The notes beneath the pieces were generated by a model, which was not told the DNA's origin, ran no database searches, and saw only the letters and a program-made list of their open reading frames with translations. Positions 1 through 64,000 of a DNA stretch of 64,000 nucleotides are shown here, piece by piece. Source of the stretch: an uncultured Acidobacteriota bacterium (GTDB lineage Bacteria > Acidobacteriota > Blastocatellia > Pyrinomonadales > Pyrinomonadaceae); contig CALMAH010000038.1 in NCBI GenBank assembly GCA_937859595.1, forward strand, positions 59,119 through 123,118, given 5' to 3'. The position numbers and the translations under genes are program-made. Numbering within the stretch: the first letter of the stretch is position 1; each line of letters starts with the position of its first letter.

Positions 1-2
1 CA

Positions 3-509
3 TCAAAACGGAAAAACCCGCGCCCATGTGCGGAACCAGAAGGAGTCGAGGCGTTTCATCGTCTCGGTTGTGTAACCTGCATCTGGCGGAAGGGTATCAC
101 AATACGAAACAAAATCCCTATGAAATGCAAATATCAGATACTCCTTGCCGACATCGAACTCACTTAGCCTCGATGAACAAATGCAGAGTTCAGATCTTGG
201 CGCCACGAACACAACGACCTCATCTTTTGAACCCTTCCACCGTTTTGTAATCTTGAACTCAACGCTTGCTAATGCATCGAGCCGGTCATAAAGGCTAAAG
301 GTCTTGTCATGCGACAAGCGTGCGCGGGTAGCTTTGTCAATGTTTGCCGGGGAGACTTTCAGAACCGTTCCGACAAGAACTTGCTTTGCATGGCGGAACT
401 TGGTTCGTAGTGGCGGGTCATAAAAGCTGCAGGAGAAAACGGGAACCGCAAAAATACACGAAGCCACAAAAAGGGAGCTAAGCCGAACAATGCCCAACGA
501 AATCGTCAT
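3..509 (-). CDS. Secreted hypothetical protein, possibly a TIMP/NTR-like module. Its 3' end touches the window edge.
   Basis: 168-aa ORF with an N-terminal hydrophobic signal, followed by Cys (..VFS/CSF). Later CIC and GKEYLIFAF motifs resemble TIMP/netrin-module proteins. No stop codon is visible inside the window. Confidence 0.45.
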   Translation of the reverse strand: MTISLGIVRLSSLFVASCIFAVPVFSCSFYDPPLRTKFRHAKQVLVGTVLKVSPANIDKATRARLSHDKTFSLYDRLDALASVEFKITKRWKGSKDEVVVFVAPRSELCICSSRLSEFDVGKEYLIFAFHRDFVSYCDTLPPDAGYTTETMKRLDSFWFRTWARVFPF

Positions 510-518
510 ATCTTCTTC

Positions 519-1424
519 CTAAGGTTCTTGAAAGCCTGGCCGGGTTGCATTTTCTACGACAAAGTTTGCCTCTTGCAGTAGTGATCTAGCCGATTCAGAA
601 TCGACTCTGGCATTATGCATCACAAGTGCGACACGAAGGTCGCCGCCGGCTTCGTCGAGCAGACGTTTTGCTGCCGTTTGATCAAGATCGGTTTCCGCCA
701 TCAGGATACGCAGGCTGCGTTCGCGGAGTTTTTCGTTTGAGGGCTTTACGTTTGTCATTCGGTTGCCTTTGACGTAACCGAGCCGGATCATTGCGACGGT
801 GGAGATCATGTTGAGAACCATTTTTGTTGCGGTGCCGGATTTCATTCGCGTCGAGCCGGTGATGGCTTCTGGCCCGACGATCGGGACGATGGCGAGCTCC
901 GCAGCGTTTTCCAAAGCTGAATCGGGCGAACAGACGATACAGGCGGTGAAGCAGCCGACTGACCGGGCGTATTCGACAGCCCCGATGGTATATGGCGTAC
1001 GGCCGGATGCGGCAATGCCTATAACAGCATCATTTTGGACAAGGCCACGTTTCTTCAGGTCTTCGGCTCCGGCCACGCGGTCGTCCTCACTCGCTTCGCT
1101 GGCCTTATATAAAGCGTCGTATCCCCCGGCGATCACACCCTGGACCAGATCGTAGGAGACGCCATAGGTCGGCGGTATCTCGGATGCATCCAAAACGCCG
1201 AGCCGCCCGCTCGTGCCAGTGCCGACATAGAAAAGCCGTCCGCCATTTTTCAGGCGTTCGACGATCTCATCGGTAGCCTCGGCAATTTGCGGCAGGACCT
1301 TTTCAACCGCCTCTGCGACGAGCTTGTCTTCATCATTTATCAACCGAAGAGCATCGAGCGTCGAGACCTCGTCTATGTTCGCCGTCTTTGGATTCTCGTG
1401 TTCGGTAACGGGAAGTATTAACAT
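519..1424 (-). CDS. murQ: N-acetylmuramic acid 6-phosphate etherase (SIS domain)
   Basis: 301 aa. Contains GTGTSGRLGVLDASEIPPTYG and the STRMKSGTA motifs typical of MurQ. ATG start at 1424, overlapping the upstream kinase stop by 7 nt. Confidence 0.9.
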   Translation of the reverse strand: MLILPVTEHENPKTANIDEVSTLDALRLINDEDKLVAEAVEKVLPQIAEATDEIVERLKNGGRLFYVGTGTSGRLGVLDASEIPPTYGVSYDLVQGVIAGGYDALYKASEASEDDRVAGAEDLKKRGLVQNDAVIGIAASGRTPYTIGAVEYARSVGCFTACIVCSPDSALENAAELAIVPIVGPEAITGSTRMKSGTATKMVLNMISTVAMIRLGYVKGNRMTNVKPSNEKLRERSLRILMAETDLDQTAAKRLLDEAGGDLRVALVMHNARVDSESARSLLQEANFVVENATRPGFQEP

Positions 1425-2410
1425 CGTCGCCAGCCTCCATCATTAGAACCGTTTCCGTTTCTCAAAGCCATCAGTGCGGCGGCGTGGGCGGGCGGCATCA
1501 GCGGTTCGGTCAGGACAGCTTTTGGGGCGACCGTATGGATAACCTCGATCATCGGCCCTTTTAGAACATCGCCTGCCTTAAACAAGCTTCCGACGCATCC
1601 GACGGGCACTTTATAACGTTTCAGCCCGAGCTTTTCGATGACAGCGCATGCTGCAAGCCCGAGTTCAAAACCCGCTTCCTTAATGATGTTGACCGCAACG
1701 GCGTCGTTGGCCAGAGCAGATTCGACGACGAGTCTGGCAAATCCGGCAATGCGGCTGTTGTCCACCTGGGGCGAGTATATCGCAACTATGAGGTTTTCAG
1801 GACCGGAGGCGCGAAAATATTCGGCGGCTCGACGGCTGAGAACGGTCGAGATGCCCCGTCCATCGGAAGCTTTTGCCACGGCCTGCAGGGCCAGTCGCGC
1901 GATACCGACACCGCCGCCTTCGTCGCCCGCCAGCGGCCCCCAGCCGCCGGCTATCGCTGTTTTTCCTTTTGCGTTGCGTCCAAGACAGATCGAGCCTGTT
2001 CCGGCAATGACCACGAGGCCCGGCTTACCCTCCGTGGCGGCATATAGCGCGATCTCGGCGTCTGTTACGACCTCGATGTGGCCGACGCGGAGCCTTTCCA
2101 GAAAGCTGTCGCGGATACGTTGGCGAAGATCCGCTCGGCGAACACCGGCGAGCCCGAGCGTGGCCGCCAAAATGTCGCCGCGCGAGAGACCGCCGCGGTC
2201 ACATGCCTCGCTGATAGCCTTGATGATGTTTGAGACCGCCGTTTCGACGCCGACCCGAAGCGGATTTGACGGACCTGAAAAGCCTTCGGAGCGGACCGCA
2301 CCCGTTGCGTCCATCAGGGCGATATGCGTCTTCGTACCGCCGCCGTCCACACCGAGGTAGAGTTGGTGTAATGCAGAGCCCGCGTTACGCCTTTTTTTCT
2401 GTCGAGCCAT
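1418..2410 (-). CDS. BadF/BadG/BcrA/BcrD-type sugar kinase (GlcNAc/MurNAc kinase, MurK-like)
   Basis: LGVDGGGTKT phosphate-1 motif and IAGTGS. Translationally coupled to murQ. The ORF opens with TTG at 2440; I prefer the ATG at 2410 (MARQKK..), but the start is uncertain. Confidence 0.75.
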   Translation of the reverse strand: MARQKKRRNAGSALHQLYLGVDGGGTKTHIALMDATGAVRSEGFSGPSNPLRVGVETAVSNIIKAISEACDRGGLSRGDILAATLGLAGVRRADLRQRIRDSFLERLRVGHIEVVTDAEIALYAATEGKPGLVVIAGTGSICLGRNAKGKTAIAGGWGPLAGDEGGGVGIARLALQAVAKASDGRGISTVLSRRAAEYFRASGPENLIVAIYSPQVDNSRIAGFARLVVESALANDAVAVNIIKEAGFELGLAACAVIEKLGLKRYKVPVGCVGSLFKAGDVLKGPMIEVIHTVAPKAVLTEPLMPPAHAAALMALRNGNGSNDGGWRRC

Positions 2411-2480
2411 AACGGGAAACGAAAAGAAACCGCACAACAAATGTGCTTCAAACTTGACATATAAACAAACTTAGAAGACT

Positions 2481-2495
2481 TTATGTTATCAATAA
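2481..2495. promoter_or_regulatory. Candidate LysR-type T-N11-A box (TTATgttatcaATAA)
   Basis: Dyad TTAT-N7-ATAA in the divergent intergenic region between the kinase/murQ operon and the LysR gene. Confidence 0.3.
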
Positions 2496-2557
2496 GATTA
2501 TTTGATGAGGTCTCAGGGTACCCATTGCGGTGCCGTCATATCGCGGAGACGAACAAA

Positions 2558-3475
2558 ATGGAGATCAGACAACTAAAAGCTTTTCTCGCTATAGCAGAGG
2601 CGAAGACCTTTACGGCAGGTGCCCGCCGCGTAAACGTGACACAGGCAGCGATCTCGATGCAGATCCGCCAGCTTGAAGAAGAGGTAGGGCTGCCGCTCTT
2701 TACGAGGACGCCGCGGCGGGTGATCCTGACCGAGGCAGGCGAACACCTGCTCGAAAGGGCACGGCGAATACTTCGGGAGCATGACGCGGCGGTTGCCGAG
2801 ATAGCCGAGGTCGCCGGTGCGGAATTTGGGCGGCTGCGTATCGGTTCGGCGTCGGGCACGTTCGCGATGAACCAACTGCCGGAGATAATGCACCGTCTAA
2901 AGGAAAAGTTTCCGAAGAGCGAACTGACGGTGGCCTCGGGGACAAGCGAGAAGCTGGTGGATAAGCTCATGCACGGCGAACTGGACACCGCGTTCGTCTC
3001 GCTCCCGGTCGAGAACCTGAATATCAGCACCGAGTCGCTCTTTTCGGACGAGATAGTCGCCATTGCACATCCGAAGCATCCGCTTTCGAAGGAGCGGTAT
3101 ATCAGTGCGGCGGCACTTGCCGGCGAACATTTGATACTGGGCGAGCGCGGCGGCAACACGCGGCGGATGATAGATGAATTTTTTGCTGCGGCGAATGTCA
3201 GGCCAAACATTACAATGGAACTCTCGCGACAGGAAGCCATAAACAAGATGGTTGCCAATGGCCTTGGAGTCGGCATGGCCGGGGCTAAATCGGTAGCAAA
3301 GGACATCCGGGCAGGAAAGCTGATCTCGTGGTTTATCGAGGGGGCCGAGATAAAGTGGGAACTTGGACTTGCGCGATTGCGGGGCGGGCATTTCTCACCG
3401 ATCGGTAAAGAATTTGTCCGTCTCTGCAAAGAAAGCTTTGCCGAACGTGAGAAAGAGCTTAAAGCGAAGCGGTGA
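2558..3475 (+). CDS. LysR-family transcriptional regulator
   Basis: MEIRQLKAFLAIAEAKTFTAGARRVNVTQAAISMQIRQLEEEVG is a classic LysR wHTH. ATG at 2558 is preferred over the longer ORF-track start. Confidence 0.85.
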   Translation: MEIRQLKAFLAIAEAKTFTAGARRVNVTQAAISMQIRQLEEEVGLPLFTRTPRRVILTEAGEHLLERARRILREHDAAVAEIAEVAGAEFGRLRIGSASGTFAMNQLPEIMHRLKEKFPKSELTVASGTSEKLVDKLMHGELDTAFVSLPVENLNISTESLFSDEIVAIAHPKHPLSKERYISAAALAGEHLILGERGGNTRRMIDEFFAAANVRPNITMELSRQEAINKMVANGLGVGMAGAKSVAKDIRAGKLISWFIEGAEIKWELGLARLRGGHFSPIGKEFVRLCKESFAEREKELKAKR

Positions 3476-3541
3476 TCTGACCACAAATTGACGCAGATAA
3501 ACACAGATAAAGAGGTCTGGGATATTTGGGATATCGTTGTT

Positions 3542-6154
3542 ATGAAGTTTGGTTCGTGTAAAGCGACGTTGTCGGATTTGAGATATCTATTTCTTATCTG
3601 CGTCTGTCTGTGCTCATCTGCGGTTTGTATTTCTGCGCAGGGGTTGCCGATCGCAAAGCCCGAAGCGGTCGGGATGAACTCGGCGAAGCTGGATCAGATA
3701 GAGCAGATCGTTTTGGCGGACATTGCAGAGAAAAAGCTGCCGGGGGCAGTGGTGATAGTGGGGCGGAAAGGGCAGATCGTTTATCGGAAGGCATTTGGGA
3801 ATCGGTCGCTGGTGCCGACGGTCGAGCCGATGACGGTGGATACGATATTTGACGTTGCGTCGTTGACGAAGCCCGTTGCCACTGCTACCTCGATAATGAT
3901 CCTGGTCGAACAAGGAAAGTTGCGGCTTTCTGATACGGTCGGCAGGTTCATTCCCGAGATCGAAGACGAGTCGGTTAAACGCGTTACCATTCAGCAGCTG
4001 TTGACGCATACCTCGGGGCTGCGGCCGAGCTTTGACCTTAGCGAAAAATGGGAAGGCCGGGAAGGGATGCTCGCGGCTTTGAAGAAAGAGAAGCTGCGGA
4101 ATCCGGCGGGGACGAGGTTTGTTTATTCGGATGTTGGGTTTATTGTGCTGGGGGCCATTATTGAACAATTCTCGCTTGGTTGGGGCGGACACGGTCCGAA
4201 AGAAAATTCCCACGGCTTCGCAAGTAGAAACCTGTTTGATCCTCTTCGGGCTAGAAATACTTTTTTTGTCATGCTTCCCGATGGAAATTTAAGCATTGAA
4301 GCCTTTGTAGAGACTGAAAAAAGGATACCCAGAATCGCTCCGACCGAAAATGTGAAAGGGCAACAAAGCTACCTTGGCGGCAACTATCAGGGGTCGAGTG
4401 GCGATGAGGTTCTACGAGGCCAGGTGCACGACCCGACGGCTTTTCGCATGGGCGGTGTCGCTGGACACGCGGGGCTTTTTTCGACGGCGGATGATCTGGC
4501 GCGGTATTGCCAGATGGTTTTAAACGGCGGGGTGGCACCGAAAGCGGAACGCGGAACGCGGAATGCGGAATCAAGAATACTCTCAGCGCAGACGGTGGCG
4601 AGGATGACGCAGCCGTATGTTGTTGCGGAAGATGGAGCGACGCGTGGTTTGGGCTGGGATATGAACACCACGTTCTCGTCGAATCGCGGTGAGCTTTTCC
4701 CGCTGGGGTCGTTTGGGCATACCGGTTTTACGGGAACAAGCATCTGGATCGACCCGACGTCCGAGACATTTGTTGTTTTTATGTCGAACCGCGTGCATCC
4801 GGATGGGAAGGGCGATGTGGTGCCGCTGCGCGCTCGCGTGACAACGATAGCTGCCTCGGCGATCGAGGATATGCCGGTGGAGCGGTGGAGGGAAGCCGAG
4901 GCGAAGTATAACGCGGCTGTTGCGGCGCAGATCCCAGGATTCGTTGAACGCAAAAAGCTATCGGAAGCGTCCTCGAACCTTGAAATTCTTATTGCTCCGC
5001 AGCGGCCTCCCCAGGTGCGCTTCGGAACCAGGAACGGAATAGACGTCCTGGAATCCCGGAAATTTGCAGACCTCGAAGGCAAAAAGATCGGCTTAGTCAC
5101 AAATCACACAGGCCGAAACCTGGCGGGGAAGTCGACCATCGACATTTTGCACGAAGCGAAGAATGTTGAGCTTGTTTCGATCTTTGCGCCGGAGCACGGC
5201 ATTCGCGGCGAGCTTGATACCGAGAAGATCGACGATACAAAGGACGAGAAGACCGGACTGCACGTCTATTCACTTTATAAGGACGGGATGCGTCGGCCAA
5301 AGCCGGAGCAGCTTGCGGGTCTGGACGCGATCGTTTATGACATTCAGGACATCGGCGCCCGTTTTTATACCTACACCGCGACGCTCAAGAATGTGATGGA
5401 AGAGGCGGCGAAGGCGAAGATCCCGGTTTACGTTCTCGACCGGCCGAACCCGATCAACGGCGTCGATATAGAAGGGCCGCTTGCCGAGGAAGACAAGCTT
5501 TCGTTTATCGCGGCCCATACCATTCCGGTTAGATACGGGCTGTCGATCGGCGAGCTTGGAATAATGATGAACGCCGAGCGGAAGATCGGGGCCGACCTTC
5601 GCGTGATAAAGATGGAAGGCTGGCGGCGACAGATGTGGTTCGACGAAACGGGGCAGACGTGGGTGAACCCCTCGCCGAATATGCGTTCGCTAACGCAGGC
5701 AACGCTCTATCCCGGCATTGGTTTACTTGAGACGACCAATCTTAGTGTTGGCCGTGGGACGGACACGCCCTTTGAGGTGATCGGCGCTCCGTGGCTTGAC
5801 GGGCAGAAGCTGGCCAAACATCTGAACGAACGCGGCTTGGCCGGCGTTCGATTTATCCCCATCAATTTCAAACCTAATGCGTCCGTTTTCAAGGACGAAC
5901 AACTCGGCGGTGTGAATATCCTTATTACGGACCGCTCCTCATTCAATTCTGTGCGTACCGGCTTTGAAATAGCGGCCGCGCTCAGGAAACTCTACCCCGA
6001 AAGCTGGCAGGTTGACCGCTATCTGCGGCTGTTGGTAAACAGCGAGATCCTCGAACTTCTCAAACGCGGCGAAACCGTTCAGGCGATCGAAGCGGCCGGT
6101 CAAAACGGCGTCGAAGACTTTCGGCTTCGTCGGGCACCATATTTGCTTTATTGA
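3542..6154 (+). CDS. Fusion protein: beta-lactamase-fold serine hydrolase (AmiE/YbbE-like) plus DUF1343 (NamZ-type exo-beta-N-acetylmuramidase)
   Basis: The signal peptide starts at MKFGSCK. The N-terminal half has SxxK (ASLTKP), YSD and HTG motifs. The C-terminal half has IGLVTNHTG, FAPEHG, DIQDIGARFYTY and VLDRPNP, the DUF1343 hallmarks. Confidence 0.8.
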   Translation: MKFGSCKATLSDLRYLFLICVCLCSSAVCISAQGLPIAKPEAVGMNSAKLDQIEQIVLADIAEKKLPGAVVIVGRKGQIVYRKAFGNRSLVPTVEPMTVDTIFDVASLTKPVATATSIMILVEQGKLRLSDTVGRFIPEIEDESVKRVTIQQLLTHTSGLRPSFDLSEKWEGREGMLAALKKEKLRNPAGTRFVYSDVGFIVLGAIIEQFSLGWGGHGPKENSHGFASRNLFDPLRARNTFFVMLPDGNLSIEAFVETEKRIPRIAPTENVKGQQSYLGGNYQGSSGDEVLRGQVHDPTAFRMGGVAGHAGLFSTADDLARYCQMVLNGGVAPKAERGTRNAESRILSAQTVARMTQPYVVAEDGATRGLGWDMNTTFSSNRGELFPLGSFGHTGFTGTSIWIDPTSETFVVFMSNRVHPDGKGDVVPLRARVTTIAASAIEDMPVERWREAEAKYNAAVAAQIPGFVERKKLSEASSNLEILIAPQRPPQVRFGTRNGIDVLESRKFADLEGKKIGLVTNHTGRNLAGKSTIDILHEAKNVELVSIFAPEHGIRGELDTEKIDDTKDEKTGLHVYSLYKDGMRRPKPEQLAGLDAIVYDIQDIGARFYTYTATLKNVMEEAAKAKIPVYVLDRPNPINGVDIEGPLAEEDKLSFIAAHTIPVRYGLSIGELGIMMNAERKIGADLRVIKMEGWRRQMWFDETGQTWVNPSPNMRSLTQATLYPGIGLLETTNLSVGRGTDTPFEVIGAPWLDGQKLAKHLNERGLAGVRFIPINFKPNASVFKDEQLGGVNILITDRSSFNSVRTGFEIAAALRKLYPESWQVDRYLRLLVNSEILELLKRGETVQAIEAAGQNGVEDFRLRRAPYLLY

Positions 6155-6349
6155 GGCTGTTTTCGCTCCTTTTCAAGTGGCAAAGTTCACACAGAGTTAA
6201 CGAGTCCTGTATTTGCGGGCTTTGACGCAAGTTCATGGATATCGACTGTTATGAGCGATAACGAAATTTTGGATAAACTTCCAAAAACGTAAAGATTTCT
6301 TATGGCTCGGGTTTATCGATCTAAAATATTTAAGGCAGGAAGGAAGGTT

Positions 6350-9300
6350 ATGGAAAGGAAAAAAATTACCCTTGCGGCGGTCGCTTTCTTTTCTCTGTTC
6401 GTCTTCGGCGGAAGTGTCGCGGGACAGGAGATAACCGGTACGATCGTCGGTACCGTTAGGGATTCGTCGGGTGCTATGGTAGCGGGTGCGACCGTTACGA
6501 TCGCGGACTCGACGAAGAACAATATCGTAATACGAACCGTAGTTACGAACAGCGCAGGCGAGTTCTCCGTCCCCAACATAGCGGTGAGTACCTACACGGT
6601 CACCATTGAGGCTCCAAATTTCAAGCGATCCGTCAAAACGGACGTCAAGGTCGATATAGGACAAAGGCGTTCGGTGGACATCATACTTGAGGCGGGGAAC
6701 ATCGACGAGGTAGTGACCGTTGAGGCAGACCCGGTAGCGGTCGATCTGACCTCATCGACCAGCGGCACCGTTATCGGCGGTGATCAGGTGCGTGAGCTTT
6801 CGATAAACAATCGAAACTTTGTTCAGCTTGTTACGCTGGCCCCGGGCGTTACCAATGATCTGGCGGACCAGGTCTATGTTGGTACAACAAATCCGGCCGG
6901 CCAGGCAAACATCGTGTCGATCGCGGTGAACGGTGCACGCTCCAGCCAGAATACATTTACGGTCGACGGCGCGGACGTGACCGACCGAGGTTCAAATCTA
7001 ACGATCCAGGCCTATCCTAGTGTGGACTCGATAGGAGAGTTTCGCGTGCTTCGTTCGCTTTATCCTGCCGAATCGGGCCGGAGCGGCGGCGGGCAGATCA
7101 ATGTCGTCACTCGGAGCGGTGCCGCCCAGTTTCGCGGCAGCGTCTTCGAATTTATCCGAAACGAGGCATTTAATGCGAATGACGTTGCTGTCAATAGCCT
7201 TGTGAACCCTCCGCTAGGACGTGATTCGAATGGCAAGGCTCGTAGAAGCCCTTTCCGCTACAACAATTACGGCTGGACGATCGGCGGGCCGGTCTATTTT
7301 GTTAATGTCGTGGACAACGACGGTTTTTTCAAGCGTTATGACCGGACGTTTTTCTTTTTCTCGCAGGAATGGCGTACCGACAAACGGTTCCCGACGCTGC
7401 AATCGACCGTGCCGAACCAGGATCAAAGAAACGCGTTCTTTACCGTACCGATCTGTTTGCAGGCGACCGGAGCGACCTGTACGACCGTCCAGCCTGCGAA
7501 CAGCACGCTACAGAACATCAATCCGGTAGCTCTTCAATACCTCAACTTTGTTTACAGGCAACTGCCGCTTCCGAATTCGGGTACGAATACACTCTTCTTT
7601 CCGACGGAGGGCATCTCCAAGTTTAGACAAGAGATATTCAAGATAGATCATTCGTTCAACGATAAGGTCTCGATCTCCTACCGGTTTCAGAATGATTCTA
7701 TTCCGACGACCGATGCCAACTCGCTATTCTCGTCAGGCTCCGGACTGCCGGGAGTTTCGACCACATCGACCGATTCACCGGGCCGAACCCACACGGCACA
7801 GCTAACATGGGCGGCTTCGCCCAACCTCATTTTTGAGGGACGCTACACATTCGGCTACGGGGCAATTCTAAGCAAGAACATCGGGCTTCTTGCCTTGGAC
7901 CGTTCACCGATAGCCCCGCCGATGGCCTATCCGGTCACACGCGACCGCGTCCCGACCATTAGCGGAAACGGCTTCAGCGCCCTTCAGAGCTTTGGCCCAT
8001 ATGACAACTTTTCGTGGAAGGGAAATCTTGGCGGCAGTATGACTTACATCGTCGGAAGCCACACGATGAAGTTCGGCGCCATCTATTCAAAGTATCGTAA
8101 GAACGAGAACGCCCTTGGCGGGAACAACGAAGGGCTCTTTTCCGGGTTCAACACCCCGGGTGGGACCACAAACGTGATCGCTCCTGGCGGCAATACCACA
8201 CAGCAGCTCTGGGCAAATTTCCTGATGGGAACCAACGTTACCTTTACTCAGGCCAGCTTTGACTACACGGCCGATCTGAGACAAAAGACCTTTGAGTGGT
8301 TCGCCCAGGACGAGTGGAGAACTCGAAGAAATCTGACGCTCTACTTCGGCGTCAGGTATTCATTTTTCGGCTCACCCTGGGACAAGAACGGCAGGCTGAG
8401 CAACTTTGTGCCCGAGCTTTATAACCCGGCAAACGCCCCGCTTGTCACCGGCGCCGGTAACCGGGTTCCGGGGACAGGTAATTTTTGTGAAGGGATAATC
8501 GTTAATTCTCAAAACGTGGTTCCGTTCCCGAATTGCAATCCGCAGCTTTCACCGTGGGGCAAATTTGTTGTCAAGGTGCCGAAGAACGACTTTGCACCAA
8601 GGGTCGGTTTGGCATGGGATCCCTTCAAGGACGGCAGGACGTCGGTGAGGACCGGATACGGCATCTATCACGAACAGATACTGAACGGTATCTTTCTCCA
8701 GAACATTGCCACAAATCCTCCTTATCAGCAAAACTGTCAGGTAATCGGCACGAGCCTGGACAATCCGGTCCCGACGGGATGTGCGGTGATCGCCGCAAAC
8801 ACCACGGCAAGTGTCCGCGCGGTGCAGGCGAACTGGAAGACGCCGTATATGCAGCATTGGTCGTTCGATGTTCAGCGGCAATTGATGCGGCGCACTCTGT
8901 TTTCGGTCGGGTATTACGGTTCAAAGGGAACAAATCTGATCGGCGGATTTGGCCTGAACTCTATCAGGCCCGGTGTTGCTCTTAATTCACAGTGTGCCGT
9001 AGGCGCTTCTACCACGCCGACAGTTGCATGCCAACAGCCGAATCAGGCGTTCTTTACAACCGCCCAATCTGTGATATTGGATCAGATACGCCCTTACCGT
9101 GGATATCGTTCGATAGCGACGATACAGCCGAAGTTTAACTCCAGCTACCACAGCATGCAGGTCTCAGGACAGCACCGGTTCAACGACGGTTCGCAGCTAA
9201 ATCTCGCCTATACATGGTCAAAGAACCTGACTGACAATCGAACTGATCGTTCGAATGCTCCTCAGGATTCGTTTGACATTGGAAGTGAGAAAGGCAGGGC

Positions 9301-9904
9301 CGCTCTCGACCGTCGGCATGTACTCACAATTAACTATGTTTATGAACTCCCGTTTTTCCGCACTCAGCAGGGCTTTGCCGGCAAGGTCCTTGGCGGATGG
9401 CAGGCTTCAGGCATAGTGACCTATCAGACCGGACTGGGCTTTACGCCGACCGTCTCTGGATTCGACCCGGCCGGTATCGGTCTTATCCCGACCGCATTGA
9501 CCGTGGCGCGGCCGAATGTGACCTGTAATCCTAATAACGGGCCGCGAACACCGCAACAGTGGTTCAATACGTCCTGTTTTCAGGTGACGCCGATCAACAA
9601 CAACAACCCGATCGCAAACGTAGTGGGAAATGGCGGCGTGAACATAATCGAAGGCCCCTCGACAAAGCGTGTTGACTTTACACTTTCAAAGAACATCCGC
9701 TTTGGCGAGCGTTACAGGCTGCAACTGCGTGGCGAGGCGTTCAATATCTTTAACTTTACGAACGCAAGGGGGCTTAGCACGGTTGTATGGAGCGAAACCA
9801 CCCAGCCGGTCTCTCAGGGAGGCAACGGAAGCTCGACATTTGGGCAGGTTATTTCCTACCGTGACCCGCGTGTCATCCAGCTCGGAGCAAAGTTCTCCTT
9901 TTAG
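6350..9904 (+). CDS. TonB-dependent outer-membrane receptor with N-terminal carboxypeptidase-regulatory-like domain
   Basis: AGGAAGG RBS then ATG at 6350, followed by a signal peptide. ITGTIVGTVRDSSGAMVAGATVTI is the CarboxypepD_reg fold. About 1180 aa, ending with C-terminal aromatic ..KFSF. Confidence 0.85.
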   Translation: MERKKITLAAVAFFSLFVFGGSVAGQEITGTIVGTVRDSSGAMVAGATVTIADSTKNNIVIRTVVTNSAGEFSVPNIAVSTYTVTIEAPNFKRSVKTDVKVDIGQRRSVDIILEAGNIDEVVTVEADPVAVDLTSSTSGTVIGGDQVRELSINNRNFVQLVTLAPGVTNDLADQVYVGTTNPAGQANIVSIAVNGARSSQNTFTVDGADVTDRGSNLTIQAYPSVDSIGEFRVLRSLYPAESGRSGGGQINVVTRSGAAQFRGSVFEFIRNEAFNANDVAVNSLVNPPLGRDSNGKARRSPFRYNNYGWTIGGPVYFVNVVDNDGFFKRYDRTFFFFSQEWRTDKRFPTLQSTVPNQDQRNAFFTVPICLQATGATCTTVQPANSTLQNINPVALQYLNFVYRQLPLPNSGTNTLFFPTEGISKFRQEIFKIDHSFNDKVSISYRFQNDSIPTTDANSLFSSGSGLPGVSTTSTDSPGRTHTAQLTWAASPNLIFEGRYTFGYGAILSKNIGLLALDRSPIAPPMAYPVTRDRVPTISGNGFSALQSFGPYDNFSWKGNLGGSMTYIVGSHTMKFGAIYSKYRKNENALGGNNEGLFSGFNTPGGTTNVIAPGGNTTQQLWANFLMGTNVTFTQASFDYTADLRQKTFEWFAQDEWRTRRNLTLYFGVRYSFFGSPWDKNGRLSNFVPELYNPANAPLVTGAGNRVPGTGNFCEGIIVNSQNVVPFPNCNPQLSPWGKFVVKVPKNDFAPRVGLAWDPFKDGRTSVRTGYGIYHEQILNGIFLQNIATNPPYQQNCQVIGTSLDNPVPTGCAVIAANTTASVRAVQANWKTPYMQHWSFDVQRQLMRRTLFSVGYYGSKGTNLIGGFGLNSIRPGVALNSQCAVGASTTPTVACQQPNQAFFTTAQSVILDQIRPYRGYRSIATIQPKFNSSYHSMQVSGQHRFNDGSQLNLAYTWSKNLTDNRTDRSNAPQDSFDIGSEKGRAALDRRHVLTINYVYELPFFRTQQGFAGKVLGGWQASGIVTYQTGLGFTPTVSGFDPAGIGLIPTALTVARPNVTCNPNNGPRTPQQWFNTSCFQVTPINNNNPIANVVGNGGVNIIEGPSTKRVDFTLSKNIRFGERYRLQLRGEAFNIFNFTNARGLSTVVWSETTQPVSQGGNGSSTFGQVISYRDPRVIQLGAKFSF

Positions 9905-9924
9905 TTGGCCGATCAGCTACCCAT

Positions 9925-9961
9925 GCCCGCGTAATGCCAGATGGCTTCGCGGGCTTTTTTT
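9925..9961 (+). terminator. Rho-independent terminator after the TonB receptor gene
   Basis: GCCCGCG ... CGCGGGC stem followed by a T7 run. Confidence 0.6.
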
Positions 9962-9979
9962 ATTTAGTATCATTTGCGT

Positions 9980-11173
9980 ATGGGTCTGTGGGTAAAGAAT
10001 GCGAAGATGCCGGGCGGTGACCGGGCCGGAGCTATCAGATCTCTGTATATAGAGAAAGGAACGATAGCAAAGATCGGAGGTATAGACGACGCGGGCGACG
10101 CGATCGACGCCCAAGGTGCGCACGTTTTGGCGGGTTTCGTTGACGTTCATAACCACGGCGCGGTCGGTATCGATGTAAATTCGGCTAGCGCGGAAGAGCT
10201 TTTTCAGGTTGCCGCATTTCTTGCGCGGAACGGTGTTACCACATGGATGCCGACGCTCGTGCCCGATACTGACGAAAATTACGAACGGATCATCTCTGAG
10301 ATAGATCGGCTGATGGTGCTCCAGGAGGAAAGGCCTGTGGCAAGGGCCGTTGGGGTGCATTACGAAGGTGTATTTGCGAATGAGAAGATGTGCGGAGCTC
10401 TTCGCCCGGAATATTTCAAGAAATGGGGTGGTTCTTCTACCGCCTCCCGGCCGAGGCCGGATCCGTCATATACGGGAAGCGATCTAATTGATCTTCCGCG
10501 ATTGAAAAATGGCATTCACATGACCACGCTGGCGCCGGAGATCGATGGCGGCATTGAGATAGTAAAAGAATTAGTGCGGCAGGGATGGATAGCGGCCATT
10601 GGACACACCAGCGCAGAACTGGCAACGCTTAATGCGGCATTTGAGGCCGGTGCGCGACACGTGACGCATTTCTTTAACGCAATGAGCGGTATACACCATC
10701 GCGAGATCGGGGTCGCCGGATGGGCATTAACAAAGCCTGGGTTGACCTTTGACATCATTCCGGACGGGATCCACGTCGTACCGACGATGCTCAAGTTCGC
10801 CTGTCGTGCTAAAGGCTTGGATGAGGTTTGCCTGATCTCCGATTCGGTCGCCCCGACCGGCCTTGGCGACGGTGAATTCACTCTTTGGGGTGAAAAGGTG
10901 AGCGTTAAAGGCGGACAGACCTGCAATGAACGCGGAAGCATTGCCGGTTCGGTCGCGACTCTGACAGACGGATTCCGTCAGCTGCTGTCCCTTGGGTTTT
11001 CACCGGCGGAGATTGAGGTTATGGCTTCAAGAAATCCGGCGCGGCTTCTTGGACTTCTTGATATATGCGGCGCGGTCGAAGTAGGCAAACGTGCCGATCT
11101 GGTCGCAATAGATGACGCCGGACGTGTCGTGTTTACGATGGTTGGAGGTGAGGTGGTCCCGGGAGAGAGTTGA
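9980..11173 (+). CDS. nagA: N-acetylglucosamine-6-phosphate deacetylase
   Basis: GFVDVHNHG, HTSA and HFFNAM motifs of the NagA amidohydrolases. ATG at 9980 is preferred to TTG at 9974. It carries a Ser/Pro-rich insert (KKWGGSSTASRPRPDPSY). Confidence 0.85.
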   Translation: MGLWVKNAKMPGGDRAGAIRSLYIEKGTIAKIGGIDDAGDAIDAQGAHVLAGFVDVHNHGAVGIDVNSASAEELFQVAAFLARNGVTTWMPTLVPDTDENYERIISEIDRLMVLQEERPVARAVGVHYEGVFANEKMCGALRPEYFKKWGGSSTASRPRPDPSYTGSDLIDLPRLKNGIHMTTLAPEIDGGIEIVKELVRQGWIAAIGHTSAELATLNAAFEAGARHVTHFFNAMSGIHHREIGVAGWALTKPGLTFDIIPDGIHVVPTMLKFACRAKGLDEVCLISDSVAPTGLGDGEFTLWGEKVSVKGGQTCNERGSIAGSVATLTDGFRQLLSLGFSPAEIEVMASRNPARLLGLLDICGAVEVGKRADLVAIDDAGRVVFTMVGGEVVPGES

Positions 11174-11182
11174 ACTAAAAGT

Positions 11183-11217
11183 AAAAAAGGCTCCGCGATA
11201 ATGCCGCGAAGCCTTTA
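11183..11217. terminator. Hairpin between convergent nagA and the cpxP-like gene; T-run on the minus strand
   Basis: GGCTCCGCG / CGCGAAGCC stem with one mismatch, flanked by A6 on plus, which is T6 on minus. Confidence 0.45.
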
Positions 11218-11238
11218 CCCCCTTGTAGTGGGGAGAGT

Positions 11239-11754
11239 TTAGAGTTGTGTCTCGCCGTTGCCTTTTCCACCCCGGCGGCCTTGTCCTCGGTTCTGGAACC
11301 GCTCGGTGCGCTTCTGTTTCATTTCCTGCAATTTCGCTTTCTGCTCATCTGTTAGGATGGCAAGCGTTTGCTGGTGCATCGACTGACGGAAGGCCCTCAT
11401 CTGCACTGAGAACTGCCTGCGCTCTGCCAACAGTGCGTTAACGGTTGCCTCGTCAGCGTTGTTGGCTCGTGCCTCGCGGAGGTTCTGGCGATTGATCTTC
11501 ATCGCCTCCATCAGGGGCTGCAACGCCGGCTTGCTAGCTTCACGAAAAGCCTTTATCTGCTCCTTCTGAGCATCTGTCAGGTCAAGCCCACGAAACATCA
11601 TCCCGCCGCCGCGATGCATCTTGCCGCCGCGCTTCATCCCTTTCTTTCCGCCCCATCCTTCGCGTTTCGGACCTTCGCTGGTCTGGCCGATCACGAAGAT
11701 GGCACCCATTGCGACCAATACGACCGCCATCATAATTGCAACTATTTTTTTCAT
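11239..11754 (-). CDS. Spy/CpxP-family periplasmic chaperone (LTxxQ repeats)
   Basis: Signal peptide MKKIVAIMMAVVLVAMG. LTDAQKEQIKAF and LTDEQKAKLQEM are LTxxQ motifs. GGGAG RBS before the ATG at 11754. Confidence 0.75.
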   Translation of the reverse strand: MKKIVAIMMAVVLVAMGAIFVIGQTSEGPKREGWGGKKGMKRGGKMHRGGGMMFRGLDLTDAQKEQIKAFREASKPALQPLMEAMKINRQNLREARANNADEATVNALLAERRQFSVQMRAFRQSMHQQTLAILTDEQKAKLQEMKQKRTERFQNRGQGRRGGKGNGETQL

Positions 11755-11913
11755 TTCTTTACTCCCTTTGTAAAAATCCAGGCGGCCCATGCCGCGTTCA
11801 TACACTTAGACGAAAGAAATGGCCCAGCGAATGTAGTGATTACGTTAGGTAACGTAAAGAATTGTAAAACCCGATGCGCCTGCCCAGGTTTTGACGTAAT
11901 ATAGCTACGGAAT

Positions 11914-12603
11914 ATGAACAAGGTCCTTATAATCGATGACGATGAAGAGCTTTGCGACCTGGTGTCAGAGTATCTGACCGTCGAAGGCTTTGAGACAGAG
12001 GCGGTGCACGACGGCGAGAGTGGTCTTAAGCGGGCCGCCTCCGGTGACCATGAAATGGCCATTCTAGACGTGATGCTGCCGAAGATGAACGGTTTCGAAG
12101 TGCTGAGAAATCTCCGAAAGGAGTCGAGCCTGCCTGTACTGATGCTGACAGCGCGGGGCGAAGAGACCGAAAGGATCGTCGGACTCGAAACGGGGGCCGA
12201 CGATTATCTTCCAAAGCCGTTCAACCCGCGTGAGTTGGTGGCAAGGCTGAGGGCGATACTTCGCCGCACCCAGCCCGAAGACGGGGAAAGTACGATCCCG
12301 GAAAAGATCGTTGTGGGAGATCTTGAGCTTGCTCCGGCGGCGCGTTCGGTAAAGCTCGGCGGGAAGGACGTCTTTCTGACATCCGTTGAGTTCGACCTGC
12401 TCACCGCCCTGTTGAAGAAAGCGGGAAGCATAGTAAAAAAAGAGGATCTGAGCGAGACTGTTCTCGAACGGGAACTGTCGCCATATGACCGCAGCCTCGA
12501 CATGCACATCAGCAATCTCAGGAAAAAACTGGGCAGCCGCGACGATAACAGCGAAAGAATTAAGACCGTAAGGTCGGTCGGATACATCTATACAGTGGTA
12601 TGA
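11914..12603 (+). CDS. OmpR-family response regulator
   Basis: Receiver domain (DDDEEL..D..MP) plus a winged-helix C-terminus (RSVGYIY). Confidence 0.9.
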   Translation: MNKVLIIDDDEELCDLVSEYLTVEGFETEAVHDGESGLKRAASGDHEMAILDVMLPKMNGFEVLRNLRKESSLPVLMLTARGEETERIVGLETGADDYLPKPFNPRELVARLRAILRRTQPEDGESTIPEKIVVGDLELAPAARSVKLGGKDVFLTSVEFDLLTALLKKAGSIVKKEDLSETVLERELSPYDRSLDMHISNLRKKLGSRDDNSERIKTVRSVGYIYTVV

Positions 12604-13988
12604 ATCTTTTTCTAAAGATCTTTCTTTGGTTCCTTGCGGCGATCGCGTTGATGATCGGCGTGATGCTCTTCCTGAATTGGACCGTTCAGACCGAGCCTGT
12701 TGTCAGCAGATGGCGGGTCTCCGTCCGCAACCAGACGATCACGTATGCGGAAACCGCGGTCCAGATACAGCGAAGCCAGGGAGACGCCGGGCTAAACGAA
12801 TTTCTGGAACGCATTCGACGGCATGAGAATATTGGGGAGGTGGACCTCATCGGCGAAAGCGGCCGGCTTTACCTTTCGAAAGGCGTAAATGCGGACAATT
12901 ATAAGGATCTGGTGGCAAAGACACTGGCGAGCGACGATGTTGAGATCGAGAACTATCCCGAAACTGCGTTGTCTGCTCGGCGGCTGACATTTGACGATGG
13001 CGAGCGTTTTGTTTTGATCATTCGCTGGGAACGGCCGCGGATCACTCCCTTTTTTGGCGAATCGCCGCTAAGATATCTTCGCTATGCGGGGCTGCTGCTT
13101 ACGGCCTTTCTTCTCTGTTGGGCACTTGCGAGATATCTGTCCTCCCCGATCGGCAAGCTTAGAAGGGCGACGCAGCGGATAGCCGACGGCGATCTTTCGA
13201 CCCGTGTCGCGGACGAGGTAGGGAACCGCCGTGATGAGATCTCGGCTCTGGCCAGGGACTTTGACGAAATGACCGAGAGGATCGAATCGCTTATTCTCTC
13301 GCAAAAGCGACTCTCCCGCGACATTTCACACGAACTTCGCTCGCCGCTCTCGCGTCTCAATGTAGCTCTCGAAATTGCAAAGAAAAAGGCCGGAAGCGAA
13401 ATGAACCCGCTTCTCGATCGGATCGAAGGCGAATCGAACAAGTTGAACGAGATGATCTCCCGGTTGCTGACGCTGTCACGGTTGGAGACGGGAGCAAAGG
13501 ATTTCGACCGCCGCGAACTTAACCTCCGCTCGCTTGTCGAGCAAGTGGTATCCGACGCGGATTTCGAGGCGAACGCCAAGGGGAGGTCCGTCAAGCTGGT
13601 CAAAGCAGACGATTGCCGTGTGGTCGGAAGCGAGGGGCTGCTCCAGAGTGCTGTTGACAACGTGCTCAGAAACGCGGTTCGCTACACGAGAGAAGGCACT
13701 GCGGTCGAGGTATTTCTAACCCGGACGAACGGCACGGCAAATGTCCGTATAAAAGATCATGGGGGAGGGGTGCCGGAGGCGGAGCTTTCCAACCTGTTCA
13801 GGCCTTTTTACCGTGTTGACGAGGCCAGAGATCGCGGAAGCGGTGGAACAGGCCTGGGCCTTGCGATCGCAAGACAGGCAATAGCTGCCCATGAAGGCAA
13901 CATTTCTGCTCGAAATGACGAAGACGGCCTCGTGGTGGATATTTCGCTGAACTGCAAGCCGGCGACGGACAAGAACAAAGGCGGCTAA
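12600..13988 (+). CDS. Sensor histidine kinase (two TM segments, HAMP, HisKA, HATPase)
   Basis: SHELRSPLS H-box, plus N and G boxes (GGTGLGLAI). ATGA overlap with the regulator gene. Confidence 0.9.
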   Translation: MNLFLKIFLWFLAAIALMIGVMLFLNWTVQTEPVVSRWRVSVRNQTITYAETAVQIQRSQGDAGLNEFLERIRRHENIGEVDLIGESGRLYLSKGVNADNYKDLVAKTLASDDVEIENYPETALSARRLTFDDGERFVLIIRWERPRITPFFGESPLRYLRYAGLLLTAFLLCWALARYLSSPIGKLRRATQRIADGDLSTRVADEVGNRRDEISALARDFDEMTERIESLILSQKRLSRDISHELRSPLSRLNVALEIAKKKAGSEMNPLLDRIEGESNKLNEMISRLLTLSRLETGAKDFDRRELNLRSLVEQVVSDADFEANAKGRSVKLVKADDCRVVGSEGLLQSAVDNVLRNAVRYTREGTAVEVFLTRTNGTANVRIKDHGGGVPEAELSNLFRPFYRVDEARDRGSGGTGLGLAIARQAIAAHEGNISARNDEDGLVVDISLNCKPATDKNKGG

Positions 13989-14347
13989 CCCTCGCTCCGG
14001 GCCGCGATGAACGACCGTACGGCCATGATCACGAAAGCGAGGCAGAGTAGAGCCATCAGCAACTGCGAGACCACGGCCACGCTCATCTCAATAGACGAAA
14101 TGCGCGGTGCTAACCTGGCGGCGACCGCAATAAAACCAAGCAGTGCGACCAGGACCGCGGCATGCATCAGATGTTTGCGGAGGTTTTCCTTTGCCTTAGC
14201 CAGATGACCCAGGGCCAAGATAACGATACCGAAAAACGCCGGAATCAGAGCCGTGACACTGGCCGTTCCGGCGAATAAGCCATAACCGTAACCCGCTATA
14301 CCCAAAACTACAAGCAATCTTCCGATCAAAATAGATGTTCCCGGCAT
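13985..14347 (-). CDS. Small integral membrane protein (about four TM helices)
   Basis: 120-aa hydrophobic ORF with an ATG start. It is convergent with the kinase gene, with a 4-nt overlap. Confidence 0.55.
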   Translation of the reverse strand: MPGTSILIGRLLVVLGIAGYGYGLFAGTASVTALIPAFFGIVILALGHLAKAKENLRKHLMHAAVLVALLGFIAVAARLAPRISSIEMSVAVVSQLLMALLCLAFVIMAVRSFIAARSEG

Positions 14348-14432
14348 GTCTTCAGTCTAAACCCGAAATCGAAAATACACTAGCGGTGAAGATGGGGCTC
14401 GGCTTGTTCGGGTGAAGCGAGCCGGAAAGGTA

Positions 14433-17201
14433 CTAAGCCCTAAACTCATCGATCATGCCCTCTATTTCGCCTTTCAGACGCGCGGTCAGTGCGGCGTAGG
14501 CCCCTGTGCGGCTTCGCGCGTCGATCTCGGCAGGAACGATCGGCTCGCCGAAGCTGACCTTGACCTTTGCGGGACGGATACGCCAGGTGCCTCGCGGCCA
14601 GACGTTCTGAGCACCGTCAAGTGCAACAGGAAGGATCGGCATCTCAAGCTCGGTCGCCAGGATCGCGGCGCCCTTTTTGAACTCGTGGAGCCTGCCGTCG
14701 TAGGAGCGTTCACCCTCGGGATAGATGTTCAATATCTTGCCCGCCCTAAGGCCCATCGCACCCGCCTTCATCGCCCGCATCAGTTGTGTGTCGGGGTCCA
14801 CGGGAACGACGAACAACATCTTTGCCACAAATTCCATTATTCGGCCCTTAAAGATGCCGCTCGTCCCGACATGAAAGATGTTGCGAAAAACTCGAAAGGG
14901 GTAGGTCGAGCAGATGACGAATGCATCGATGTAGCTCTGATGGTTGGGGCAGATAAGGAACGAGGACTTCGAGTCGGCGGCCATGTCCGCCATCGAAATG
15001 AGGCGATCGCGGCCCGTTACTTCGAGCCTCATAAAGACGCGGCAAAACAGATAAAAGCAGCGAAAGACACAAAATGCAAAGACCGCGAAAAGTACACTTC
15101 GGCGAAGAATGCTTTTTAGCTCAGGCAAATTGTTGCCTGCCCCGCGGATGATCTTTGACCAGTCGAGGTCAGCCGTGACAGGCACGTCCCCGCTTTCCAG
15201 ACGTCCGTTCGCGCCGGCGAAAAGTTCAGTTACGCGGCGAATAGTAAGCGCCGAGGCGGCCTGCTCAGCAGTTATCTCCTTGCCGAAAGCCTGTTCGAGA
15301 GCGGCAAATGTCTCAGCCCGGGCCAGCGAATCGAGTCCGAGATCGAGCTCAAGATTCATATCCGGATGGATCTCCGGAGCCTCTTTCGCGTTCTTGAGAA
15401 CCGCTGCAGTCACGGCGACGGCAGCGGGCATAGCCTGGAACTCGCGGTCAACGGCAGAAAATGTCCACACCTTCTTCTCATTGAATGTGCCGTCGAGTGT
15501 TCCGCTCTCGATCTGTTTTTTCAATTCGAAACGTTTTATTTTTCGAGTTGCGGTCCTGGGCAGAGGTTCTGAGCGGATGATGTAATCGCGCACCCGCTGA
15601 TACTCGGGAAGCTCGCGGCCAAGGTCGTCGAGCGTATAACGGATGATCTCGCGGGAATTGGCGATGTTGACCTGTTCGAGATATTCAAAATCCGGAACGA
15701 CCACCGCTACCAGCTTTTCGGCACCGGACCGAGCTTCTGCCTCGTCGCGGACGCCGATGACGGCCATTTCCTCGACGTATGGCGTTTTCAAATAGTGGAC
15801 TTCGAGGTCTTCGGGGTGAACGTTCTTTCCCGAGGGCAGGACGATGACATCTTTTGCGCGACCGACGATGTAGAGATGGCCATCGCGATCGAACTTGCCA
15901 AGGTCTCCGGAGCGGAACCACCCGTCCTCGGTAAACACCTCGCGGGTGACCTCGGGATTTTTGTAATAGCCGGAAAAGACCATCGCTCCACGGATAAGCA
16001 CCTCACCGACCCCTTCGGCATCGGGCGAATCTATCATTACCTCGGCACCAGCCAGCGGTTTGCCAACGGAGCCGACGCGATTGTCCTCAACGTAGGTCGC
16101 GGTAGCGGCACCGCTTGTTTCGGTTAGGCCGTAGCCCTGCAGGATAGTGAATCCGAGCTTATGAAAATCACGTGCGACATCTTCATCAAATCGCGAGCCG
16201 GCCGAGATCGCCATTCGCAATTCACCGCCGAACGACTCGTGAACCTTGCCGAACATTCGGGGCCCAAGATTTAGCCCGGTGGTATCGCGTAGCGCCCCAT
16301 TTGTTGCCAGCATTCCGCGAAACAGGCCGCGTACGGGTGCGGATCTTTCCTCGACAGCGTCAAAGATCTTCTTGTGAAATAGGTACCAGAGACGCGGTAC
16401 GGTGGTGAGGATGGTCGGCTTGAACTCTTTCATGGCGTTGCCGAGTTCGGCGGGCGAGAGTTCTTTCAGGTAACCGACCTCACAGCCATAGGTCGTCGCG
16501 ACCCAGAGATTTACGATCTGCAAATAGGCATGGAAAAGAGGCAGCAGGCTTAGGATCCGCTCTTTGTCCGAAAGTTCGAGAATGTGGTTTATGCCGTCTA
16601 GTTCAGCGACGATGTTTGCGTGGGTGAGGGGCACGCCTTTGGGTGTGCCGGTCGTTCCGCTTGTATAGATCAGCAAAGCGATGTCGTCGCCGGCGGCCTT
16701 CGGCAGTTCTTTGTCGAAACCCGCGGGAATATCAGTCGAGGCCCATTCGGCGAATGGTTGAAAGCCGTTCGAGCCGATCGGCGTCTTGTCCCCATTCGTC
16801 TCCCAGACCACTGCCGGGATGTGGCGGCCCAGCTTTTCCTCGATCTGTTTGAAGCGATCGGTTTGGGCAGAGTCGATAAACGCCAGTTTGGCCTCAGAAT
16901 TATCAAAAAAATTTGTGACGGTCTCGATCTCGCCGTGAGGATCGATGGGTACACAAACTGCCCCGCGATAGAGTGTTGCGAGATACGCAATGGCCCACGA
17001 CGGGTGATTCTCTCCCATCACGACGACGCGGTCGCCGAACTCGACGTTTTCTTGGCCGATGCGGTAAGCGACCGAGCGGATCATCCTAAGCGACTCGCCG
17101 AACGTGTAAACATGGGCATCGTCGCCGACGATGCGCATCGCCGTGCGGCCGCTTCGCGATTCGAAGGACGATACCAATCGGTTGAGATATGAATCCGCCA
17201 T
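14433..17201 (-). CDS. Tri-domain acyl-AMP ligase (FadD-like) - acyl carrier domain - PlsC-type acyltransferase
   Basis: LLIYTSGTTGTPKGV is the AMP-binding motif. LGLDSLARAE is the phosphopantetheine Ser motif. A hydrophobic segment follows, then NHQSYID (HX4D) and YPEGERS (PlsC motifs I and III). Confidence 0.85.
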   Translation of the reverse strand: MADSYLNRLVSSFESRSGRTAMRIVGDDAHVYTFGESLRMIRSVAYRIGQENVEFGDRVVVMGENHPSWAIAYLATLYRGAVCVPIDPHGEIETVTNFFDNSEAKLAFIDSAQTDRFKQIEEKLGRHIPAVVWETNGDKTPIGSNGFQPFAEWASTDIPAGFDKELPKAAGDDIALLIYTSGTTGTPKGVPLTHANIVAELDGINHILELSDKERILSLLPLFHAYLQIVNLWVATTYGCEVGYLKELSPAELGNAMKEFKPTILTTVPRLWYLFHKKIFDAVEERSAPVRGLFRGMLATNGALRDTTGLNLGPRMFGKVHESFGGELRMAISAGSRFDEDVARDFHKLGFTILQGYGLTETSGAATATYVEDNRVGSVGKPLAGAEVMIDSPDAEGVGEVLIRGAMVFSGYYKNPEVTREVFTEDGWFRSGDLGKFDRDGHLYIVGRAKDVIVLPSGKNVHPEDLEVHYLKTPYVEEMAVIGVRDEAEARSGAEKLVAVVVPDFEYLEQVNIANSREIIRYTLDDLGRELPEYQRVRDYIIRSEPLPRTATRKIKRFELKKQIESGTLDGTFNEKKVWTFSAVDREFQAMPAAVAVTAAVLKNAKEAPEIHPDMNLELDLGLDSLARAETFAALEQAFGKEITAEQAASALTIRRVTELFAGANGRLESGDVPVTADLDWSKIIRGAGNNLPELKSILRRSVLFAVFAFCVFRCFYLFCRVFMRLEVTGRDRLISMADMAADSKSSFLICPNHQSYIDAFVICSTYPFRVFRNIFHVGTSGIFKGRIMEFVAKMLFVVPVDPDTQLMRAMKAGAMGLRAGKILNIYPEGERSYDGRLHEFKKGAAILATELEMPILPVALDGAQNVWPRGTWRIRPAKVKVSFGEPIVPAEIDARSRTGAYAALTARLKGEIEGMIDEFRA

Positions 17202-17278
17202 AGAAGGGACGAAGAATGAGAATCAGGCTTTCGGTAATAGGCTTTGGGCTAGGATAACAGGAATAACGAAATAAGCAA

Positions 17279-17941
17279 TCACGGCGCAACGTCGCGATAT
17301 TTACTCATAAGCGGCCTGAAAAGTTCGCTGGTGGAAGGCGGAGTGTATGAGACAGCGTTCGCGCCGAGTTCGATGACCTCCCGGATCGTATCATCACTTC
17401 TGCCGCCTGTGGCAATGATCGGGAAACTCGGGGCTAGCTCACGTATCTTGCGGACGATCTTTGGCGTCTCAGCGGCACCGGAAACATTGAATATATCAAC
17501 ACCCGCACCTATCCTCTCGCGTATATTCTCTTCTGTGGAAACGACGGTTACGATGATAGGGATCTCAAGCACACTCTTAACCCGAGTGATAAGTTCATTC
17601 TTTGTCGGCTGATTGAGAACTACACCGAGTGCCCCCTGAAACTCCGCGTCGATCCCGATCTCAACACATCTCTGACCGGCGGTAGTGCCGCCGCCGATAC
17701 CGCAGAATACGGGTTTATCCGAAGCAAGTATCAGGGCGTGGCTGATGATCGGCTGCGGGGTGAACGGATAGACGGCCATTATTGCATCAGCATTCGTATT
17801 GCGGATGATCGCCACATCGGTTGAAAAGATGAACGATCTTAAAGTACGGCCGAGTATTGTGATACCACTCGCCTCGCTGATCACATCGGGCACACGAACT
17901 ATATTTTTTCTCAGGTTTCCGTCAAAGACCGGTGCGTCCAT
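17279..17941 (-). CDS. TIM-barrel-like phosphate-binding protein of unknown function
   Basis: 220 aa with alternating beta/alpha signature (IIVTVV, IIATGGRSDD, GANAVS). It lies 1 nt downstream of the FAD-protein stop. The family was not identified. Confidence 0.55.
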   Translation of the reverse strand: MDAPVFDGNLRKNIVRVPDVISEASGITILGRTLRSFIFSTDVAIIRNTNADAIMAVYPFTPQPIISHALILASDKPVFCGIGGGTTAGQRCVEIGIDAEFQGALGVVLNQPTKNELITRVKSVLEIPIIVTVVSTEENIRERIGAGVDIFNVSGAAETPKIVRKIRELAPSFPIIATGGRSDDTIREVIELGANAVSYTPPSTSELFRPLMSKYRDVAP

Positions 17942-17942
17942 A

Positions 17943-19301
17943 TCAGTCCTCCGAAAGAAGTTGGGCCGCGAGAGCCTCAGCCTGCTGCCTTATCTCAGGT
18001 ATTGCGGTCGACTCCCAAAGGATCCCCTTCAGGGCAGTTCCCAAGGTTCGCAGTGCCGGCGATGGGCGGCCCATAGAGTCTAATAAGACCCCGTCGGGTG
18101 TGGCATCGAGCCCGAGCGAGAGTTCATCGCATCTGATAGCGCCTTTGCGGAGAAGACTTTGTATAAGCCTGCTTTCTACGTGACGAAAATTTGCCTGCGA
18201 CCCGATACAATTGAAGATCGCATCCGACTCCAGGTAGTTAATATCGCCGTCGATAACGTGATTGACGAGGAATTTGTCGCCGTCATGTGTGATGTTCCGA
18301 AGCCTGCCTTTCAGTATCCGAAGCCTGCCGCTCTCTTGCATTTCGTCGATCACCGAGGCCGCTCCGGGCGCCATTCTGTGACGAGCCGCATTCCAGTAAC
18401 GGCTTAGGTGCTGCATAAAATAACGCTTTTCGCTTGTCGGCAATCCGAGCCAAAGAGCCTGGGTATGCGGGCGGACGGAGTCGATAACGGCACGCCAGTC
18501 GCTTCCATTTGAAGAAGCGTGGTCGATATGGCGGCGAACACAGGTAAAGATCTCGGTAATGCGTTTTGAACCGTTTAGCTCGCCTATGAAGCTGGGGTAT
18601 TCATACCCAAGCTTGTGTACGGCGGGCAACAGGCCGCGTGTTGAGATCGCTGATATCCTGCCTTTATGCCCATCGGTGTAGAGCCGCAACGCAACATCGA
18701 CCATCGAGAGCCCGGTACCGATGATCAATATCTCATCTGTGTCAGATATGCGTTCGTATGCCTGCGGATCCCATACGTTATGAATATATTTCGGATGGGA
18801 AATGAACTTTAGGTCAGGGACAGTCGGATGGGGCGGCAAAAAATTCCCGAACGCTAACACCACACGAGATGTCTGTATCACCTCGCCCGAAGCAAGCGTT
18901 ACATACGCAGACGAGATGTCGGGCGTTAGGTCAACAACCTCATCATCCACGAGATCCAGCGTTGCATAGCTGCCGAATGTCTTCGAGGTAATGTCCAACA
19001 ACTCTCTAAGATATTTCCCGAAAAGGGCACGGGGTACAAAATCCGTCGGGGCATATTCAAACCCGCCAGCTATGAGCCAATCGTGGAAGTGGCCCGGCTC
19101 CTTTGGAAAAGCGCTCATCTTGGCAGCCGGGACGTTCAAAAGATGGAAGGGGGACTCGGTTGAATACGCGACGCCGCGGCCGACGCTTTTGTGTTTTTCG
19201 ATAAGGTCGATGGTGATCGGTTCACCGCCGCTATTCCTCAGAAGCTGGATGGCGAGGAGCGTTCCGCTAGCTCCGCCGCCGACTATTGTTATTCTCTTCA
19301 A
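17943..19301 (-). CDS. FAD/NAD(P)-binding oxidoreductase (PF13454-like)
   Basis: KRITIVGGGASGTLLA is a Rossmann motif. I prefer the TTG at 19301 because AGGAGGTG lies 8 nt upstream; the ORF track begins at a GTG at 19376. Confidence 0.7.
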   Translation of the reverse strand: MKRITIVGGGASGTLLAIQLLRNSGGEPITIDLIEKHKSVGRGVAYSTESPFHLLNVPAAKMSAFPKEPGHFHDWLIAGGFEYAPTDFVPRALFGKYLRELLDITSKTFGSYATLDLVDDEVVDLTPDISSAYVTLASGEVIQTSRVVLAFGNFLPPHPTVPDLKFISHPKYIHNVWDPQAYERISDTDEILIIGTGLSMVDVALRLYTDGHKGRISAISTRGLLPAVHKLGYEYPSFIGELNGSKRITEIFTCVRRHIDHASSNGSDWRAVIDSVRPHTQALWLGLPTSEKRYFMQHLSRYWNAARHRMAPGAASVIDEMQESGRLRILKGRLRNITHDGDKFLVNHVIDGDINYLESDAIFNCIGSQANFRHVESRLIQSLLRKGAIRCDELSLGLDATPDGVLLDSMGRPSPALRTLGTALKGILWESTAIPEIRQQAEALAAQLLSED

Positions 19302-19605
19302 GATCTGACACCTCCTATTTGTGATCAACAGAAGGCATCGCTGAGACACGAAGAGGTTGTGAAGCACAGTGCCCACAACCTCTTGAGGTTTCGATCAATG
19401 TCCTTCTTCGTTACGCCTACGAGGTTAGCTGACGGGCTGGAAGCGAAGAATCTTTCTCTGCTGCTGCAGATTAGCCCCGGCTTTGCATCGGCAAAGCATC
19501 TGGTTCCCCCGTGTTTTTTTCTCATCGAAAAAAACTTCGGCAATAAAATTTGAATTAGGTTAGCAAATCCGTACAGAAAAAATCAAGGAAATAATCTCCC
19601 TGCTA

Positions 19606-20553
19606 TTAGGCTACAGCCGGGACCCGAAGCCGCAGGGCCCCGGGGACGACCTCGTAAACGGCGGGAAGGCGGCCGGGGAGTTCGCCGTCCATTTCGATAT
19701 GGACGATATCGGAGTCATTAAAGGGGCGTGCCTCTATCCGGCGGGCAAGCTTGCTCTTTACCTCGGGCAGGTCTAGGTGCGTGCCGCGATAGAGCGTATA
19801 GGCATTGAGAATGATCTTTGCCGTCTTTATATCCCCGATGTTCACCACGTCGAGGAGGCCATCGGCAAGCTTTGCCTCAGGGGCGATCATCATGCCGCCG
19901 CCAAAGTAACGTGCATTGGCGACGCAGAAATTCACGGTCTCGAGCGGGGTTTCTTCGCCGTCGTCTATCTTTACCCGGACGCGTGTCGCTCCGATGCCGA
20001 CCACCTCCTGCAATGTCGAAAGTGCAAAGCTCGCGCGGCCGCGAACGGTATCGAGCGGGAGCCAATCGAGCGACGTGGTGCCCTTGACGCGTTCGATGAT
20101 AGAGGCCGCCAGCCCAAAGCTGCTGACATTTAGGAAATAGCGTTCGGCGGGCAGGCCGTCGTTGCCGATAAATGAGACCTTGCCGACATCGATGCGTCTG
20201 GTCTCGCCGTTGCGGAGGGCCCGGGCGATCTCACGCGGCGTGGTCGGCAGTCCGATAGTGCGACGGAGATCGCCGCCCGTACCGGAAGGGAAGATGCCGA
20301 GTTCGGCATCCGAGCCCGAAGCCAGTATCCCATTTGCAACCTCATTTATCGTACCGTCGCCGCCACAGGCAATTATGAACTCTGAGCCCTCTTCGGCATG
20401 GCGACGGGCTAGCTCGATGCCGTCGCCCGGGCCTTTTGTGAACGCAACGCGAAACGCGCCGAAATGGGCACGCAGATCGGCGGCCACGCCGGACCATTTG
20501 TCGCGGGTCGAACCTGCGGCCGACTTGGGATTAACGATGACAATAGGAAGCAT
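19606..20553 (-). CDS. YegS/BmrU-type diacylglycerol/lipid kinase
   Basis: ACGGDGTINEV motif, 315 aa. Confidence 0.85.
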   Translation of the reverse strand: MLPIVIVNPKSAAGSTRDKWSGVAADLRAHFGAFRVAFTKGPGDGIELARRHAEEGSEFIIACGGDGTINEVANGILASGSDAELGIFPSGTGGDLRRTIGLPTTPREIARALRNGETRRIDVGKVSFIGNDGLPAERYFLNVSSFGLAASIIERVKGTTSLDWLPLDTVRGRASFALSTLQEVVGIGATRVRVKIDDGEETPLETVNFCVANARYFGGGMMIAPEAKLADGLLDVVNIGDIKTAKIILNAYTLYRGTHLDLPEVKSKLARRIEARPFNDSDIVHIEMDGELPGRLPAVYEVVPGALRLRVPAVA

Positions 20554-20556
20554 CGG

Positions 20557-21222
20557 CTATTTGAAGAAGGCTATCTGGTTGTCGCGGACGTGATCGGCCA
20601 CCGCCCGGACCGTCTTCATTTCCGAGAGGCGGTAGTTGGCGTCGAGATTGGTGGAAAACCCCTTGCCGGTGTTGGCATAGACCATATTTTCCTGATAGGG
20701 AGCCGTCTTTGCGGGGCATTTGCCGACCACGATGATGTCGATCAGGCCATCGCCATTGAGGTCCTGGAACGCGACGGCCTCTACCCAGCAGCCGGCCGTG
20801 ACGCCGTTAAAGGGTTCGGGAAATTCGTAGATGCGTTTATTGCCGCGATAGATGGCAAATTCGGATTCCATCGGCGGGTCGTCGTACTCGGGGTTGTGGA
20901 CCGTGACAAAACAGGTGCCCTTAAAGGGTTCGAATTCGAGAGCAAAGGTCTGGCTCCGCAGGACGGGAAAGTCGCCCGTATCGGTCTCGTAACAAAGCTC
21001 GCGGGCCGCTTTTGACCCCAGGGCTCCCGCATCTACACGCGAACCGGCGGCCTCGGGCGGCGCGTCGGTCGCGGCGGGTTCCGCAGCGGCACGGTTCTCG
21101 GCCCGCGTATCTTCCGCCGTCCGTCGCCCGTCTGCCGGATCGCCGCACCCCGCCCCCGCCAATGCAAACGCCAATATAACGCTCGCCAAAACAGCCGTCT
21201 TGTATATAGTTGATGTTCTCAT
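20557..21222 (-). CDS. Lipoprotein, hypothetical (one FG-GAP/calcium-loop-like motif)
   Basis: Lipobox LAGAGC after MRTSTIYKTAVLASVILAF, and LNGDGLIDIIVVG. ATG at 21222 is preferred over the longer ORF. Confidence 0.55.
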   Translation of the reverse strand: MRTSTIYKTAVLASVILAFALAGAGCGDPADGRRTAEDTRAENRAAAEPAATDAPPEAAGSRVDAGALGSKAARELCYETDTGDFPVLRSQTFALEFEPFKGTCFVTVHNPEYDDPPMESEFAIYRGNKRIYEFPEPFNGVTAGCWVEAVAFQDLNGDGLIDIIVVGKCPAKTAPYQENMVYANTGKGFSTNLDANYRLSEMKTVRAVADHVRDNQIAFFK

Positions 21223-21754
21223 CAGGCCCGCGCAATTATGCCCACGCCACCCACACGAAGTCAATCGCCCCCGCGGAGTGGCAGTCACGGTCTGTCCGCT
21301 ATCGGCACTAAGGGCCACATCAAACTGCCCGGTACGCGAATCGCGGACATTTGTAGAAGGCCGCGAACCAAAAGCCTTTTGCACATTTCACCGCTGATCG
21401 ACCCGGCGAGACCGCCCGACACACCCCAAGCGAGATAGGAAAGTCCTCCACTTCGACCATAAACCCGGGTCAAAGCCGAGCCACCCCGCGTAGTAAGGAC
21501 ATCCCCGCCAACGGCGGTCACACAACTTTCCGACGGGGCCTCGCGCCCCCAAACGGAAAGCTGTGAATAAGGCAATCCTTTATCGAAGATCCCGGCCAGC
21601 AGTAACAAAAAAAATACCTAAACTAAAATTTTGGATTCAAATCCTCAAGAGCCGCCTAATAGTTTTCGTTTTGCCTTTACAGTAGTCCCCGACGAAAAGC
21701 CTCGTTCTGAACCAATGCAGATGTTCGGTGAAGCGTTTTGCAGAAACAGAAGTT

Positions 21755-21763
21755 TGGGATATA
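21755..21763 (+). promoter_or_regulatory. Possible extended -10 element (TGgGATATA) for the res operon
   Basis: TGn + GATATA lies 25 nt upstream of the ATG at 21788. There is no good -35. Confidence 0.25.
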
Positions 21764-21787
21764 TTTTGTGTCGTTCGAGAAGTTCCC

Positions 21788-24700
21788 ATGAGCGATAACC
21801 CAATACTAAACAACCCATACGACGAGCCTCGGCTACACTATGGTCAAACTTCCGACAATTCCCTGAATTATGAGGATGTGCGGAAAGGCCGCCGAGTATT
21901 TGATCCAAACTCCGAAAGACAACCCAATCCAACGAAAAAGGGAAGACAAAAGAAGCTCGCTTTCCCGATTGAGCCCGAGATCGACGCGGAAAAGCATATT
22001 ATCAATCTGATACGGAAAGAAGTCGGGGCTTGGCGGTCCAACGGATATCCGGAAACAACACGCGTAACAAGCGAATTGCTCCATTATTGGTTCAACGACC
22101 GTGATCGAGAGACCTGGCAACGCCTTTTCTTTGCGCAGCGTGAAGCTGTTGAGACTGCGATATGGCTTAACGAGGTTGCCGAACGATCCAATGCCGGCCA
22201 CAACATCCTTAGAATTTTGCGCGATTCACAATTGACGGTCGGTGATCGAGCCGAAGACCAATTGCCACGCGTCGCCTTCAAAATGGCGACCGGAACAGGT
22301 AAAACTGTGGTCATGGCGACGTTGGTACTTTACCACTTCGCCAATCGCCGGGAATACAAGAACGATGTTCGCTTTGCAGACTACTTTCTTATTATTGCAC
22401 CCGGCGTAACCATTAAGGATCGCTTAGGGGTACTTTTCGTCGACACACGAAACCTTCGTGAATTTGAACTCGAGGATTACTATCATCAAAGACATCTCGT
22501 ACCGCCAAGTCTTCAAGATAGTATCCAGAATCTTAATGCGCGACTTGTGATTACGAACTATCACTCTTTTTTGCCGAAGACGCTCCAGGGAAACAAAAAG
22601 AGTCCGTTCGACGGAAAGACCGATGTTCATGGAAATAAGCTAATAGGCGAAAACAAAGAGGATTTCGGCCTAGTCGTAAAGCGCATACTCGATAAATTCA
22701 AACCCGGAAGCCGTCTCTTAGTGCTAAACGATGAGGCTCACCACTGCTATCTTCCTAAAACGGACAAGAAGACCACCGACAACGAAGAGATAAACGAAAA
22801 TGAACGCGCAGCGGTCTGGTTTACCGGCTTGAGAGAGGTCGCGAAACGCTACAAGGTGCACAGCGTTTATGATCTTTCCGCGACCCCCTACTATCTAAAC
22901 GGATCGGGATATGAACCTTACAGTTTGTTCCCCTGGGTCGTAACTGACTTTGGGTTGATCGAGGCTATCGAGGCAGGCCTTGTTAAGATCCCGTTCCTTT
23001 CGGAGAGCGATAACACACAAGACCTTGACCAACCGTTTTTGGCGAATCTCTACACCCGGATAGTTGAACTAGATAAAAATGCATTCCCCAGAAAAGGACA
23101 GAGAAGAACGAGAGCACAAGCTAATCAAGAAGGCGTGATTCTTTCAGAAGCTCCACCAAAGCTTCCGCCGCAACTCCTTTCTGCCTTCGATATGTTCTAC
23201 AGGAACTACATAGATTACGCGAAAGGTGAAAGGCAAAGGCTTGAGGCTAGGCGCGATCTCTTCACGCCACCGCCGGTTTTTATCGTCGTTTGTAATAATA
23301 CGACCGTTTCTAAAGAGGTCTACAAATATCTTGCCGGGTATGAGTTTCACAATGGCGACGGTGAAATTCAGACCGTACCGGGAGCGAAAGAGCAGTTCAG
23401 CAACTACGACCAGAACGGAAGGCCAAAAAAGAGGCCACCGACTCTACTCATTGACAGCGACGCATTAGAGAATTCTGACCAGATCAATGACGACTTCAAG
23501 AAGATATTTGTTGAAGAGATCAAAGAGTTTCGCAAGGATTATACGCGGGTTCACGGGCAAGGAAGTGCGGAAAATATATCGGATGCCCAAATACTCCGCG
23601 AGGTCGTAAACACGGTCGGACAACAAGGAAAGTTGGGACAGGATATTCGATGTGTTGTCTCCGTTTCGATGCTCACCGAGGGTTGGGACGCCAACACTGT
23701 TACGCACATCGTTGGCGTGCGAGCATTTGGTTCGCAGCTTCTTTGCGAACAGGTTGCGGGTCGTGCTCTTCGCCGTGTGAGCTACATTCTTCAAGGCTAT
23801 GATAAGGACGGCGAACCGACGGAGGATAAGAGGAAGATCGTATCTCAGAAATTCCCTCCGGAATACGCACATATTATCGGGATACCGTTCAAGCTGTTCA
23901 AAGGCGGAAAAGCTGCACCGGCTCCGAATCCGGTTGAGACAACTCAGATCAAAGCGCTAAAGGAAAAAGAAGAACTAGAGATCACTTTCCCGAACGTAGA
24001 TGGCTATCGAATAGACACTGCTGGAAACAAACTCGAAGCAAATTTCGATGACCTCGAACCATTTGAAATAGACGGGACTAAAATTCCCGTAGAAACGATC
24101 ATGGGAAATGCAATCTCTCCTACTGAGATCAAGATGGGCATCGAACAGGTTCTCGAACGCCGCGAAGGAGAACTTATCTACTGGATCACAAAGGAAGTGA
24201 TCCGCCACAAATACTCGGACGACGACGGCAATCCGCAATTCCGTTACTTCGGCGACCTAAAAGGAATCGTAACTCGCTGGTACAACGAGCGGGTGAAGGT
24301 AATAGGAATTGCAGGAAGGGATTATCGCAAGCTTTTGTTCTTTCTCGACGGTAAAACCATTGCGTCTCACATCGTACGAGCGATAAACACGCATGAGAAC
24401 AATTCTGAATTTATTCGGCCCGTTCTGAACCACTACAATCCATTTGGGAGCACCCGGCATGTTCGCGGCGTAACAACAAAGCCGGTCTGGGAAACGGCGA
24501 AGTCTCATGTGAATTACGTCGTCGAAGACAGCGGTTGGGAAGGTATCGCCGCGAAAGCTCTTGATGAAATGGAGATCATCAGCTACGTAAAGAACAGCTT
24601 TCTAGAATTCCGAATACCATATATCAAGGACGGCGAAGAAGCGGGCTATTATCCTGATTTTATTATTCGAGCGAACGGCAAAGACGGAAAACCCATAAAT

Positions 24701-24892
24701 CTTATCCTCGAAGTTACAGGCTCAAACAAGAAACATAAGGCCGAAAAGAAATGGTACACCGAGAACAGATGGATTCCGGCGGTTAATGCCGTCCGAGAAA
24801 AACACGGAATGGATGAATGGCGCTACATTGAGATCCGGGATGATATACGGGATTTCAAGAATGAGATTCTACAAGAAATAACGACAATCTAA
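21788..24892 (+). CDS. res: Type III-like restriction enzyme Res subunit (SF2 helicase plus C-terminal PD-(D/E)xK-like nuclease)
   Basis: MATGTGKT (motif I), LNDEAHH (DEAH), SATP and QVAGRALRR (motif VI). C-terminal YYPDFII...ILEVTG nuclease-like motif. The start is at MSDNPILNNPYDEP. Confidence 0.85.
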   Translation: MSDNPILNNPYDEPRLHYGQTSDNSLNYEDVRKGRRVFDPNSERQPNPTKKGRQKKLAFPIEPEIDAEKHIINLIRKEVGAWRSNGYPETTRVTSELLHYWFNDRDRETWQRLFFAQREAVETAIWLNEVAERSNAGHNILRILRDSQLTVGDRAEDQLPRVAFKMATGTGKTVVMATLVLYHFANRREYKNDVRFADYFLIIAPGVTIKDRLGVLFVDTRNLREFELEDYYHQRHLVPPSLQDSIQNLNARLVITNYHSFLPKTLQGNKKSPFDGKTDVHGNKLIGENKEDFGLVVKRILDKFKPGSRLLVLNDEAHHCYLPKTDKKTTDNEEINENERAAVWFTGLREVAKRYKVHSVYDLSATPYYLNGSGYEPYSLFPWVVTDFGLIEAIEAGLVKIPFLSESDNTQDLDQPFLANLYTRIVELDKNAFPRKGQRRTRAQANQEGVILSEAPPKLPPQLLSAFDMFYRNYIDYAKGERQRLEARRDLFTPPPVFIVVCNNTTVSKEVYKYLAGYEFHNGDGEIQTVPGAKEQFSNYDQNGRPKKRPPTLLIDSDALENSDQINDDFKKIFVEEIKEFRKDYTRVHGQGSAENISDAQILREVVNTVGQQGKLGQDIRCVVSVSMLTEGWDANTVTHIVGVRAFGSQLLCEQVAGRALRRVSYILQGYDKDGEPTEDKRKIVSQKFPPEYAHIIGIPFKLFKGGKAAPAPNPVETTQIKALKEKEELEITFPNVDGYRIDTAGNKLEANFDDLEPFEIDGTKIPVETIMGNAISPTEIKMGIEQVLERREGELIYWITKEVIRHKYSDDDGNPQFRYFGDLKGIVTRWYNERVKVIGIAGRDYRKLLFFLDGKTIASHIVRAINTHENNSEFIRPVLNHYNPFGSTRHVRGVTTKPVWETAKSHVNYVVEDSGWEGIAAKALDEMEIISYVKNSFLEFRIPYIKDGEEAGYYPDFIIRANGKDGKPINLILEVTGSNKKHKAEKKWYTENRWIPAVNAVREKHGMDEWRYIEIRDDIRDFKNEILQEITTI

Positions 24893-24896
24893 CAGA

Positions 24897-26660
24897 ATGG
24901 CATTTCAAACCCCAATAACCATTAAAGAAGCCGTCGATAATATTCGGAGAAGGAAATACCTACTTCCTTCTATCCAGAGAAAGCTCGTTTGGAATTCTGG
25001 GCAGATCGAAAGGCTTTTTGATTCCTTGATGCGAGACTATCCCATCGGGTCATTTCTCTTTTGGCATGTTGATCGCGAACGTCTCAACGACTTCACGTTC
25101 TATGAATTCATCAAGGATTATCACGAACGTGACAACCGAAACAACGCCAAGGCGGATCCGATCAGCGACTCGGATATTACGGGCATTCTCGACGGTCAGC
25201 AGCGGCTTACGTCCCTTTATATCGGCCTTTTTGGTTCTTACGCTGAGAAAGAAAAGTCTAAGCGATGGGACAACGACAAGGCGTTTCCCAAACGCTTTCT
25301 GCATTTGAATCTTCTGAAAGGCTACACAGAAGATGAAAACGATCTTGAACTTGCGTATGATTTTTATTTCATGACCGAGGAAGAGGCTAGGGAGAACCGT
25401 ACCGACGACCCTGAGAACTTCTTTTGGTTTAGGGCCAGCGATATATTCACGTTTAAGAGCCACGGCGACATCGGTTCATTTTTGATGAGGGAGATCTCGC
25501 AAACCGCTGACCCTGAAAAGGCCCAATTTGCGAACGACACTCTTTTCAAGTTCTACTCTCTTGTTAACGACCGCCCGGTAATCAATTTTTTCCTCGAAAA
25601 GAATGGTGATCTTGATAAGGTGCTGAACATCTTTGTACGCGTGAACAGCGGCGGAACCCAACTAAGCTACGCAGACCTATTGCTATCGATTGCATCTGCA
25701 AGTTGGAACAAGCTGGATGCTCGCGAAGAGATCACTAATTTTGTCGAGGAAATTTCCGATCAGGGGACTGGATTTCGATTTAGTCAGGATTTCGTACTGA
25801 AGTCCGCCTTAGTGCTTTCTGACCTGCCAAACATCCAATTCAAGGTTAACAATTTTAACAACGCCAATATGCGGACCATCGAGGAAAATTGGGGGACGAT
25901 GTGCGATGCTATCAGACTGGCGGTTAACCTCGTTGAATCCTTCGGATATACACGCGAAACGCTGAGCTCCAATTACGCACTCATACCGATCGCTTATTAT
26001 TTGTTGAAAAAAGGAAACCCGCCCAACTTTGTTGAGTCGGCGAATTTTCTGAGCGACCGCCAAAACATCCGCAAATGGTTGATCGCATCACTCTTAAAAC
26101 GCGCGTTTGGCGGTCAGCCGGACACGGTTCTTAGACCGATCCGTCAGATACTGCAAAGGGATTCCGGAGCCTTCCCGATCGATGCGATAGTTGATGAGTT
26201 CAAGGGAAAAAATAAATCTATCGTTTTCACTGACGATGATATTTCTGCCCTTTTCGATCATTATTACGGAAGCCAATACACCTTTTCTACCCTGGCGGTC
26301 TTTTACCCGACCCTCGACTTTAAGAACAAATTTCACGTTGACCATATCTTCCCGAAGAGCCTGTTCAAAAGAAAGAACCTCCTTAATCGAGGAATAAGCG
26401 AACCAGACGCCGATGTGTTTATGGAGAACGTTGACTACCTCGCAAATCTTCAACTTCTCGAGGGGATTCCTAATATGGAAAAATCCAACAAGGAATTCAA
26501 GGACTGGCTCGAAGAGGCTTATCCTGATAAAGATGCGAGACGAGCATATATGGAAAGGAACTACATCCCCGACGTTGATCTTAGCCTTGAGAATTTTGGC
26601 GAGTTTTTTGAAGAAAGAACTAAATTGATGACAAGCAGATTTGCTCAATTGATCAAGTAA
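24897..26660 (+). CDS. GmrSD-family protein (DUF262 ParB-like NTPase plus DUF1524 His-Me nuclease)
   Basis: [20 protein letters not shown] and DGQQRLTS are DUF262 motifs. C-terminal HVDHIFPKS ... [15 protein letters not shown] is DUF1524/HNH-like. It starts 4 nt after the res stop. Confidence 0.85.
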
Positions 26661-26686
26661 GATTTGATTCTCGTGCAAAGCGAATT

Positions 26687-29317
26687 ATGACCAAGAAGAT
26701 CGACAGCATTGAGCATAAGGAAGAGAAGCGGGCATATATTCCCAGCAAGGAAGAGGCGGGGTTTGAGGATGCGAATCCGCATGTTCGGCAAGGGAAAAGG
26801 ACTCTTGAGCTTCCCGTTAATCCGGTCGTGACCCGCGGGCAGGACCCGGAATTGTTCTGGATGAACAAATACGGGAATGACGACCGCGAAGAGCTTTTGC
26901 GTGTAGATATTCGTTCGCTTTATCGCCACGAACATATTGAGCCGGAAACGCTGATCAGAAATCTTTACCGAATAACCGAGGACACAGAGGACCCGCAGGG
27001 CGATATCTTTGGCGAGATACCCGAAGCTTTCAAGGACATGATCGAACGTGACGATCTGGAGAAAGTTGCGGGATATTACGAACATAGTGACAAATGGAGA
27101 AATCGCCTAATTCAAGGCGACAGCCATTTGGTAATGGCGAGCCTTCTGGAAAGAGAAGGAATGGCCGGAAAGGTCCAAATGATCTATGTCGATCCGCCCT
27201 ATGGGATCAAATACGGATCTAACTGGCAGATCAAGCTAAATAATCGAGATGTGAAAGACGGAAGCGACGATCACCTGACCGGAGAACCCGAGGTCATCAA
27301 GGCATTTCGGGATACATGGGAACTCGGTATTCATTCCTATCTTTCATACATCCGCGACCGGCTGCTGATAGCAAAAGAACTCCTAACCGAAAGCGGAAGC
27401 TGTTTTGTCCAGATATCCGATGAGAATGTACATTTGGTTAGGAACGTGATGGATGAGGTTTTTGGAAGTGGTAACTTCTGTGGATTAATTCCATTCAAAA
27501 AGACTACCGGTTTCGGCTCGGAACTGATCGATTCGACCTACGATTTCCTTCTCTGGTATGCGAAAGCCAAGGAATCAGTGAAGTACCGAACTCTATATTT
27601 AGACCGCCCGCCCGACAAGACCGCAAGCGCATATAGCTGGATTAAGGAAACAAATGGAACATACCGGCGTCTAAAAAAGAGCGACTTCGATGATGCGGGA
27701 AACATCATTGTGGATCACGACTTTAGGTTCAGCACTTCGAGTCTTATGTCGTCTGGTGAATCTGAAAAGGGCTCGCAGCCGTTTGTTTTTGAAGGCAAGG
27801 AATACCGCCCCGCAAAGGGAACGCATTGGAAGACTCATCAGAAGGGGTTAAACAAATTGGCTGAAACAGGCCGTCTTATAGGAGTCAAAAATACGCTGGC
27901 CTACATACGAAAGGAAAACGACTTCCCTCTGGTAACTTTCGACAACGTTTGGAATGACACGCTCCAGAGTACATTTGCAATTGAAAAGCTCTACGTCGTT
28001 CAGACTACTTTAAAGGTCCTCCAGCGGTGTATTCTCATGACAACAGATCCAGGTGATTTGGTATTTGACCCGACTTGTGGAAGTGGAACAACTGCCGTTG
28101 TTTCGGAGCAATTCGGGCGTCGCTGGATTACGATTGACACAAGCCGAATCGCATTAAACATCGCCAAGACGCGTCTGATGACTGCAACGCTGCCGTACTA
28201 CAAACTTTACGACGAGACGGCAAAGGATATTCGGCAAGGATTTGTTTACAAGACAGTTCCTCACATTACCTTGAAGTCCCTCGCGAATGACGAGCCGCCC
28301 GCGACCGAGACGCTCTATGACAAACCGGAGATAGACACAAAGAGAATGCGGGTCAGCGGGCCTTTTACGGTCGAGACTTTGCAAAATTTTGAACCTGTCT
28401 TGCCCGAAGAAATAGCCGAAGAAACAATGGTCAGCGGCGAGAGCTTTGAGCAGATCATCAAAGACCATCTGCTTGCTACCGGAATCAAGAATGGCCGCAA
28501 AGATGAGCAGGTAATGTTCTCCCGCGTCGAAATACTTGCCGGCGAACGCCTTCACGCCGAAGGTTTTTATCAGAACGGCGTCGGAGAAAAGAAAGCCTAT
28601 TTCCACATCGGCCCGAAGTTCGGCACAGTCAGCAAGAAAGCCGTTAATGAAGCGATCCGGGAATGCCAATCCCGCGGAGATGCCCAATGGCTTGTAATTC
28701 TCGGATTTAGTTTTGAGAGCGACATAGAGGGCGGCACGCATACGACATCAATGGGTAATTTCGAAGTAACCCGCGCCCGCATCCATGATGATCTTTTACA
28801 GGAAGGCCTAAAGAAAAAACCGGCTAAGTCCGCCGCCTCTTTCGTGACCATAGGCGAACCGGATATTGTGCTCGTGTCAGAATCTACCACCCCGTCAGGC
28901 GAAGCGGCTGACACCCCTCCTATCCAGAAGGGGAGCTTTATGCAGGTCGAGATCAGAGGCCTCGATATCTACGACCCTATCAAGGACGAAGTTAAAGCCC
29001 GCGATCTTCACGATATCGCCTACTGGATGGTGGACGACAATTACGACGGATCGAACTTTATCGTCCGGCAGGTCTTCTTCTGTGGCGGCGACAAAGACGA
29101 GTTCGCCAAATGGAAAAAAGGCCTCGACACACTGGCCAAAGACAAAACCCGCAAACGCGCCGAGAAAACCCTAAAGATAGAAATAGACGAAGAAGCCTTT
29201 GACCGAATCTACGGCCACACTTCGCACCCAATAAAAATAAAAAACGAAGGCCAAAAGATCGCCGTAAGAGTAATCAGCCAATACGGCGAAGAATCAACGA
29301 AGGTCCTTACTGTTTAA
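26687..29317 (+). CDS. mod: Beta-class N6-adenine (DPPY) DNA methyltransferase, Type III Mod-like, with a long C-terminal extension
   Basis: [15 protein letters not shown] (motif IV) precedes [13 protein letters not shown] (motif I), which is the beta-class order. About 400 aa follow motif I. Confidence 0.9.
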
Positions 29318-29323
29318 ACCAAG

Positions 29324-30382
29324 ATGCAGCCTATAAGTGAATACAATTCCGTCGACGAACTTCCATCTTACGAGGAGATTGTTGAATATTTGCGAAAGAA
29401 GAATCGGCCGAGACATCTCTTGGTTGGGAATGGCTTTAGCATGGCTTACGACAGAGACATCTTTTCGTATAATGCACTCGCGCAGTTTGTCGATAACCTA
29501 GAGGATCAGCTTTTGAAGGATCTTTTTACGGCCGTGAATACAAAGAACTTTGAACAGGTAATGCAGCAACTGGAGAGCTTTTCAGAAATCGCTAGGGTTT
29601 TCGGAGCCGATTCGCAACTCATCCAACGGATTGCCGACGCCAGCGACTCCCTGAAGCGGAGCCTCCTAAATGCTGTCAAAGAGCTCCATCCCGAGCATGT
29701 ATTCAAAATTTCACGGGAAAAAAGCGCAAAGTGCGCTCAGTTTCTTTCGGGCTTCCTCGGAAGCGGCGGTACTATCTTCACGACAAATTATGATCTTCTG
29801 CTTTACTGGGTCTTAATGAGAAACGGTTTAGACAATAAAGATGGATTCGGCCGTGAACCACTCAATCCTGGCGTTTGGGAAGACGAGCCCGAGTATTCCG
29901 AACTTAGATGGGGTCTCAACAGTGACCATCAAAATGTGTTTTATTTGCACGGCGCCCTGCACATTTTTGATACTGGTACAGAAATCGAAAAAGAAGAATA
30001 CGACAATGCCCATTACCTTCTCGAAAAAGTTAAGGAGCGGATAGACGACGAGGATTACCCGATATTTGTAACAGCAGGAACAGCCCAACAAAAGATGGTA
30101 CATATCCGACATAATCGCTATCTGTCCTTTTGTTATGATGCTTTGGAACAGATCCGAGGATCACTTATAGTTTTTGGATTCGGCTTCGGACAATACGACA
30201 CTCATATCATCGACGCGATAAATAAGGCAGCGCTTCATGGTGCCAAAGGCACCGAAAAACTTCACAGTATATATGTCAGCATTAGAACGAACGAAAGCCT
30301 TGAGTATCTGAAGTCGATCGAAGATCGATTTCAACTCAAAGTGAACGGATTTCAGTCGGACACTGCGTGCGTCTGGGAGTGA
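29324..30382 (+). CDS. SIR2-like (DUF4917-type) protein, predicted NAD+-consuming effector
   Basis: LLVGNGFS (aa 32-39), IFTTNYDLL (aa 151-159), YLHGALH (aa 207-213) and LIVFGFGFGQYDTHI (aa 281-295) match the GAGxS / TTNYD / hG / GySl-D signatures of prokaryotic SIR2_2-type proteins. It starts 6 nt after the mod stop. Confidence 0.7.
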   Translation: MQPISEYNSVDELPSYEEIVEYLRKKNRPRHLLVGNGFSMAYDRDIFSYNALAQFVDNLEDQLLKDLFTAVNTKNFEQVMQQLESFSEIARVFGADSQLIQRIADASDSLKRSLLNAVKELHPEHVFKISREKSAKCAQFLSGFLGSGGTIFTTNYDLLLYWVLMRNGLDNKDGFGREPLNPGVWEDEPEYSELRWGLNSDHQNVFYLHGALHIFDTGTEIEKEEYDNAHYLLEKVKERIDDEDYPIFVTAGTAQQKMVHIRHNRYLSFCYDALEQIRGSLIVFGFGFGQYDTHIIDAINKAALHGAKGTEKLHSIYVSIRTNESLEYLKSIEDRFQLKVNGFQSDTACVWE

Positions 30383-30397
30383 TGGGCGGGTAGCGGG

Positions 30398-31453
30398 TCA
30401 CAACGCACCGTCCGTCTTCAACAAAGTAAGCAATTGAGCCCGCCGGTCTTTCCAGTGCCGGTCGGAGGTTTCCGTCTCAATAAAAGTAAGTAGCGCTTCG
30501 CGTTTTTCTTCGTCAATCTCATTCACATGATTTTCGAGTAGACCAATGAGAAAATCACATACATCGTCGTCCGCTATTATCCAGTTGACTTGAGAATTGT
30601 TAATATAAGCATCGATGAGATCATTTGCATCATTTACGTCAAAGCTATCGATTTTTGAAAGCGTGCGGATCGTTCCATGGGTCTGAGCAAAAGTCCCACT
30701 TCCCGCTAGATCATTGATTAATAATTGTTTTTCAAGTTCACTCGCGAGCAGAATTTGAGGGAAGTGTTCTTGGAGGAAAGAAGATATTCGTTTATAAAGA
30801 AACATTTCACCGCCGACCTTGGATGTCCATTCATCGCGGAGAAATTGATGAGCGGTTTGATCCCGAAACCCGCTCTCCCAGTCTTGGTCGTACGAAATGA
30901 GATGAAGATTATAATTCGAATCTAGATACTCGTTTACGAACGGGCTATCTCTTACTCTAGCCAGAAGTAGTTCCCAGTTAATCTCGTCGCCTAGAGGATC
31001 CGTCCGTTTTCCAGGGGGATTCCCTACATCACGGCGGACTCTCGCGTTACTGAATGCCAGACTGGTGGTTGCAATCAGTTCGGCTGAACTAAAGATTTGC
31101 TCAATCACCTGGTCCGCAACCAAATTCCGCGCTCGCATATCCTCTTCGATTCGGCTCAAGAGTTGATTCTTTGCTTTCTCGTAATCTTTTTTTCCCGAAA
31201 TTAGGTCGCTATACTCGTCGTAGCCTTTAATTAGTTGCGGAAAGGGCGGAAAGTCCTTTTTTCTGAATTCAATAATAGTATTAGCGATCTTACTGTCACG
31301 ATTCCTTCGAAACTCTGAGATCACCTGATCGGTTACCAGCAACTGGATTTTGCGCGATTTAATAAGAACATCGATTTTCCTAAGTTCCTCCAAATCCTCA
31401 TTAGAGAAATCAAAGAAATCGAGGTAAATATTTGTGTCAATAAAAATATTCAA
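30398..31453 (-). CDS. PIN-like domain protein (DUF4935-like N-terminus) with an uncharacterised C-terminal half
   Basis: N-terminus (M)NIFIDTNIYLDFF ... LLVTDQVISEF is PIN-like. TTG start with AGGAG 8 nt upstream. It is convergent with the SIR2-like gene across a 15-nt gap. Confidence 0.65.
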   Translation of the reverse strand: MNIFIDTNIYLDFFDFSNEDLEELRKIDVLIKSRKIQLLVTDQVISEFRRNRDSKIANTIIEFRKKDFPPFPQLIKGYDEYSDLISGKKDYEKAKNQLLSRIEEDMRARNLVADQVIEQIFSSAELIATTSLAFSNARVRRDVGNPPGKRTDPLGDEINWELLLARVRDSPFVNEYLDSNYNLHLISYDQDWESGFRDQTAHQFLRDEWTSKVGGEMFLYKRISSFLQEHFPQILLASELEKQLLINDLAGSGTFAQTHGTIRTLSKIDSFDVNDANDLIDAYINNSQVNWIIADDDVCDFLIGLLENHVNEIDEEKREALLTFIETETSDRHWKDRRAQLLTLLKTDGAL

Positions 31454-31618
31454 CGTTTCAGCTCCTGAGGGCCCAATATGAGATAGAATCGATTTAACAA
31501 TTTATCAATTAAGCGTTGAAACTATCAAACTGAAGTGAGTTTGGATAATTTGTTCACGGCTACTCAGGGTTTCGCGTTGCGGTTGAAAAGGGCGTAAATT
31601 CGGCGGTTAAGTGCTTGA

Positions 31619-31849
31619 TCTGGTATTTTTGACCTTTTAAAGCGCGAACAGCAGGAATTCGTCGACTTTGTCCTTTCGAAGTACGTAGAATCGGGCGTTG
31701 ACGAACTCGACGATGGAAAGCTCCCGCAACTGCATCAACTCAAATATGACTCGCTCGAAGATGGAGTTAATATTCTAGGCGATGTCGCCAGGATAAGATC
31801 GACCTTCATCAACTTTCAGAAACACCTTTACGAGACAAGGCCGGTCTGA
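31619..31849 (+). pseudogene. Remnant of a Type I restriction enzyme HsdR C-terminus (EcoEI_R_C-like)
   Basis: In-frame translation reads ..KREQQEFVDFVLSKYVESGVDELDDGKLPQLHQLKYDSLEDGVNILGDVARIRSTFINFQKHLYETRPV*. There is no start codon and no helicase part, and a stop sits immediately upstream at 31616. Confidence 0.55.
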
Positions 31850-32181
31850 GGAAATAGTCCCTGCCGGTCGCGTGTCTGCCTGTTCGGCCAAACGGTCCGG
31901 GTACGGCGACTGGTGCACCAGGTTTTTGAGCGAATCGGGATGGAAAGACAGAGCCATTCCGCAAATAGGGGCGCAAAGGCGAATTAAAAGATAGAAGGAT
32001 AAGGAATAAAGAGAAGAAGGAACCACGAAACACTAAAATGCCCTAAATGGAGGGAAGGCGGATAGCGGACAGTTGATAGCAATCAGCGGTCGGCTTTCAG
32101 CAGTCAGTAGTCAGCCGTTGATGGGAACGGGCGGCGGTTTTGTGCTGCGGGTGGGCGTAGGGTGGTCGTTTTTCGGTGGTT

Positions 32182-32325
32182 GGCGGTTCGGGCGCGGGGT
32201 TTGGGGTGCGGTTGGGGTGCGGGTCGGGTGCGGAAGCGGGGCGGCGAAGGGTTTTCGGCGCGTAGGATTACGCGACCCCCGCGGCGATATTGCTGAAAAG
32301 CCTGTAAATATGGGGGTTGGGCGTG
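32182..32325. repeat. G-rich direct repeat, copy 1
   Basis: Starts GGCGGTTCGGG and ends with a 24-nt block identical to copy 2 (GAAAAGCCTGTAAATATGGGGGTT). The core is roughly 80 percent identical by eye. Confidence 0.6.
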
Positions 32326-32487
32326 ATATTGTGTTGTTAGGGTGGCGATAGTTGGCGATCTTTCGTGGTTAGGAGGCCTAATTTCGCGGAAATCCGGTCC
32401 GCATTCATTGGGTTTCAGAAGCATCTGTACGATAAACGTGTGGCCTGATAGCTGCCGAACACGGTTTGGGTATTCGGTAGAGTTTCG

Positions 32488-32907
32488 ATGCGTATGACAA
32501 AGAACCGAGAGATGGCCGAAACAAGGCCGTTGGTAACGATCAGTCGGGGGCCGTGTCTTGGGACGTGTCCGGTTTATTCGGCGGAGATCTATTCGGATGG
32601 GACCGTGGTTTATGTCGGGGAGATGTTTGTAGAGGTTGTGGGCGTGCGGCGGCACAGGATATCTGAAGCGAAGGTGCGAGAGTTGATCCGGGCGTTTGAA
32701 AAGGCGGATTATTTTTCGTTGAAGAGTGTTTACACGGCGGAGATAACTTGTCTGCCTACGACGGTCACCAGTTTTGAATGGGAGGGGCGGCGAAAGTCGG
32801 TGAAGAATTATTTCGGCGCTCCGAGAAAGCTTGAAAGGCTAGAGAACGCGATCGACCGTATTGCGGGGTTGAAGGAACTGATAGGAGATCAGGAGTGGGC
32901 GGGATGA
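32488..32907 (+). CDS. Small Cys-motif protein (C-x-G-x-CP-x-Y, DUF6438-like)
   Basis: 139-aa ORF with ISRGPCLGTCPVYSAEIYSDGTVVY. The family assignment is from memory only. Confidence 0.45.
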   Translation: MRMTKNREMAETRPLVTISRGPCLGTCPVYSAEIYSDGTVVYVGEMFVEVVGVRRHRISEAKVRELIRAFEKADYFSLKSVYTAEITCLPTTVTSFEWEGRRKSVKNYFGAPRKLERLENAIDRIAGLKELIGDQEWAG

Positions 32908-32972
32908 CTGACGAGTGACGTGTCGGGAAGCGTATGAGTGTGCCGTTTGTTGAGCATGATGTGGGGTTGGGG

Positions 32973-33105
32973 GGCGGTTCGGGAGGCGGTTCGGCACCGG
33001 TTCGGCCTCGGAAGGGGGGCGGCAAAGGCTTTTGGGTGTGTAAAATTACGCGGCTGGGGGGCGGTATTGCGGAAAAGCCTGTAAATATGGGGGTTTGGGG
33101 TGGTT
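32973..33105. repeat. G-rich direct repeat, copy 2
   Basis: Same GGCGGTTCGGG start and the same AAAAGCCTGTAAATATGGGGG block as copy 1. It abuts the 21-bp array. Confidence 0.6.
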
Positions 33106-33122
33106 TTGGGCGGCGGGAGGTG

Positions 33123-33450
33123 GGCTGACAAAGCCCGTGGGAAGTGTTCCCAAGCCTTTGGGAAGTGTTCCCAAGCTCTTGAGAAGTGTTCTCAAGCCCT
33201 TGAGGAGTGTTCCCAAGCCCTTGAGAAGTGTTCCCAAGTCCTTGAGAAGTGTTCCCGAGCCCTTGAGTAGCGTTCCCAAGCTCTTGAGTAGCGTTCCCAA
33301 GCCCTTGAGAAGTGTTCCCAAGTCCTTGAGAAGTGTTCCCAAGCTCTTGAGAAGTGTTCCCAAGCCTTTGAGAAGTGTTCCCGAGCCTTTGAGAAGCGTT
33401 CCCAAGCCTTTGAGTAGCGTTCCCAAGCCCTTGAGAAGTGTTCCCAAGCC
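33123..33450. repeat. Tandem array of a 21-bp dyad-symmetric unit (consensus GTGTTCCCAAGCCCTTGAGAA), 14 full copies plus partial units at both ends
   Basis: Exact 21-nt phasing from 33144 to 33437, with a 13-nt partial unit at 33438-33450 and a degenerate unit before 33144. Each unit contains TTCCCAAG-CC-CTTGAGAA, whose arms are 7/8 complementary. Confidence 0.9.
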
Positions 33451-33529
33451 GATTTCCGGCGTGCATATCGGCTCCGGAAGCGTAGAGATCTACTTCTGAA
33501 AAAAAATCTCTCGAATGTGAAAAAAGTTC

Positions 33530-33559
33530 TTGCAATAATTTTCCAACATCGGATATAAT
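33530..33559 (+). promoter_or_regulatory. Near-consensus sigma70-type promoter (TTGCAA-18 nt-TATAAT)
   Basis: TTGCAA at 33530-33535 and TATAAT at 33554-33559. This is about 240 nt upstream of the ORF at 33802. Confidence 0.45.
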
Positions 33560-33801
33560 CTCGCTGCTTAGTTGGACTCAAAGGCGATCTACGTTTCTTT
33601 GGAAACGCGGTCGGCAGGTAATTTGGGTCTAACTATGCAGCCCCGTTTCGGGGTTTACTCAAAACCAACCTGACGACCACGAAATTCCCATAGATCGTAT
33701 TTCTCCCCAATGTCTTTCTAGGCTTCCGGCCCGGACGCGAGCACGGTTGTGCATTCCCGTCCGGGCCCATCAAAAAATACAAAAATACAGGAGGAAGACA
33801 A

Positions 33802-34500
33802 ATGGTACCTTCAAGAACGTGGTTTTCGAGCAATCTGCAGGAGCGGGCGGCGTGGTTTCAGAATTTTCGCGATCAGTTTGCGGCGTTGGCGACCGGGCTG
33901 GGGTTTACGGCTGCGGATGTGACGGCGGTGGACGAGGACAATGCGGCGTTCCAGTGGCTGGCGGCCAATGCGGTAACGGTCGATGCCTTTTCGGCGGCGA
34001 TGACGGCCTATCGGCGGCGGATAACCGAGGGGGACGACGGCGATCCGGCGGCCGAACTGCCCGATCCGCCGGTGTTCGGGCTGGTGCCGGTGGTGCTGCC
34101 GGGGATATTCGAGCGGCTTGTCCGGCTGGTGGAGCGCATCCGCGTGGCACCGAGCTATTCCGAGGAAGAGGGCGCCGCGCTCGGCATCATCCCCTCACAG
34201 AGCGGGTCCGTCTCGCCGGACGATATGCAGCCAAACCCGAAGCTAAAGGCCCTGCCCGGCGGCATTGTCAAGGTCGCGTTTGTCAGGGGTAAGACACAGG
34301 GGATCGAAGTGCATATGAAGCTGGACGGTGAAGAGAATTGGGCCAACATGGGCAAGTTCTACAATTCGCCCGCCGAGATCATTGTCCCCGCCAATGCGCA
34401 AAACGTGCCGCGTGCCGTTCAGATCCGCTGCCGGTTTGTGCTAAACAACAGCCCGGTCGGGCAATTTTCGGACATCGACGAGATCTCGACAAAGATCTAG
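33802..34500 (+). CDS. Hypothetical protein (helical N-terminal half, beta-rich C-terminal half)
   Basis: AGGAGGAAG RBS 5 nt before the ATG, a 232-aa ORF, and a strong terminator downstream. I recognise no family. Confidence 0.6.
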   Translation: MVPSRTWFSSNLQERAAWFQNFRDQFAALATGLGFTAADVTAVDEDNAAFQWLAANAVTVDAFSAAMTAYRRRITEGDDGDPAAELPDPPVFGLVPVVLPGIFERLVRLVERIRVAPSYSEEEGAALGIIPSQSGSVSPDDMQPNPKLKALPGGIVKVAFVRGKTQGIEVHMKLDGEENWANMGKFYNSPAEIIVPANAQNVPRAVQIRCRFVLNNSPVGQFSDIDEISTKI

Positions 34501-34523
34501 CCACGTGTCATAGAAAGCAAAAG

Positions 34524-34563
34524 GGCCGTCCCGCGTATGCTTCGCGCGAGACGGCCTTTTTTT
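34524..34563. terminator. Rho-independent terminator between convergent genes
   Basis: GGCCGTC..GACGGCC stem followed by T7. Confidence 0.65.
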
Positions 34564-34624
34564 GTTCACATGCGGCCTGCTTTTGTTGGCTATCTGCCGG
34601 ACTGCTGTGCGTTGCCGGCTGAGG

Positions 34625-36835
34625 TCATCTTCCCGCCGCACGGGCCCGGGGCCCGCCGACGATACGCATCTCGTCGAGTATCCAGCCGGCGTTGCCGACC
34701 TTTTCCGTTACAAACAGCACAAAACGGATATCCACGGAGATGGTGCGGTTCTTGTCGGGGTCGTAGTAAAAGTCGTTTCCGAGCCCCTCATAATTGCCGT
34801 CAAAACAGATGCCGACCTGTTCGCCGTTGGCGTTCATTATCGGGCTGCCGGAGTTTCCACCGATGATGTCGTTGGTCGAGATAAAGTTGACGACCACGCT
34901 GTCGCCTTCGCCAAAACGGCCAAAGTCGCGTGCCGCCTGGAGCCGTTTTAGGCTGTCCGGCATATCAAACGGGTTGATTCCGGTGTCCTTTTCGAACATT
35001 CCCTTTATGGTCGTAAACGGCGAGCGGTATTCGGCCTCGCGCGAGCTGTAGCCTTTGACATTGCCGTAGGAGAAGCGCTGGGTAAAATTTGCGTCCGGAT
35101 AGGGCGTGATGCCTTTCATCTCGGCCATGCCCTGTTCGTAGAGCAGACGGAGCCGGAATATCTGCGAGGCAAATTTCTGAGCACGCTGTTCGGCGGCCCG
35201 CCGCTCGGTAATAAAGGCGATCGCCAGCGAACGCGGGTCGTCGCGCTCGGGGCGGTATTCGGTCGTTTGCGGGCCGTAGAGAGCCATTATGGTGTCGATG
35301 TTCCAATAGTCGCCTTCCGCTATCCCGGCGGCAAACTTCTCTTCGGCCAGGCGGCGCTCGCGGCCCTCGAACTTGCCAAAGCGTTCCTCGGCCCAGGCAA
35401 ACTTCTGCCCCTCGGGGAGTTCCGCAAAGGCACGGAAAAAGTATTTAAGCATCTCGCGTTCGTAGATCGGCTCGCGGCCGGCAATCGCCTTTTCCACCTC
35501 TGCACGCTTTTCTTTTAGCTCATCATCGGAGAGAGGTTCGCTGCCCATTGTCTCGAGCGTGGCGAAGACGATCTGCGACATTATGGCCATCCCGGGTTCG
35601 GGGAAGCGGCGGATGACGACGTCGCGCTGGGCATAGCGGTTGGATTCGGCGGAGAGCTCGGCAAGTTCCTGCAATACGGTGCCGTATCTCTGCTGGCGGG
35701 CGGGGTTTGCGGCGACCCAGGATCTAAACCGTTCCTCCTCGGCAAGCCGCTTTTCCACCACCTGCGAACGACGCAGCCGCCACCGGCCGCCGTCATAGAC
35801 CGTTCTGGCGTTGTCGAAATTAGCGATGTCGGACTGCAGGGCGATCCGCTTTTCCTCATCTGTCTCGCTCACCAGCCGCAGCGCGTCCGCGCGTGCTGCC
35901 AGCCACGAAGCTAGAAAAGGGAAGTTGGCGTCGCGGGCGAACTCTATCGATTGCGATTCGCGATAGCGCGTGGTGCCGCCCGGATAGCCGAGCACGAAGA
36001 CAAAGTCGTTCTCTTTTAGGCCGCCGATGTTCATCGTGAGAAAGCGCTTCGGTTTGTAGGGAACGTTCGAGGCCGAATGTTCGGCCGTGCCGCCGTCCGG
36101 AGCCACGTATGCACGCAGGAAGGCAAAATCGCCCGTGTGGCGTGTCCATTGAAAGTTGTCCGGGTCGCCGCCAAAAACGCCGATGTTCCGCGGCGGGGCA
36201 TAGACCATCCGAATGTCTTTTATCTCACGTGTTTGATAGAGGTAATAGAAAAAGCCGTTGTTGAGCGTGTAGATACGAACGATGGAGTCGTCCCCCGCCT
36301 TTTCGTTCTCGGCCGCTTCCAGCTCTTTTATGCGCTCTGTGATCGCAGCTGAGCGCTCCTGGCCGTCGAGCTTTTCCATGCCCTGCAGCACGCGGGCTGT
36401 AACGTCCTCTATGCGTTCCGTTATGTTTATCGAAAACCCTTCGGCATGTATCTCGCCGCTGCGGTCGTCGGCCTTGAATCCGTCTTCCACAAGATCGAGC
36501 TCCGGCGAAGAGGCTGTTACCAAACCGTCTAGCACGCAGTGATGATTTGTCAATATCAGCCCGCTTGCGGAAACGAATTCGGCGGTACATCCGCCGCCGC
36601 CGGCCATGTTAAGCCGGATGACGGCCTCGGTCAGCCCGCCGCCGCGTGGGTTGTAGATATCTTCGGGCTTTATTTTCATTCCGCGCTTCTGCAGGCCGAG
36701 CGAAGCGATGCGGTCCGGTGTGAACATCCCTTCATCGCGTGCAAAGGCAGGTTGAAAGGCTGCGAAAACGATGGCAAATGCCAAAAGGAGCGAAGCGGAA
36801 AAGGATGGTTTTCTATACATAAATAATGTTCTCAT
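34625..36835 (-). CDS. S46-family dipeptidyl-peptidase (DPP7/DPP11-like)
   Basis: GGGCTAEFVSASGLILTNHHC (catalytic His) and GGNSGSP (catalytic Ser), with a signal peptide. Confidence 0.85.
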   Translation of the reverse strand: MRTLFMYRKPSFSASLLLAFAIVFAAFQPAFARDEGMFTPDRIASLGLQKRGMKIKPEDIYNPRGGGLTEAVIRLNMAGGGGCTAEFVSASGLILTNHHCVLDGLVTASSPELDLVEDGFKADDRSGEIHAEGFSINITERIEDVTARVLQGMEKLDGQERSAAITERIKELEAAENEKAGDDSIVRIYTLNNGFFYYLYQTREIKDIRMVYAPPRNIGVFGGDPDNFQWTRHTGDFAFLRAYVAPDGGTAEHSASNVPYKPKRFLTMNIGGLKENDFVFVLGYPGGTTRYRESQSIEFARDANFPFLASWLAARADALRLVSETDEEKRIALQSDIANFDNARTVYDGGRWRLRRSQVVEKRLAEEERFRSWVAANPARQQRYGTVLQELAELSAESNRYAQRDVVIRRFPEPGMAIMSQIVFATLETMGSEPLSDDELKEKRAEVEKAIAGREPIYEREMLKYFFRAFAELPEGQKFAWAEERFGKFEGRERRLAEEKFAAGIAEGDYWNIDTIMALYGPQTTEYRPERDDPRSLAIAFITERRAAEQRAQKFASQIFRLRLLYEQGMAEMKGITPYPDANFTQRFSYGNVKGYSSREAEYRSPFTTIKGMFEKDTGINPFDMPDSLKRLQAARDFGRFGEGDSVVVNFISTNDIIGGNSGSPIMNANGEQVGICFDGNYEGLGNDFYYDPDKNRTISVDIRFVLFVTEKVGNAGWILDEMRIVGGPRARAAGR

Positions 36836-36900
36836 GTGAGATGCTTTGATGCTCTCAAATGGCGAAAGTATAGCCCGTCATTGCCGGTTTCACCAGTCAG

Positions 36901-36934
36901 CAAAACAGGCGAGCAGCCTTTCGGCCGTCGCCTG
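36901..36934 (-). terminator. Terminator downstream of the M23 peptidase gene
   Basis: CAGGCGA..TCGCCTG stem followed by TTTTG on the minus strand. Confidence 0.45.
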
Positions 36935-36957
36935 CGGTGATACGTTCTAAGTTTTCT

Positions 36958-37767
36958 TTAATTTCTTGCGATCTCGAGCGGTTCCGGCGGCAGAAAACGT
37001 CGCGGATTTATCGGACGGTCATTTAACCTGAGTTCGTAATGAAGATGCGGGCCTGTCGAGCGGCCTGTAGAGCCGACATAGCCGATCAATTGCCCGCGAG
37101 AGACGGTGTCGCCAACGGCCGCCTCGACCTTTGACATATGCCCGTAGCGGGTCGTTAGTCCGTTGCCGTGGTCTATCTCGACCATGTTGCCGTAGCCGCC
37201 CTGCCAGCCGGCCTTTATTATCTTGCCGGCCGCGGGAGCGATGATCGTGTCGCCACGCTCGCCGTTTATGTCCATTCCGGCATGAAATTCATACGTGCGG
37301 CCGCCAAATGGATTTCGACGAAAACCGAATTCGTTGTTGATCTTGCCGATATGGGCCCAGATGTTCGGGATATATGCCGGATCGCTGGTGGTCTCTATGA
37401 TGCGGAGTTGATTTTCGATCTCGCTATCTTCTGAGGATATCTCGGACAGCATCGGGCCGCCCGCGTTCTGTGCCATCTCGCTAGAGGCACGCGGCCGTGA
37501 ATAGTTAAATGCGACGGGCTTTGTCGAAATAGACTGTGTGATCTGGGGTACGTTCTTTGGTTCTATGCCGGCGAGGGTGTGTGTTTCGTTTGATGAAAAT
37601 AAGATCCCGTATAAACCAGTTCCGAATGTTGATAGGCCCAATACGATTGCGATGCTCAATAAACCGTTCTGTACAAGTCGTTTCGAGATCTGTACTCGGC
37701 GAATATAAATTCCTGTCCTTTTTGGTATTGATATATTAAATGTAAAGTGCTTTGCGTCTTTCTGCAT
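36958..37767 (-). CDS. M23/LytM-family metallopeptidase
   Basis: HAGMDI and GSTGRSTGPHLHYEL motifs with an N-terminal TM anchor. ATG at 37767 is preferred over TTG at 37836. Confidence 0.8.
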   Translation of the reverse strand: MQKDAKHFTFNISIPKRTGIYIRRVQISKRLVQNGLLSIAIVLGLSTFGTGLYGILFSSNETHTLAGIEPKNVPQITQSISTKPVAFNYSRPRASSEMAQNAGGPMLSEISSEDSEIENQLRIIETTSDPAYIPNIWAHIGKINNEFGFRRNPFGGRTYEFHAGMDINGERGDTIIAPAAGKIIKAGWQGGYGNMVEIDHGNGLTTRYGHMSKVEAAVGDTVSRGQLIGYVGSTGRSTGPHLHYELRLNDRPINPRRFLPPEPLEIARN

Positions 37768-38031
37768 TATGCCTTTAAGCCCCTTTTGTTGATCTCGTAT
37801 CGGGAATCCATCGTCCCGATATGCGGAATCACGCAAGAATAGCCGCGAGCGACTAACGCGAAACCTGGGTACTGCTTACTGCTGTTTGGGCCCGTGTCGA
37901 AGTGGACATACAGGGTGCCACGGGCAAGAAACTAATATAATAGAGTTGATGATAAACATTAGGCAGGGCAAAGGCAAGCGGGGTCGAGCCTTCTAACGCT
38001 TCTCAGTATATTACAAAAATACCGCCGAAGC

Positions 38032-38244
38032 CTAGTCGCTGGAGCGCTTTCTGTCGTTCATGCTCCTTAGGATGAGGAACCCTACGCCGCCGATAACGGC
38101 AATGAACAAGAGAACGATCGCGATCTTGAATGCGAAGGTAAGAAATCCTATGAAGGCAATTAGCTGTTTGAGGAACGCGATCGCCAAGGCGATCAGTACC
38201 ATTATACTTCCCACCAGGCTTGAGGCCTTTAACCAAAACGGCAT
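38032..38244 (-). CDS. Small two-TM membrane protein
   Basis: 70-aa hydrophobic ORF at the end of the ECF sigma operon. Confidence 0.4.
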   Translation of the reverse strand: MPFWLKASSLVGSIMVLIALAIAFLKQLIAFIGFLTFAFKIAIVLLFIAVIGGVGFLILRSMNDRKRSSD

Positions 38245-38325
38245 AACAAAAACTCCTTGAAAAACTGTCTTTCTTCCTGACAGTCCCGATTAAACCTTAA
38301 TATGGCGGCCACCGGCATTGCAAGC

Positions 38326-39087
38326 TCAACGGTCGCGCCAGGAACCGCGTTCCCTGCCGAAATCTCCTGTGTTCCGTGCCGAATAACTGTCGTTCGGGCC
38401 GGACGTTTCACTTCTGGCCGACACAAAGAGTGGGGCAGGCCGGACGGTGTCAAAATTCGATCCTGGCCTGTCGCCGGTCTTAAAGATGTAGTCGCGGAGA
38501 ATGTAGATGCCCAGGCCGATCAGAAGTGCAGGTACGAGCCCACGCATAATGTCGCGTATCGGCAAGAAACTTTGCAGTATAAATGCCCCGCCAAGCACTG
38601 TCAGAACGATCCCCCACAGCTTTGGATTGCCGGCAAATCTTTTTACGAAGATATCCTCGGCCACGTCGGGGGTCAGACCGGAGCGTATCATTTGGGCCGT
38701 TCGCCAGGCATCGAGCGCAGAAAAGAACCACATTCCTATGAAACCGAAGACGAAAAGAGGAGCCCCGCCGGTTAGCACGGCCATCTGAAAAAGCCCGACG
38801 AAAACGGCAAAATAGACCAATGCCTTAACGGTTTGTCCGTTGTACGCCGCACCAAGCCCAGGCAGGATCATCGAAAGGATCGTCGCAAAAAACGGCGAAG
38901 TTCGTTTTTTGACGAAGGGGACATAATCGCTCTGATTATGCTGCCGGAGATAGTCGATGCCTTGAACAATACAGTCCTGACAATAGGGGAAGCCCTTGAT
39001 CCGATGGTCGCACGCCGGGCACAGCGCCCGCCCGCATCCGTTACACTGAACGACAGCGACATTATGACTGTGATAAGCACAATTCAT
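38326..39087 (-). CDS. Membrane protein with an N-terminal B-box/zinc-ribbon motif
   Basis: CAYHSHNVAVVQCNGCGRALCPACDH..CQDC, followed by several TM helices. It starts 2 nt after the anti-sigma stop. Confidence 0.6.
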   Translation of the reverse strand: MNCAYHSHNVAVVQCNGCGRALCPACDHRIKGFPYCQDCIVQGIDYLRQHNQSDYVPFVKKRTSPFFATILSMILPGLGAAYNGQTVKALVYFAVFVGLFQMAVLTGGAPLFVFGFIGMWFFSALDAWRTAQMIRSGLTPDVAEDIFVKRFAGNPKLWGIVLTVLGGAFILQSFLPIRDIMRGLVPALLIGLGIYILRDYIFKTGDRPGSNFDTVRPAPLFVSARSETSGPNDSYSARNTGDFGRERGSWRDR

Positions 39088-39089
39088 TA

Positions 39090-39827
39090 TCAATCCTCTA
39101 CAGCGGACGGCCTTGCGGTTCCAAATGCTTCCGCGCTCTGCCGATAGGTTTGCTCCGCAACGTGAAACGTCTTTGCGTAAATGTCGGTTAACGAGCCATC
39201 AGTCGATACGGACTGGCTGATGAAAAGGAATGCGAACATCGCCATCATAGCAACAGGGGCAAGCTGGGGAACCGAGATCGGCACTCTCAGGCCACGGAAC
39301 CACTCGGCAATCCTTGCGTTCCATGAAGGCTGAACCGCCGTCACTCCCAACGTTCCAATGGTCTGCTGCAAAATACGCTCGTTCAATCCCTGCGGTACCG
39401 GCAACTCATCCAGTTTCATCGAGACTATTGCCGCCAACGATCTGACAACAGTGCCCGGAAGATCGGAGCATTCGCCGCAAAGCGCCGCATGGCGTTCCCA
39501 ACGGTGGAATACGTTGGCCGGCAAAAACCCGTCGAGATAATCTGTTAAATGCTCTTCAAACTCTACACAACCCAGCCCGGCTTCGGGCAGTGTGCTTGCG
39601 AGTATCTTTGCCTCAAGCCGCGTAAGCTGCGGATCCGATTCAGAGATCGTCTGGCAGATAGAGATGGATTGCTTTACGTCATTCAGAAGCGAATGGCACA
39701 ACGGGCATTCTATAGCATGGGTCGCCGCTGCCCGGTTCTTGATGGGATCAAGAGCTTTCTCAAGGTAGTCCGAGAGGGAGTCCTCGAAGTCACCGCAGCT
39801 CATGATTGTTAAATTTCGATCCGACAT
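39090..39827 (-). CDS. Anti-sigma factor with two zf-HC2-like motifs and one TM segment
   Basis: CGDFEDSLSDYLE...H..ECPLCH and CVEFEEHLTDYLDG...H..CGEC, with a TM segment near the C-terminus. It lies directly downstream of the ECF sigma gene. Confidence 0.65.
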   Translation of the reverse strand: MSDRNLTIMSCGDFEDSLSDYLEKALDPIKNRAAATHAIECPLCHSLLNDVKQSISICQTISESDPQLTRLEAKILASTLPEAGLGCVEFEEHLTDYLDGFLPANVFHRWERHAALCGECSDLPGTVVRSLAAIVSMKLDELPVPQGLNERILQQTIGTLGVTAVQPSWNARIAEWFRGLRVPISVPQLAPVAMMAMFAFLFISQSVSTDGSLTDIYAKTFHVAEQTYRQSAEAFGTARPSAVED

Positions 39828-39891
39828 TTCAACCTTTACTTGATCTGTGACGCGTAAATATGAGTGCTTTTGCACGTCCGGTATCGTTCGC

Positions 39892-40485
39892 CTAAACGGT
39901 CACAACTCTCATTCTCCGCAAGATCTTTGCCAATTCAATTCTCCCGCGGTTTATCCGCGACTTAACGGTTCCCTCAGGTATCTGCAATACATCAACTATT
40001 TCCTGATAGCTCAATTCTTCGATGTCGCGAAGAATGACACATGTTTTTAGATCCGGAGGCAACTTATCGATCCCTTGCTGAACCTGAACTGCCAATTCCC
40101 GGCGTTCAAGCTGTTTGTGGGCCGAATTCCCGACAGCACGCAAATGATACTGATGGTCGTCAACAGCGTCTGCCATAGAATTCTGCGGATTTCGCTGCCT
40201 GTGCCGGTAGTCATCAATTATCAAATTGCGGGCCAGCCGCATCAACCAATTCGACAAGTCCCCCTGTTTCGGATCATATTGATCCAGCGTCCTGTAGATA
40301 CGGATAAAGACCTCCTGAGTAAGGTCTTCTGCCGCATCCGGATTAGATGTGAACCTATACGCCAGATTAAATATCTTCCGCGAATAGGCCGTAACTATCT
40401 CCTCCCACGCGACCCCGTCACCTGAGCGGGCCCGGCGGACAAGTTCTACACCGTCGAAATTTGTAGCTGCTTTTATCGCTTCCAA
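39892..40485 (-). CDS. ECF-type RNA polymerase sigma factor
   Basis: Region 2 (DLTQEVFIRIY) and region 4 (LSYQEIVDVLQIPEGTVKSRINRGR). TTG start. Confidence 0.85.
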   Translation of the reverse strand: MEAIKAATNFDGVELVRRARSGDGVAWEEIVTAYSRKIFNLAYRFTSNPDAAEDLTQEVFIRIYRTLDQYDPKQGDLSNWLMRLARNLIIDDYRHRQRNPQNSMADAVDDHQYHLRAVGNSAHKQLERRELAVQVQQGIDKLPPDLKTCVILRDIEELSYQEIVDVLQIPEGTVKSRINRGRIELAKILRRMRVVTV

Positions 40486-40560
40486 ATGCTTGTCTCCGAG
40501 ATCGAGTAACCGCCATTCGGCGGCCGAAGCCCATCAAAGCCCGCCTTGTCAAAGATTTCC

Positions 40561-40586
40561 TACGAAATCCGCCGCTGGCAGGTTCC
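40561..40586 (-). promoter_or_regulatory. Candidate ECF-type promoter (GGAAC-N17-CGTA) upstream of the sigma gene
   Basis: The minus strand reads GGAACctgccagcggcggatttCGTA, about 75 nt upstream of the sigma start. Confidence 0.35.
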
Positions 40587-40694
40587 ATAAATAACTCAAC
40601 TATCGGCAGAATGACTTCACCCTATTGACGATTTCATCACAGAATCTTTACTTTTCCGAATTTAGCTCGAAAAAATCTTCGTTTTGTCTCTTTT

Positions 40695-41885
40695 TTGGCA
40701 ACTATTGGGAATAATACGTGCTTTTGCCATATTACCGAATGGATTCACGCGTTCGATTCAGGTAAATTATCATTTTTGCTAAAAACAGCAGGAGCCGGCA
40801 TCAATAATTTGTCCAAGCAGTTAAAATTTGTGGTCCTTGCGATCATCGCGGTGCTGATACTTTGGTACTTCGGCAAGGATCTCGATTGGCAGGAGGTTCG
40901 CGGGAGTCTTCGGCGCGCCGATCCTTATTATCTTGCGCTTTCCGTGTTCGTCATCTGTGCCGGATATTTCCTGCGGGCGATACGCTGGAAAGTCCTCCTG
41001 AAGCCGATCACGGAATCCAGCCTGAAGGAACTCTTCGCGACCACAACGGTCGGTTTCTCGGCCATTTTTCTTATAGGGCGGGCGGGCGAGATCGTTAGGC
41101 CGATGTGGCTGCCGATGCGAGACCGCCGTGTCAGGCCCTCGGCTGCACTCGTCACGCTGGGCCTGGAACGAATATTTGATCTTGCAGCGCTGGTTCTCCT
41201 TTTCTCCCTTAATCTTCTTTGGTTCGCGGTTCCACCTGGAAGAGAGGCCGAGTTCGACTATGTATTTATTGTCGGGTACCTGATGCTTGGTGGCGTGATC
41301 CTGGGTTTTGTATTTCTCTATTTTTATCAAATGTATGCCGGAAAGTTCATCTCCCTTGCGATGCGGGCTACCGATCGTAAATGGGTGCCGGACAAATTTC
41401 GGCGGATAATTCTAAGCATCCTGAAACAGTTGGCCGCAGCACTTGCCATATTGAAGGACTGGCGCGAAACCGCCCTGGTATCGTTTTGGACCCTGACGCT
41501 TTGGCTGGCGATCTCGCTGCCGACATGGTTCGTCATACTTGCGTTTGATATCCCGATCACTTTCAGCGATTCGCTTTTCATCATGGGATTTGCCGTTGTC
41601 AGTTCCGTGGTGCCGACTCCGGGCGGGGCGGCAGGGGCATTTCACACGGCGACCGCCGGGAGTATTCTATTCTTGATGCCGGGTATCCGCACAGAAGATG
41701 CGGCGGCGGTCTCGATCGCATTACATCTGGTCTACTTTGCCCCCGCGCTGGTTTTCGGCTTATATTACTTTATCCACGGTGATATCAGCATTGAACGGTT
41801 TCGAAGCCTGCTGTCAAGTGAACACGCGGTCGAGGAAATTGAATCTGAAGCACCGGACAACGGCAAACTCCCGATCGCCGAATAA
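40695..41885 (+). CDS. Flippase-like membrane protein (UPF0104 / LPG-synthase TM-domain family)
   Basis: Multi-TM protein with LRAIRWKVLL and GRAGEIVRP motifs. The start is uncertain: TTG at 40695, with a possible later TTG/GTG. Confidence 0.7.
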   Translation: MATIGNNTCFCHITEWIHAFDSGKLSFLLKTAGAGINNLSKQLKFVVLAIIAVLILWYFGKDLDWQEVRGSLRRADPYYLALSVFVICAGYFLRAIRWKVLLKPITESSLKELFATTTVGFSAIFLIGRAGEIVRPMWLPMRDRRVRPSAALVTLGLERIFDLAALVLLFSLNLLWFAVPPGREAEFDYVFIVGYLMLGGVILGFVFLYFYQMYAGKFISLAMRATDRKWVPDKFRRIILSILKQLAAALAILKDWRETALVSFWTLTLWLAISLPTWFVILAFDIPITFSDSLFIMGFAVVSSVVPTPGGAAGAFHTATAGSILFLMPGIRTEDAAAVSIALHLVYFAPALVFGLYYFIHGDISIERFRSLLSSEHAVEEIESEAPDNGKLPIAE

Positions 41886-41888
41886 ATT

Positions 41889-42386
41889 ATGCGTTGCCCA
41901 TTCTGCGGACATCTGGAAGATAAGGTAGTTGATTCTCGCGAAGCAAAGGACGGCGATTCCATCCGGCGGCGTCGTGAGTGCATAGGCTGCGGCCGAAGAT
42001 TCACTTCGTACGAAAGGATCGACCAGATCCCATACATGGTCGTCAAGAAAGATGGTAAACGAGAAAATTTCGACCGAAACAAAATAATGTCGGGGCTGTT
42101 GCGCGCCTGTGAAAAGCGCCCGATCTCGACGGGCCAGCTTGAAGCGATAGTTGACGACGCTGAACGTAAACTCCAGGATTCGCTCGATCGCGAGATACCT
42201 ACAAGCGAGATCGGTAAATTGATAATGCGGCGGCTTAAAGCGTTGGACAAGGTCGCATACGTACGATTTGCTTCCGTTTATCTCGAATTCGAGGATGTGT
42301 CCGCGTTTATGACCGAGCTAAAAGACCTGGTCCGTTCTCGCGAAACCACCCCGCAAACAAACGCAAAGAAGAAGAAAAAGAAGTGA
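41889..42386 (+). CDS. nrdR: Transcriptional repressor NrdR
   Basis: [17 protein letters not shown] zinc ribbon plus an ATP-cone. Confidence 0.9.
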
Positions 42387-42478
42387 ACGGGATTCTCTCG
42401 TGTTGTGGGCTAGACTCCTAATCATGGGATTAGGCGCTTCTTTGCTCTTTGGCCGCATAATCCGTAACATCTTTATTT

Positions 42479-44899
42479 ATGGTTGAGATCGAAGATTTCC
42501 CGATTTCGCTCGGTGGCGGTGAGATCGTAGAGCCGATGATGCACATACCATCGGTGCTCCCTGCGCTCCCCTTGAGAGATATTGTCATCTATCCCTTTAT
42601 GATCGTTCCGCTTTTTGTTTCGCGGGACAAGTCGATAAGGGCGGTTGAGGAAGCATTAAAAGACAATCGAATGATAGTCCTTGTTTCGCAAAAGGATGTG
42701 AATAAGGAAGATCCCGCACAGGAAGATCTGTATCAGGTCGGGACCGTTGCGATAATCATGCGGATGTTGAAGCTCCCTGACGGCCGCATACGGATACTAA
42801 TTCAGGGGCTCTCGCGGACGCAGATCGATTCGATAGATTCGTCGGGAGATCATGTAAAGGCCGAGATCACTCCTGTTTCCGAACCGCTGGCTCCGGAGAA
42901 TTCGCTTGAGGTCGAAGCCCTCATCCGAAACGTGCGCGGTTCGATGGAACGGGCGGCGAGCATGGGTAAGAACATTTCGCCCGAGGTTCTCGCTATAATC
43001 GCCAATCTTGACGATGCGGGACGGCTCGCTGACCTTTCGGCCTCTAATCTGGAACTCAAGGTTGAGGACGCCCAGAGTGTCCTCGACATTGCAGACCCGG
43101 TCTTGCGCCTCCGAAGGGTCAACGACCTGCTCAGCAAGGAACTGGACGTGTTGGTGGTCCAACAAGAGATCAACACCCAGGCAAGAGCGGACATTGACCG
43201 TTCACAGCGGGAGTATTTCCTTCGCCAGCAGCTAAAGGCTATACAGTCCGAACTCGGCGAGGGCAATGAACTCTTCGAAGAAGTGGAGCAATATCGCGAG
43301 AAGATCCTCAAGGCAAAGATGCCGGAAAATGCCGAGGAAGAAGCACTCCGCCAGTTAAAGAAGCTCGAACGGATGCACCCGGACACCGCAGAAACGGCAA
43401 CGCTTCGCAACTGGCTGGACATCATGACCGAATTGCCCTGGTCAAAACAGTCAAAGGATAATCTAAACCTTAGTAAGGCCGAGCGAATACTTGACGAAGA
43501 CCATTATGGACTCGAGCGGGTAAAGGAACGCATCGTTGAGGCTCTCGCCGTAAGAAAGCTAATGGAAAAGCCGAAGGGTTCGATACTTTGCCTCGTCGGC
43601 CCACCCGGTGTCGGCAAGACGTCGCTTGGACGTTCGGTTGCTCGTGCATTGAACAGAAAGTTCGTTCGGCTAAGCCTTGGCGGGCTTCACGACGAAGCCG
43701 AGATACGCGGCCATCGGCGGACATATGTCGGGGCCATGCCCGGCCGCATAGTTCAGGCGATCCAGCAGGCAAAGACAAACAACCCGTTGATAATGCTCGA
43801 TGAGATCGACAAGGTAGGCGCTGATTTTCGTGGCGACCCATCGAGCGCTTTGCTGGAGGTGCTTGATCCGGAACAGAACGGTTCGTTTCGGGACAATTAC
43901 CTGAACGTACCGTTCGATCTCTCGAACGTTATGTTCATGACCACGGCAAACGTTTTGGACACGATCCAACCGGCGTTACGCGACCGGATGGAGGTCATCC
44001 AACTCGCGGGTTACACAGAGGGCGAGAAACTGGAGATCGCAAGACGCCACTTGATCCCAAAGCAAATAGAAGAAAATGGGCTTGTACGAGCGGACGTGAA
44101 GATTGATAAGAAGGCTATCGGGCTGGCGATCAGCGAATATACCCGCGAGGCCGGGCTTCGGCAGTTGGAGCGTGAGATAGGGAAAATATGCCGCAAGGTA
44201 GCCCGCCGAAAGGCTGAGGACGGTGACGATTTCACGCCCGTCCGCGTAACAGCAGAAAATCTGAAGGAATTTCTGAGGACGCCGCGGATCTTTTCCGAAG
44301 GAGCCTTAAAGAAAGACCAGATAGGAACCGTTACCGGCCTTGCCTGGACAGCCGTGGGCGGCGACATACTCTTCATAGAGGCGCTGAAGACAAAAGGGAA
44401 GGGCAAACTAGTGCTAACCGGACAGTTGGGAGAGGTGATGCAGGAGTCGGCCCAGGCCGCGTACACCTACGCAAAGGCCAGAGCGGGCGAACTCGGCATT
44501 GCCGACGGCGTTTTCGAGGAATTCGATATCCACATTCATCTACCTGAGGGAGCAATTCCAAAGGATGGGCCTAGTGCGGGCATTGGTATGGCGACAGCTA
44601 TGGTGTCTGTGTTGGCACAGCGTCCCATCAGAAAGGATGTGGCTATGACCGGCGAGATCACGCTTAGGGGCAACGTGTTGCCGATCGGCGGAGTCAAAGA
44701 AAAATTGCTCGCGGCCCGCCGGGCAAAGATAAAAACGGTGATCCTCCCTGAACCGAACCGGCGCGATCTTGAAGAGATGAGCGAAGAAGTGCTCAAGGGC
44801 CTCTCATTTGTCTTTGTAGAAAATGTCCATGAGGTTCTTGCGGCCGCACTGCGGGAAGGAAAACAAAAGCGGGTTGCAGAGGGGGCCCGACCGGGCTAG
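42479..44899 (+). CDS. lon: ATP-dependent Lon protease
   Basis: LON N-domain, GPPGVGKTS Walker A, and PKDGPSAG protease Ser motif. Confidence 0.95.
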   Translation: MVEIEDFPISLGGGEIVEPMMHIPSVLPALPLRDIVIYPFMIVPLFVSRDKSIRAVEEALKDNRMIVLVSQKDVNKEDPAQEDLYQVGTVAIIMRMLKLPDGRIRILIQGLSRTQIDSIDSSGDHVKAEITPVSEPLAPENSLEVEALIRNVRGSMERAASMGKNISPEVLAIIANLDDAGRLADLSASNLELKVEDAQSVLDIADPVLRLRRVNDLLSKELDVLVVQQEINTQARADIDRSQREYFLRQQLKAIQSELGEGNELFEEVEQYREKILKAKMPENAEEEALRQLKKLERMHPDTAETATLRNWLDIMTELPWSKQSKDNLNLSKAERILDEDHYGLERVKERIVEALAVRKLMEKPKGSILCLVGPPGVGKTSLGRSVARALNRKFVRLSLGGLHDEAEIRGHRRTYVGAMPGRIVQAIQQAKTNNPLIMLDEIDKVGADFRGDPSSALLEVLDPEQNGSFRDNYLNVPFDLSNVMFMTTANVLDTIQPALRDRMEVIQLAGYTEGEKLEIARRHLIPKQIEENGLVRADVKIDKKAIGLAISEYTREAGLRQLEREIGKICRKVARRKAEDGDDFTPVRVTAENLKEFLRTPRIFSEGALKKDQIGTVTGLAWTAVGGDILFIEALKTKGKGKLVLTGQLGEVMQESAQAAYTYAKARAGELGIADGVFEEFDIHIHLPEGAIPKDGPSAGIGMATAMVSVLAQRPIRKDVAMTGEITLRGNVLPIGGVKEKLLAARRAKIKTVILPEPNRRDLEEMSEEVLKGLSFVFVENVHEVLAAALREGKQKRVAEGARPG

Positions 44900-45013
44900 T
44901 CGACGTGCTGCAATAGCCTGGATCGTCCAGCCAACCCCGACATTTTGGCCCCTAAATTACGTTGACCGCAGGCGGCCGTTATGTTACTTTCGAGGTGGTT
45001 TGCCTTTTGTAAA

Positions 45014-45027
45014 CCAATGGCCATTGG
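45014..45027. promoter_or_regulatory. Perfect 14-bp palindrome CCAATGGCCATTGG upstream of the transglycosylase gene
   Basis: Read directly from the sequence, 110 nt upstream of the ATG at 45137. Confidence 0.2.
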
Positions 45028-45136
45028 AACTTTATTTGCCTGACGGCGTTAGCTAATTGCAAGCGACCGCACTTGGATACCGAGGTCTAAGGCCAAACAG
45101 AAGGTCGCCCCAAAAAGAAACAGTAGAATAAGTTTA

Positions 45137-46924
45137 ATGAATACAAATATTTACAAAGGTTTTACGTTATTTTTCTCGATAATTTTACTTTTTGGTTCTG
45201 CCGCCTATTCTCAGACCGCTCAGGTTCGAACGACCCAAGACGCCATCAACAGGATCATCGACGATGCTGGCAAACGGTTTCGTGAGGGCCTGTTTGACCT
45301 CAACGAGAATCGCCGGTCCGAATCCGCGGAAAAGTTTGACCGTTCGGTTGAGGCATTCCTTTTTTCGGCCATAAACATCCAATCGGACCAACGTCTCCAG
45401 GCTTGCTACTCGCAGCTTCTTGAGACTGTTTTCCGGATAGAATTCCCATCTGAGAGCAATGTTCCCCAGATAGGAGCGTTGGCGGCGACCTGCGGGTGGC
45501 AATGGAATGCGGAGGACTTGAAACTTGCGGATTCCGTGGTCGCAAAAATAGTTCCGAAACGGCCATCGGAAACATCCAGGGCCGTTGCTGCGAACGAGTC
45601 GGCGGATGTACGGCCCAATGATGATCTCGTTGGCTTCAACAGTCAGGAGTTTGAAGCATCGCCACTCGATGAACTTTCCCGATTGGAGCTCACGCCCGAA
45701 GAGCTGGACATCGAAGGCAATCCCGTGGCTCAGCTGCAATATCAGTACATACAAAGTGCGGTTGAGAACAGGTCGCTGGGCTTTTCGTTCCAGGTTCATC
45801 CGATGATCCAGCAGTACATTAATTATTACCGGGGAAGAGGGCGCAGAACGATGGAAGTCGGCCTATACCGCTCCGGGATGTTTATGGGCATGGCTCGTAG
45901 GATCTTTCGCGAGGAGGGGGTTCCGGAGAACGTTGCCTGGCTGGGTCAAGTTGAAAGTGCGTGGAAACCTACGGCAATGTCCTGGGCCTCGGCCTCGGGT
46001 TTATGGCAGTTCATTCCGGGAACGGGAGCCCGATTCGGGTTAAGGAGGACCGCACACGTTGACGAGCGCAATAGCTTTGATGAAGCGACCCGAGCCTCCG
46101 CCCGATATCTCCGTTTTTTAGCGAACCGCTACGGCGGTAATTGGGAACTTGCGATGGCGGCCTATAACTGCGGAGAGGGCAACGTTGACCGTGCGATCCG
46201 CCGTGCCGGTGTTTCCAATTTCTGGGCTGCGTACCCTTACCTTCCACGAGAGACAAGAAACTATGTCCCGAACATTCTCGCCACGATACTGATCGCGAAT
46301 AACCCGCATCAGTATGGATTTGGACATGTAAGGCCGGCCCCGCCGCTGCGATATGACCGGATAAGGGTGCCGGCGTCAACCAATCTCAGCCTGATCGCTC
46401 AGGCGGCGGACACAACTGTCCAGTACATCAGATATCTCAACCCGCATCTCCGAACGAATATCACCCCACCAGAGCCGTACATCGTAAATATCCCGGCTGG
46501 CAAGGCCAATGAAGTGGTGGCGGTCTTCAGAAGAATGCCTGCAACGCGGATAAACAACACCAATATCGCGAATTCCGTGCAGGGTGAGACGTGGCAATCC
46601 ATTTCGAACCGTACCGGGGTCAGCGTTGCCGATCTGATGGCGGCGAACCCGGGCATGCGTACTCCGCGGGGTAAGGTCTTTGTCCCGGTAACACCGACGA
46701 ACGCCGGCCGAGTTCAGGCGACGAACTACGCAAGGCCGACCTCACAGGCGGCAGCTAATCAGCCCCAATCAAATTTCCGAGTCGTTAAGGCACAGGCAGG
46801 CGACACGGTTGCAAGATTAGCAACCCGCCACGGTGCCGAGCCTGCTGAGGTCGCAAAGCTCAACGGGCTTTTGACCAATTCTGTGTTGGGCGCGGGCCGG
46901 GAGATAAGGGTCCCAGTTAAGTAG
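45137..46924 (+). CDS. Lytic transglycosylase (MltD-like SLT domain) with C-terminal LysM repeats
   Basis: VESAWKPTAMSWASASGLWQF and AYNCGEGNV (SLT). LysM-like segments sit near the C-terminus. Confidence 0.8.
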   Translation: MNTNIYKGFTLFFSIILLFGSAAYSQTAQVRTTQDAINRIIDDAGKRFREGLFDLNENRRSESAEKFDRSVEAFLFSAINIQSDQRLQACYSQLLETVFRIEFPSESNVPQIGALAATCGWQWNAEDLKLADSVVAKIVPKRPSETSRAVAANESADVRPNDDLVGFNSQEFEASPLDELSRLELTPEELDIEGNPVAQLQYQYIQSAVENRSLGFSFQVHPMIQQYINYYRGRGRRTMEVGLYRSGMFMGMARRIFREEGVPENVAWLGQVESAWKPTAMSWASASGLWQFIPGTGARFGLRRTAHVDERNSFDEATRASARYLRFLANRYGGNWELAMAAYNCGEGNVDRAIRRAGVSNFWAAYPYLPRETRNYVPNILATILIANNPHQYGFGHVRPAPPLRYDRIRVPASTNLSLIAQAADTTVQYIRYLNPHLRTNITPPEPYIVNIPAGKANEVVAVFRRMPATRINNTNIANSVQGETWQSISNRTGVSVADLMAANPGMRTPRGKVFVPVTPTNAGRVQATNYARPTSQAAANQPQSNFRVVKAQAGDTVARLATRHGAEPAEVAKLNGLLTNSVLGAGREIRVPVK

Positions 46925-47005
46925 GCCATTTGGCAATTCAGCCTCCGTTTTCGTTACTTTAGGGCCGGGACCTGTGTTGGGACTCGGCCCTTCGTATTGG
47001 CGACG

Positions 47006-47890
47006 ATGAAGCTATGGCTCACAAAAAATGCCGAGGTCCCGGTCCGAGAGCAGCTTTCGACTCAAATAGAGCTTGCCGTAGCGGCCGGTGATCTTCTGCC
47101 GGGCGACCGAGTTCCGAGCACACAGGAGATCGCCCGTCGTTTCGGGGTCCACGCGAATACGGTAGCCTCGGCTTATCGAGCGTTGGTTGAGGAAGGGATG
47201 CTGGAGTTCCGTCCGGGCAGCGGATACTTCGTAACCGGCGGCGACCAGCAGACTGCCGACATACACTTTCTTTTGCGTCGTAAGGTCGAGGAACTCGTTG
47301 CGTGGGCCCGTGCTCATGGGATCGAGTCCGAGGAGATCTCCACCCTCCTGGGAAAGAATAGGGAAGACACCGCTCGACGTGTCCTCCTTGTAGAATCTGA
47401 CCGAGGGCTTCGCGACATTCTCCGATGTGAGCTCCAGGCGGCCGGATTTTCGGTAGAATGCATGGCGCTTGAAGAATTCAGGGCGAACGGCTCGAATGGG
47501 AATGGCCTTATTGTCGCGATGTTCGACGAACGGCGTCACCTTGAGCCTTTGCTTACCAACGGCGAACGCTGTGTGTTCCTTACCGGCCGCTCGGTGGCCG
47601 AATCGATGACAGGCGAGACGCGGCCTGATCCCGACAGGTCGATCGGAGTGCTATCCGGTTGGGACGGGTTCCTGACCCTTTCCCGGATAATGCTGCTTGC
47701 CGCAAAGGTCGAACCCGGGCAGCTGATCGTTCGTTCGCGGAACGACGCGGACTGGGAAGATGCCCTGCGAAATGTAGCATTCGTAATATGCGATCCGCTA
47801 TCTGCACGGTCACTCCCGAGGGAACTTCCCGCTCGGATCTTTCGCGTTGTTTCTGACGAATCGCTGCGAGAGGTCGAAGCACTTTTCTAA
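47006..47890 (+). CDS. GntR-family transcriptional regulator
   Basis: GDRVPSTQEIARRFGVHANTVASAYRALVEEGML. ATG at 47006. Confidence 0.7.
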   Translation: MKLWLTKNAEVPVREQLSTQIELAVAAGDLLPGDRVPSTQEIARRFGVHANTVASAYRALVEEGMLEFRPGSGYFVTGGDQQTADIHFLLRRKVEELVAWARAHGIESEEISTLLGKNREDTARRVLLVESDRGLRDILRCELQAAGFSVECMALEEFRANGSNGNGLIVAMFDERRHLEPLLTNGERCVFLTGRSVAESMTGETRPDPDRSIGVLSGWDGFLTLSRIMLLAAKVEPGQLIVRSRNDADWEDALRNVAFVICDPLSARSLPRELPARIFRVVSDESLREVEALF

Positions 47891-47947
47891 CCTGCGAATT
47901 CTCCCGCCTTGACAATCATTCAAACTGTAACGATACTGGTTACAGTT

Positions 47948-48370
47948 ATGGCGGCAAATAGTCAATTCGCGATCGCGATCCACGTGCTTTCAATGCTGGC
48001 GCGGTCGGGGAAGAACAATCTGAAATCGGAGTTGATCGCCGAAAGTGTTAATACGAATCCGGTTGTGATTCGCCGCCTTATCGGCCAACTTGGCCAGGCT
48101 GATCTTGTCATTTCGCAAACGGGTGCCCACGGCGGTACGCGATTGGCGCGTCGCCCAGCAGACATCACGCTTTCCGAGATATACAAGGCCGTGGCCAAGG
48201 GCGAGGTGTTCGCTCTCCACCCTCGATCGCCAAACCAGGATTGTCCGGTCGGCCGAAATATTGAATCTGTTCTGTGCAATTTGCAGAAAGAGATCGACAA
48301 GGGGATCGAGGAAAAACTTTCACGATACACGCTCAAGAATATGTGCGATCTAGTTGAATATGGAACTTGA
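47948..48370 (+). CDS. Rrf2-family transcriptional regulator
   Basis: MAANSQFAIAIHVLSMLA.. is a typical Rrf2 N-terminus. Confidence 0.8.
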   Translation: MAANSQFAIAIHVLSMLARSGKNNLKSELIAESVNTNPVVIRRLIGQLGQADLVISQTGAHGGTRLARRPADITLSEIYKAVAKGEVFALHPRSPNQDCPVGRNIESVLCNLQKEIDKGIEEKLSRYTLKNMCDLVEYGT

Positions 48371-48533
48371 TGCCTCACATTATTGGCGAAGTCACGTGAG
48401 CAGCGTGGCGGCCGGAGTGGAGTAAACGGCGGACACATCGGTAACGAAGGGGGCTAACCGTAGTTCAGTCTGAAATTTGTCCGGTGCTTCCAAAACTATT
48501 TGAAACGATGGACCTTAGATCAAGGAACAATAA

Positions 48534-49208
48534 ATGAGAACCTTTGGACTAGTAATTTTGTTTACGGCCCTTTCTTTGGTTTTGGCCTGCGAAGACCCTG
48601 CTGATAACAAGCCGTCGGCGAAGCTAACTGAGACGAACACCGACGATGCGACTAATGCGCGAACCATTGCGTTGAGTGAAGCTGAAACCGGGGTGAAAGG
48701 TGAGGCTCTTGCTATCTCACCGGAAAATTCAAGGATCGAGTTCGTGGGCTCAAAGGTAACGGGAAAGCATGACGGGGGCTTTTCGCGCTTTATCGGGACC
48801 ATTGATCTGGTTGACGGTATGGTTGAGGGAAGTACGGTAACGGTCGAGATCGATATGGCGTCGGTATTTACGGACGACGAGCGTCTAACGGAGCATCTGA
48901 GAACACAGGATTTTTTCGAGATCGCTAGTTATCCGAAGTCCCATTTCAGGCTCACAAAGATCGAACGCGACCGAACCGCAGGTGAGGATACTTATGCCGT
49001 GACCGGAGACCTCGAACTTAGAAGTGTTAGAAGATCGATCGAATTCCCTGCGACCATAAGGGTAAACGATGCTGACGTGGAGGTCGTATCGGAATTTTCG
49101 TTCAACAGAAAAGATTTCGGCATTGTCTATTCCGGAAAGGCGGATGACCTGATACGTGATCGGGTGCTCATGCGCCTTAACCTCAAGGCGCCGCGAAAGG
49201 GGCAATAG
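48534..49208 (+). CDS. YceI-family periplasmic (lipid/polyisoprenoid-binding) protein
   Basis: Lipoprotein-like signal and the SRIEFVGSKVTGKHDGGFSRF motif. Confidence 0.8.
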   Translation: MRTFGLVILFTALSLVLACEDPADNKPSAKLTETNTDDATNARTIALSEAETGVKGEALAISPENSRIEFVGSKVTGKHDGGFSRFIGTIDLVDGMVEGSTVTVEIDMASVFTDDERLTEHLRTQDFFEIASYPKSHFRLTKIERDRTAGEDTYAVTGDLELRSVRRSIEFPATIRVNDADVEVVSEFSFNRKDFGIVYSGKADDLIRDRVLMRLNLKAPRKGQ

Positions 49209-49288
49209 ATCTCAGGGGTTCGGCCGGCTGTAACAGGCTCTCTTCCTGTCTTGAGCATACATCCCGCCGGATCCCGCTTCTTTTTTTG

Positions 49289-50311
49289 ATGAAGGCTATC
49301 GAAATCCAAAAATTCGGCCTTGACGGCCTGGCGATCGTTGATCGTCCAGTGTCCGAACCGGGCCCGGGCGAGGTACTGATAAAGTTTCACGCCGCCTCCG
49401 TAAATCGACGCGACCTGATGGTAGCGGAGGGAACTTACAATCCGCGAATGAAACTACCCGCAATACCCCTCTCTGACGGCGCCGGGGAGATCGACGCAGT
49501 CGGGAGCGGCGTCCATCAATGGTCGGTGGGAGATCGCGTAATGCCAATATTCGCCCAGCGGTGGTTTGATGGCGATCCATCTGCAGAGATAAGGCGAACC
49601 TCGCTCGGAGCCGGGCCGTTCTGGGACGGAGTGATGCGGGAATTTGGTGTGTTTTCGGCAGATTCCATTGTGCGGATACCCGACCACCTGTCGTATGAGG
49701 AAGCGGCAACACTTCCATGTGCTGCACTTACAGCTTGGAACGCCCTCGTCGAATCAGGAAAACTTAAGGCCGGCGACACGGTTCTCACGCTGGGCACCGG
49801 CGGGGTTTCGCTGTTCGCCGTCCAATTCGCGAAGATGTTCGGTGCAAGGGTGATCGCCACAACAAGCAGTGACGCGAAGGCCGTGAGATTGAAGGATCTC
49901 GGTGCTGACGAGACGATCAATTATATGCAATTCGAAGCTTGGGAAGAAAAAGTGCTCGAGTTAACGAATGGGCCGGGGGTGGATCACGTTGTCGAGGTCG
50001 GCGGAGCGGATACGCTTCCACGGTCGATCCGCTCCGTTCGGCTTGGTGGGCACATTGCTCTGATCGGCGCGTTGAGCGGTGGAACCGGATTTGACGCCGT
50101 TTCGGTCTTCATGAAATCGATCCGACTCCAGGGCATCTATGTTGGTTCAAAAAGGATGTTCCTTGAAATGAACCGAGCCATCTCAGCAAATCAGATGGCT
50201 CCGGTTTTGGATAAGGTGTACGAGTTTGAAGAAATTGCAGCGGCGCTCGTTCGGATGAGATCCGGTGAGCATTTCGGAAAGATCGCCGTTCGTATCGGTA
50301 GTCACAGATGA
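49289..50311 (+). CDS. Zinc-type alcohol dehydrogenase / NADPH:quinone oxidoreductase family
   Basis: MDR fold, with GTGGVSLFAVQFAK as the Rossmann motif. Confidence 0.8.
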   Translation: MKAIEIQKFGLDGLAIVDRPVSEPGPGEVLIKFHAASVNRRDLMVAEGTYNPRMKLPAIPLSDGAGEIDAVGSGVHQWSVGDRVMPIFAQRWFDGDPSAEIRRTSLGAGPFWDGVMREFGVFSADSIVRIPDHLSYEEAATLPCAALTAWNALVESGKLKAGDTVLTLGTGGVSLFAVQFAKMFGARVIATTSSDAKAVRLKDLGADETINYMQFEAWEEKVLELTNGPGVDHVVEVGGADTLPRSIRSVRLGGHIALIGALSGGTGFDAVSVFMKSIRLQGIYVGSKRMFLEMNRAISANQMAPVLDKVYEFEEIAAALVRMRSGEHFGKIAVRIGSHR

Positions 50312-50458
50312 AGGAGTACTTGACATTTGTAACTGCTATTGTTACACTTCTTCTCGTTCGTCTGGACCGCGGGTGATCTCCGGTCGTTGAACACGGTTCA
50401 GATTTTGAGAAGAGATCCAGGCAAGTTATTATTAAGCCTTTAATATCAGGAGAATGAA

Positions 50459-50785
50459 ATGGGAAATTTTGCTAAAGCTGTTACAGACAGTGATTTCGAG
50501 AAAGATGTGATGAACTCTGACAAGCCCGCGCTTGTCGATTTTTGGGCAGAGTGGTGCGGTCCCTGCCGTATGATCGCTCCTTCGATAGAGGCCGTTGCCG
50601 AGGAATACGAAGGTAAGGCGGGTGTGTTTAAGATGAACGTTGATGAGAATCCGGGCGTTACCGACCGATTCGGCATTCGCGGTATTCCGACCTTGATCCT
50701 TTTCAAAGGCGGCCAGGAGCAGGAGCGTATCGTGGGGATGGTCTCAAAAGAGGCTATCGCCAAGGTCGTCGCCAAATACGTCTAG
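50459..50785 (+). CDS. trxA: Thioredoxin
   Basis: WAEWCGPCR active site, 108 aa, CAGGAGA RBS. Confidence 0.9.
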   Translation: MGNFAKAVTDSDFEKDVMNSDKPALVDFWAEWCGPCRMIAPSIEAVAEEYEGKAGVFKMNVDENPGVTDRFGIRGIPTLILFKGGQEQERIVGMVSKEAIAKVVAKYV

Positions 50786-50796
50786 AGTAACTCTGC

Positions 50797-50835
50797 GCGT
50801 CAGTCGGCAAGAACATGCTGACTGACGCAATTTTT
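50797..50835 (+). terminator. Terminator after trxA
   Basis: GCGTCAGTC..GACTGACGC stem followed by AATTTTT. Confidence 0.55.
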
Positions 50836-50874
50836 GGCTTGACAATATAACTGCATAGGCATAGAGTGATATAT

Positions 50875-51204
50875 ATGGAGAAGGAATTTTCACCGCTGAT
50901 GCTTGAGTTGGTAGCCGAAAGGTTTCGTGTCTTGTCAGAGCCTGTCCGGCTTCACCTAGTAAATCTGCTTCGCAACGGAGAGCTTTCGGTTTCTGAGCTA
51001 ACGCGGAGCGTGCGGACGAGCCAGCCGAATGTGAGCAAACACCTGAGGGTGCTTGCAGACGCCGGTGTCTTGCGTCGAGAACAGCGTGGAAATGTCGCGT
51101 ACTACTCGATCGCGGATGAGAGCATCTTCAAGCTCTGCGAAGTGGTTTGCGATTCATTGGAGGAGCGATTGAGAAAACAAGTTGAGGTCTTTTCGTTGAC
51201 CTAA
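50875..51204 (+). CDS. ArsR/SmtB-family regulator (BigR/SqrR-like context)
   Basis: wHTH LSVSELTRSVRTSQPNVSKHLRVL and a C-terminal CEVVC pair. It is the first gene of the sulfur operon. Confidence 0.8.
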   Translation: MEKEFSPLMLELVAERFRVLSEPVRLHLVNLLRNGELSVSELTRSVRTSQPNVSKHLRVLADAGVLRREQRGNVAYYSIADESIFKLCEVVCDSLEERLRKQVEVFSLT

Positions 51205-51218
51205 GGAGAAAAGAAAAA

Positions 51219-51737
51219 ATGAGTGAATGTACAGTGGTTGGGCTAAAGGAACAGTTGGAAAACGGGGAGATCCATCTTGTGGATGTGCGGGAAGAGATGG
51301 AGTTTGCCGGTGGGAGGATATCGGGGGCTTCGTGTCTTCCGTTGGGTGAGATCGAAAGGCGGCACGGGGAACTCGATCATTCAAAGCCCATTTACGTAAT
51401 GTGCCGTACTGGCCGTCGTTCGGCCGAGGCCCAGGCGAGGTTGAAGGCCCTTGGCTTCAAGAACGTCATCAACGTCGTAGGCGGGATCGAGGCTTGGAAA
51501 AAAGAGGCACTGCCGATCGAGCGCGACGAATATGCACCATGGTCAATAGAGCGCCAAGTGCGCTTCACGGCCGGACTGCTGGTGTTTACCGGCGTCATGC
51601 TAAGTCTGATCGTGCATCCGTATTTTATTGCGCTCGCGGGGTTTGTGGGGTTCGGCCTGGCGTTCACTGCAGTGATTGATTGGTGCGGCATGGGCCTGCT
51701 GATTGCAAAGATGCCCTGGAACAAAAGAGTGGCTTAA
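51219..51737 (+). CDS. Rhodanese domain fused to a DUF2892 membrane domain (YgaP-like)
   Basis: Catalytic loop VMCRTGRRS, and a C-terminal two-TM DUF2892-like segment. Confidence 0.75.
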   Translation: MSECTVVGLKEQLENGEIHLVDVREEMEFAGGRISGASCLPLGEIERRHGELDHSKPIYVMCRTGRRSAEAQARLKALGFKNVINVVGGIEAWKKEALPIERDEYAPWSIERQVRFTAGLLVFTGVMLSLIVHPYFIALAGFVGFGLAFTAVIDWCGMGLLIAKMPWNKRVA

Positions 51738-51761
51738 GGATAGTAACAAGAGGAGAAGAAG

Positions 51762-53141
51762 ATGAGATTCAAACAGTTTTATTTGGGATGTTTGGCACAC
51801 GCTTCGTACTATATCGGCTCTGGCGAAGAAGCTGCGATCATCGACCCGCAGCGCGACGTTCAACAGTACATAGATGAGGCCGACGCGAACAGACAGAAGA
51901 TCAAATACGTGATCGAGACCCACTCGCACGCGGATTTCGTCAGCGGCCATTTGGAACTTGCAGAAAGAACCGGAGCCGAGATCATTTACGGTCAGCGGGC
52001 GAATACAGAGTTTCCCACTCTTAAGGTCAAGGACGGCGATACGCTGATGCTTGGCAAGATAGAGCTTAAGTTTTTGGAAACGCCCGGGCATACGCCTGAG
52101 GGGATAACGATACTTGCGCGAAACACCGAGGCGCCGGACGAGCCGATGAAGATGTTCACAGGCGACACGCTATTTATCGGAGATGTCGGCAGGCCGGACC
52201 TGATCGGATCAAAGGGCTTTACCGCCGAGCAGATGGGGGCGATGCTCTATGATTCGCTCCACGAAAAGATCCTGCCGCTTCCGGATGAAACGGAAGTATA
52301 TCCGGCACATGGGGCAGGATCGCTGTGTGGTAAATCGCTGTCAAAGGAAACCTGGTCAACGCTCGGCGAGCAGCGAAAGTTCAACTACGCGCTGAAGCCG
52401 ATGAGCAAAAAAGAGTTCATCAAGGTGGTCGCATCAGACCAGCCCGAAGTTCCGGCCTATTTTCCGGTGAGCGCGGCGCAGAATCTTAAGGGTTCGGCAT
52501 CGCTGGAAGATCTGCCAAAGCCTGAAAAGCTATCGACCGACGAGATCCTTGAGTTTGACGGCATCGTCGTTGATGTTAGGCGGAATACTGAATACGGGAC
52601 AGGGCACGTTCCAAATTCGATAAACATCGGCCTCGGCGGGCAGTTTGCGTCCTGGGCAGGCACGCTTATACCGATCGGAACGCCGGTGGCAATAGTCGCT
52701 GAAAACGAAGAACAGGTCGATGAGGCGTTTATGCGGCTCGCCCGCGTCGGAATCGAAACGACAAAGGGCTTCATCCTGATCGAAGATTTCGCTGCGGAGA
52801 AGAAGAAGGTCGAGCAGATAACTGTCGATAAGGCGAAGGAAGCGATCTCGCTTAAAGGGGCTCAGTTCGTCGATGTCCGCCGGCCGGCCGAACACGCAAA
52901 CGGCCACGCCGAAGGCACAGTCAATATTCCGCTCGACAGGCTCTCACGTGAGATCGATATGCTCAACCCAGAGCTTCCGACCTATGTCATATGCCAGAGC
53001 GGTTATCGTTCGAGCCTCGGGACCAGCATACTCGAGAACGCCGGTTTCAAGGAGATCTATAACGTAACGGGCGGCACGAACGCCTGGACTGAGGCGGAAC
53101 TACCGACCGCGGTCTCATCCACAGCGTGCGCGGCCTTGTAG
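51762..53141 (+). CDS. MBL-fold persulfide dioxygenase-like enzyme fused to two rhodanese domains (Blh/CstB-like)
   Basis: ETHSHADFVSGH metal motif, and a C-terminal rhodanese with the ICQSGYRSS loop. Confidence 0.85.
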   Translation: MRFKQFYLGCLAHASYYIGSGEEAAIIDPQRDVQQYIDEADANRQKIKYVIETHSHADFVSGHLELAERTGAEIIYGQRANTEFPTLKVKDGDTLMLGKIELKFLETPGHTPEGITILARNTEAPDEPMKMFTGDTLFIGDVGRPDLIGSKGFTAEQMGAMLYDSLHEKILPLPDETEVYPAHGAGSLCGKSLSKETWSTLGEQRKFNYALKPMSKKEFIKVVASDQPEVPAYFPVSAAQNLKGSASLEDLPKPEKLSTDEILEFDGIVVDVRRNTEYGTGHVPNSINIGLGGQFASWAGTLIPIGTPVAIVAENEEQVDEAFMRLARVGIETTKGFILIEDFAAEKKKVEQITVDKAKEAISLKGAQFVDVRRPAEHANGHAEGTVNIPLDRLSREIDMLNPELPTYVICQSGYRSSLGTSILENAGFKEIYNVTGGTNAWTEAELPTAVSSTACAAL

Positions 53142-53186
53142 TCCTTGGTCGAAAGGCGACTCGAAAGGGTCGCCTACTCGTTTCTA

Positions 53187-53993
53187 ATGGAGATTCTTGC
53201 TTACATTTTCGCGGCGGCGATCGGCATCTCGCTTGGACTTATCGGGGCCGGGGGCAGCATTTTGACGGTGCCCGTGCTCGTCTATATGGCGGGTGTTGAC
53301 CCTGTATTGGCAACGGCCTATTCACTCTTTGTGGTTGGGTCGACTGCGCTGGTCGGGGGTGTTCAGAACACCTTCAGAAGGCTGGTTGATATAAAGACCG
53401 CCATTCTCTTTGGCATCCCGTCTATTGTGGCCGTGTACTCGACGCGTGCCTGGATCCTCCCCTCGATACCGGCAGAGTTGAGTCTCTGGAGCCTGGCTGT
53501 CTCCAAGGGGACTGGTATCTTACTGCTTTTCGCGGCGCTTATGGTCGCGACGTCGCTTTCGATGATCCGCGGTCCCGGCAAAGCTAACGAACTGTTGGAA
53601 GCTGGAAAAACGACCCATTCGCATCATTACGGCCTGGTGCTTCTTGAGGGGATCGGGGTCGGAGTCCTGACCGGGTTGGTCGGTGCCGGCGGCGGATTCC
53701 TGATCATACCGGCACTGGTGCTTCTGGCTGGGCTCGAGATGAAGGTTGCGATCGGCACCTCGCTGTTCATTATCGCAATGAAATCGCTTCTTGGCTTTAC
53801 CGGTGACATTCATGCCGGAGTTGAGATCGACTGGCCTTTTTTGCTGCTTTTCACGGCATCGTCAGTAAGCGGCATCTTTATTGGGACTTGGCTGACGAAG
53901 TTCATTGATGGATATAGACTTAAGCGAGGCTTTGGATGGTTCGTGTTGGTGATGGGCATCTACATGATATTTCGAGAGACATTGTTAACATAA
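53187..53993 (+). CDS. TauE/SafE-family sulfite/anion exporter
   Basis: Multi-TM protein with duplicated GAGGS/GAGGGF motifs. ATG at 53187. Confidence 0.8.
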   Translation: MEILAYIFAAAIGISLGLIGAGGSILTVPVLVYMAGVDPVLATAYSLFVVGSTALVGGVQNTFRRLVDIKTAILFGIPSIVAVYSTRAWILPSIPAELSLWSLAVSKGTGILLLFAALMVATSLSMIRGPGKANELLEAGKTTHSHHYGLVLLEGIGVGVLTGLVGAGGGFLIIPALVLLAGLEMKVAIGTSLFIIAMKSLLGFTGDIHAGVEIDWPFLLLFTASSVSGIFIGTWLTKFIDGYRLKRGFGWFVLVMGIYMIFRETLLT

Positions 53994-54002
53994 AGGAAGG
54001 CT

Positions 54003-54092
54003 ATGGAAAATTTGCTTATTGTATTGGCGATCGTCGGCGGATGGCTTTTGCTGCAGCTCGTTATCTTGCCGAGACTAGGATTTGATACCTGA
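54003..54092 (+). CDS. Possible 29-aa single-TM micro-protein
   Basis: ATG 9 nt after the TauE stop. The translation is MENLLIVLAIVGGWLLLQLVILPRLGFDT. The only evidence is position and hydrophobicity. Confidence 0.25.
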   Translation: MENLLIVLAIVGGWLLLQLVILPRLGFDT

Positions 54093-54173
54093 CTACGGGG
54101 ATCTTGCGGCGCCGGGTCGCGGCGCAGGGGCAATAAAGTTGAGCCAAATACGAAACCTGAAGGAGAAAACTAA

Positions 54174-54458
54174 ATGGCAAACGAAGGTTATCACGAACCC
54201 TACGAAGAGTTGTCTGATGAAACGCGGGATATGCACAGGGCCATCATTTCGTTGATGGAGGAACTAGAGGCTGTTGACTGGTACAATCAAAGAATTGATG
54301 TTTGCCAGGATGTAGAGCTCAAGGAAATACTGATCCACAACCGCGACGAAGAAAAGGAACACGCCGCGATGGTGCTGGAATGGATCCGCCGGCGCGACCC
54401 GAAGATAGACAAATATCTAAGGCATTTTCTATTCAAGGACGGCGACATCGCTCACTAA
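54174..54458 (+). CDS. Encapsulated-ferritin-like (EncFtn) protein without a recognisable encapsulin targeting peptide
   Basis: HEPYEELSDETRDMHRAIISLMEELEAVDWYNQRID...HNRDEEKEHAAMVLEWIRRRDP closely follows the EncFtn core I remember from Rhodospirillum rubrum. AAGGAGA RBS. Confidence 0.8.
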   Translation: MANEGYHEPYEELSDETRDMHRAIISLMEELEAVDWYNQRIDVCQDVELKEILIHNRDEEKEHAAMVLEWIRRRDPKIDKYLRHFLFKDGDIAH

Positions 54459-54877
54459 AATCATGGGAGTGGGAGAAGTGGAGACAGTACCGATCTTTTG
54501 TAAAAAATTAGAATTCGCTGACGACTCCCATTTTTGGCAATATCCGTCGCACAAGGTGCTCGCTGGCTTTGACGAACCCGAGAGTGTTTCCATTGCCCTA
54601 AAGGAGCTGTGAAATTCCCAGATAAATGAAGACGGGATCTAGGTCGAAAAGCGCTTGCGTCGGGCATTGGACAGTATTTGGCCGAAGATCGCACGAAAGA
54701 GATAACATTTGGATCTGGCACAGACCCTGCTTGTCGGAACGCGGTCATCTTTTTGGGAGCGCCATTTTTGCTCGCCATACTGGTATGCTCCGTACCGGAG
54801 CATTTTGCATGGCCTCATTTAATATTAAACCTGGTCGATTTATCTGATAGACTTTACGATATCTGAACGATCGACCG

Positions 54878-55990
54878 ATGTTATTTAAAGCTTTATTCCT
54901 ACCCTTACTTTTTGCCGTTGCTCTCATATTCGTGCTGTGCCTTGATATTGTCGGTCAGACGCCAAGTCCTACTCCTGCGGAAGAGAACGAAGTTATCAGG
55001 ATCGAGACAGAGCTTATAAATGTCCCGGTTACCGTGATCGACAGAGCGGGAAAGCCAATACTCGATCTGAAAAGATCGAACTTTACTGTTTATGAGGACG
55101 GCAAACAGCAGGAGATAACTGATTTTTCGACAACTTCCGCCCCTTTCGAGGTCGCCCTTTTGCTTGACACGTCGGGTTCTACGCGGGGTGATCTTGAACT
55201 GATAAAACGTTCGGCCCAATTATTCATAGAATCGCTCCGACCGGGAGACAGGGTATCTATAATTGCCTTTGAAAGTTCACCCGGCAAACAGCCCTCTCCG
55301 CAGATCCATACCCGGTTAACAGATGATCGGTCCCGATTGAAGACTGCTCTTCAGGCAGTGTCGCTTGGCAATGGAACGCCGTATTATGACAGTCTGATCG
55401 AAATAATGGATAAGGTCTTTTCAGGCGAGCCCGAAAAAGAGTTTCGCGGACGGCGGGCTTTAGTTGCATTGACCGATGGGGTTGATTCGACCAGCCTTAC
55501 TGACTTCGAAGAGGCAATGACAAGGATCGAGGGCGAGGGATTGATCACATATTTCATCAAAGTGGACACGCGAGGTTTTTTTGAATCCGAGTTGTTGGGG
55601 GACTGCCAGACCGCGATCCGCTTTTCGATGGCACAGATTCGCCGGTATTACCGTCTGATAGGTGCGAAGAATACGGAGCAGGCCGCAAATTTCTGCCAAC
55701 TCGGCGAATTTGAACGTCTGGCGGTAAGTAAGGCACTTTATGACCTGGCCGACAAGGAAATGGCACAACTTGCTCGGTCATCCGGTGGGAAGGTCTTTCC
55801 GGTAGGTGACCTTTCAGAAGCGCGTAATGCATTTCGCAGTGTCGCCGCGGAGATAGGGACAAATTATGGTCTTGGGTATTACACCTCGAATGAAGCGAGG
55901 GACGGGAGATTTCGCAGTATCCGCGTCGAGGTGAAAGGGCTGCCGGACGGGGCACAGGTGAGGGCACGAGAGGGATATACGGCACGATAA
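54878..55990 (+). CDS. VWFA-related acidobacterial-domain protein (TIGR03436-like)
   Basis: Signal peptide. IRIETELINVPVTVIDRAGKPILDLKRSNFTVYEDGKQQEI, then the VWA MIDAS LLDTSGST. Confidence 0.8.
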   Translation: MLFKALFLPLLFAVALIFVLCLDIVGQTPSPTPAEENEVIRIETELINVPVTVIDRAGKPILDLKRSNFTVYEDGKQQEITDFSTTSAPFEVALLLDTSGSTRGDLELIKRSAQLFIESLRPGDRVSIIAFESSPGKQPSPQIHTRLTDDRSRLKTALQAVSLGNGTPYYDSLIEIMDKVFSGEPEKEFRGRRALVALTDGVDSTSLTDFEEAMTRIEGEGLITYFIKVDTRGFFESELLGDCQTAIRFSMAQIRRYYRLIGAKNTEQAANFCQLGEFERLAVSKALYDLADKEMAQLARSSGGKVFPVGDLSEARNAFRSVAAEIGTNYGLGYYTSNEARDGRFRSIRVEVKGLPDGAQVRAREGYTAR

Positions 55991-56044
55991 AGCAGTCTGC
56001 CCCGCTGGATTTAAAAACGAGAAGTATTCCCATAGAATTACATT

Positions 56045-57226
56045 ATGGAGTCCAAATTCAACCGTATTTGTCTGATAGTTCTGGATTCGGCCGGTATCGG
56101 AGCGATGCCGGATGCCGCCGAATGGGGCGACGCAGGGGCAGACACTCTCGGCAATGTTTTCAAAGGCCGAAAGGTAAATGTGCCAGATCTTGAGCGGCTT
56201 GGGCTGGGAAATATCAGACCGCTTGATGGTGTGCCAGCTGCGGCGGAGCCGATTGGTTCCTATGGCAAATGCGCATTGAGATCGAACGGCAAGGACACCA
56301 CGACCGGGCATTGGGAAATGGCGGGAATAATCCTTGAAAAGGCGTTTCCGACATTTCCGGACGGTTTTCCCGACAGGATCATAAACGAATTTGTAGCTCA
56401 GACAGGTGTTCCGGGAATAATCGGCAATGTTCCCGCCAGCGGCACGGAGATCATCAAGGAATTGGGCGAAGAACATGTTCGCACGGGAAAGCCGATAGTT
56501 TACACCTCGGCTGATTCGGTATTTCAGATCGCGGCCCACGAAGAGGTCGTGCTAATTGACCGCCTTTACGAAATATGCGAAACAGCCCGACGGATATTGG
56601 ACGGTGAGCACAAGGTAGGACGGGTGATCGCCCGGCCGTTTCTGGGAAACAATGCTGCCGATTTCTGGAGGACAGAAAATCGTCACGATTATGCCGTGCC
56701 GCCTCCGGCCGAAAATCTGCTGCCGCTGTTAAAAGATGCGGGTCTGGACGTTGTTTGTATTGGCAAGATCGCTTCTATCTATGATTCTGTCGGAGTGACC
56801 GAGGAGCTGACCGGCAAAAACAACGATCAGGTGATCGACCAGACCGTAAATGCCCTTGAGGCGGACTCCGCTGGTCTCATCTTCAGTAATCTTGTCGATT
56901 TCGATATGCTTTACGGCCATCGCCGCGATCCGGAAGGCTACGCAAAGGCCCTGGAACACTTCGACCGCCGCCTGCCGGAGATCTTTAATGCTATGCGGGA
57001 CGACGATCTTCTGATCCTGACCGCTGACCACGGCAACGACCCCACCTTCCCGGGCAGTGACCATACACGCGAATATGTCCCGCTGCTTGTTTACGGCAAA
57101 AATGCAAAAGCGGGCGTCGATCTCGGCACACGCGGTTCGCTTGCGGATATCGGACAGACCGTTGCAGAGAATTTCGGTCTCAAATTGCAGGCAGGCGAGA
57201 GTTTTCTTGCCGATTTAATGTGGTAA
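56045..57226 (+). CDS. deoB: Phosphopentomutase
   Basis: LIVLDSAGIGAMPDA.., TADHGNDP. Confidence 0.9.
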   Translation: MESKFNRICLIVLDSAGIGAMPDAAEWGDAGADTLGNVFKGRKVNVPDLERLGLGNIRPLDGVPAAAEPIGSYGKCALRSNGKDTTTGHWEMAGIILEKAFPTFPDGFPDRIINEFVAQTGVPGIIGNVPASGTEIIKELGEEHVRTGKPIVYTSADSVFQIAAHEEVVLIDRLYEICETARRILDGEHKVGRVIARPFLGNNAADFWRTENRHDYAVPPPAENLLPLLKDAGLDVVCIGKIASIYDSVGVTEELTGKNNDQVIDQTVNALEADSAGLIFSNLVDFDMLYGHRRDPEGYAKALEHFDRRLPEIFNAMRDDDLLILTADHGNDPTFPGSDHTREYVPLLVYGKNAKAGVDLGTRGSLADIGQTVAENFGLKLQAGESFLADLMW

Positions 57227-57314
57227 CGAAAAAGGCCATTTTCTGAACACAGCTCAATGGCTCATGAACATTTGTCTTGGACATTCTTGAGTACTTTCTC
57301 CATTGGACACCTGT

Positions 57315-59033
57315 ATGAAAAATCCGACCATACTTCTGTTTTGTATTTTCATCGGTCACTTTGTCGCATTTGCCCAGATACCTGTTTCCGAACAGTCGTC
57401 GAGGCTGAGGCAGGCTATCGAGCATTACGAGCAGGACCGAGGGGCTCTTAATCGCTGGTATTCAGCGGAGACGTCGGAGGCGCGGCGGGATCGCTTTCGC
57501 CGGCTCTATTCGGAGCGTTTGGCGGATCTCGGGCGAATGGATTTTGCCCGGCTGGAGCATCATGAACAGGTCGATCATATACTCTTCCAATATCATTTGC
57601 GGCGCGAATTGCAGGAGCTTGACCGTCGAGCGGTACAGATCGAGGAGATGGCTGCGATCATTCCTTTCGCACGAGTTATTAGCGATCTTGAAGATCAAAG
57701 GCGTCGGCTTGAGGCGATAAATGCAGAGCAGACGGCTGCCAGGCTCGACGCACTTGCCCGGCAGATCGGCGAGACGCAAAAAGGATTTGAGAGCGGTGGT
57801 ACGGACAAACCGAAACGTACGGTCGCATATCGGGCTGTGCGAACCATCGCCTCGCTGCGTTCCACATTGAGAAATTGGTTCAATTACCACAATGGCTACG
57901 ATCCACAGTTTTCCTGGTGGAATAAGAAGCCATATGAAGCCGTAGAACAGGCTCTTCAGAAATATTCAGAGTACGTATCGAACAGGCTTGTCGGCATTGC
58001 ACCGGACGACCGGACTACCATCATCGGCGACCCGATAGGCCGCGAGGCCCTGATAAACGAGCTTCAGTTCGAGATGATCCCTTACACGCCGGAGGAACTG
58101 GTCGAGATCGCGAACAGGGAGTTTGAATGGTGCCAGGCCGAGCTGAGAAAAGCTTCGCGCGAGATGGGCTTTGGCGACGATTATATGAAGGCCATCGAGG
58201 CTGTTAAGCAGAAATATGTTGAGCCGGGCAAACAGCCTGAACTGATCCGCGATTTTGCCCTCGAGGCGATAGATTATGTAAAGAAGAACGATCTGCTGAC
58301 CGTGCCGAAGGAGGCCGAAGAGACATGGCGGATGGAGATGATGTCGCCGGAACGACAATTGGTCGCGCCGTTCTTTCTTGGCGGTGAGACAATTCTGGTT
58401 GCATACCCTACGGATACGATGACGCATGAGCAGAAGATGATGTCGCTGCGCGGAAACAATCCGCATTTTGCACGTGCCGTCACTCATCATGAGCTTATTC
58501 CAGGTCACCATATGCAGCAATTCATGAATCGGCGATATCGGACATACCGAATGCCCTTTAGAACGCCGTTCTGGGGCGAGGGATGGGCACTCTACTGGGA
58601 ATTTCTGTTATGGGACAGAGGGTTTGTGAAGACGCCGGAGGACAAGATCGGGGCTTTGTTCTGGCGATCTCACCGGGCTGCTCGGATCATTTTTTCGCTG
58701 AACTTCCATCTCGAAAAGATGACGCCGCAGGAATGTGTCGACCTCCTTGTGGACAAGGTCGGCCACGAACGCGAAAATGCGTTGGCAGAGGTAAGGCGGT
58801 CTTTCTCCGGCGATTATGGGCCACTTTACCAGATAGCGTATATGATCGGCGGGTTGCAGTTCTATCAACTTCATCGTGATCTCGTCGGTAACGGCAAGAT
58901 GACCGACCGGGCATTCCACGATGCCATACTCAAAGAGGGATCGATCCCGGTAGAGATGGTAAGGGCGATATTGACCAAACAGGCGTTAACGCCGGAACAT
59001 CGACCGAGCTGGAGGTTCTACTCGCTCAGGTAG
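57315..59033 (+). CDS. DUF885-family protein
   Basis: Signal peptide from the ATG at 57315. HELIPGHHMQ is the motif typical of DUF885. Confidence 0.8.
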   Translation: MKNPTILLFCIFIGHFVAFAQIPVSEQSSRLRQAIEHYEQDRGALNRWYSAETSEARRDRFRRLYSERLADLGRMDFARLEHHEQVDHILFQYHLRRELQELDRRAVQIEEMAAIIPFARVISDLEDQRRRLEAINAEQTAARLDALARQIGETQKGFESGGTDKPKRTVAYRAVRTIASLRSTLRNWFNYHNGYDPQFSWWNKKPYEAVEQALQKYSEYVSNRLVGIAPDDRTTIIGDPIGREALINELQFEMIPYTPEELVEIANREFEWCQAELRKASREMGFGDDYMKAIEAVKQKYVEPGKQPELIRDFALEAIDYVKKNDLLTVPKEAEETWRMEMMSPERQLVAPFFLGGETILVAYPTDTMTHEQKMMSLRGNNPHFARAVTHHELIPGHHMQQFMNRRYRTYRMPFRTPFWGEGWALYWEFLLWDRGFVKTPEDKIGALFWRSHRAARIIFSLNFHLEKMTPQECVDLLVDKVGHERENALAEVRRSFSGDYGPLYQIAYMIGGLQFYQLHRDLVGNGKMTDRAFHDAILKEGSIPVEMVRAILTKQALTPEHRPSWRFYSLR

Positions 59034-59079
59034 CAACACTAATTTCGGAGAACGATCAATAGGGAAGAATATTTGCTAT

Positions 59080-59727
59080 ATGAAACACTTTTTATTGATA
59101 TTATTCGTTGCGGCGGCGATCGCCTGCGGAGGGCATTCAGAACACGACGGTCATGATCATTCCGGCCACGACCTCACCGCCCATGACCACTCCACGATGG
59201 ATCATTCGTCCCATGACCATTCGGCGATGGAGAGTTCGCCCGGAGCTGCCGAAGCTCCCGCCGACCTTCAGTTCATCGATACTATGATCGCCCATCATCA
59301 GGGGGCGGTTGACATGGCAAAAATGGCCGAGACACAGGCGGAAAGGCCCGAGCTTAAGAAACTTGCGGCAGCGATCATCGCCGATCAGGAACGCGAGATC
59401 ACCGGTATGAAACAGTGGAGAAATGAGTGGTTCAAGGACGCAAAGCCGGCGATCAACATGGATTACCCGGGAATGCGCGAGGGAATGGAGCCTATGGATA
59501 TGAAAAAGCTGGGCTCGCTGCGCGGTAAAGATTTCGATCGCGAATTTCTTGTCCAGATGATCCCCCATCACGAAGGGGCTCTGACGATGTCAGAAGCTCT
59601 TCTAGGAAAACACGGCACCCCGTTCTCGACCGACCGCGACATTCTGAAACGATTCGCAAATGGGATAATTAGGTCACAGTCTGAAGAGATCGAGCAAATG
59701 AAGAAATGGCTTGACGAATGGAAATGA
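59080..59727 (+). CDS. DUF305-family protein with a His-rich N-terminal tract
   Basis: Lipobox-like AIAC, the GHSEHDGHDHSGHDLTAHDHSTMDHSSHDHS tract, and two MIAHHQGA / MIPHHEGA DUF305 motifs. Confidence 0.8.
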   Translation: MKHFLLILFVAAAIACGGHSEHDGHDHSGHDLTAHDHSTMDHSSHDHSAMESSPGAAEAPADLQFIDTMIAHHQGAVDMAKMAETQAERPELKKLAAAIIADQEREITGMKQWRNEWFKDAKPAINMDYPGMREGMEPMDMKKLGSLRGKDFDREFLVQMIPHHEGALTMSEALLGKHGTPFSTDRDILKRFANGIIRSQSEEIEQMKKWLDEWK

Positions 59728-59886
59728 GCTGATCTAGGGCAGGCATACGATTCTGAGCTTGAAGTATTGCCATGACTACTTTCATAACTCTCACCCTATT
59801 GACTGTCGCGTCTTCAGATTTGCCGAGCACAGATTTCTGAACTATTTTAGAATAAAGCGTTTCCGATCGATCTGGGGAGAGAGTCT

Positions 59887-60108
59887 ATGTCAAAGGACGT
59901 AATTCATAAAGACGGAGAGGAGAAGGTCGTTCGCGAGGACGTGGCAAAGGCCCACCGAGGTTTCCGATGGGCGTTTCTTAGTATTCTGGCGTTCATACTG
60001 ATACTTTTGGTCCTGTTTCTGGGCGGCTTCATTACGTGGACCACGGCGCCGGATCCGGCCGCGGTCCCTACGCCGACACCGACCGATAAGGAGCGCGCTG
60101 TGCCCTAG
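59887..60108 (+). CDS. Small single-TM protein, hypothetical
   Basis: 73-aa ORF with one clear TM helix and a GGGGAGAG RBS-like stretch upstream. Confidence 0.35.
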   Translation: MSKDVIHKDGEEKVVREDVAKAHRGFRWAFLSILAFILILLVLFLGGFITWTTAPDPAAVPTPTPTDKERAVP

Positions 60109-60141
60109 TTTCGTTTGTTTGCTGGACAATGTTCGGCAAGC

Positions 60142-61236
60142 ATGAGTTTTGCGAAGATCTTGTCTGTGTTAGTGTTGGGCATCGAGAGTTCCTGTGACGA
60201 AACGGCCGCCGCACTTGTGCGCGACGGCCGAGAGATTCTTTCGTCCGTTGTCGCTTCGCAGATTGACCTACACTCGCGATTTGGCGGAGTAGTGCCCGAA
60301 CTTGCATCCCGAGAACATCTCTTAAAAATAGAACCGGTAGTAGCGGAGGCCCTGAAGAGAGCCGGGGTCGCGATCGGTGAGGTCGATGCTGTGGCCGTAA
60401 CCCAAGGCCCGGGCTTGGTCGGCTCGCTGCTGGTAGGTGTTTCCTACGCAAAGGCACTGACGTTCGGCCTCGGCATTCCACTGGTTGGTGTAAATCATAT
60501 CGAAGGGCATGTTTACTCGATCGTTTTTGACAATCCGCCCGTTCGATATCCGGCAATGGCTCTCATAGTTTCGGGCGGCCATACAAATCTTTTTTACATT
60601 CCCGAAGAAGGCCAGTACGAACTTGTGTCCCGCACCCGGGATGATGCCGCCGGCGAAGCTTTCGACAAGGTTGCCAAGATGTTAGACCTTGGCTATCCTG
60701 GCGGGCCGGCTATAGAGAAGCTTGCCAAGACCGGCGACCCCCAAAAGATCAGGTTCCCGAGGGCGAAGATCTCCGATGGAAAACCGGATTTCAGTTTTAG
60801 CGGGCTGAAAACGGCAGTGGTCAGACACCTCGCCGAAATGCCCACGAAGGAACAGGGTAAGGAAATTTGGTCAAAGGCCATTTCAGATGTAGCTGCTAGT
60901 TTTCAAGCCGAGGTCGTTGGAGCACTTGTTGATACGTTCGAGAAAGAGGCTCGCTTGCGGAGCCCAAAGACGCTAATTGTCGCCGGTGGCGTCGCATGCA
61001 ATAAAGTACTTCGTGAGGCCGCTTACGCTGTAGGCGATAGGCTGGGAATTCCGGTTTATATTTCGTCGCCCCACCTTTCTACGGATAATGCTGCTATGAT
61101 CGCCGCCGCAGGATATTTTTATTTGCAGCGAGGAATGGTGTCCGACGCCACAATGACCGCAGATGTCACGATCCGATTGCAAAATATTGGCATGGAAAAA
61201 GACGGGGATCAAAAACGAAAGCGCTACAAAACCTAA
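60142..61236 (+). CDS. tsaD: tRNA N6-adenosine threonylcarbamoyltransferase
   Basis: LGIESSCDETAAA, HIEGH, SGGHT. ATG at 60142 is preferred. Confidence 0.9.
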   Translation: MSFAKILSVLVLGIESSCDETAAALVRDGREILSSVVASQIDLHSRFGGVVPELASREHLLKIEPVVAEALKRAGVAIGEVDAVAVTQGPGLVGSLLVGVSYAKALTFGLGIPLVGVNHIEGHVYSIVFDNPPVRYPAMALIVSGGHTNLFYIPEEGQYELVSRTRDDAAGEAFDKVAKMLDLGYPGGPAIEKLAKTGDPQKIRFPRAKISDGKPDFSFSGLKTAVVRHLAEMPTKEQGKEIWSKAISDVAASFQAEVVGALVDTFEKEARLRSPKTLIVAGGVACNKVLREAAYAVGDRLGIPVYISSPHLSTDNAAMIAAAGYFYLQRGMVSDATMTADVTIRLQNIGMEKDGDQKRKRYKT

Positions 61237-61466
61237 ACGTATTGCAAATGCCTGCCACGCATAGATATACTTACCTTGCCCACCTTTCGGATTCTTTCGG
61301 TTCCTCGTTCTGAGGAATTGGTCGAGATGTCTAGATGTTCGGGTTGCGGCCCGTTAATGCAATGCGTCCCTTACTGAAACCAAGCGACGATTGGGCTCAA
61401 CGCATAGAAGGCGGCTCGGCATGGACGGCGAATTTGGCATTTGTACAGTTTCACAGAGGTAGATAA

Positions 61467-63455
61467 ATGAAAAAATCGAAGCTTTTCATCGTAGTTGTGG
61501 CCCTATTGCTGGGGGGAATGCTCAGCGCCATTGCACAGACCGCCCCGGGGCCTCCGTTTCGCCTCAGGCAAAACTTCTTTACCGGACTGTCGTCGCCATT
61601 GCTGGTCACGAACGCTATGGACGGCACCCGCCGCGTCTTCATCGTCGAACGGGGTGGCATTATCAAGGTTGCTGCACCAGCCTCAAATAGCACGACCAAT
61701 TTCATGAATATAACGGCCCGTGTGCTCTCGGGTGGCGAACGCGGGCTTCTCGGCCTTGCCTTTCACCCGGAATTCGCAACGAACAGCTTCTTTTTCGTGA
61801 ACTACACTCGACAAACCGATGGGGCGACGGTTATCTCAAGATTCCGGGCCATAAACAACAATACTGTAGGCGATACGAACAGCGAGAGAATATTGATGAC
61901 CATTCCCCAGCCGTTCTCGAACCATAACGGTGGGATGATCGGGTTTAGGGAAGATAGACCCGGGGAATACAACCTATATGTCGGAATGGGAGACGGCGGC
62001 TCCGGTAACGATCCGGGGAACAGGGCACAGAACATCAACGATCTGCACGGCAAGTTCCTCAGGATAACTCCGGATGTCTCCGGGGTGGACACGAACCCGC
62101 CTTATACGGTCCCGCCTGATAATCCTTACGTAGGAGTGAATGGGCTCGATGAGATATATGCGATCGGGGTTCGTAATCCATGGCGATGGTCGTTCGACCG
62201 CGGAGGTGCCAACCAGCTTTATGCGGGTGATGTCGGGCAAAATGCGATCGAAGAAGTCTCGTTGATAACGCTGGGCGGCAACTATGGTTGGCGGGTTTAT
62301 GAGGGCACCCAATGTACGGGCATCGACCCCGGCCTCTGTAACCCGGGTAATTACATAATGCCGATCTTGCAATACAGTCAAGGCGCAGGTCGATGTTCCA
62401 TAACCGGCGGATATGTTTATCGCGGTGTGCAAAATGCTCTCAACGTTGGAACGTACATCTACGGGGACTATTGTACCGGCGAGATCTGGAAGTGGGAGAA
62501 CGGTCAGCAGACACTAATGGTTGACACCCCTCGGAACATCGCATCGTTTGGCGAGGATGAAGACGGAGAACTCTACGTTGTGGGTCTCGGCGGGACTGTT
62601 GACAAAGTGCTGGGAAATAGGACGTCAGCTGATTTTGACGGTGACCTCAAAACGGATGTCGGTGTTTTCAGGCCGTCAGATGGCCTCTGGTTCGTATTGA
62701 ACAGCGGAGCGGCCTCGGCGACCGTGCGGCAATTTGGGACCGAAGGGGACATCCCCGTGACGAAGGACTGGGATGGCGACGGTATCGCCGATATCGCCGT
62801 TTTCCGGCCGAGCACGGGCGTTTGGTATATCTTTCAAAGCAGTACCAATACGCCGCTTATCGTTCCTTTCGGAAGTGCCGGTGACATTCCGGCCGTTGGA
62901 GACTATGACGGTGACGGAAAGGCCGATTTCGCGCTTTTCCGGCCGTCGACGGGAATCTGGTACATACTTCGCTCGCGAGATCTGGAACTCACCATCCTCC
63001 AATTCGGCAGCGAGGGTGACATCCCGACTCCGGGGGATTGGGATGGCGACGGCTGGTATGACGTTGCGGTTTGGCGTCCTTCGACCGGTGTCTGGTACCG
63101 ATTGAACAGTTCGAATGGTTCTTTTGGCGCGGTCCAGTTCGGCAGCCAGGGTGACATTCCTGCTCAGGGAGATTTCGACGGTGATATGAAGAACGACTTC
63201 GCAGTTTTCCGGCCGTCGACGGGACTTTGGTATATTCTCCGGAGTTCAGACTCCGGCGTGCAGATCCACGCATGGGGCACGGAGGGCGATATTCCGGTGG
63301 TAGGGGATTATGATGGTGATTTCCGGGACGATATTGCCGTCTATCGTCCATCTACGGGGGTCTGGTACGTACTTCAAAGTTCGAACGGCATTCTCTTTGC
63401 GGTCCAGTTCGGTGCCAGTACAGACCTTCCGATACCGGCGTATGATGCTCCATAG
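61467..63455 (+). CDS. PQQ-dependent (sorbosone/glucose dehydrogenase-like) beta-propeller fused to six C-terminal ~45-aa repeats
   Basis: Signal peptide. GERGLLGLAFHP and NHNGG are sugar-dehydrogenase motifs. Six DxDGDxxxD..(F/W/Y)RPSxGxW(Y/F) repeats follow. Confidence 0.8.
   Translation: MKKSKLFIVVVALLLGGMLSAIAQTAPGPPFRLRQNFFTGLSSPLLVTNAMDGTRRVFIVERGGIIKVAAPASNSTTNFMNITARVLSGGERGLLGLAFHPEFATNSFFFVNYTRQTDGATVISRFRAINNNTVGDTNSERILMTIPQPFSNHNGGMIGFREDRPGEYNLYVGMGDGGSGNDPGNRAQNINDLHGKFLRITPDVSGVDTNPPYTVPPDNPYVGVNGLDEIYAIGVRNPWRWSFDRGGANQLYAGDVGQNAIEEVSLITLGGNYGWRVYEGTQCTGIDPGLCNPGNYIMPILQYSQGAGRCSITGGYVYRGVQNALNVGTYIYGDYCTGEIWKWENGQQTLMVDTPRNIASFGEDEDGELYVVGLGGTVDKVLGNRTSADFDGDLKTDVGVFRPSDGLWFVLNSGAASATVRQFGTEGDIPVTKDWDGDGIADIAVFRPSTGVWYIFQSSTNTPLIVPFGSAGDIPAVGDYDGDGKADFALFRPSTGIWYILRSRDLELTILQFGSEGDIPTPGDWDGDGWYDVAVWRPSTGVWYRLNSSNGSFGAVQFGSQGDIPAQGDFDGDMKNDFAVFRPSTGLWYILRSSDSGVQIHAWGTEGDIPVVGDYDGDFRDDIAVYRPSTGVWYVLQSSNGILFAVQFGASTDLPIPAYDAP
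62631..63452 (+). repeat. In-CDS tandem repeats: six ~135-nt / 45-aa units
   Basis: Units begin DFDGDLKTD, DWDGDGIAD, DYDGDGKAD, DWDGDGWYD, DFDGDMKND and DYDGDFRDD. Confidence 0.8.
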
Positions 63456-63477
63456 GGCCAAATGGACATAATGCCGT

Positions 63478-64000
63478 TCAGCCGGCGCGGGCAAGCGTAA
63501 GTACATTCACGCGGTCCGCGCCTTTTTGCTTTAGGGCTTTCGCACATGCCGACGCCGTCGCCCCCGATGTGAGCACATCGTCCACTAGCAAGATCGAATG
63601 GCCTGCCACCCTTCGCGGTCGCTTTATCTCGAACGCGTTCTTTACGGACATTTGGCGGGCTTTAGTGTCCATTCCCGCACGATGCATCGCTGTGTGGGAC
63701 CGGCGGATCAGGCTCAGGCCGTCTGTTGGCAGGGAGGTGCGGGCCGCTAGGGCCTTTGCGATCACCTCTGCCTGATTGAAACCTCTTTCCCGCATTCGCT
63801 GTCGGGAAAGCGGTACCGGTACTATTAACGTGGTCTCGTCAATGAAATGTTCCCGGAAATGCCAAGCGACCAAGTCAGCGACCCTAGCGGGCAGGACCGG
63901 CCGATTTTTCAGATGCAGGATGGTTTTGGCGAACGCCCCTTCATAGGGTGCGACCGCACGCGCGGTTTCGTAAAAATGGTCAGAGCAGGCGTGACAGAAA
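63478..64000 (-). CDS. ComF-family phosphoribosyltransferase-domain protein; its 5' end lies beyond the window
   Basis: ILLVDDVLTSGATA is the PRTase motif. The reading frame stays open from 63874 to the window end (..ARAVAPYEGAFAKTILHLKNRP..), so the listed start at 63873 is internal. Confidence 0.75.
   Translation of the reverse strand, partial: FCHACSDHFYETARAVAPYEGAFAKTILHLKNRPVLPARVADLVAWHFREHFIDETTLIVPVPLSRQRMRERGFNQAEVIAKALAARTSLPTDGLSLIRRSHTAMHRAGMDTKARQMSVKNAFEIKRPRRVAGHSILLVDDVLTSGATASACAKALKQKGADRVNVLTLARAG

Follow-up and report, generated by a model that had tools for sequence, protein, structure and literature searches.

The window, a 64,000-nucleotide stretch of a contig from an uncultured Acidobacteriota bacterium, contains a real four-gene operon that probably consists of an ordinary restriction-modification (RM) pair carrying as cargo two defence genes, each known or catalogued in its own right, rather than constituting a novel immune system of four parts. 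The most fitting reading of the locus is a set of stacked, co-transcribed modules, a case of the described "embedded defence". Its conserved core would be a BPTD_3080-family, Type III-like RM system of two genes, res followed by mod. This Res/Mod family has two cargo hotspots, the space between the two genes and the position directly behind mod; here the first appears to be taken by a BrxU-type GmrSD Type IV enzyme and the second by a DUF4917 SIR2-like protein. One promoter probably drives all four genes, and their products would act as separate modules; the layering would therefore be genetic (co-location and co-expression), with no single molecular machine. From what is known of the family, Mod would methylate adenines at the host recognition sites, and Res, which combines a PD-(D/E)xK nuclease with an ATP-driven SF2 motor, would cut unmethylated incoming DNA. 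DNA with modified cytosines is expected to escape ordinary restriction, and the BrxU homologue would target such phage DNA, its homology to the characterised BrxU predicting the cleavage of DNA with 5mC, 5hmC or glucosyl-5hmC.

Islet and operon layout

The operon lies in a low-GC defence islet of about 10 kb (21400..31500, boundaries approximate), placed between housekeeping-type genes (DAGK/YegS, FG-GAP protein and peptidase S46). GC is 0.45-0.49 across the islet vs. 0.54-0.60 in the flanks and, gene by gene, 0.43-0.49 for the five islet genes (21788 to 31453) vs. 0.51-0.61 for the flanking ones. The five-gene islet is horizontally acquired; no tRNA gene was found at the islet, nor were att-like direct repeats found flanking it. 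The features of the region are the following:

21737..21765, + strand: candidate operon promoter, TTTGCA-17-TATATT (consensus match only 9/12; 23 nt 5' of the res ATG)
21788..24892, + strand: res, BPTD_3080-family restriction endonuclease, 1034 aa (NCBIfam NF046055, Pfam ResIII, motifs)
24897..26660, + strand: brxU-type GmrSD Type IV (modification-dependent) restriction enzyme, 587 aa, res-mod cargo (Pfam, PADLOC, PDB)
26687..29317, + strand: mod, beta-class (DPPY) N6_N4 DNA methyltransferase, 876 aa (Pfam, PADLOC, PDB)
29324..30382, + strand: DUF4917 SIR2-like protein, 352 aa, PDC-S21 candidate, appended cargo (6 nt after mod; Pfam, PADLOC, fold)
30398..31453, - strand: PIN_12-domain gene, 351 aa, convergent (Pfam PIN_12, 52.8 bits; within the islet, outside the operon)

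According to the ORF table and to direct reading of the junctions, exactly 4, 26 and 6 nt lie between the four co-directional genes, whose reading frames are intact and free of internal stops. Terminator-like hairpins were not found at any of the three junctions: the ten such sites in 21000-32500, fewer than the 14.7 expected from shuffles, all fall within ORFs. The earlier note was exact on both points and, given the tight spacing and the lack of a junction terminator, the single transcript it proposed is very likely. The same spacing would also be expected of an integrated system, and this is a counter-point to stacked modules. The evidence for the candidate promoter is weak, because promoter-like sites in the region (17 vs. 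12.5 ± 3.8 by chance) are not in excess. The first gene begins at GTG 21728 in the mechanical ORF call; since the NCBIfam profile alignment starts at residue 23 of this frame and all homologues share M1, ATG 21788, the position already favoured in the earlier note, is the likely res start. The convergent PIN_12 gene (GC 0.429) lies tail to tail with the DUF4917 gene, 15 nt from its stop codon, and matches PADLOC PDC-S34 only partially (44.7 bits, C-terminus only).

The Res-Mod pair and its cargo positions

The assignment of the first gene as Res-like, with SF2 motifs and a C-terminal nuclease-like motif, was borne out. The protein joins an SF2 helicase/translocase to a C-terminal PD-(D/E)xK-like nuclease, is matched over its full length by NCBIfam NF046055 (1016.8 bits, cut-off 800) and also by Pfam ResIII, and bears the motifs GTGKT (169), DEAH (315) and QVAGRALR (655) together with a nuclease-like YYPDF...LILEVTGSNKK. 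GTGKT, DEAH, QVAGRALR and PDF...E-V-T...K are unchanged in 18 homologues, and the nuclease-motif residues D957, E975 and K984 are invariant across the BPTD_3080 Res family. The call of gene 3 as a beta-class DPPY, Mod-like methyltransferase stood as well: Pfam N6_N4_Mtase covers residues 163-494 with DPPY (169) and FDPTCGSGT, PADLOC MTase_III (PDLC03632) scores 578.5 bits, and the top PDB matches are the Type III Mod proteins 6K0W and 4ZCF. Its C-terminal extension of ~340 aa, conserved in the family, is without a Pfam domain, and tblastn homology reaches residue 876 in most loci. On sequence grounds gene 3 is the Type III-like Mod partner of the BPTD_3080-family Res, and the identities of the two proteins to those of the window co-vary across 53 loci (Pearson r = 0.96).

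Related loci were surveyed as the best 80 of at least 593 Res loci, with mechanical ORF calls. Res precedes Mod on the same strand in all 62 loci where Mod was found, spread over many phyla; therefore the res-first order, flagged in the earlier note as unusual, is the norm for this Res/Mod family. Nor is a gene between res and mod exceptional, as had been supposed: the distance from Res to Mod varies between -1 and 2758 nt, and by mechanical ORFs an insert is present in 32 of the 62 loci and absent in the other 30, so the Res-Mod pair is self-sufficient. The inserted ORFs, co-oriented with Res and Mod in 36 of 42 cases, are highly varied, mutually unrelated defence or toxin genes and include PIN, MazF/PemK, DUF5131 (PDC-M41B/M30B), GmrSD (HEC-05/06), DUF3800, ORF6N/KilA-N, Fic, Schlafen, HD, zeta toxin and HNH proteins. 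The slot after mod is occupied by GmrSD, Shedu SduA, ZorA/B, HEC-01A, RhuM, AbiGi and others, non-defence genes included. Even the five closest Res relatives (81-85% identity) differ in cargo from one another and from the window: their arrangements are Res-DUF3800-Mod-GmrSD (the GmrSD being of a different subfamily), Res-x-x-Mod-trypsin, Res-x-DUF7565-Mod-DUF805, Res-Mod-x-TPR and Res-Mod-NA37.

Gene 2 is, as previously described, a complete DUF262/DUF1524 enzyme of the GmrSD/BrxU type. Both Pfam GmrSD_N and GmrSD_C are matched, the motifs DGQQR (99) and DHI...NLQLL of the HNH region are present, PADLOC HEC-05 scores 737.8 bits, and BrxU (PDB 7P9K) aligns along the full length (454.8 bits, residues 3-582 against 2-574). 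HEC-05 corresponds to BrxU (bioRxiv 10.1101/2024.01.29.577857), a characterised stand-alone Type IV enzyme that is already known as a guest within BREX, Hma and Type I RM systems; according to reviews and primary papers it works independently of the host BREX system, and GmrSD-like genes are often embedded in RM, BREX and Hma systems. The closest homologue of gene 2 (72%) lies at locus L175, flanked by a BPTD_3080-family Res (66%) and Mod (70%); it is the single recurrence of BrxU in this slot among the loci examined, and the Mod there is followed directly by a convergent gene that is not DUF4917. The Res-BrxU-Mod trio is therefore no one-off and may be co-inherited; its recurrence is a second counter-point to stacked modules. 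Homologues at 68% are found within a Type I RM system and beside an unrelated methyltransferase.

The DUF4917 protein and its possible coupling to restriction

Gene 4 had been called SIR2-like, and domain, motif and fold evidence agree. In Pfam it reaches 159.6 bits for DUF4917 and 25.2 bits for SIR2_2 (cut-off 24.5), and the motifs GNGFS (35), TTNYD (153; N155, D157) and H209-G210 are invariant in 24 homologues. A profile search of the PDB returned no sequence relative. For the AlphaFold model (pLDDT 72), Foldseek ranks the SIR2 subunits of SIR2-HerA highest in the PDB, followed by KomC and DSR2 (E 1e-7 to 4e-4); against defence SIR2 proteins the probability is 1.00 with E 1e-7 to 1e-3, with a TM-score of only ~0.45. 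From fold and motifs, the protein is most likely an NAD+-consuming SIR2-type effector. Its placement after mod had been considered unusual, but the PADLOC check recommended in the earlier note, which returned HEC-05 for gene 2 and MTase_III for gene 3, also matched gene 4 to the already listed candidate PDC-S21 (369.1 bits); a literature search found no paper naming PDC-S21.

The neighbourhoods of DUF4917 homologues were surveyed at 80 loci, where the family is markedly enriched beside RM systems in general, a further counter-point to stacked modules. Upstream genes include HsdS (10), HsdM/N6_Mtase (4-5), N6_N4_Mtase (4) and canonical Type III Res (ResIII plus RE_endonuc, 7), and downstream ones HSDR_N/T1R_D3 (5), with the architectures hsdM-hsdS-DUF4917-...-hsdR (L135, L145), mod-res-DUF4917 (L116) and mod-DUF4917-res (L152). 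Identities shift together in a Type III lineage (Res 86-91% vs. DUF4917 80-95%; 55% vs. 61% at L152) and in a Type I lineage (HsdR 69-89% vs. DUF4917 69-83%). Such repeated linkage to unrelated RM systems, with divergence in parallel, could be a sign of functional coupling. DUF4917 would then be a backup effector, a guard of the PrrC type, silent while the adjoining restriction works and switched on by a phage that disables or evades it, with depletion of NAD+ as the outcome; its place after mod would be functional rather than accidental, and BrxU would still be independent. The co-divergence with two RM lineages hints at something beyond random stacking, the closest homologue (69%) begins 1 nt past the end of a Type I hsdM, C. 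jejuni SliP and a Type I hsdR are encoded in one operon (PMC10421069), and PrrC offers a precedent for an RM-embedded guard (PMC12707154). We nonetheless consider this reading unlikely. The RM partners fall into three or more unrelated families, which makes a specific protein-protein interaction improbable; just a quarter to a third or so of the sampled loci have an RM gene within two ORFs of DUF4917, several of these being near-duplicate contigs (L116/L118/L125 and L145/L146), and the other neighbours are ordinary defence-island genes (AbiEii, Schlafen, reverse transcriptase, DUF4276, Mrr, McrBC). No RM-type Pfam domain was found among the neighbours of L167 or in the 2.3 kb downstream of L169, whose upstream sequence spans only 127 nt, and mere physical linkage on a mobile cassette can also yield co-divergence. 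Moreover, a DUF4917 homologue was found in none of 92 related BPTD_3080 Res loci (85 from one search, L170-L175 from another).

That absence, together with the different cargo of the closest Res relatives, leaves unsupported the suggestion that Res licenses the SIR2 protein. A single four-component system, with the Res translocase sensing foreign DNA and licensing the SIR2-like effector and with GmrSD as an obligatory subunit, would fit the operonic spacing, the four intact frames and the second Res-BrxU-Mod trio, but is very improbable: the full gene set was not found at any other locus examined, L175 lacks DUF4917 after its Mod, Res relatives at 81-85% identity bear five different cargo sets, 30 of 62 Res-Mod pairs do without an insert, and BrxU is reported to work alone. 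The co-occurrence check proposed for genes 2 and 4 thus gave a single recurrence for BrxU and none for DUF4917, and with the cargo turnover it favours the fallback of the earlier note, that of simply stacked independent systems.

It is scarcely credible, finally, that DUF4917 is a non-defence passenger, a sirtuin-type protein deacetylase like SliP, the only studied member of the family, investigated as a secreted effector with reported sirtuin deacetylase activity and not as a defence protein (PMC10421069): although SIR2 catalytic motifs alone do not separate deacetylase from NADase, the predicted structure is far closer to SIR2-HerA, KomC, DSR2 and SPARSA than to SIRT2 (E about 0.07-0.1), the neighbourhoods of the family are mostly RM and defence genes, and a soil-type Acidobacteriota MAG has no eukaryotic host to target.

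Comparison with known systems

Like canonical Type III RM (EcoP15I/EcoP1I; Mod-Res PDB 4ZCF), the core of the locus is made up of two genes, one for a DPPY N6_N4 Mod and one for a Res in which ResIII SF2 motifs are joined by a C-terminal nuclease. It differs in the order, res then mod, in the additional C-terminal ~340 aa of Mod, and in a Res that does not match Pfam RE_endonuc (PF19778), as canonical Type III Res proteins do, reaches only about 20-24 bits on the PADLOC REase_III models and has no PDB sequence relative detectable even by profile search.

In predicted fold, the gene 4 protein most resembles the defence SIR2 NADases (SIR2-HerA (Nezha), DSR2, Thoeris ThsA, SPARSA, KomC), whose GxGxS, TxNxD and HG motifs it conserves, whereas by Pfam and PADLOC the locus is without HerA, TIR, pAgo/APAZ and the DSR2 C-terminal domain. 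Like SliP and many other homologues of the PDC-S21/DUF4917 group, it shares an operon with RM genes; the PADLOC entry is a candidate. PrrC, the anticodon nuclease of the Type IC EcoprrI locus, is comparable to DUF4917 under the guard model as a latent toxic effector encoded in an RM operon, but it belongs to an unrelated protein family (ABC ATPase plus anticodon nuclease), and sensing of the RM state by DUF4917 is hypothetical only.

The alignment of gene 2 with BrxU of Escherichia fergusonii pEFER (PDB 7P9K/7P9M) runs from end to end, and the DUF262 DGQQR and DUF1524 HNH-region motifs are retained, but gene 2 has a Type III-like RM as its host instead of BREX and is divergent, with many substitutions in the 7P9K alignment and a substrate specificity that is predicted. 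[quoted passage not shown] The host here, a BPTD_3080-type res-first Type III-like RM, is outside the four systems of Payne et al., and its second guest, DUF4917, is appended after mod instead of nested. Otherwise the likeness holds: an unrelated, co-oriented defence gene lies between two genes that belong to a methylation-based system, GmrSD-like genes are among the commonest guests, and the guest varies by locus.

The operon and its low-GC islet

Four co-directional genes with spacers of only 4, 26 and 6 nt occupy, together with a convergent gene, a low-GC islet at approximately 21400-31500 of the window:

21788-24892, plus strand: Res, 1034 aa, intact ORF
24897-26660, plus strand: GmrSD/BrxU-type gene, 587 aa, intact ORF
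26687-29317, plus strand: Mod, 876 aa, intact ORF
29324-30382, plus strand: DUF4917 gene, 352 aa, intact ORF
30398-31453, minus strand: PIN_12-domain gene, 351 aa, convergent, 15 nt from the operon end and within the low-GC islet

The earlier note had described this arrangement as lacking terminator hairpins between the genes, and indeed the terminator scan returned none at any junction, the spacing and the integrity of the four ORFs being confirmed as well. A GTG at 21728 was ruled out as the true res start by the profile and homologue alignment. GC content was 0.43-0.49 in the five islet genes as compared to 0.51-0.61 in the housekeeping-type neighbours, a contrast by which the islet of about 10 kb is, judging from composition, acquired. 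No tRNA, att-like or flanking direct repeat or integrase was found at the islet edges in the part of the window examined, and neither complete E. coli genomes nor PLSDB plasmids gave a megablast match to 21500-32000. Only the C-terminal part of the PIN_12 protein (residues 238-314) matched a PADLOC candidate, PDC-S34, and the gene may encode another defence protein or toxin.

Two other features of the window were recorded. To the right of the islet, the region 32185-33512 is G-rich, repetitive and apparently non-coding, coincides with a strong GC skew (0.23-0.26) and matched no Rfam family; in it, about 15 copies of a 21-nt unit stand in tandem (33131-33450), repeats of 11 nt resembling GGGGTGCGG occupy 32185-32245 and 32951-33023, and a 49-nt element occurs twice (32283 and 33060), its copies being 88% identical and 777 nt apart. 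The minus-strand gene at 17943-19376, for a protein of the FAD-NAD(P)-binding type (NAD_binding_9), is immediately preceded on its upstream side by a c-di-AMP riboswitch (19399-19552, minus strand; Rfam RF00379 over the full model, 68.3 bits, E 1e-13), for which it looks an unusual target.

The Res/Mod family and its cargo

The SF2 helicase motifs and the C-terminal nuclease-like motif previously noticed in the first gene were both recovered: Pfam ResIII matched with 43.1 bits, GTGKT, DEAH and QVAGRALR were all found, and in the C-terminal YYPDF...LILEVTGSNKK the residues D957, E975 and K984 were invariant across 18 homologues. Residues 23-1049 of the long Res ORF aligned to positions 2-968 of the 970 of NCBIfam NF046055 with 1016.8 bits, over a curated equivalog cut-off of 800, and by this profile the protein is a BPTD_3080 family restriction endonuclease. 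Its AlphaFold model, built with 18 homologues, was poor (pLDDT 48.6), and only approximately residues 900-1034 were reasonably confident. The third gene was correctly recognized as Mod-like, encoding a beta-class DPPY N6_N4 methyltransferase (DPPY at 169, FDPTCGSGT at about 440-450) which scored 578 bits against PADLOC MTase_III PDLC03632 and has Type III Mods as its closest solved relatives in the PDB comparison. The last 340 or so Mod residues (approximately 535-876; window 28290-29317) carry no Pfam domain and are kept family-wide, down to 38-41% identity, tblastn reaching residue 876 in most loci; this region may be a Res-docking or an extra DNA-binding module.

The BPTD_3080-type family is very abundant, with at least 7,929 database matches and at least 593 genome loci. 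From the latter the 80 best-scoring in the Res alignment search were surveyed together with five loci from metagenomes that carry the closest Res homologues, a non-random sample in which ORFs were called mechanically. Mod lay downstream of Res on the same strand in 62 of the 62 non-redundant loci where it was found, and the identities of Res and Mod to the window proteins co-varied (r = 0.96, n = 53); a constant order and such a correlation mark the two, as far as sequence comparison goes, as a co-evolving pair for which res-first is the normal order. The res-first arrangement, earlier regarded as unusual, is hence simply that of all 62 relatives. Loci without Mod were mostly contigs ending soon after Res, with the exception of four: L015, L040 and L043, with 10 kb downstream of Res lacking Mod, and L053, with 4.3 kb; the Res matches of L040 and L043 are themselves truncated. 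L015 (721-13804) holds a complete Res homologue (56%) and no detectable Mod in the following 10 kb, and is either a very large embedded cargo block or a solitary res.

Res and Mod were at most 250 nt apart in 30 loci; in the other 32 the gap measured 350-2758 nt, and the inserted ORFs were mostly unique to each locus and usually on the operon strand (36/42). According to scans with the PADLOC HMMs and Pfam, this internal slot carried PIN, MazF/PemK, DUF3800, ORF6N/KilA-N, Fic, Schlafen, HD, zeta toxin and HNH proteins, DUF5131 (PDC-M41B/M30B) and GmrSD enzymes of at least two subfamilies (HEC-05 and HEC-06). These summaries cover the 25 commonest families, so that a single distant SIR2 protein in other cargo could have been missed. 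The presence of a GmrSD enzyme between res and mod, also listed among the oddities of the locus, is thus one instance of a habit of the family. Co-oriented genes directly after Mod, in the trailing slot, were equally varied, including GmrSD, Shedu, ZorAB, HEC-01A, RhuM, AbiGi and some non-defence genes. No two of the five nearest Res relatives (81-85% identity) shared an arrangement, and none had that of the window: they were organized as Res-DUF3800-Mod-GmrSD (HEC-06-like), Res-x-x-Mod-trypsin on an integrase-bearing element, Res-x-DUF7565-Mod-DUF805, Res-Mod-x-TPR and Res-Mod-NA37. Judged from gene content, the two-gene system is stable and the cargo in its two slots turns over rapidly.

Apparent mobile elements were observed around two of the closest Res-Mod relatives, with a tyrosine integrase and HTH_17 upstream of Res-Mod (L171, 161-5860) or HTH_17 and DUF3854 downstream of it (L170, 17697-21567), settings that suggest how the RM cassette spreads.

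The BrxU-type and DUF4917 genes

The second gene encodes, as proposed from its motifs, a complete enzyme whose single polypeptide carries DUF262 (ParB-like NTPase) at the N-terminus and the DUF1524 HNH nuclease at the C-terminus: GmrSD_N (112.4 bits) and GmrSD_C (28.5 bits) were both over the Pfam cut-off, DGQQR was located at 99 and DHI/NLQLL at 482/517, and residues 3-582 matched residues 2-574 of BrxU (PDB 7P9K) with 454.8 bits. It also scored 737.8 bits on PADLOC HEC-05, equated with BrxU by the PADLOC authors (bioRxiv 10.1101/2024.01.29.577857). From this homology we infer NTP-stimulated cleavage of modified-cytosine DNA. Published work reports independent action of BrxU and its frequent embedding in BREX, Hma and Type I RM systems (bioRxiv 10.1101/2024.01.29.577857; PMC12707154).

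In L175 the closest homologue of the gene (72%) is flanked by Res (66%) and Mod (70%) of the BPTD_3080 type, which makes this the one further locus with a Res-BrxU-Mod trio among those examined; its Mod is directly followed by a convergent gene and not by DUF4917. Homologues with 68% identity terminated a Type I RM cluster or adjoined an unrelated methyltransferase on an integrase-bearing element. Therefore the trio recurs, yet BrxU is not confined to the BPTD_3080 family, a distribution in keeping with the published reports. The gene has the attributes of an embedded one, lying on the same strand between res and mod with homologues also outside BPTD_3080 systems. The Res frame of L175 is broken into separate ORFs (132-935 and 1026-1364), one tblastn segment covering 3-1352, which is due either to a pseudogene or to an error in the 3.7x-coverage contig.

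The fourth protein matched PF16263 (DUF4917) with 159.6 bits (cut-off 28; residues 32-351, profile positions 1-311 of 311), PADLOC candidate PDC-S21 with 369.1 bits and Pfam SIR2_2 only marginally (25.2 bits, cut-off 24.5); NCBIfam SIR2_antiphage gave 18.7 bits against a cut-off of 500, and a PDB profile search with the DUF4917 alignment no match. Its AlphaFold model was moderate (pLDDT 72), residues 188-258, including the putative catalytic H209, being partly of low confidence. In the Foldseek ranking of PDB structures the SIR2 subunits of SIR2-HerA/Nezha came first, followed by KomC, DSR2 and SPARSA (E 1e-7 to 1e-3), with probability 1.00 for SIR2-HerA, KomC and DSR2. GNGFS (35-39), TNYD (154-157; N155/D157) and H209-G210 were invariant in 24 homologues. 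The SIR2-like assignment made earlier is consequently upheld, N155 and H209 being sensible target residues, and the modelled fold points to a candidate NAD+-consuming SIR2-type effector. Literature searches on PDC-S21 and on BPTD_3080 found no paper under either name.

By tblastn, no DUF4917 homologue was detected in the 85 surveyed Res loci or in six further ones (L170-L175), a search that would catch true members of the family because the closest ones (top 120 matches) are 54-69% identical across phyla. Conversely, BPTD_3080-type Res/Mod accompanied DUF4917 in none of 80 metagenome loci, the best-scoring of at least 339 confirmed candidates, with homologues 51-59% identical. Co-occurrence of the fourth gene with this res/mod in other genomes, which the earlier note had made the test of a composite system, thus found no support in the loci examined. 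The neighbourhoods of the 80 loci were rich in parts of other RM systems, with explicit architectures such as hsdM-hsdS-DUF4917-(other gene)-hsdR, canonical mod-res-DUF4917 and mod-DUF4917-res, several of the RM-linked contigs being near duplicates of one another. DUF4917 co-diverged with the restriction subunit in Type I and canonical Type III lineages, down to 55-70% identity; the closest homologue (69%) begins 1 nt downstream of a Type I hsdM, with an McrBC system facing it, and C. jejuni SliP, the only studied DUF4917 protein, was described in an operon with Type I hsdR (PMC10421069). The remaining homologues lay among assorted defence genes, and the flanks of L167 and L169 (the latter with only 127 nt upstream) showed no RM-type domain.

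Large proteins directly follow DUF4917 inside some Type I RM systems: a 1063-aa protein without Pfam match in L135 (10341-13532) and L139 (2930-6121), and, in L145 (11029-15486) and also in L146, a NOV_C-domain protein of 1485 aa, its start overlapping the stop codon of DUF4917. They could be DUF4917 partners or additional guests.

Readings of the locus and relation to known systems

We consider it likely that the locus is a stack, composed of a BPTD_3080-type RM core with a BrxU guest in the internal slot and a DUF4917 guest in the trailing slot; as part of this reading, the four genes are probably co-transcribed but functionally separable. The RM pair, from its homology and motifs, would handle unmethylated DNA, the BrxU homologue would by homology handle cytosine-modified DNA, and the SIR2-like protein, given its fold and motifs, would provide an NAD+-based response. 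The locus would then be a natural pairing of Type III-like restriction with a BrxU-type enzyme, which together would cover unmodified and cytosine-modified phage DNA.

DUF4917 (PDC-S21) might alternatively be a SIR2-type fail-safe tied to RM in general, depleting NAD+ when RM is evaded or inhibited. Members of the family are found within, or attached to the end of, RM systems from no fewer than three unrelated classes (Type I, canonical Type III and BPTD_3080), the linkage is recurrent and co-oriented, with co-divergence in two RM lineages, SliP is likewise in a Type I RM operon (PMC10421069), and PrrC coupled to EcoprrI offers an analogy (PMC12707154). However, these RM systems have no relationship with each other, and the data are equally accounted for by plain linkage on mobile cassettes, so that we hold this explanation to be rather unlikely. 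DUF4917 is in any event a SIR2-like candidate with persistent linkage to several RM classes.

An integrated four-part system in which the Res translocase licenses SIR2, one of the models put forward in the earlier note, would have been a new defence architecture, and the comparative evidence speaks against it: we give it very little weight because the four-gene set is unique among the loci examined and the Res-Mod pair is self-sufficient in half of the relatives, with no insert in 30 of 62 loci. Sirtuin deacetylases appeared in the Foldseek search of the DUF4917 model with E of only about 0.07-0.1, and a non-defence deacetylase modelled on SliP seems to us most improbable.

SIR2 proteins of four known defence systems act with an obligatory partner or fused domain, namely the ThsB TIR protein in Thoeris, the HerA ATPase in SIR2-HerA, a large C-terminal sensor in DSR and pAgo/APAZ in SIR2-pAgo. 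No TIR, HerA, Piwi or APAZ domain was found in the five islet proteins and the DUF4917 protein has only 352 aa, which rules out membership of these four systems. Hma (HmaA/B/C, including a separate ATPase) was likewise ruled out, the operon having neither an ATPase gene nor a listed Hma match, with no Hma model among the six PADLOC matches for Res or the best 25 of 52 for Mod.

Canonical Type III enzymes cleave in an ATP-dependent manner at two inversely oriented unmethylated sites, as a Mod2Res complex. The window Res shares with them the SF2 helicase (ResIII, motifs I, II and VI), and the window Mod the beta-class methyltransferase type, in which DPPY comes before the AdoMet motif and the target-recognition domain is internal, with N6-adenine as its predicted target. 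In contrast, mod precedes res in canonical systems such as EcoP15I, while res precedes mod in the window and in its 62 relatives, and in place of the canonical nuclease PF19778 (RE_endonuc) the window Res bears a different PD-(D/E)xK-like motif, assigned from motif conservation and alpha/beta pattern only. PF19778 was matched at about 1e-33 by the canonical Type III Res proteins of L116 and L152, and not by the window Res at E ≤ 0.01. Because it lacks this domain, scores only about 20-24 bits on the PADLOC REase_III models and had no sequence relative in a PDB profile search with its alignment, the first gene product is, on these comparisons, not a canonical Type III Res.

Every part of the operon thus has a database identity (NF046055, HEC-05/BrxU, MTase_III and PDC-S21). 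The embedding of defence genes in methylation-based systems has already been described, with GmrSD-like enzymes as typical guests (bioRxiv 10.1101/2024.01.29.577857); in the literature searched, no description was found of the BPTD_3080 res-first family as their host. BPTD_3080 Res/Mod is a previously unsurveyed host, its cargo slot being filled in about half of the loci, and, poorly covered as it is by the PADLOC REase_III models, it opens new territory to guilt-by-embedding searches. This Type III-like family carries swappable defence cargo, as Hma, BREX and Type I systems do.

Follow-up and report, generated by a model that had tools for sequence, protein, structure and literature searches.

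The stretch of DNA that we analysed (64,000 nucleotides, hereafter the window) comes from an uncultured Pyrinomonadaceae bacterium, a member of an Acidobacteriota family, and the organism is known solely from metagenome assemblies. An island of low GC content in the window contains a run of co-oriented restriction genes that ends in a gene for a SIR2-like protein (Table 1). The first gene encodes a restriction endonuclease/helicase (Res) with intact GTGKT and DEAH motifs. Its probable true start is the ATG at 21788, which gives a protein of 1034 residues, as in the gene call of the public record. The GmrSD protein has retained both its DGQQR (at 99) and DHIFP (at 482) motifs, and the methyltransferase (Mod) carries DPPY at residue 169. 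BrxU/GmrSD enzymes have been described as embedded in BREX, Hma and type I restriction-modification (RM) systems (Picton 2021; Payne 2024), and the window operon holds just such an embedded BrxU-like gene. On the other side of the SIR2-like gene, the stop codon of a convergent PIN_12-domain gene lies 15 nt from its own. This is another gene of the island and not a conserved partner, and the window as a whole presents an ordinary layered defence island.

Table 1. Features of the operon, the SIR2-like gene and the surrounding island (positions in the window).
Feature	Position	Strand	Evidence or remark
Low-GC defence island	21600..32000	.	45-49% GC; background 53-57% GC
BPTD_3080-family restriction endonuclease/helicase (Res)	21728..24892	+	NCBIfam NF046055, 1016.8 bits vs cut-off 800
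BrxU-like GmrSD type IV restriction enzyme (HEC-05), embedded between Res and Mod	24897..26660	+	PADLOC HEC-05, 2.5e-222; Pfam GmrSD_N and GmrSD_C
Long type III-class N6/N4 DNA methyltransferase (Mod), 876 aa	26687..29317	+	Pfam N6_N4_Mtase, 1.2e-30; PADLOC MTase_III, 6.5e-174
Mod stop codon TAA (29315-29317), 6-nt spacer ACCAAG, ATG of the SIR2-like gene	29315..29326	+	
DUF4917 / PDC-S21 gene, 352-aa single-domain SIR2-like protein	29324..30382 (incl. stop codon)	+	Start ATG 29324, stop TGA 30380-30382; Pfam, PADLOC, AF2, Foldseek
G35-N36-G37-F38-S39, NAD phosphate-binding loop after strand beta1	29426..29440	+	98-100% conserved; aligns with FAM118B GTGIS
All-helical insertion, aa 40-145, between beta1 and beta2	29441..29758	+	Model secondary structure; E77 100%, H122-P123 96% conserved
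N155-Y156-D157 of the TTNYD motif, catalytic-type Asn/Asp	29786..29794	+	99-100% conserved
H209-G210, catalytic-type His of the HG motif	29948..29953	+	100% conserved; aligns with LHG of E. coli SIR2
G285...D292-x-H294 strand-loop (GFGFGQYDTH)	30176..30205	+	G285, D292 and H294 100% conserved
PIN_12-domain gene, convergent	30398..31453	-	Pfam PIN_12, 8.2e-14

The tightly packed Mod and SIR2-like genes are very likely co-transcribed, and our scan found no terminator-like site at their junction. Unfortunately, the promoter and terminator scan of the operon as a whole was uninformative, its counts being at the level of shuffled sequence. The original prediction had gone further and described the SIR2-like gene as translationally coupled to the methyltransferase. 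This is not shown by the junction, where the two genes are separated by a 6-nt gap with no stop/start overlap and where the 20 nt upstream contain no Shine-Dalgarno-like purine run; coupling could at most be presumed.

The gene itself is a genuine and intact member of the large known DUF4917 family, which PADLOC catalogues as PDC-S21, a single-gene phage-defence candidate; the window gene is accordingly a candidate only. The Pfam DUF4917 profile (PF16263) matches residues 32-351 over its full length (1-311 of 311) with 159.6 bits against a gathering threshold of 28 (E 1.6e-46), and the two PADLOC PDC-S21 models match at 6e-111 (PDLC04960, residues 12-351 against 3-334 of 336) and 7.6e-69 (PDLC04961). 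The PADLOC SIR2 models cover residues 12-339. The SIR2_2 profile (PF13289), which had been expected beside DUF4917, was matched as well, albeit marginally, just past its threshold (25.2 bits, threshold 24.5). The open reading frame and the family match are far past the level of chance, and a public record contains an identical protein named 'DUF4917 family protein [Pyrinomonadaceae bacterium]'. Hence, the SIR2-like, DUF4917-type identity proposed from the DNA alone is supported by Pfam, PADLOC and, as described below, by Foldseek.

The 352-residue frame and the four motifs picked out in that proposal, LLVGNGFS (residues 32-39), IFTTNYDLL (151-159, with N155), YLHGALH (207-213, with H209) and LIVFGFGFGQYDTHI (281-295), are all found exactly where they had been placed. 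Their description as intact catalytic-type signatures also holds, as they contain the near-invariant active-site-type residues of the family: G35, N36, G37, S39, N155, Y156, D157, H209, G210, G285, D292 and H294 are conserved in 98-100% of 129 distant representatives (full-length members clustered at 50% identity). The active-site motifs do not vary between two subfamilies whose identity to each other is only about 25%. The proposed motif equivalences are borne out by alignment, in which FAM118B and the E. coli SIR2 protein of SIR2-HerA have their GxG, TNxD and HG motifs at the matching places. N155-Y156-D157 aligns with TTNYD of E. coli SIR2 (8j4u) and TTNFD of FAM118B, and the GFGFGQYDTH strand-loop aligns with GFGFGDYH of E. 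coli SIR2. Among the same 129 representatives, E77, K223, K257, D292 and H294 are further invariant residues outside the classical motifs. The 105-residue helical insertion, with its family-specific conserved residues, may be a regulatory or oligomerisation module, judging from the predicted secondary structure.

In order to compare folds, we used an AF2 model (pLDDT 76, pTM 0.78) built on a 50-sequence alignment that spans both subfamilies; its confidence is moderate near residues 170-260 (pLDDT 43-63). It replaced a first model, built on 24 close homologues, which had reached a pLDDT of 70.5, a pTM of 0.63 and Foldseek TM-scores of only 0.35-0.39. All top 25 Foldseek matches in the PDB, and likewise every match with a probability of at least 0.3, have the SIR2 fold. 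The SIR2 subunit of SIR2-HerA accounts for the first 15 (best E 4.5e-8, TM 0.46-0.57), and FAM118B, KomC, DSR2, Sir2Tm and CobB come next. The structural comparison suggested along with the prediction thus returned SIR2-fold proteins only, DSR2 among them. At the level of sequence, a PDB search with a profile of close homologues gave no match even at E <=1, whereas a more diverse family profile reached FAM118B (E 6.3e-5) and, weakly, E. coli SIR2. An hhalign comparison of the family profile with Sir2Tm (sequence 100% identical to 1yc5_A) gave no usable alignment. Hence, only the fold and the order of the motifs support an equivalence of the catalytic residues with those of canonical sirtuins.

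The closest solved structures are those of the SIR2 subunit of SIR2-HerA, or Nezha (PDB 8sub, 8sxx, 8uae, 8j4u and 8wld), with TM-scores of 0.51-0.57 over the whole chain and a weak direct profile match that aligns NYD, HG and GFGxG at a sequence identity of about 15%. However, there is no HerA gene in the window operon, nor does one appear among the neighbour families that recur most often in 81 related loci, and the NCBIfam SIR2_antiphage model (NF042942) gives the window protein 18.7 bits against a cut-off of 500. The SIR2 fold and the catalytic-type Asn and His are also common to Thoeris ThsA, DSR2, Avs5, KomC and human FAM118B. FAM118B and KomC are small, like the window protein, and the titles of their PDB entries describe filament or helical assemblies. 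In contrast to the sensor-coupled SIR2 systems, Pfam and PADLOC find in the window operon neither a SLOG, Macro, STAND or tail-tube-sensing domain nor a TIR or KomAB-like partner gene. The protein has no PADLOC ThsA match at E <=0.01; its 352 residues belong wholly to DUF4917, and the operon has no TIR gene. DSR1/DSR2 and Avs5 join SIR2 to a large sensor or STAND region (more than 800 residues), whereas the window protein has a single domain. The suggestion that it consists of little more than a SIR2 core with no sensor domain fits the family at large, in which the full-length representatives (n=129) have a median length of 349 residues, the longest has 479, and the longer members carry no informative domain fusions. 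One of these longer members has a sub-threshold match to AbiH (E 5.6e-4), which we note as a lead only.

The DUF4917 family comprises 2758 clusters at 50% identity from many bacterial phyla and from plasmids. The window gene has the length of about 350 residues, the invariant motifs and the habit of sitting inside RM operons of other PDC-S21 members and no structural difference from them; what sets it apart is its host operon, a type III-like BPTD_3080 Res-Mod pair. We found no conserved partner gene in 81 related loci, and an hhalign comparison of the family profile with 155 neighbour proteins, aimed at hidden paralogues or partners, gave nothing significant. The neighbours other than RM genes are varied genes of defence islands (AbiEii, AbiH, HEPN, reverse transcriptase, UvrD, McrBC and SLFN). 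A copy in E. coli is solitary, between retron Eco8 and an ABC-3C system, and solitary copies also occur on E. coli and Leptospira plasmids. A tblastn search against 50,697 phage records and a fold search of BFVD returned no match, which rules out a phage origin or an anti-defence role; the DUF4917 gene is cellular. The literature searched names 'PDC-S21' in no paper, nor in the searched supplements of the preprint by Payne et al.; it contains no paper that links DUF4917 or PDC-S21 to defence, and the papers on DUF4917 do not test defence.

A comparison of loci shows that the association with restriction genes is strong but far from universal. Counting a recognised RM gene within five genes as linkage, 28 of the 63 family loci with usable flanks, the window included, are RM-linked (23 to type I and 5 to type III-like systems), and 35 have no recognised RM gene nearby. 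Among the related loci the figure is 27 of 81, whereas about 1% would be expected for a random gene, an estimate from typical numbers of RM genes per genome rather than a computed value. In 19 of the related loci the RM gene, most often HsdS, lies directly upstream with a median gap of 5 nt, against 119 nt otherwise. RM embedding of DUF4917 is thus strongly enriched and tight, and this may leave room for a real functional link. The RM-linked members are polyphyletic: they occur in 10 or more lineages, and the host operon can differ between close relatives, type I in one and type III-like in another. In a Flavobacteriia-rich clade, 9 of 10 loci are embedded in RM operons. The closest relatives of the window protein (69% and about 58% identity) lie downstream of HsdM or HsdS and not of a type III Mod.

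The individual neighbours in the window are not conserved together with the gene. A tblastn search for them beside 80 related DUF4917 genes found Res at one locus, GmrSD at one, Mod at three (weakly) and the PIN gene at none, and we rejected a conserved four-gene system given this near-absence of homologues. GmrSD and DUF4917 are co-embedded in 9 of the 28 RM-linked loci (window included), but their order and adjacency vary, so that they are not a fixed pair. Other genes co-embedded in the type I operons are also defence genes or candidates (PDC-S02, PDC-S36, TmtA and PDC-S60). Conversely, none of seven plasmid loci with a BPTD_3080 Res and a long Mod contains DUF4917, which is therefore not a core component of this RM family. 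Two of these loci are bare, and five have other genes in the same two slots, including CBASS, exonucleases and a toxin-antitoxin pair. The SIR2-like gene has the look of interchangeable cargo at the end of an RM operon, rather than of an operon-dependent component. The original prediction had held that Res, Mod or GmrSD must supply the activation. With more than half of the evaluable loci free of RM genes and the RM type varying among the others, this is unsupported, and nearest relatives in type I operons, solitary copies and BPTD_3080 slots filled with other cargo all argue against such a dependence. Nor would a dependence on RM components be new, as PrrC-EcoprrI is its classic precedent and the embedding of defence genes is a general phenomenon (Payne et al., bioRxiv 10.1101/2024.01.29.577857).

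This precedent nevertheless deserves to be weighed in full. By the logic of PrrC, which is essentially the idea of the original prediction, the SIR2-like protein would be held inactive by the RM complex and released, with consequent depletion of NAD+, when an anti-restriction protein disables that complex. We regard this as unlikely. The excess of RM linkage in the related loci, the short gaps to an upstream RM gene and the Flavobacteriia-rich clade speak for it, and so does the location of C. jejuni SliP, another DUF4917 protein, in a type I R operon. In the type Ic EcoprrI operon prrC occupies the same slot, after hsdS, and it too is a co-oriented and tightly packed abortive-infection-type effector. 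However, PrrC is an ABC-ATPase/HEPN RNase and the window protein has a SIR2 fold. Furthermore, PrrC is almost exclusively embedded in type I RM systems (Payne et al., bioRxiv 10.1101/2024.01.29.577857), whereas DUF4917 is not exclusive to RM. The loci that lack a recognised RM gene also count against the idea, as does a second subfamily (about 25% identical; E. coli genomes and plasmids were sampled) whose members can be solitary. The hosts, moreover, are of unrelated type (HsdMSR or BPTD_3080 Res/long Mod) and are switched between close relatives, which makes a conserved docking partner hard to see, and the RM family of the window takes quite different cargo in the same slot. A broader form of the idea, to which we give a rather small probability, is that DUF4917 proteins are minimal SIR2 NADases that serve as a general restriction-system alarm, being co-translated with and gated by the methyltransferase or specificity module of their host, whether type I or type III-like, and firing on an anti-restriction protein or on restriction failure. 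If true, this would be a PrrC-style guard with an NAD+ effector, and C. jejuni SliP would be recast as a defence gene.

Two further possibilities concern the chemistry. It is improbable, in our view, that the window protein is a true NAD+-dependent protein lysine deacylase with a regulatory or host-directed role instead of an immune effector, but the case for it comes from SliP (Cjj81176_0779), the only DUF4917 protein studied experimentally. Its authors reported that SliP removes acetyl groups from acetyl-lysine peptides in the presence of NAD+ and zinc and that it acts on the histones of neutrophils, and they read it as a secreted protein deacetylase and not as an NADase; the purified protein lowers NAD+ in vitro, and mutants of its GNG loop (G24/G26, equivalent to the GNG loop of the window protein) lose function (PMC10421069). 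The effects in these assays are about 2-fold and also fit plain NAD+ consumption. The catalytic Asn/Asp/His set is common to deacylases and NADases. However, canonical sirtuins carry a Cys4 zinc module in their small domain, and such a module is impossible in the window protein, which has only three Cys (137, 270 and 349). Together with the failed alignment to Sir2Tm and a Foldseek ranking that puts canonical sirtuins at position 21 or lower, below the NADase-type SIR2 proteins, this led us to reject a canonical sirtuin deacylase of the Sir2Tm, CobB or SIRT2 kind. Compared by its published description, SliP shares with the window protein the Pfam family, the G-N-G loop and an RM operon, in its case with a type I HsdR gene, but it has been read as a flagellum-secreted histone deacetylase of a pathogen, whereas the window gene belongs to a low-GC defence island of an uncultured bacterium known from metagenomes, and the neighbours across the family are defence genes. 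The papers on the rlo genes of C. jejuni hsd loci do not say which of these genes is the DUF4917 member. It appears similarly improbable that the protein is a transferase that uses NAD+ to ADP-ribosylate a protein or nucleic-acid target, of phage or host, instead of hydrolysing it. The SIR2 fold and the intact NAD+ site are compatible with transfer chemistry, and E77, K223, K257, D292 and H294 could make an acceptor site. However, SIR2-type ADP-ribosyltransferases are typically accompanied by a macrodomain or another ADP-ribose-processing partner, and Pfam scans found none among the neighbours; moreover, the proteins closest in structure have been described as NADases.

Hence, the explanation that we favour, with somewhat more than even confidence, is that the gene encodes a self-contained SIR2-fold, NAD+-consuming abortive-infection effector, which is modular cargo co-expressed with a type III-like RM system and a BrxU-like GmrSD. 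Its near-invariant active-site residues, its NADase structural relatives and the NAD+ consumption by SliP all point to NADase chemistry. The gene would have been inserted downstream of Res and Mod, at the 3' end of their type III-like operon, in which GmrSD is embedded as well, and the gaps of 4, 26 and 6 nt suggest that all four genes are co-transcribed. Unmodified foreign DNA would be cut by the RM enzyme and hypermodified DNA by GmrSD. A phage that escapes both would switch on the SIR2-like protein, which would cleave NAD+ so that the infected cell is arrested or dies before phage release, the outcome of abortive infection. The protein would thus be a back-up layer behind RM and GmrSD. Family members have a single domain and often stand alone, so that they most likely sense infection by themselves; candidate triggers are the binding of a phage protein or nucleotide, or the formation of an oligomer or filament as in other SIR2 NADases, possibly via the helical insertion. 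Both the oligomeric state and the trigger are put forward as candidates only. The link to RM would then reflect shared expression and layered defence and not an obligate protein-protein dependency.

These findings bear on a large family, and the single functional paper on it describes one of its proteins, SliP, as a secreted virulence sirtuin. The gene for SliP is located in a type I RM operon, like those of many DUF4917 members. The comparative picture argues against effort on a specific dependency on Res, Mod or GmrSD. It also shows that the type III-like BPTD_3080 RM family has variable cargo slots of the kind described for type I RM, BREX, DISARM and Hma systems. If the DUF4917/PDC-S21 family is a single-gene, NAD+-depleting defence, its members would be among the smallest SIR2 effectors known, and they would offer a clean system for learning how infection can be recognised by a SIR2 NADase that lacks a separate sensor domain.

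The SIR2-like gene closes a run of four genes on the same strand (Res, GmrSD, methyltransferase, SIR2-like), which are separated by gaps of 4, 26 and 6 nt and form a low-GC island (45-49% GC vs 53-57% around it). No tRNA genes were found within the 64-kb window. An identical protein, 'DUF4917 family protein [Pyrinomonadaceae bacterium]', is in the public record and comes from metagenome-assembled contigs with the same gene block. As mechanically called, the Res ORF starts with GTG 21728 and is 1054 aa long. Since the public gene call has 1034 aa and the NCBIfam profile aligns only from residue 23 onward, ATG 21788 (MSDNPILNN...) is the likely Res start.

Genes of the operon and the convergent neighbor of the SIR2-like gene
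Feature	Position	Strand	Details
Res	21728/21788-24892	+	NCBIfam 'BPTD_3080 family restriction endonuclease' 1016.8 bits, cut-off 800; GTGKT and DEAH intact
BrxU-like GmrSD	24897-26660	+	PADLOC HEC-05, 2.5e-222; DGQQR and DHIFP intact
Long type III-class methyltransferase (Mod)	26687-29317	+	MTase_III 6.5e-174; DPPY present
SIR2-like gene	29324-30382	+	ATG to TGA, 352 aa
PIN_12-domain gene	30398-31453	-	351 aa, PIN_12 8.2e-14; converges on the SIR2-like gene, 15 nt between stops

The TAA stop codon of the methyltransferase (29315-29317) does not overlap the ATG of the SIR2-like gene, and no Shine-Dalgarno-like run was seen just upstream of this ATG. Hence, of the coupling between the two genes that had been proposed in the original prediction, co-transcription is very likely, but translational coupling is something that we can only infer.

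At the C-terminus of the convergent PIN_12 protein, residues 238-314 match the PADLOC candidate PDC-S34 (2.2e-12). To the right of the defence island, a tandem array (33131-33450) contains about 15 copies of the 21-nt unit AAGCCCTTGAGAAGTGTTCCC with 89% matches. It is open in several frames, and its minus strand would read as GNTSQGL-type heptads. Related G-rich repeats are found at 32185-32245 and 32951-33023, along with 11-nt G-rich repeats, and a 49-nt segment is present twice, 777 nt apart (32283-32331 and 33060-33108, 88%). The GC skew is +0.26 at 32-34 kb of the window.

Both expected Pfam families were found for the SIR2-like protein: DUF4917 matches at full length (E 1.6e-46, profile 1-311/311) and SIR2_2 marginally (25.2 bits, GA 24.5). 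PADLOC returned PDC-S21 at 6e-111 and a series of weak SIR2-model matches across residues 12-339, and the NCBIfam equivalog 'SIR2 family anti-phage-associated protein' scored 18.7 bits, against a cut-off of 500. The first AlphaFold2 model, with 24 close homologues as input, was mediocre (pLDDT 70.5), and the addition of a second subfamily (~25% identical) gave a model with a pLDDT of 76 and a pTM of 0.78. A Foldseek comparison of the AlphaFold2 model with the PDB placed SIR2-fold proteins alone at the top of the list. The best 15 chains all came from the SIR2 subunit of SIR2-HerA complexes (E 4.5e-8 to 4.6e-5; whole-chain TM 0.46-0.57), followed by human FAM118B and then KomC, DSR2, Sir2Tm and CobB. 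The two-subfamily profile had a direct match to FAM118B (E 6.3e-5) and a weak one to the E. coli SIR2 of SIR2-HerA (E 0.067). In these alignments, the GNG loop corresponds to GTG, TNYD to TTNFD/TTNYD, HG to HG and GFGFGxYD to GFGFGDYH. The family profile gave no hhalign alignment with the verified Sir2Tm sequence; canonical sirtuins are linked to the SIR2-like protein by fold alone and not by sequence profile. As the protein has only three cysteines, a Cys4 zinc module is impossible. The structural reading in the original prediction, a DUF4917-type protein with a SIR2 fold, is thus borne out by Pfam, PADLOC and the AlphaFold2 and Foldseek results.

A script located the motifs exactly where they had been described: LLVGNGFS at residues 32-39, IFTTNYDLL at 151-159 (N155), YLHGALH at 207-213 (H209) and LIVFGFGFGQYDTHI at 281-295. 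The signatures are indeed intact, as G35, N36, G37, F38, S39, N155, Y156, D157, H209, G210, G285, D292 and H294 are 98-100% conserved among 129 full-length representatives. Outside the classical motifs, the family-specific residues E77, K223, K257, W351 and H122-P123 are conserved to a similar degree. Judged from sequence, this is the pattern of an active enzyme under strong purifying selection. An exhaustive profile search retrieved 2758 clusters (50% identity) at E <= 1e-3 and 2036 at <= 1e-10, and most full-length proteins among the matches listed have 330-385 aa. In the AlphaFold2 model, an all-helical insertion of ~105 residues lies between beta1 (30-34) and beta2 (151-153). There is no separate sensor domain, as had been noted, and longer family members carry no informative fusions. 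In one of the latter, P0324 (479 aa), residues 320-427 show a sub-threshold match to Pfam AbiH (E 5.6e-4, 20.5 bits vs GA 30.9) over the HG-to-GxG part of the DUF4917 domain, which hints that AbiH, a lactococcal single-gene abortive-infection protein, may be a distant relative.

The neighborhoods of DUF4917 relatives were compared in 80 homologue loci (51-58% identity) from many phyla and in the closest metagenome relatives. By tblastn, window Res was found in one of the 80 loci, GmrSD in one, Mod in three (weakly) and the PIN_12 protein in none. The recurrent annotated neighbor clusters were type I HsdM/HsdS/HsdR, GmrSD and a different type III Mod/Res pair. With RM linkage defined as a same-strand RM gene at most five genes away, 23 of 82 loci (window included) are linked to type I and 5 to type III-like systems, 35 show no linkage, and in 19 the contig end is too near to judge; GmrSD is co-embedded in 9. 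The RM-linked share is about a third of all loci, or 45% where flanks are usable, and in a neighbor-joining tree the linked members fall into at least 10 separate lineages. An RM gene lies immediately upstream in 19 loci (HsdS 12, HsdM 3, Res 3, HsdR 1) at a median gap of 5 nt (<=22 nt in 17 of the 19), whereas the median gap behind non-RM genes is 119 nt. Hence, the spacing after Mod in the window is the usual embedding mode of the family, and the DUF4917-RM association is real. The nearest relatives of the window gene, L081 (69%) and L001, lie behind type I genes, namely HsdM and HsdS, and a further Acidobacteria MAG has the order integrase-HsdR-HsdM-HsdS-DUF4917 with a 5-nt gap. Other genes co-embedded in such type I operons are the defence genes or candidates PDC-S02, PDC-S36, Tiamat TmtA and PDC-S60.

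The remaining neighbors are defence-island miscellany (AbiEii, Abi_2, AbiH, AbiGi, HEPN, reverse transcriptases, UvrD helicases, KAP NTPase, McrBC, SLFN/AlbA, type II RM and integrases), and no recurrent partner gene was found among non-RM neighbors. Distant members (24-34% identity) were found on 36 plasmids; one lies behind a complete type I system in Methylobacter, and others, in E. coli and Leptospira, are solitary among toxin-antitoxin genes. The gene was also found in 36 of 5426 E. coli genomes. On the chromosome it is likewise solitary, as in the intact locus H46, which has retron Eco8 on one side of the gene, an ABC-3C system on the other and conjugative-transfer genes nearby; IS1A splits the gene in at least seven of the listed genomes (H64-H70, e.g. 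NZ_CP027701.1 2990253-2991955). Searches of 50,697 phage records and, at the level of fold, of BFVD gave no homologue.

Two further observations concern individual loci. A family of ~222 aa proteins without Pfam or PADLOC match ('c11'; L015 11133-11801 and cluster-mates in L050, L057, L073 and L077) adjoins DUF4917 or is at most two genes away in type I RM operons of a single clade (five operons). It may represent a further embedded candidate or a partner specific to that clade. In L033, a 1054-aa protein (11077-14241) lies directly downstream of the DUF4917 gene at a 26-nt gap. Its N-terminus matches PADLOC ThsA1 models and a TNYD-like stretch aligns to the DUF4917 profile, so these would be two SIR2-type genes in tandem.

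In the reciprocal comparison, we used seven plasmid loci with a BPTD_3080 Res (36-52% identical to window Res) and a long Mod. The Res-then-Mod core is constant in all seven. Two are bare, and five (L089, L090, L091, L098, L099) carry genes that differ from locus to locus, placed between Res and Mod, right behind Mod, or at both sites: DUF4747 and DUF2075 proteins; a small hypothetical gene with a CBASS phospholipase (CapV) and a nucleotidyltransferase; a 3'-5' exonuclease (two loci); and a UPF0175/DUF3368 toxin-antitoxin pair. DUF4917 is in none of the seven. Hence, GmrSD and the SIR2-like gene of the window fill the two variable slots for cargo in this RM family. Payne et al. (bioRxiv 10.1101/2024.01.29.577857) derived 145 'phage defence candidate' (PDC) systems and put them into PADLOC, and BrxU-like HEC-05 is among their validated embedded systems; the name PDC-S21 was found neither in this paper nor in its accessible supplements.

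SliP of C. jejuni (Cjj81176_0779), the one DUF4917 protein studied by experiment, is reported to share its operon with a type I HsdR gene (PMC10421069), which is a typical defence-type context for the DUF4917 family. The purified protein consumed NAD+ and showed modest acetyl-lysine deacetylation, function was lost in G24A/G26A (GNG loop) mutants, and SliP was interpreted as a secreted sirtuin with a virulence role; a defence role appears not to have been considered (PMC10421069).

The SIR2-like protein is a single-domain SIR2-fold enzyme with a conserved NAD+ site, and its gene is modular cargo of RM operons and defence islands, tightly packed in its operon and with no obligate partner gene. 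Of its nearest structural relatives, we take SIR2-HerA, KomC and DSR2 to be NADase defence effectors and FAM118B to be a filament-forming SIR2-like protein. Because of these relatives and the NAD+ consumption by SliP, we lean towards an effector that would consume NAD+ and thus cause abortive infection. Through co-expression it would be a back-up layer behind the type III-like RM enzyme, directed against unmodified DNA, and the BrxU-like type IV enzyme, directed against modified DNA. It would sense its trigger itself, perhaps via the helical insertion and oligomerisation. The original prediction had instead made activation dependent on Res, Mod or GmrSD, which amounts to a PrrC-style guard of the RM complex. 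Comparative genomics does not support this dependence, given the loci without RM genes, the varying RM type and the BPTD_3080 plasmids without DUF4917, and we consider such a guard unlikely; nor would the dependence be conceptually new. A true deacylase, as claimed for SliP, seems more doubtful still, and an ADP-ribosyltransferase is just as improbable.

In summary, the gene already carries a DUF4917 annotation, corresponds to a defence candidate that has been catalogued, and conforms to its family in behavior. It goes beyond this in one small respect only: its host operon is of the type III-like BPTD_3080 kind, as opposed to type I, BREX or DISARM, and variable slots for cargo are seen in the BPTD_3080 family as well. 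The remaining interest lies in the DUF4917 family itself, which is large, minimal and, as to its function, a candidate.

What the first reader, a model, noticed from the sequence alone, without database searches (positions are those of the whole stretch)
33123..33450. 14-15 tandem copies of a 21-bp dyad-symmetric unit in non-coding DNA
Seen in sequence:
- There is exact 21-nt periodicity from 33144 to 33437, with partial units at both ends.
- The consensus is GTGTTCCCAAGCCCTTGAGAA.
- Each unit holds two 8-bp arms, TTCCCAAG and CTTGAGAA, that are 7/8 complementary around a 2-bp centre.
- Variation is confined to a few positions (GTG/GCG, CCC/CCT/CTC/TCC, GAGAA/GAGTA/GGGAA).

Inference:
- A 2-nt centre is too short for an RNA hairpin loop, so the symmetry points to a dimeric DNA-binding protein.
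- 21 bp is about two helical turns, so all sites face the same side. This resembles plasmid or phage iterons and centromere-like parS/parC arrays.
- No Rep or Par gene is nearby, so it may be a relic of an integrated element or a binding platform for an unknown factor.
- It is not a CRISPR array because there are no spacers.

All three minus-strand frames and one plus-strand frame are open across the array, giving heptad peptides such as LGNTSQG. That looks like a by-product of the repeat rather than coding.
Basis: partly seen in the sequence, partly recalled or inferred. Interest (0 to 1): 0.6.

Follow-up and report, generated by a model that had tools for sequence, protein, structure and literature searches.

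The report
Phased 21-bp repeat array upstream of gene
The 15-copy 21-bp repeat is real, non-coding and stable, and it is the upstream part of a previously undescribed gene module of soil Acidobacteria (Blastocatellia) in which a 21-bp-period array, with a different unit sequence in each lineage, almost always precedes the strong promoter of an orphan 232-aa protein.

Summary
Observation confirmed: TRF finds 15.2 copies of a 21-bp unit at 33131-33450 (14 full units at 33144-33437).

It is not an isolated relic. The same unit forms arrays at two other loci of this genome. About ten further arrays with periods of 14, 21 or 42 bp and other unit sequences also exist.

The array lies 80 bp upstream of a strong sigma70-type promoter (33530-33559) that drives an orphan 232-aa protein (33802-34500). 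This protein has a novel helical domain plus an FN3 domain.

In 31 of 34 homologous loci from other Pyrinomonadaceae, and 13 of 16 in an independent set, a 21n-period array sits in the same place. The control rate is 6 of 400 random windows. The unit sequence differs between lineages.

Tested and not supported:
- coding
- RNA or ssDNA hairpin
- REP/RAYT
- hypervariable VNTR
- iteron or par membership
- selection for intrinsic curvature

Best reading (confidence 0.45): a helically phased platform for cooperative binding of a sequence-specific protein encoded elsewhere, which controls the adjacent promoter.

The parts
33072..33092 (+). Small hairpin motif GAAAAGCCTGTAAATATGGGG, a frequent companion upstream of arrays. 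A second copy lies at 32295-32315.
   Evidence: The motif lies 50-100 nt upstream of arrays at C13, C15, C24, C37 and C43 and at the contig ends C34 and C42. It also precedes the arrays of C16, L016, L070 and L022. In congeners it occurs before other things, so it is not specific to arrays.
33093..33143 (+). Leader spacer with the GGGCT-GACAA-AGCCC hairpin (33122-33136) and a degenerate first unit.
   Evidence: 87% identical over 70 nt to the stretch preceding the C13 array.
33131..33450 (.). Tandem array with period 21 and 15.2 copies. There are 14 full units at 33144-33437, consensus GTGTTCCCAAGCCCTTGAGAA.
   Evidence: The same unit occurs at C13:239187-239480 and C19-end/C24-start. Copy number is identical in three independent assemblies.
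33448..33472 (+). Post-array hairpin GCCGAT-N13-ATCGGC in the shared trailer.
   Evidence: The trailer ...CCGnTTnnCGGCGTGC... is shared with the C13 and C19 copies. L069 has CCGATC...GATCGG at the same place.
33499..33559 (+). A-tracts (33499-33506 and 33520-33525), then -35 TTGCAA (33530-33535), an 18-nt spacer and -10 TATAAT (33554-33559).
   Evidence: Promoter scan gives 10 of 12 matches. The same layout of A-run, TTGCNA/TTGACA and TATAAT/CAGAAT scores at least 9 of 12 in 22 of 36 homologous loci.
33560..33801 (+). 5' UTR of about 240 nt with conserved hairpins.
   Evidence: Homologous UTRs occur in L069 and L016, with compensated stems such as cgtttc-tttg-gaaacg, cgtttc-ttcg-gagacg and cgtttc-atgg-gaaacg. 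There is no Rfam match.
33802..34500 (+). Orphan 232-aa protein ('p232'), made of a novel N-terminal helical domain, a linker and a C-terminal FN3-like domain.
   Evidence: No Pfam, PHROG, NCBIfam or PADLOC hit. AF2 pLDDT is 84 for the whole protein and 89 for the N-domain. Fold search finds only FN3 matches, and the N-domain has no neighbour. The family has 1093 clusters at 50% identity.
34519..34563 (+). Intrinsic terminator: GGGCCGTC...GACGGCC followed by T7.
   Evidence: Read from the sequence.

Best explanation
The array is non-coding and acts as double-stranded DNA. It holds about 15 sites spaced exactly two helical turns apart, so all sites lie on one face of roughly 300 bp of DNA.

It is the upstream half of a self-contained gene module of Blastocatellia/Pyrinomonadaceae. 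The module runs: small hairpin motif, 21-bp-period array, hairpin, A-tract with a strong sigma70-type promoter, long 5' UTR, 232-aa orphan protein, strong terminator.

The array most likely works as a cooperative binding platform (an operator or upstream-activating array) for a sequence-specific, probably oligomerising, DNA-binding protein encoded elsewhere in the genome. Occupancy of the platform would set transcription from the promoter 80 bp downstream. The two other arrays with the same unit (C13, C19/C24) would be bound by the same factor.

Shown:
- the array exists and is non-coding
- its association with the gene family across genera
- conservation of period and position with free unit sequence
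- stable copy number
- short-term constraint on the unit

Inferred: protein binding, the regulatory effect, and that the binder is not the module's own product.
For: - Association with the gene: 31 of 34 homologous loci carry a 21/42/63/84/105-bp-period array within 1 kb upstream, against 6 of 400 random windows. In an independent set of named genomes the figure is 13 of 16. Four of the five paralogs in this genome show the same layout.
- Period: the autocorrelation peak is at lag 21 or 42 in all 25 arrays examined, including degenerate ones.
- Site-like conservation: in degenerate arrays a core is conserved while spacer positions drift. Examples are TGCAG-CC-CTGCA, TAGGT...ACCTA and TGCGGnnTGCA.
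- Dyads: 11 of 31 units fall in the top 16% for dyad score (p = 0.0065).
- Short-term constraint: the unit is 19/21 identical between the window and its 85%-identical relative, against 73% at third codon positions and 71-72% in the spacer and UTR.
- Stability: copy number and unit order are identical in three independent assemblies, one of them a strain with a diverged leader.
- No strand bias: n = 37 arrays, GC-skew sign test p = 0.51.
- Position: a strong promoter with an A-tract follows the array at 40-120 nt in most loci.
Against: - No binding protein is identified.
- The only gene in the module is acidic (median pI 4.9) and has no known DNA-binding fold.
- This genome alone has about ten unit types, which would need many specific binders or one unusual reader.
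- No isolated single sites of the unit exist elsewhere in the genome.
- Dyad symmetry is absent from several long arrays (C16, L039).
- The array-to-promoter distance varies from 40 to 250 nt.
- The promoter is predicted, not mapped.
Confidence: 0.45

Rival explanations
1. Architectural DNA without a sequence-specific binder. Any unit repeated every two helical turns adds its bends or flexibility in phase. The array would then be a curved or wrappable segment, or a platform for a nucleoid protein, that insulates or boosts the strong promoter.
For: Period and position are conserved while unit sequence is free. All periods are multiples of 21, never 7, 14 or 28, upstream of this gene family. Many unit types occur in one genome.
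Against: In a wedge model the real units are not more bent than composition-matched shuffles. Median rank is 0.37, and the window unit gives 10 degrees per 21 bp against a shuffled mean of 13 (parameters recalled from memory). The unit sequence is constrained between close relatives. Degenerate arrays keep a defined core. Both observations point to sequence reading.
Confidence: 0.15
2. A locus-associated satellite with no function. A lineage-specific mutational process that favours repeats of 7n bp keeps generating arrays in the permissive gap upstream of these genes.
For: Tandem repeats of this genome are dominated by periods of 7, 14 and 21. Arrays with the same unit also lie upstream of unrelated genes. 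Higher-order 42- and 63-bp structure shows unequal exchange.
Against: Occupancy is 85-90% at one position across genera, against 1.5% background. Only 21n periods are seen there. Old, degenerate arrays keep register and core. Copy number is stable. The unit is better conserved than synonymous sites.
Confidence: 0.15
3. The array is transcribed and acts as RNA, for example as a multi-hairpin sponge or as processed 21-nt units.
For: The window unit can form 8-bp stems around either a 2-nt or a 3-nt centre. A conserved leader precedes the array.
Against: No promoter-like site lies upstream of the array. The arrays show no strand asymmetry. Stem mismatches are not compensated: C.A in 25 of 28 units and T.T in 10 of 28. 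Many sister units have no dyad. There is no Rfam hit.
Confidence: 0.08
4. Iterons or a centromere (parS/parC/sopC-like) left by an integrated plasmid or phage.
For: The repeats are direct, with two-turn spacing and about 15 copies, and they lie at the edge of a low-GC defence island.
Against: No rep, par or integrase gene lies within 12 kb. There is no DnaA box within 32000-34600. The array sits in a chromosomal setting next to syntenic housekeeping genes. The conserved partner is a non-Rep, non-Par protein in 44 of 50 loci.
Confidence: 0.05
5. The array encodes a heptad-repeat protein, (SVPKPLR)n on the plus strand or (LKGLGTL)n on the minus strand.
For: The consensus unit is open in five frames. 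The three commonest variants (positions 2, 14, 20) are all synonymous in the minus frame LKGLGTL.
Against: Counted as distinct variant types there is no synonymous excess (4 against 7, p = 0.39). ORF starts and ends differ in all four homologous arrays, and one runs antisense through the p232 promoter. Eight of 30 sister arrays have stops in all six frames.
Confidence: 0.03
6. REP-like palindromic units mobilised by a RAYT/IS200-type Y1 transposase.
For: One copy of the array (C24:1-100) lies 60 bp from the start of a Y1 transposase gene. L015 also has a Y1 gene upstream of its array.
Against: The Y1 gene has its own terminal inverted repeats, unrelated to the unit. Only about four Y1 genes exist in the genome. 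The unit occurs at three loci only, always head-to-tail, and hairpin pairing is not preserved.
Confidence: 0.03

Closest known systems
Plasmid iterons (for example the seven 22-bp repeats of R6K gamma ori, or the 22-bp repeats of pPS10; from my own knowledge)
   Same: Head-to-tail direct repeats of about 21-22 bp, which place all sites on one face of the helix.
   Different: There is no rep gene, DnaA box or replicon context. The array occurs at several chromosomal loci and has about 15 copies. Its conserved partner is an orphan FN3 protein, and the unit sequence differs for each paralog.
Centromere/operator arrays bound by small dimeric repressors: omega-protein heptad arrays of pSM19035, parC of R1 (ParR), sopC of F (12 x 43 bp, each with an inverted repeat) (from my own knowledge)
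   Same: Arrays of short, often dyad-containing repeats at or just upstream of a promoter. They are read cooperatively and have system-specific sequences that avoid cross-talk.
   Different: There is no partition ATPase and no RHH or ParB gene in cis. The module is monocistronic and its product has no DNA-binding fold. The period is strictly 21n.
Promoter-proximal VNTRs / contingency repeats (7-bp repeats upstream of hmw1A/hmw2A in Haemophilus influenzae; MIRU-VNTR in mycobacteria) (from my own knowledge)
   Same: A tandem repeat lying between upstream DNA and the promoter of a single gene.
   Different: Here the units are diverged (89% match). Copy number is identical in three independent assemblies, and old degenerate arrays persist. 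The array does not behave as a slippage switch.
REP/BIME elements with RAYT transposases
   Same: Short, imperfectly palindromic intergenic units.
   Different: The arrangement is tandem and head-to-tail rather than dispersed or inverted. There are three loci rather than hundreds, and no RAYT is linked to the unit.
STRR heptanucleotide tandem repeats of heterocystous cyanobacteria (from my own knowledge)
   Same: A lineage-specific abundance of intergenic tandem repeats with 7n periods and unknown function.
   Different: STRR units are 7 bp and are not tied to one gene family or to a fixed position relative to a promoter.

Membership tests
Iteron-type replication origin | Several direct repeats of 17-22 bp at about two-turn spacing | tested here: met
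   15.2 copies with period 21.
Iteron-type replication origin | An adjacent rep gene whose product binds the repeats | tested here: not met
   Pfam scans of the ten flanking ORFs (21.7-37.8 kb) show no Rep. The conserved neighbour is an orphan FN3 protein.
Iteron-type replication origin | DnaA box(es) and an AT-rich unwinding element next to the repeats | tested here: not met
   No TTATCCACA match with up to 1 mismatch in 32000-34600. The only AT-rich patch is the promoter and A-tract at 33486-33560.
Iteron-type replication origin | The repeats support replication and are bound by an initiator | not testable with these tools
   This needs a replication assay or EMSA.
Partition centromere (parS/parC/sopC) | An array of repeats bound by a centromere-binding protein encoded in the same operon, together with a ParA/ParM/TubZ NTPase | tested here: not met
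   No par-type gene lies within 12 kb. The module is monocistronic in all loci examined.
Contingency locus / promoter VNTR | Copy number differs between closely related strains | tested here: not met
   L074, L075 and L077 all have 15.2 copies in the same unit order. L076 is truncated by a contig end. The sample is small.
REP/RAYT system | Many dispersed copies, a conserved hairpin, and a RAYT gene flanked by the units | tested here: not met
   The unit occurs at three loci only. Stem mismatches are uncompensated. The adjacent Y1 gene has other inverted repeats.
CRISPR array | Repeats separated by unique spacers of similar length | tested here: not met
   The units are contiguous with no spacers. 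The genome's true CRISPR array is elsewhere, on contig C35.
Protein-coding heptad repeat | One conserved open frame with start and stop outside the repeat, and an excess of synonymous variation | tested here: not met
Phased operator / upstream-activating array (functional class, not a homology family) | Repeated sites at integral helical-turn spacing directly upstream of a promoter, with a conserved core and variable spacer | tested here: met
Phased operator / upstream-activating array (functional class, not a homology family) | A demonstrated binding protein and an effect on transcription | not testable with these tools

The most novel reading that the evidence does not exclude
Blastocatellia have an undescribed cis-regulatory or architectural device. 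Each copy of a large orphan gene family (over 1000 clusters) carries its own private array with a strict 21-bp period. The array would be read by a new kind of DNA-binding system. One option is a diversifying family of array-specific binders that co-evolve with the units. Another is a reader or 'ruler' that recognises period rather than sequence, possibly the orphan helical domain of the module's own product acting as an oligomer. This would be a chromosomal analogue of plasmid incompatibility determinants, used for gene-by-gene control.
Probability: 0.2. Interest if true: 0.8.

Novelty: new variant of a known kind. Interest (0 to 1): 0.62.

Why it matters
If correct, this gives a concrete and testable handle on gene regulation in Acidobacteria, a dominant but genetically almost unexplored soil phylum.

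The module has a fixed layout: hairpin motif, 21-bp phased array, strong promoter, structured leader, orphan protein, strong terminator. It recurs in several copies per genome, and each copy has its own repeat sequence.

Arrays that keep a strict two-turn period while their sequence is replaced are unusual for chromosomal promoters. They suggest either a family of rapidly co-evolving DNA-binding partners or a mechanism that reads period rather than sequence.

The work also ties an abundant protein family of unknown function (about 1100 clusters at 50% identity, all about 230 aa) to a recognisable regulatory signature. That signature can be used to find and classify family members.

Tried and rejected
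- Coding. Eight of 30 sister arrays have stops in all six frames. There is no synonymous excess by variant type. ORF ends are not conserved among the four homologous arrays.
- RNA or ssDNA hairpin. The arrays show no strand bias, and the C.A and T.T mismatches are uncompensated. Dyads are absent from several arrays. There is no Rfam hit.
- REP/RAYT. The neighbouring Y1 gene has its own inverted repeats and there are only about four Y1 genes.
- Intrinsic curvature. The units are no more bent than shuffled ones (wedge parameters recalled from memory, so this is a soft result).
- Hypervariable VNTR. Three assemblies have the same 15.2 copies.
- Iteron or centromere. There are no rep or par genes and no DnaA box.
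- Sigma-54 promoter. The recurring TTGCC/TTGCA element lacks a GG at N10 spacing (by eye, on the output).
- The module's own product as a classical DNA binder. It is acidic, has an FN3 domain plus an orphan helical fold, and has no structural neighbour.
- The hairpin motif as an array-specific leader. It also precedes unrelated features in congeners.
- An empty site in congeners. Synteny breaks exactly at the module, but the neighbouring DNA differs in each genome, so no boundaries could be defined.
- Searches that returned nothing. The exact unit is absent from 60 related genomes. Two metagenome scans found nothing. Three literature searches found nothing relevant.

Full report
THE OBSERVATION

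Tandem Repeats Finder reports one array at 33131-33450 with period 21, 15.2 copies, 89% matches and no indels. In strict register, 14 full units occupy 33144-33437 and differ from GTGTTCCCAAGCCCTTGAGAA at 0-3 positions. A degenerate unit precedes them and a 13-nt partial unit follows.

The dyad (TTCCCAAG / CTTGAGAA around CC) is present, and a second dyad runs across the GTG junction. But 16% of composition-matched shuffled 21-mers score as well, so on its own the dyad is weak evidence.

NOT UNIQUE AND NOT AN ORPHAN

- The window is C38:59119-123118 of a 3.82-Mb, 44-contig genome.
- The same unit forms a 14-unit array at C13:239187-239480. Another array is split between the end of C19 and the start of C24.
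- The window and C13 copies share about 70 nt of leader and about 25 nt of trailer.
- The exact unit is absent from 36 congeners and 24 other genomes of the class.
- The genome holds about ten further arrays with periods of 14, 21 or 42 and unrelated units. Periods of 7, 14 and 21 dominate its tandem repeats.

THE CONSERVED PARTNER

Eighty bp after the array lie two A-tracts and a near-consensus sigma70-type promoter, TTGCAA-18-TATAAT at 33530-33559. These are followed by a 240-nt leader and an ORF of 232 aa at 33802-34500. The ORF has no Pfam, PHROG, NCBIfam or PADLOC match.

The genome has four paralogs of this ORF. Three of them have the same upstream layout of array, A-tract and promoter. 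One of those three starts at a contig edge, and there only the A-tract and promoter are visible. The fourth paralog has an AT-rich degenerate repeat.

Homologs come from Pyrinomonadaceae/Blastocatellia, and the sources that name them call them hypothetical proteins. They are present in 17 of 121 genomes of the family, with 1-8 copies each. A profile search gives 1093 clusters at 50% identity with E <= 1e-10, nearly all about 230 aa.

THE ASSOCIATION IS NEARLY UNIVERSAL

- With gene orientation taken into account, 31 of 34 homologous loci carry an array with period 21, 42, 63, 84 or 105 within 1 kb upstream. The control rate is 6 of 400 random windows of this genome. One of the three exceptions has only 222 nt of upstream sequence.
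- In an independent set from named species genomes, 11 of 16 loci are TRF-positive and two more have an autocorrelation peak at lag 21.
- The unit sequence differs in every lineage and between paralogs of one genome.
- The autocorrelation maximum is at 21 or 42 in all 25 arrays examined, including one that TRF missed.
- In degenerate arrays a core persists while the remaining positions drift. The core is palindromic in L026 and L032.
- Dyad-rich units are over-represented, with 11 of 31 in the top 16% (p = 0.0065), but several long arrays have no dyad.

WHAT THE ARRAY IS NOT

Coding. Eight of 30 arrays have stops in all six frames. For the window-type unit, the three commonest variants are spaced by multiples of three and are synonymous in the minus frame LKGLGTL. 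Counted as variant types, however, there is no synonymous excess (4 against 7, p = 0.39). ORF boundaries also differ in all four homologous arrays.

RNA or ssDNA hairpins. There is no strand asymmetry over 37 arrays (p = 0.51). The C.A mismatch is kept in 25 of 28 units, and the common GAGTA variant adds a T.T mismatch. No promoter-like site precedes the array and there is no Rfam match.

REP/RAYT. The Y1 transposase gene next to the C24 copy has its own inverted repeats, and the genome has only about four such genes.

Slippage switch. Three independent assemblies, one of them a strain with a different leader, all have 15.2 copies in the same unit order.

Iterons or centromere. There is no rep or par gene within 12 kb and no DnaA box. 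The flank to the right is syntenic chromosomal DNA in congeners.

Curvature-selected DNA. In a wedge model the units are no more bent than shuffles (parameters from memory).

THE PROTEIN

AlphaFold models are confident, with pLDDT 84 for the whole protein and 89 (pTM 0.77) for residues 1-130. The N-terminal domain is a long helical hairpin plus two short helices. A disordered linker joins it to a C-terminal FN3-like sandwich.

Fold searches match only FN3 domains. The N-domain has no neighbour (best E = 3.1) and no sequence relative in the PDB. The family is acidic, with median pI 4.9.

CONSTRAINT ON THE UNIT

- Between the window and its closest relative (L069, 85% amino-acid identity) the unit consensus is 19/21 identical. 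Third codon positions are 73% identical, and the spacer and leader 71-72%.
- In L015 against L017 the differences fall in the spacer part of the unit.
- At 66% protein identity (L070) the unit is unrelated.

The unit is therefore held in the short term and replaced in the long term, while period and position stay fixed.

INTERPRETATION

The best-supported reading is a helically phased platform of repeated sites on double-stranded DNA, immediately upstream of a strong promoter. It would be read cooperatively by a sequence-specific protein and would control the downstream orphan gene. I give this a confidence of 0.45, because binding and regulation are inferred rather than shown.

The main rivals are an architectural role without a specific binder (0.15) and a functionless satellite generated again and again at this locus (0.15). 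Transcribed RNA, a plasmid relic, coding and REP are each unlikely.

The architecture resembles iteron and centromere/operator arrays in geometry. It fails their membership tests, so I file it as a new variant of promoter-upstream repeat arrays. No paper describing it was found.

LIMITS

- The promoter and the binder are predictions.
- Most relatives are metagenome-assembled genomes, in which repeats often break contigs.
- The curvature parameters were recalled from memory.

Noticed in passing
window 21728-31453: A low-GC (0.45-0.49) defence island. It holds a Type III restriction helicase and methylase, GmrSD (PADLOC HEC-05, E = 2.5e-222), a DUF4917/SIR2-like protein (PDC-S21) and a PIN-domain protein. 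The array module sits at its right edge.
   Followed up: partly
window 33560-33801; L069:177-425; L016:4759-5000: The roughly 240-nt 5' leader of the orphan gene is conserved in close relatives, with compensated hairpins. Eight loci from several genera share a leader length of 241-258 nt. There is no Rfam match. It is a candidate new cis-regulatory RNA.
   Followed up: partly
L019, L020, L034, L036, L038, L043, L047 (just downstream of the p232 homologs): Very long perfect hairpins built from two inverted arrays of heptamers or octamers follow the gene and presumably act as terminators. Examples are (GGAGAAG)n/(CTTCTCC)n and (AATTACG)n/(CGTAATT)n. Tandem repeats in the window's genome are dominated by periods of 7, 14 and 21.
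   Followed up: partly
window 32182-32331 and 32951-33108: Two G-rich direct repeats, each ending in the hairpin motif AAAAGCCTGTAAATATGGGGG, bracket the DUF6438 gene (32488-32907). The left copy is followed at 32350-32393 by a stretch that matches the flank of the 42-bp-period arrays at C37 and C15, which looks like a lost or relict array.
   Followed up: partly
genome contigs C15:47513-47651, C37:20660-20836, C43:52973-53106, C8:68919-69252, C36:125-361: Other array families behind the same or similar leaders. They comprise a 42-bp unit containing the palindrome TGACCGGGTCA, a 21-bp unit GAAATGCCnnnGGTCAGCGTA and a 14-bp unit TGGTGAACGCATCC (24 copies). None is next to a p232 paralog.
   Followed up: partly
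genome contig C24:100-1130: A Y1 (IS200-like) transposase with a C-terminal part that looks, by eye, like a DnaA-C-type helix-turn-helix (not checked against Pfam). It is flanked by inverted repeats GGGTCAGACATGCGATA and is inserted next to one copy of the 21-bp array.
   Followed up: partly
window 19399-19552 (-): A c-di-AMP riboswitch (RF00379, 68 bits) upstream of the ORF at 17943-19376.
   Followed up: no
L058 and L059 (congeners G032, G020): The hairpin motif is followed by a near-consensus promoter (TTGACA...TATTAT) and a conserved non-coding stretch of about 600 nt that looks structured. Its identity was not determined.
   Followed up: no
genome contig C35:40073-45590: A genuine CRISPR array with the 29-nt repeat CGGTTCATCTCCACGTGCGTGGAGACAGC and a 61-nt period.
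   Followed up: no
L013:1-4141; genome contigs C13:238327-238926 and C43:51362-52714: RHS/YD-repeat toxin genes or fragments lie next to several arrays. In L013 an RHS protein with a Tox-SHH domain is divergent from the module. This may be coincidence or a shared location in variable regions.
   Followed up: no
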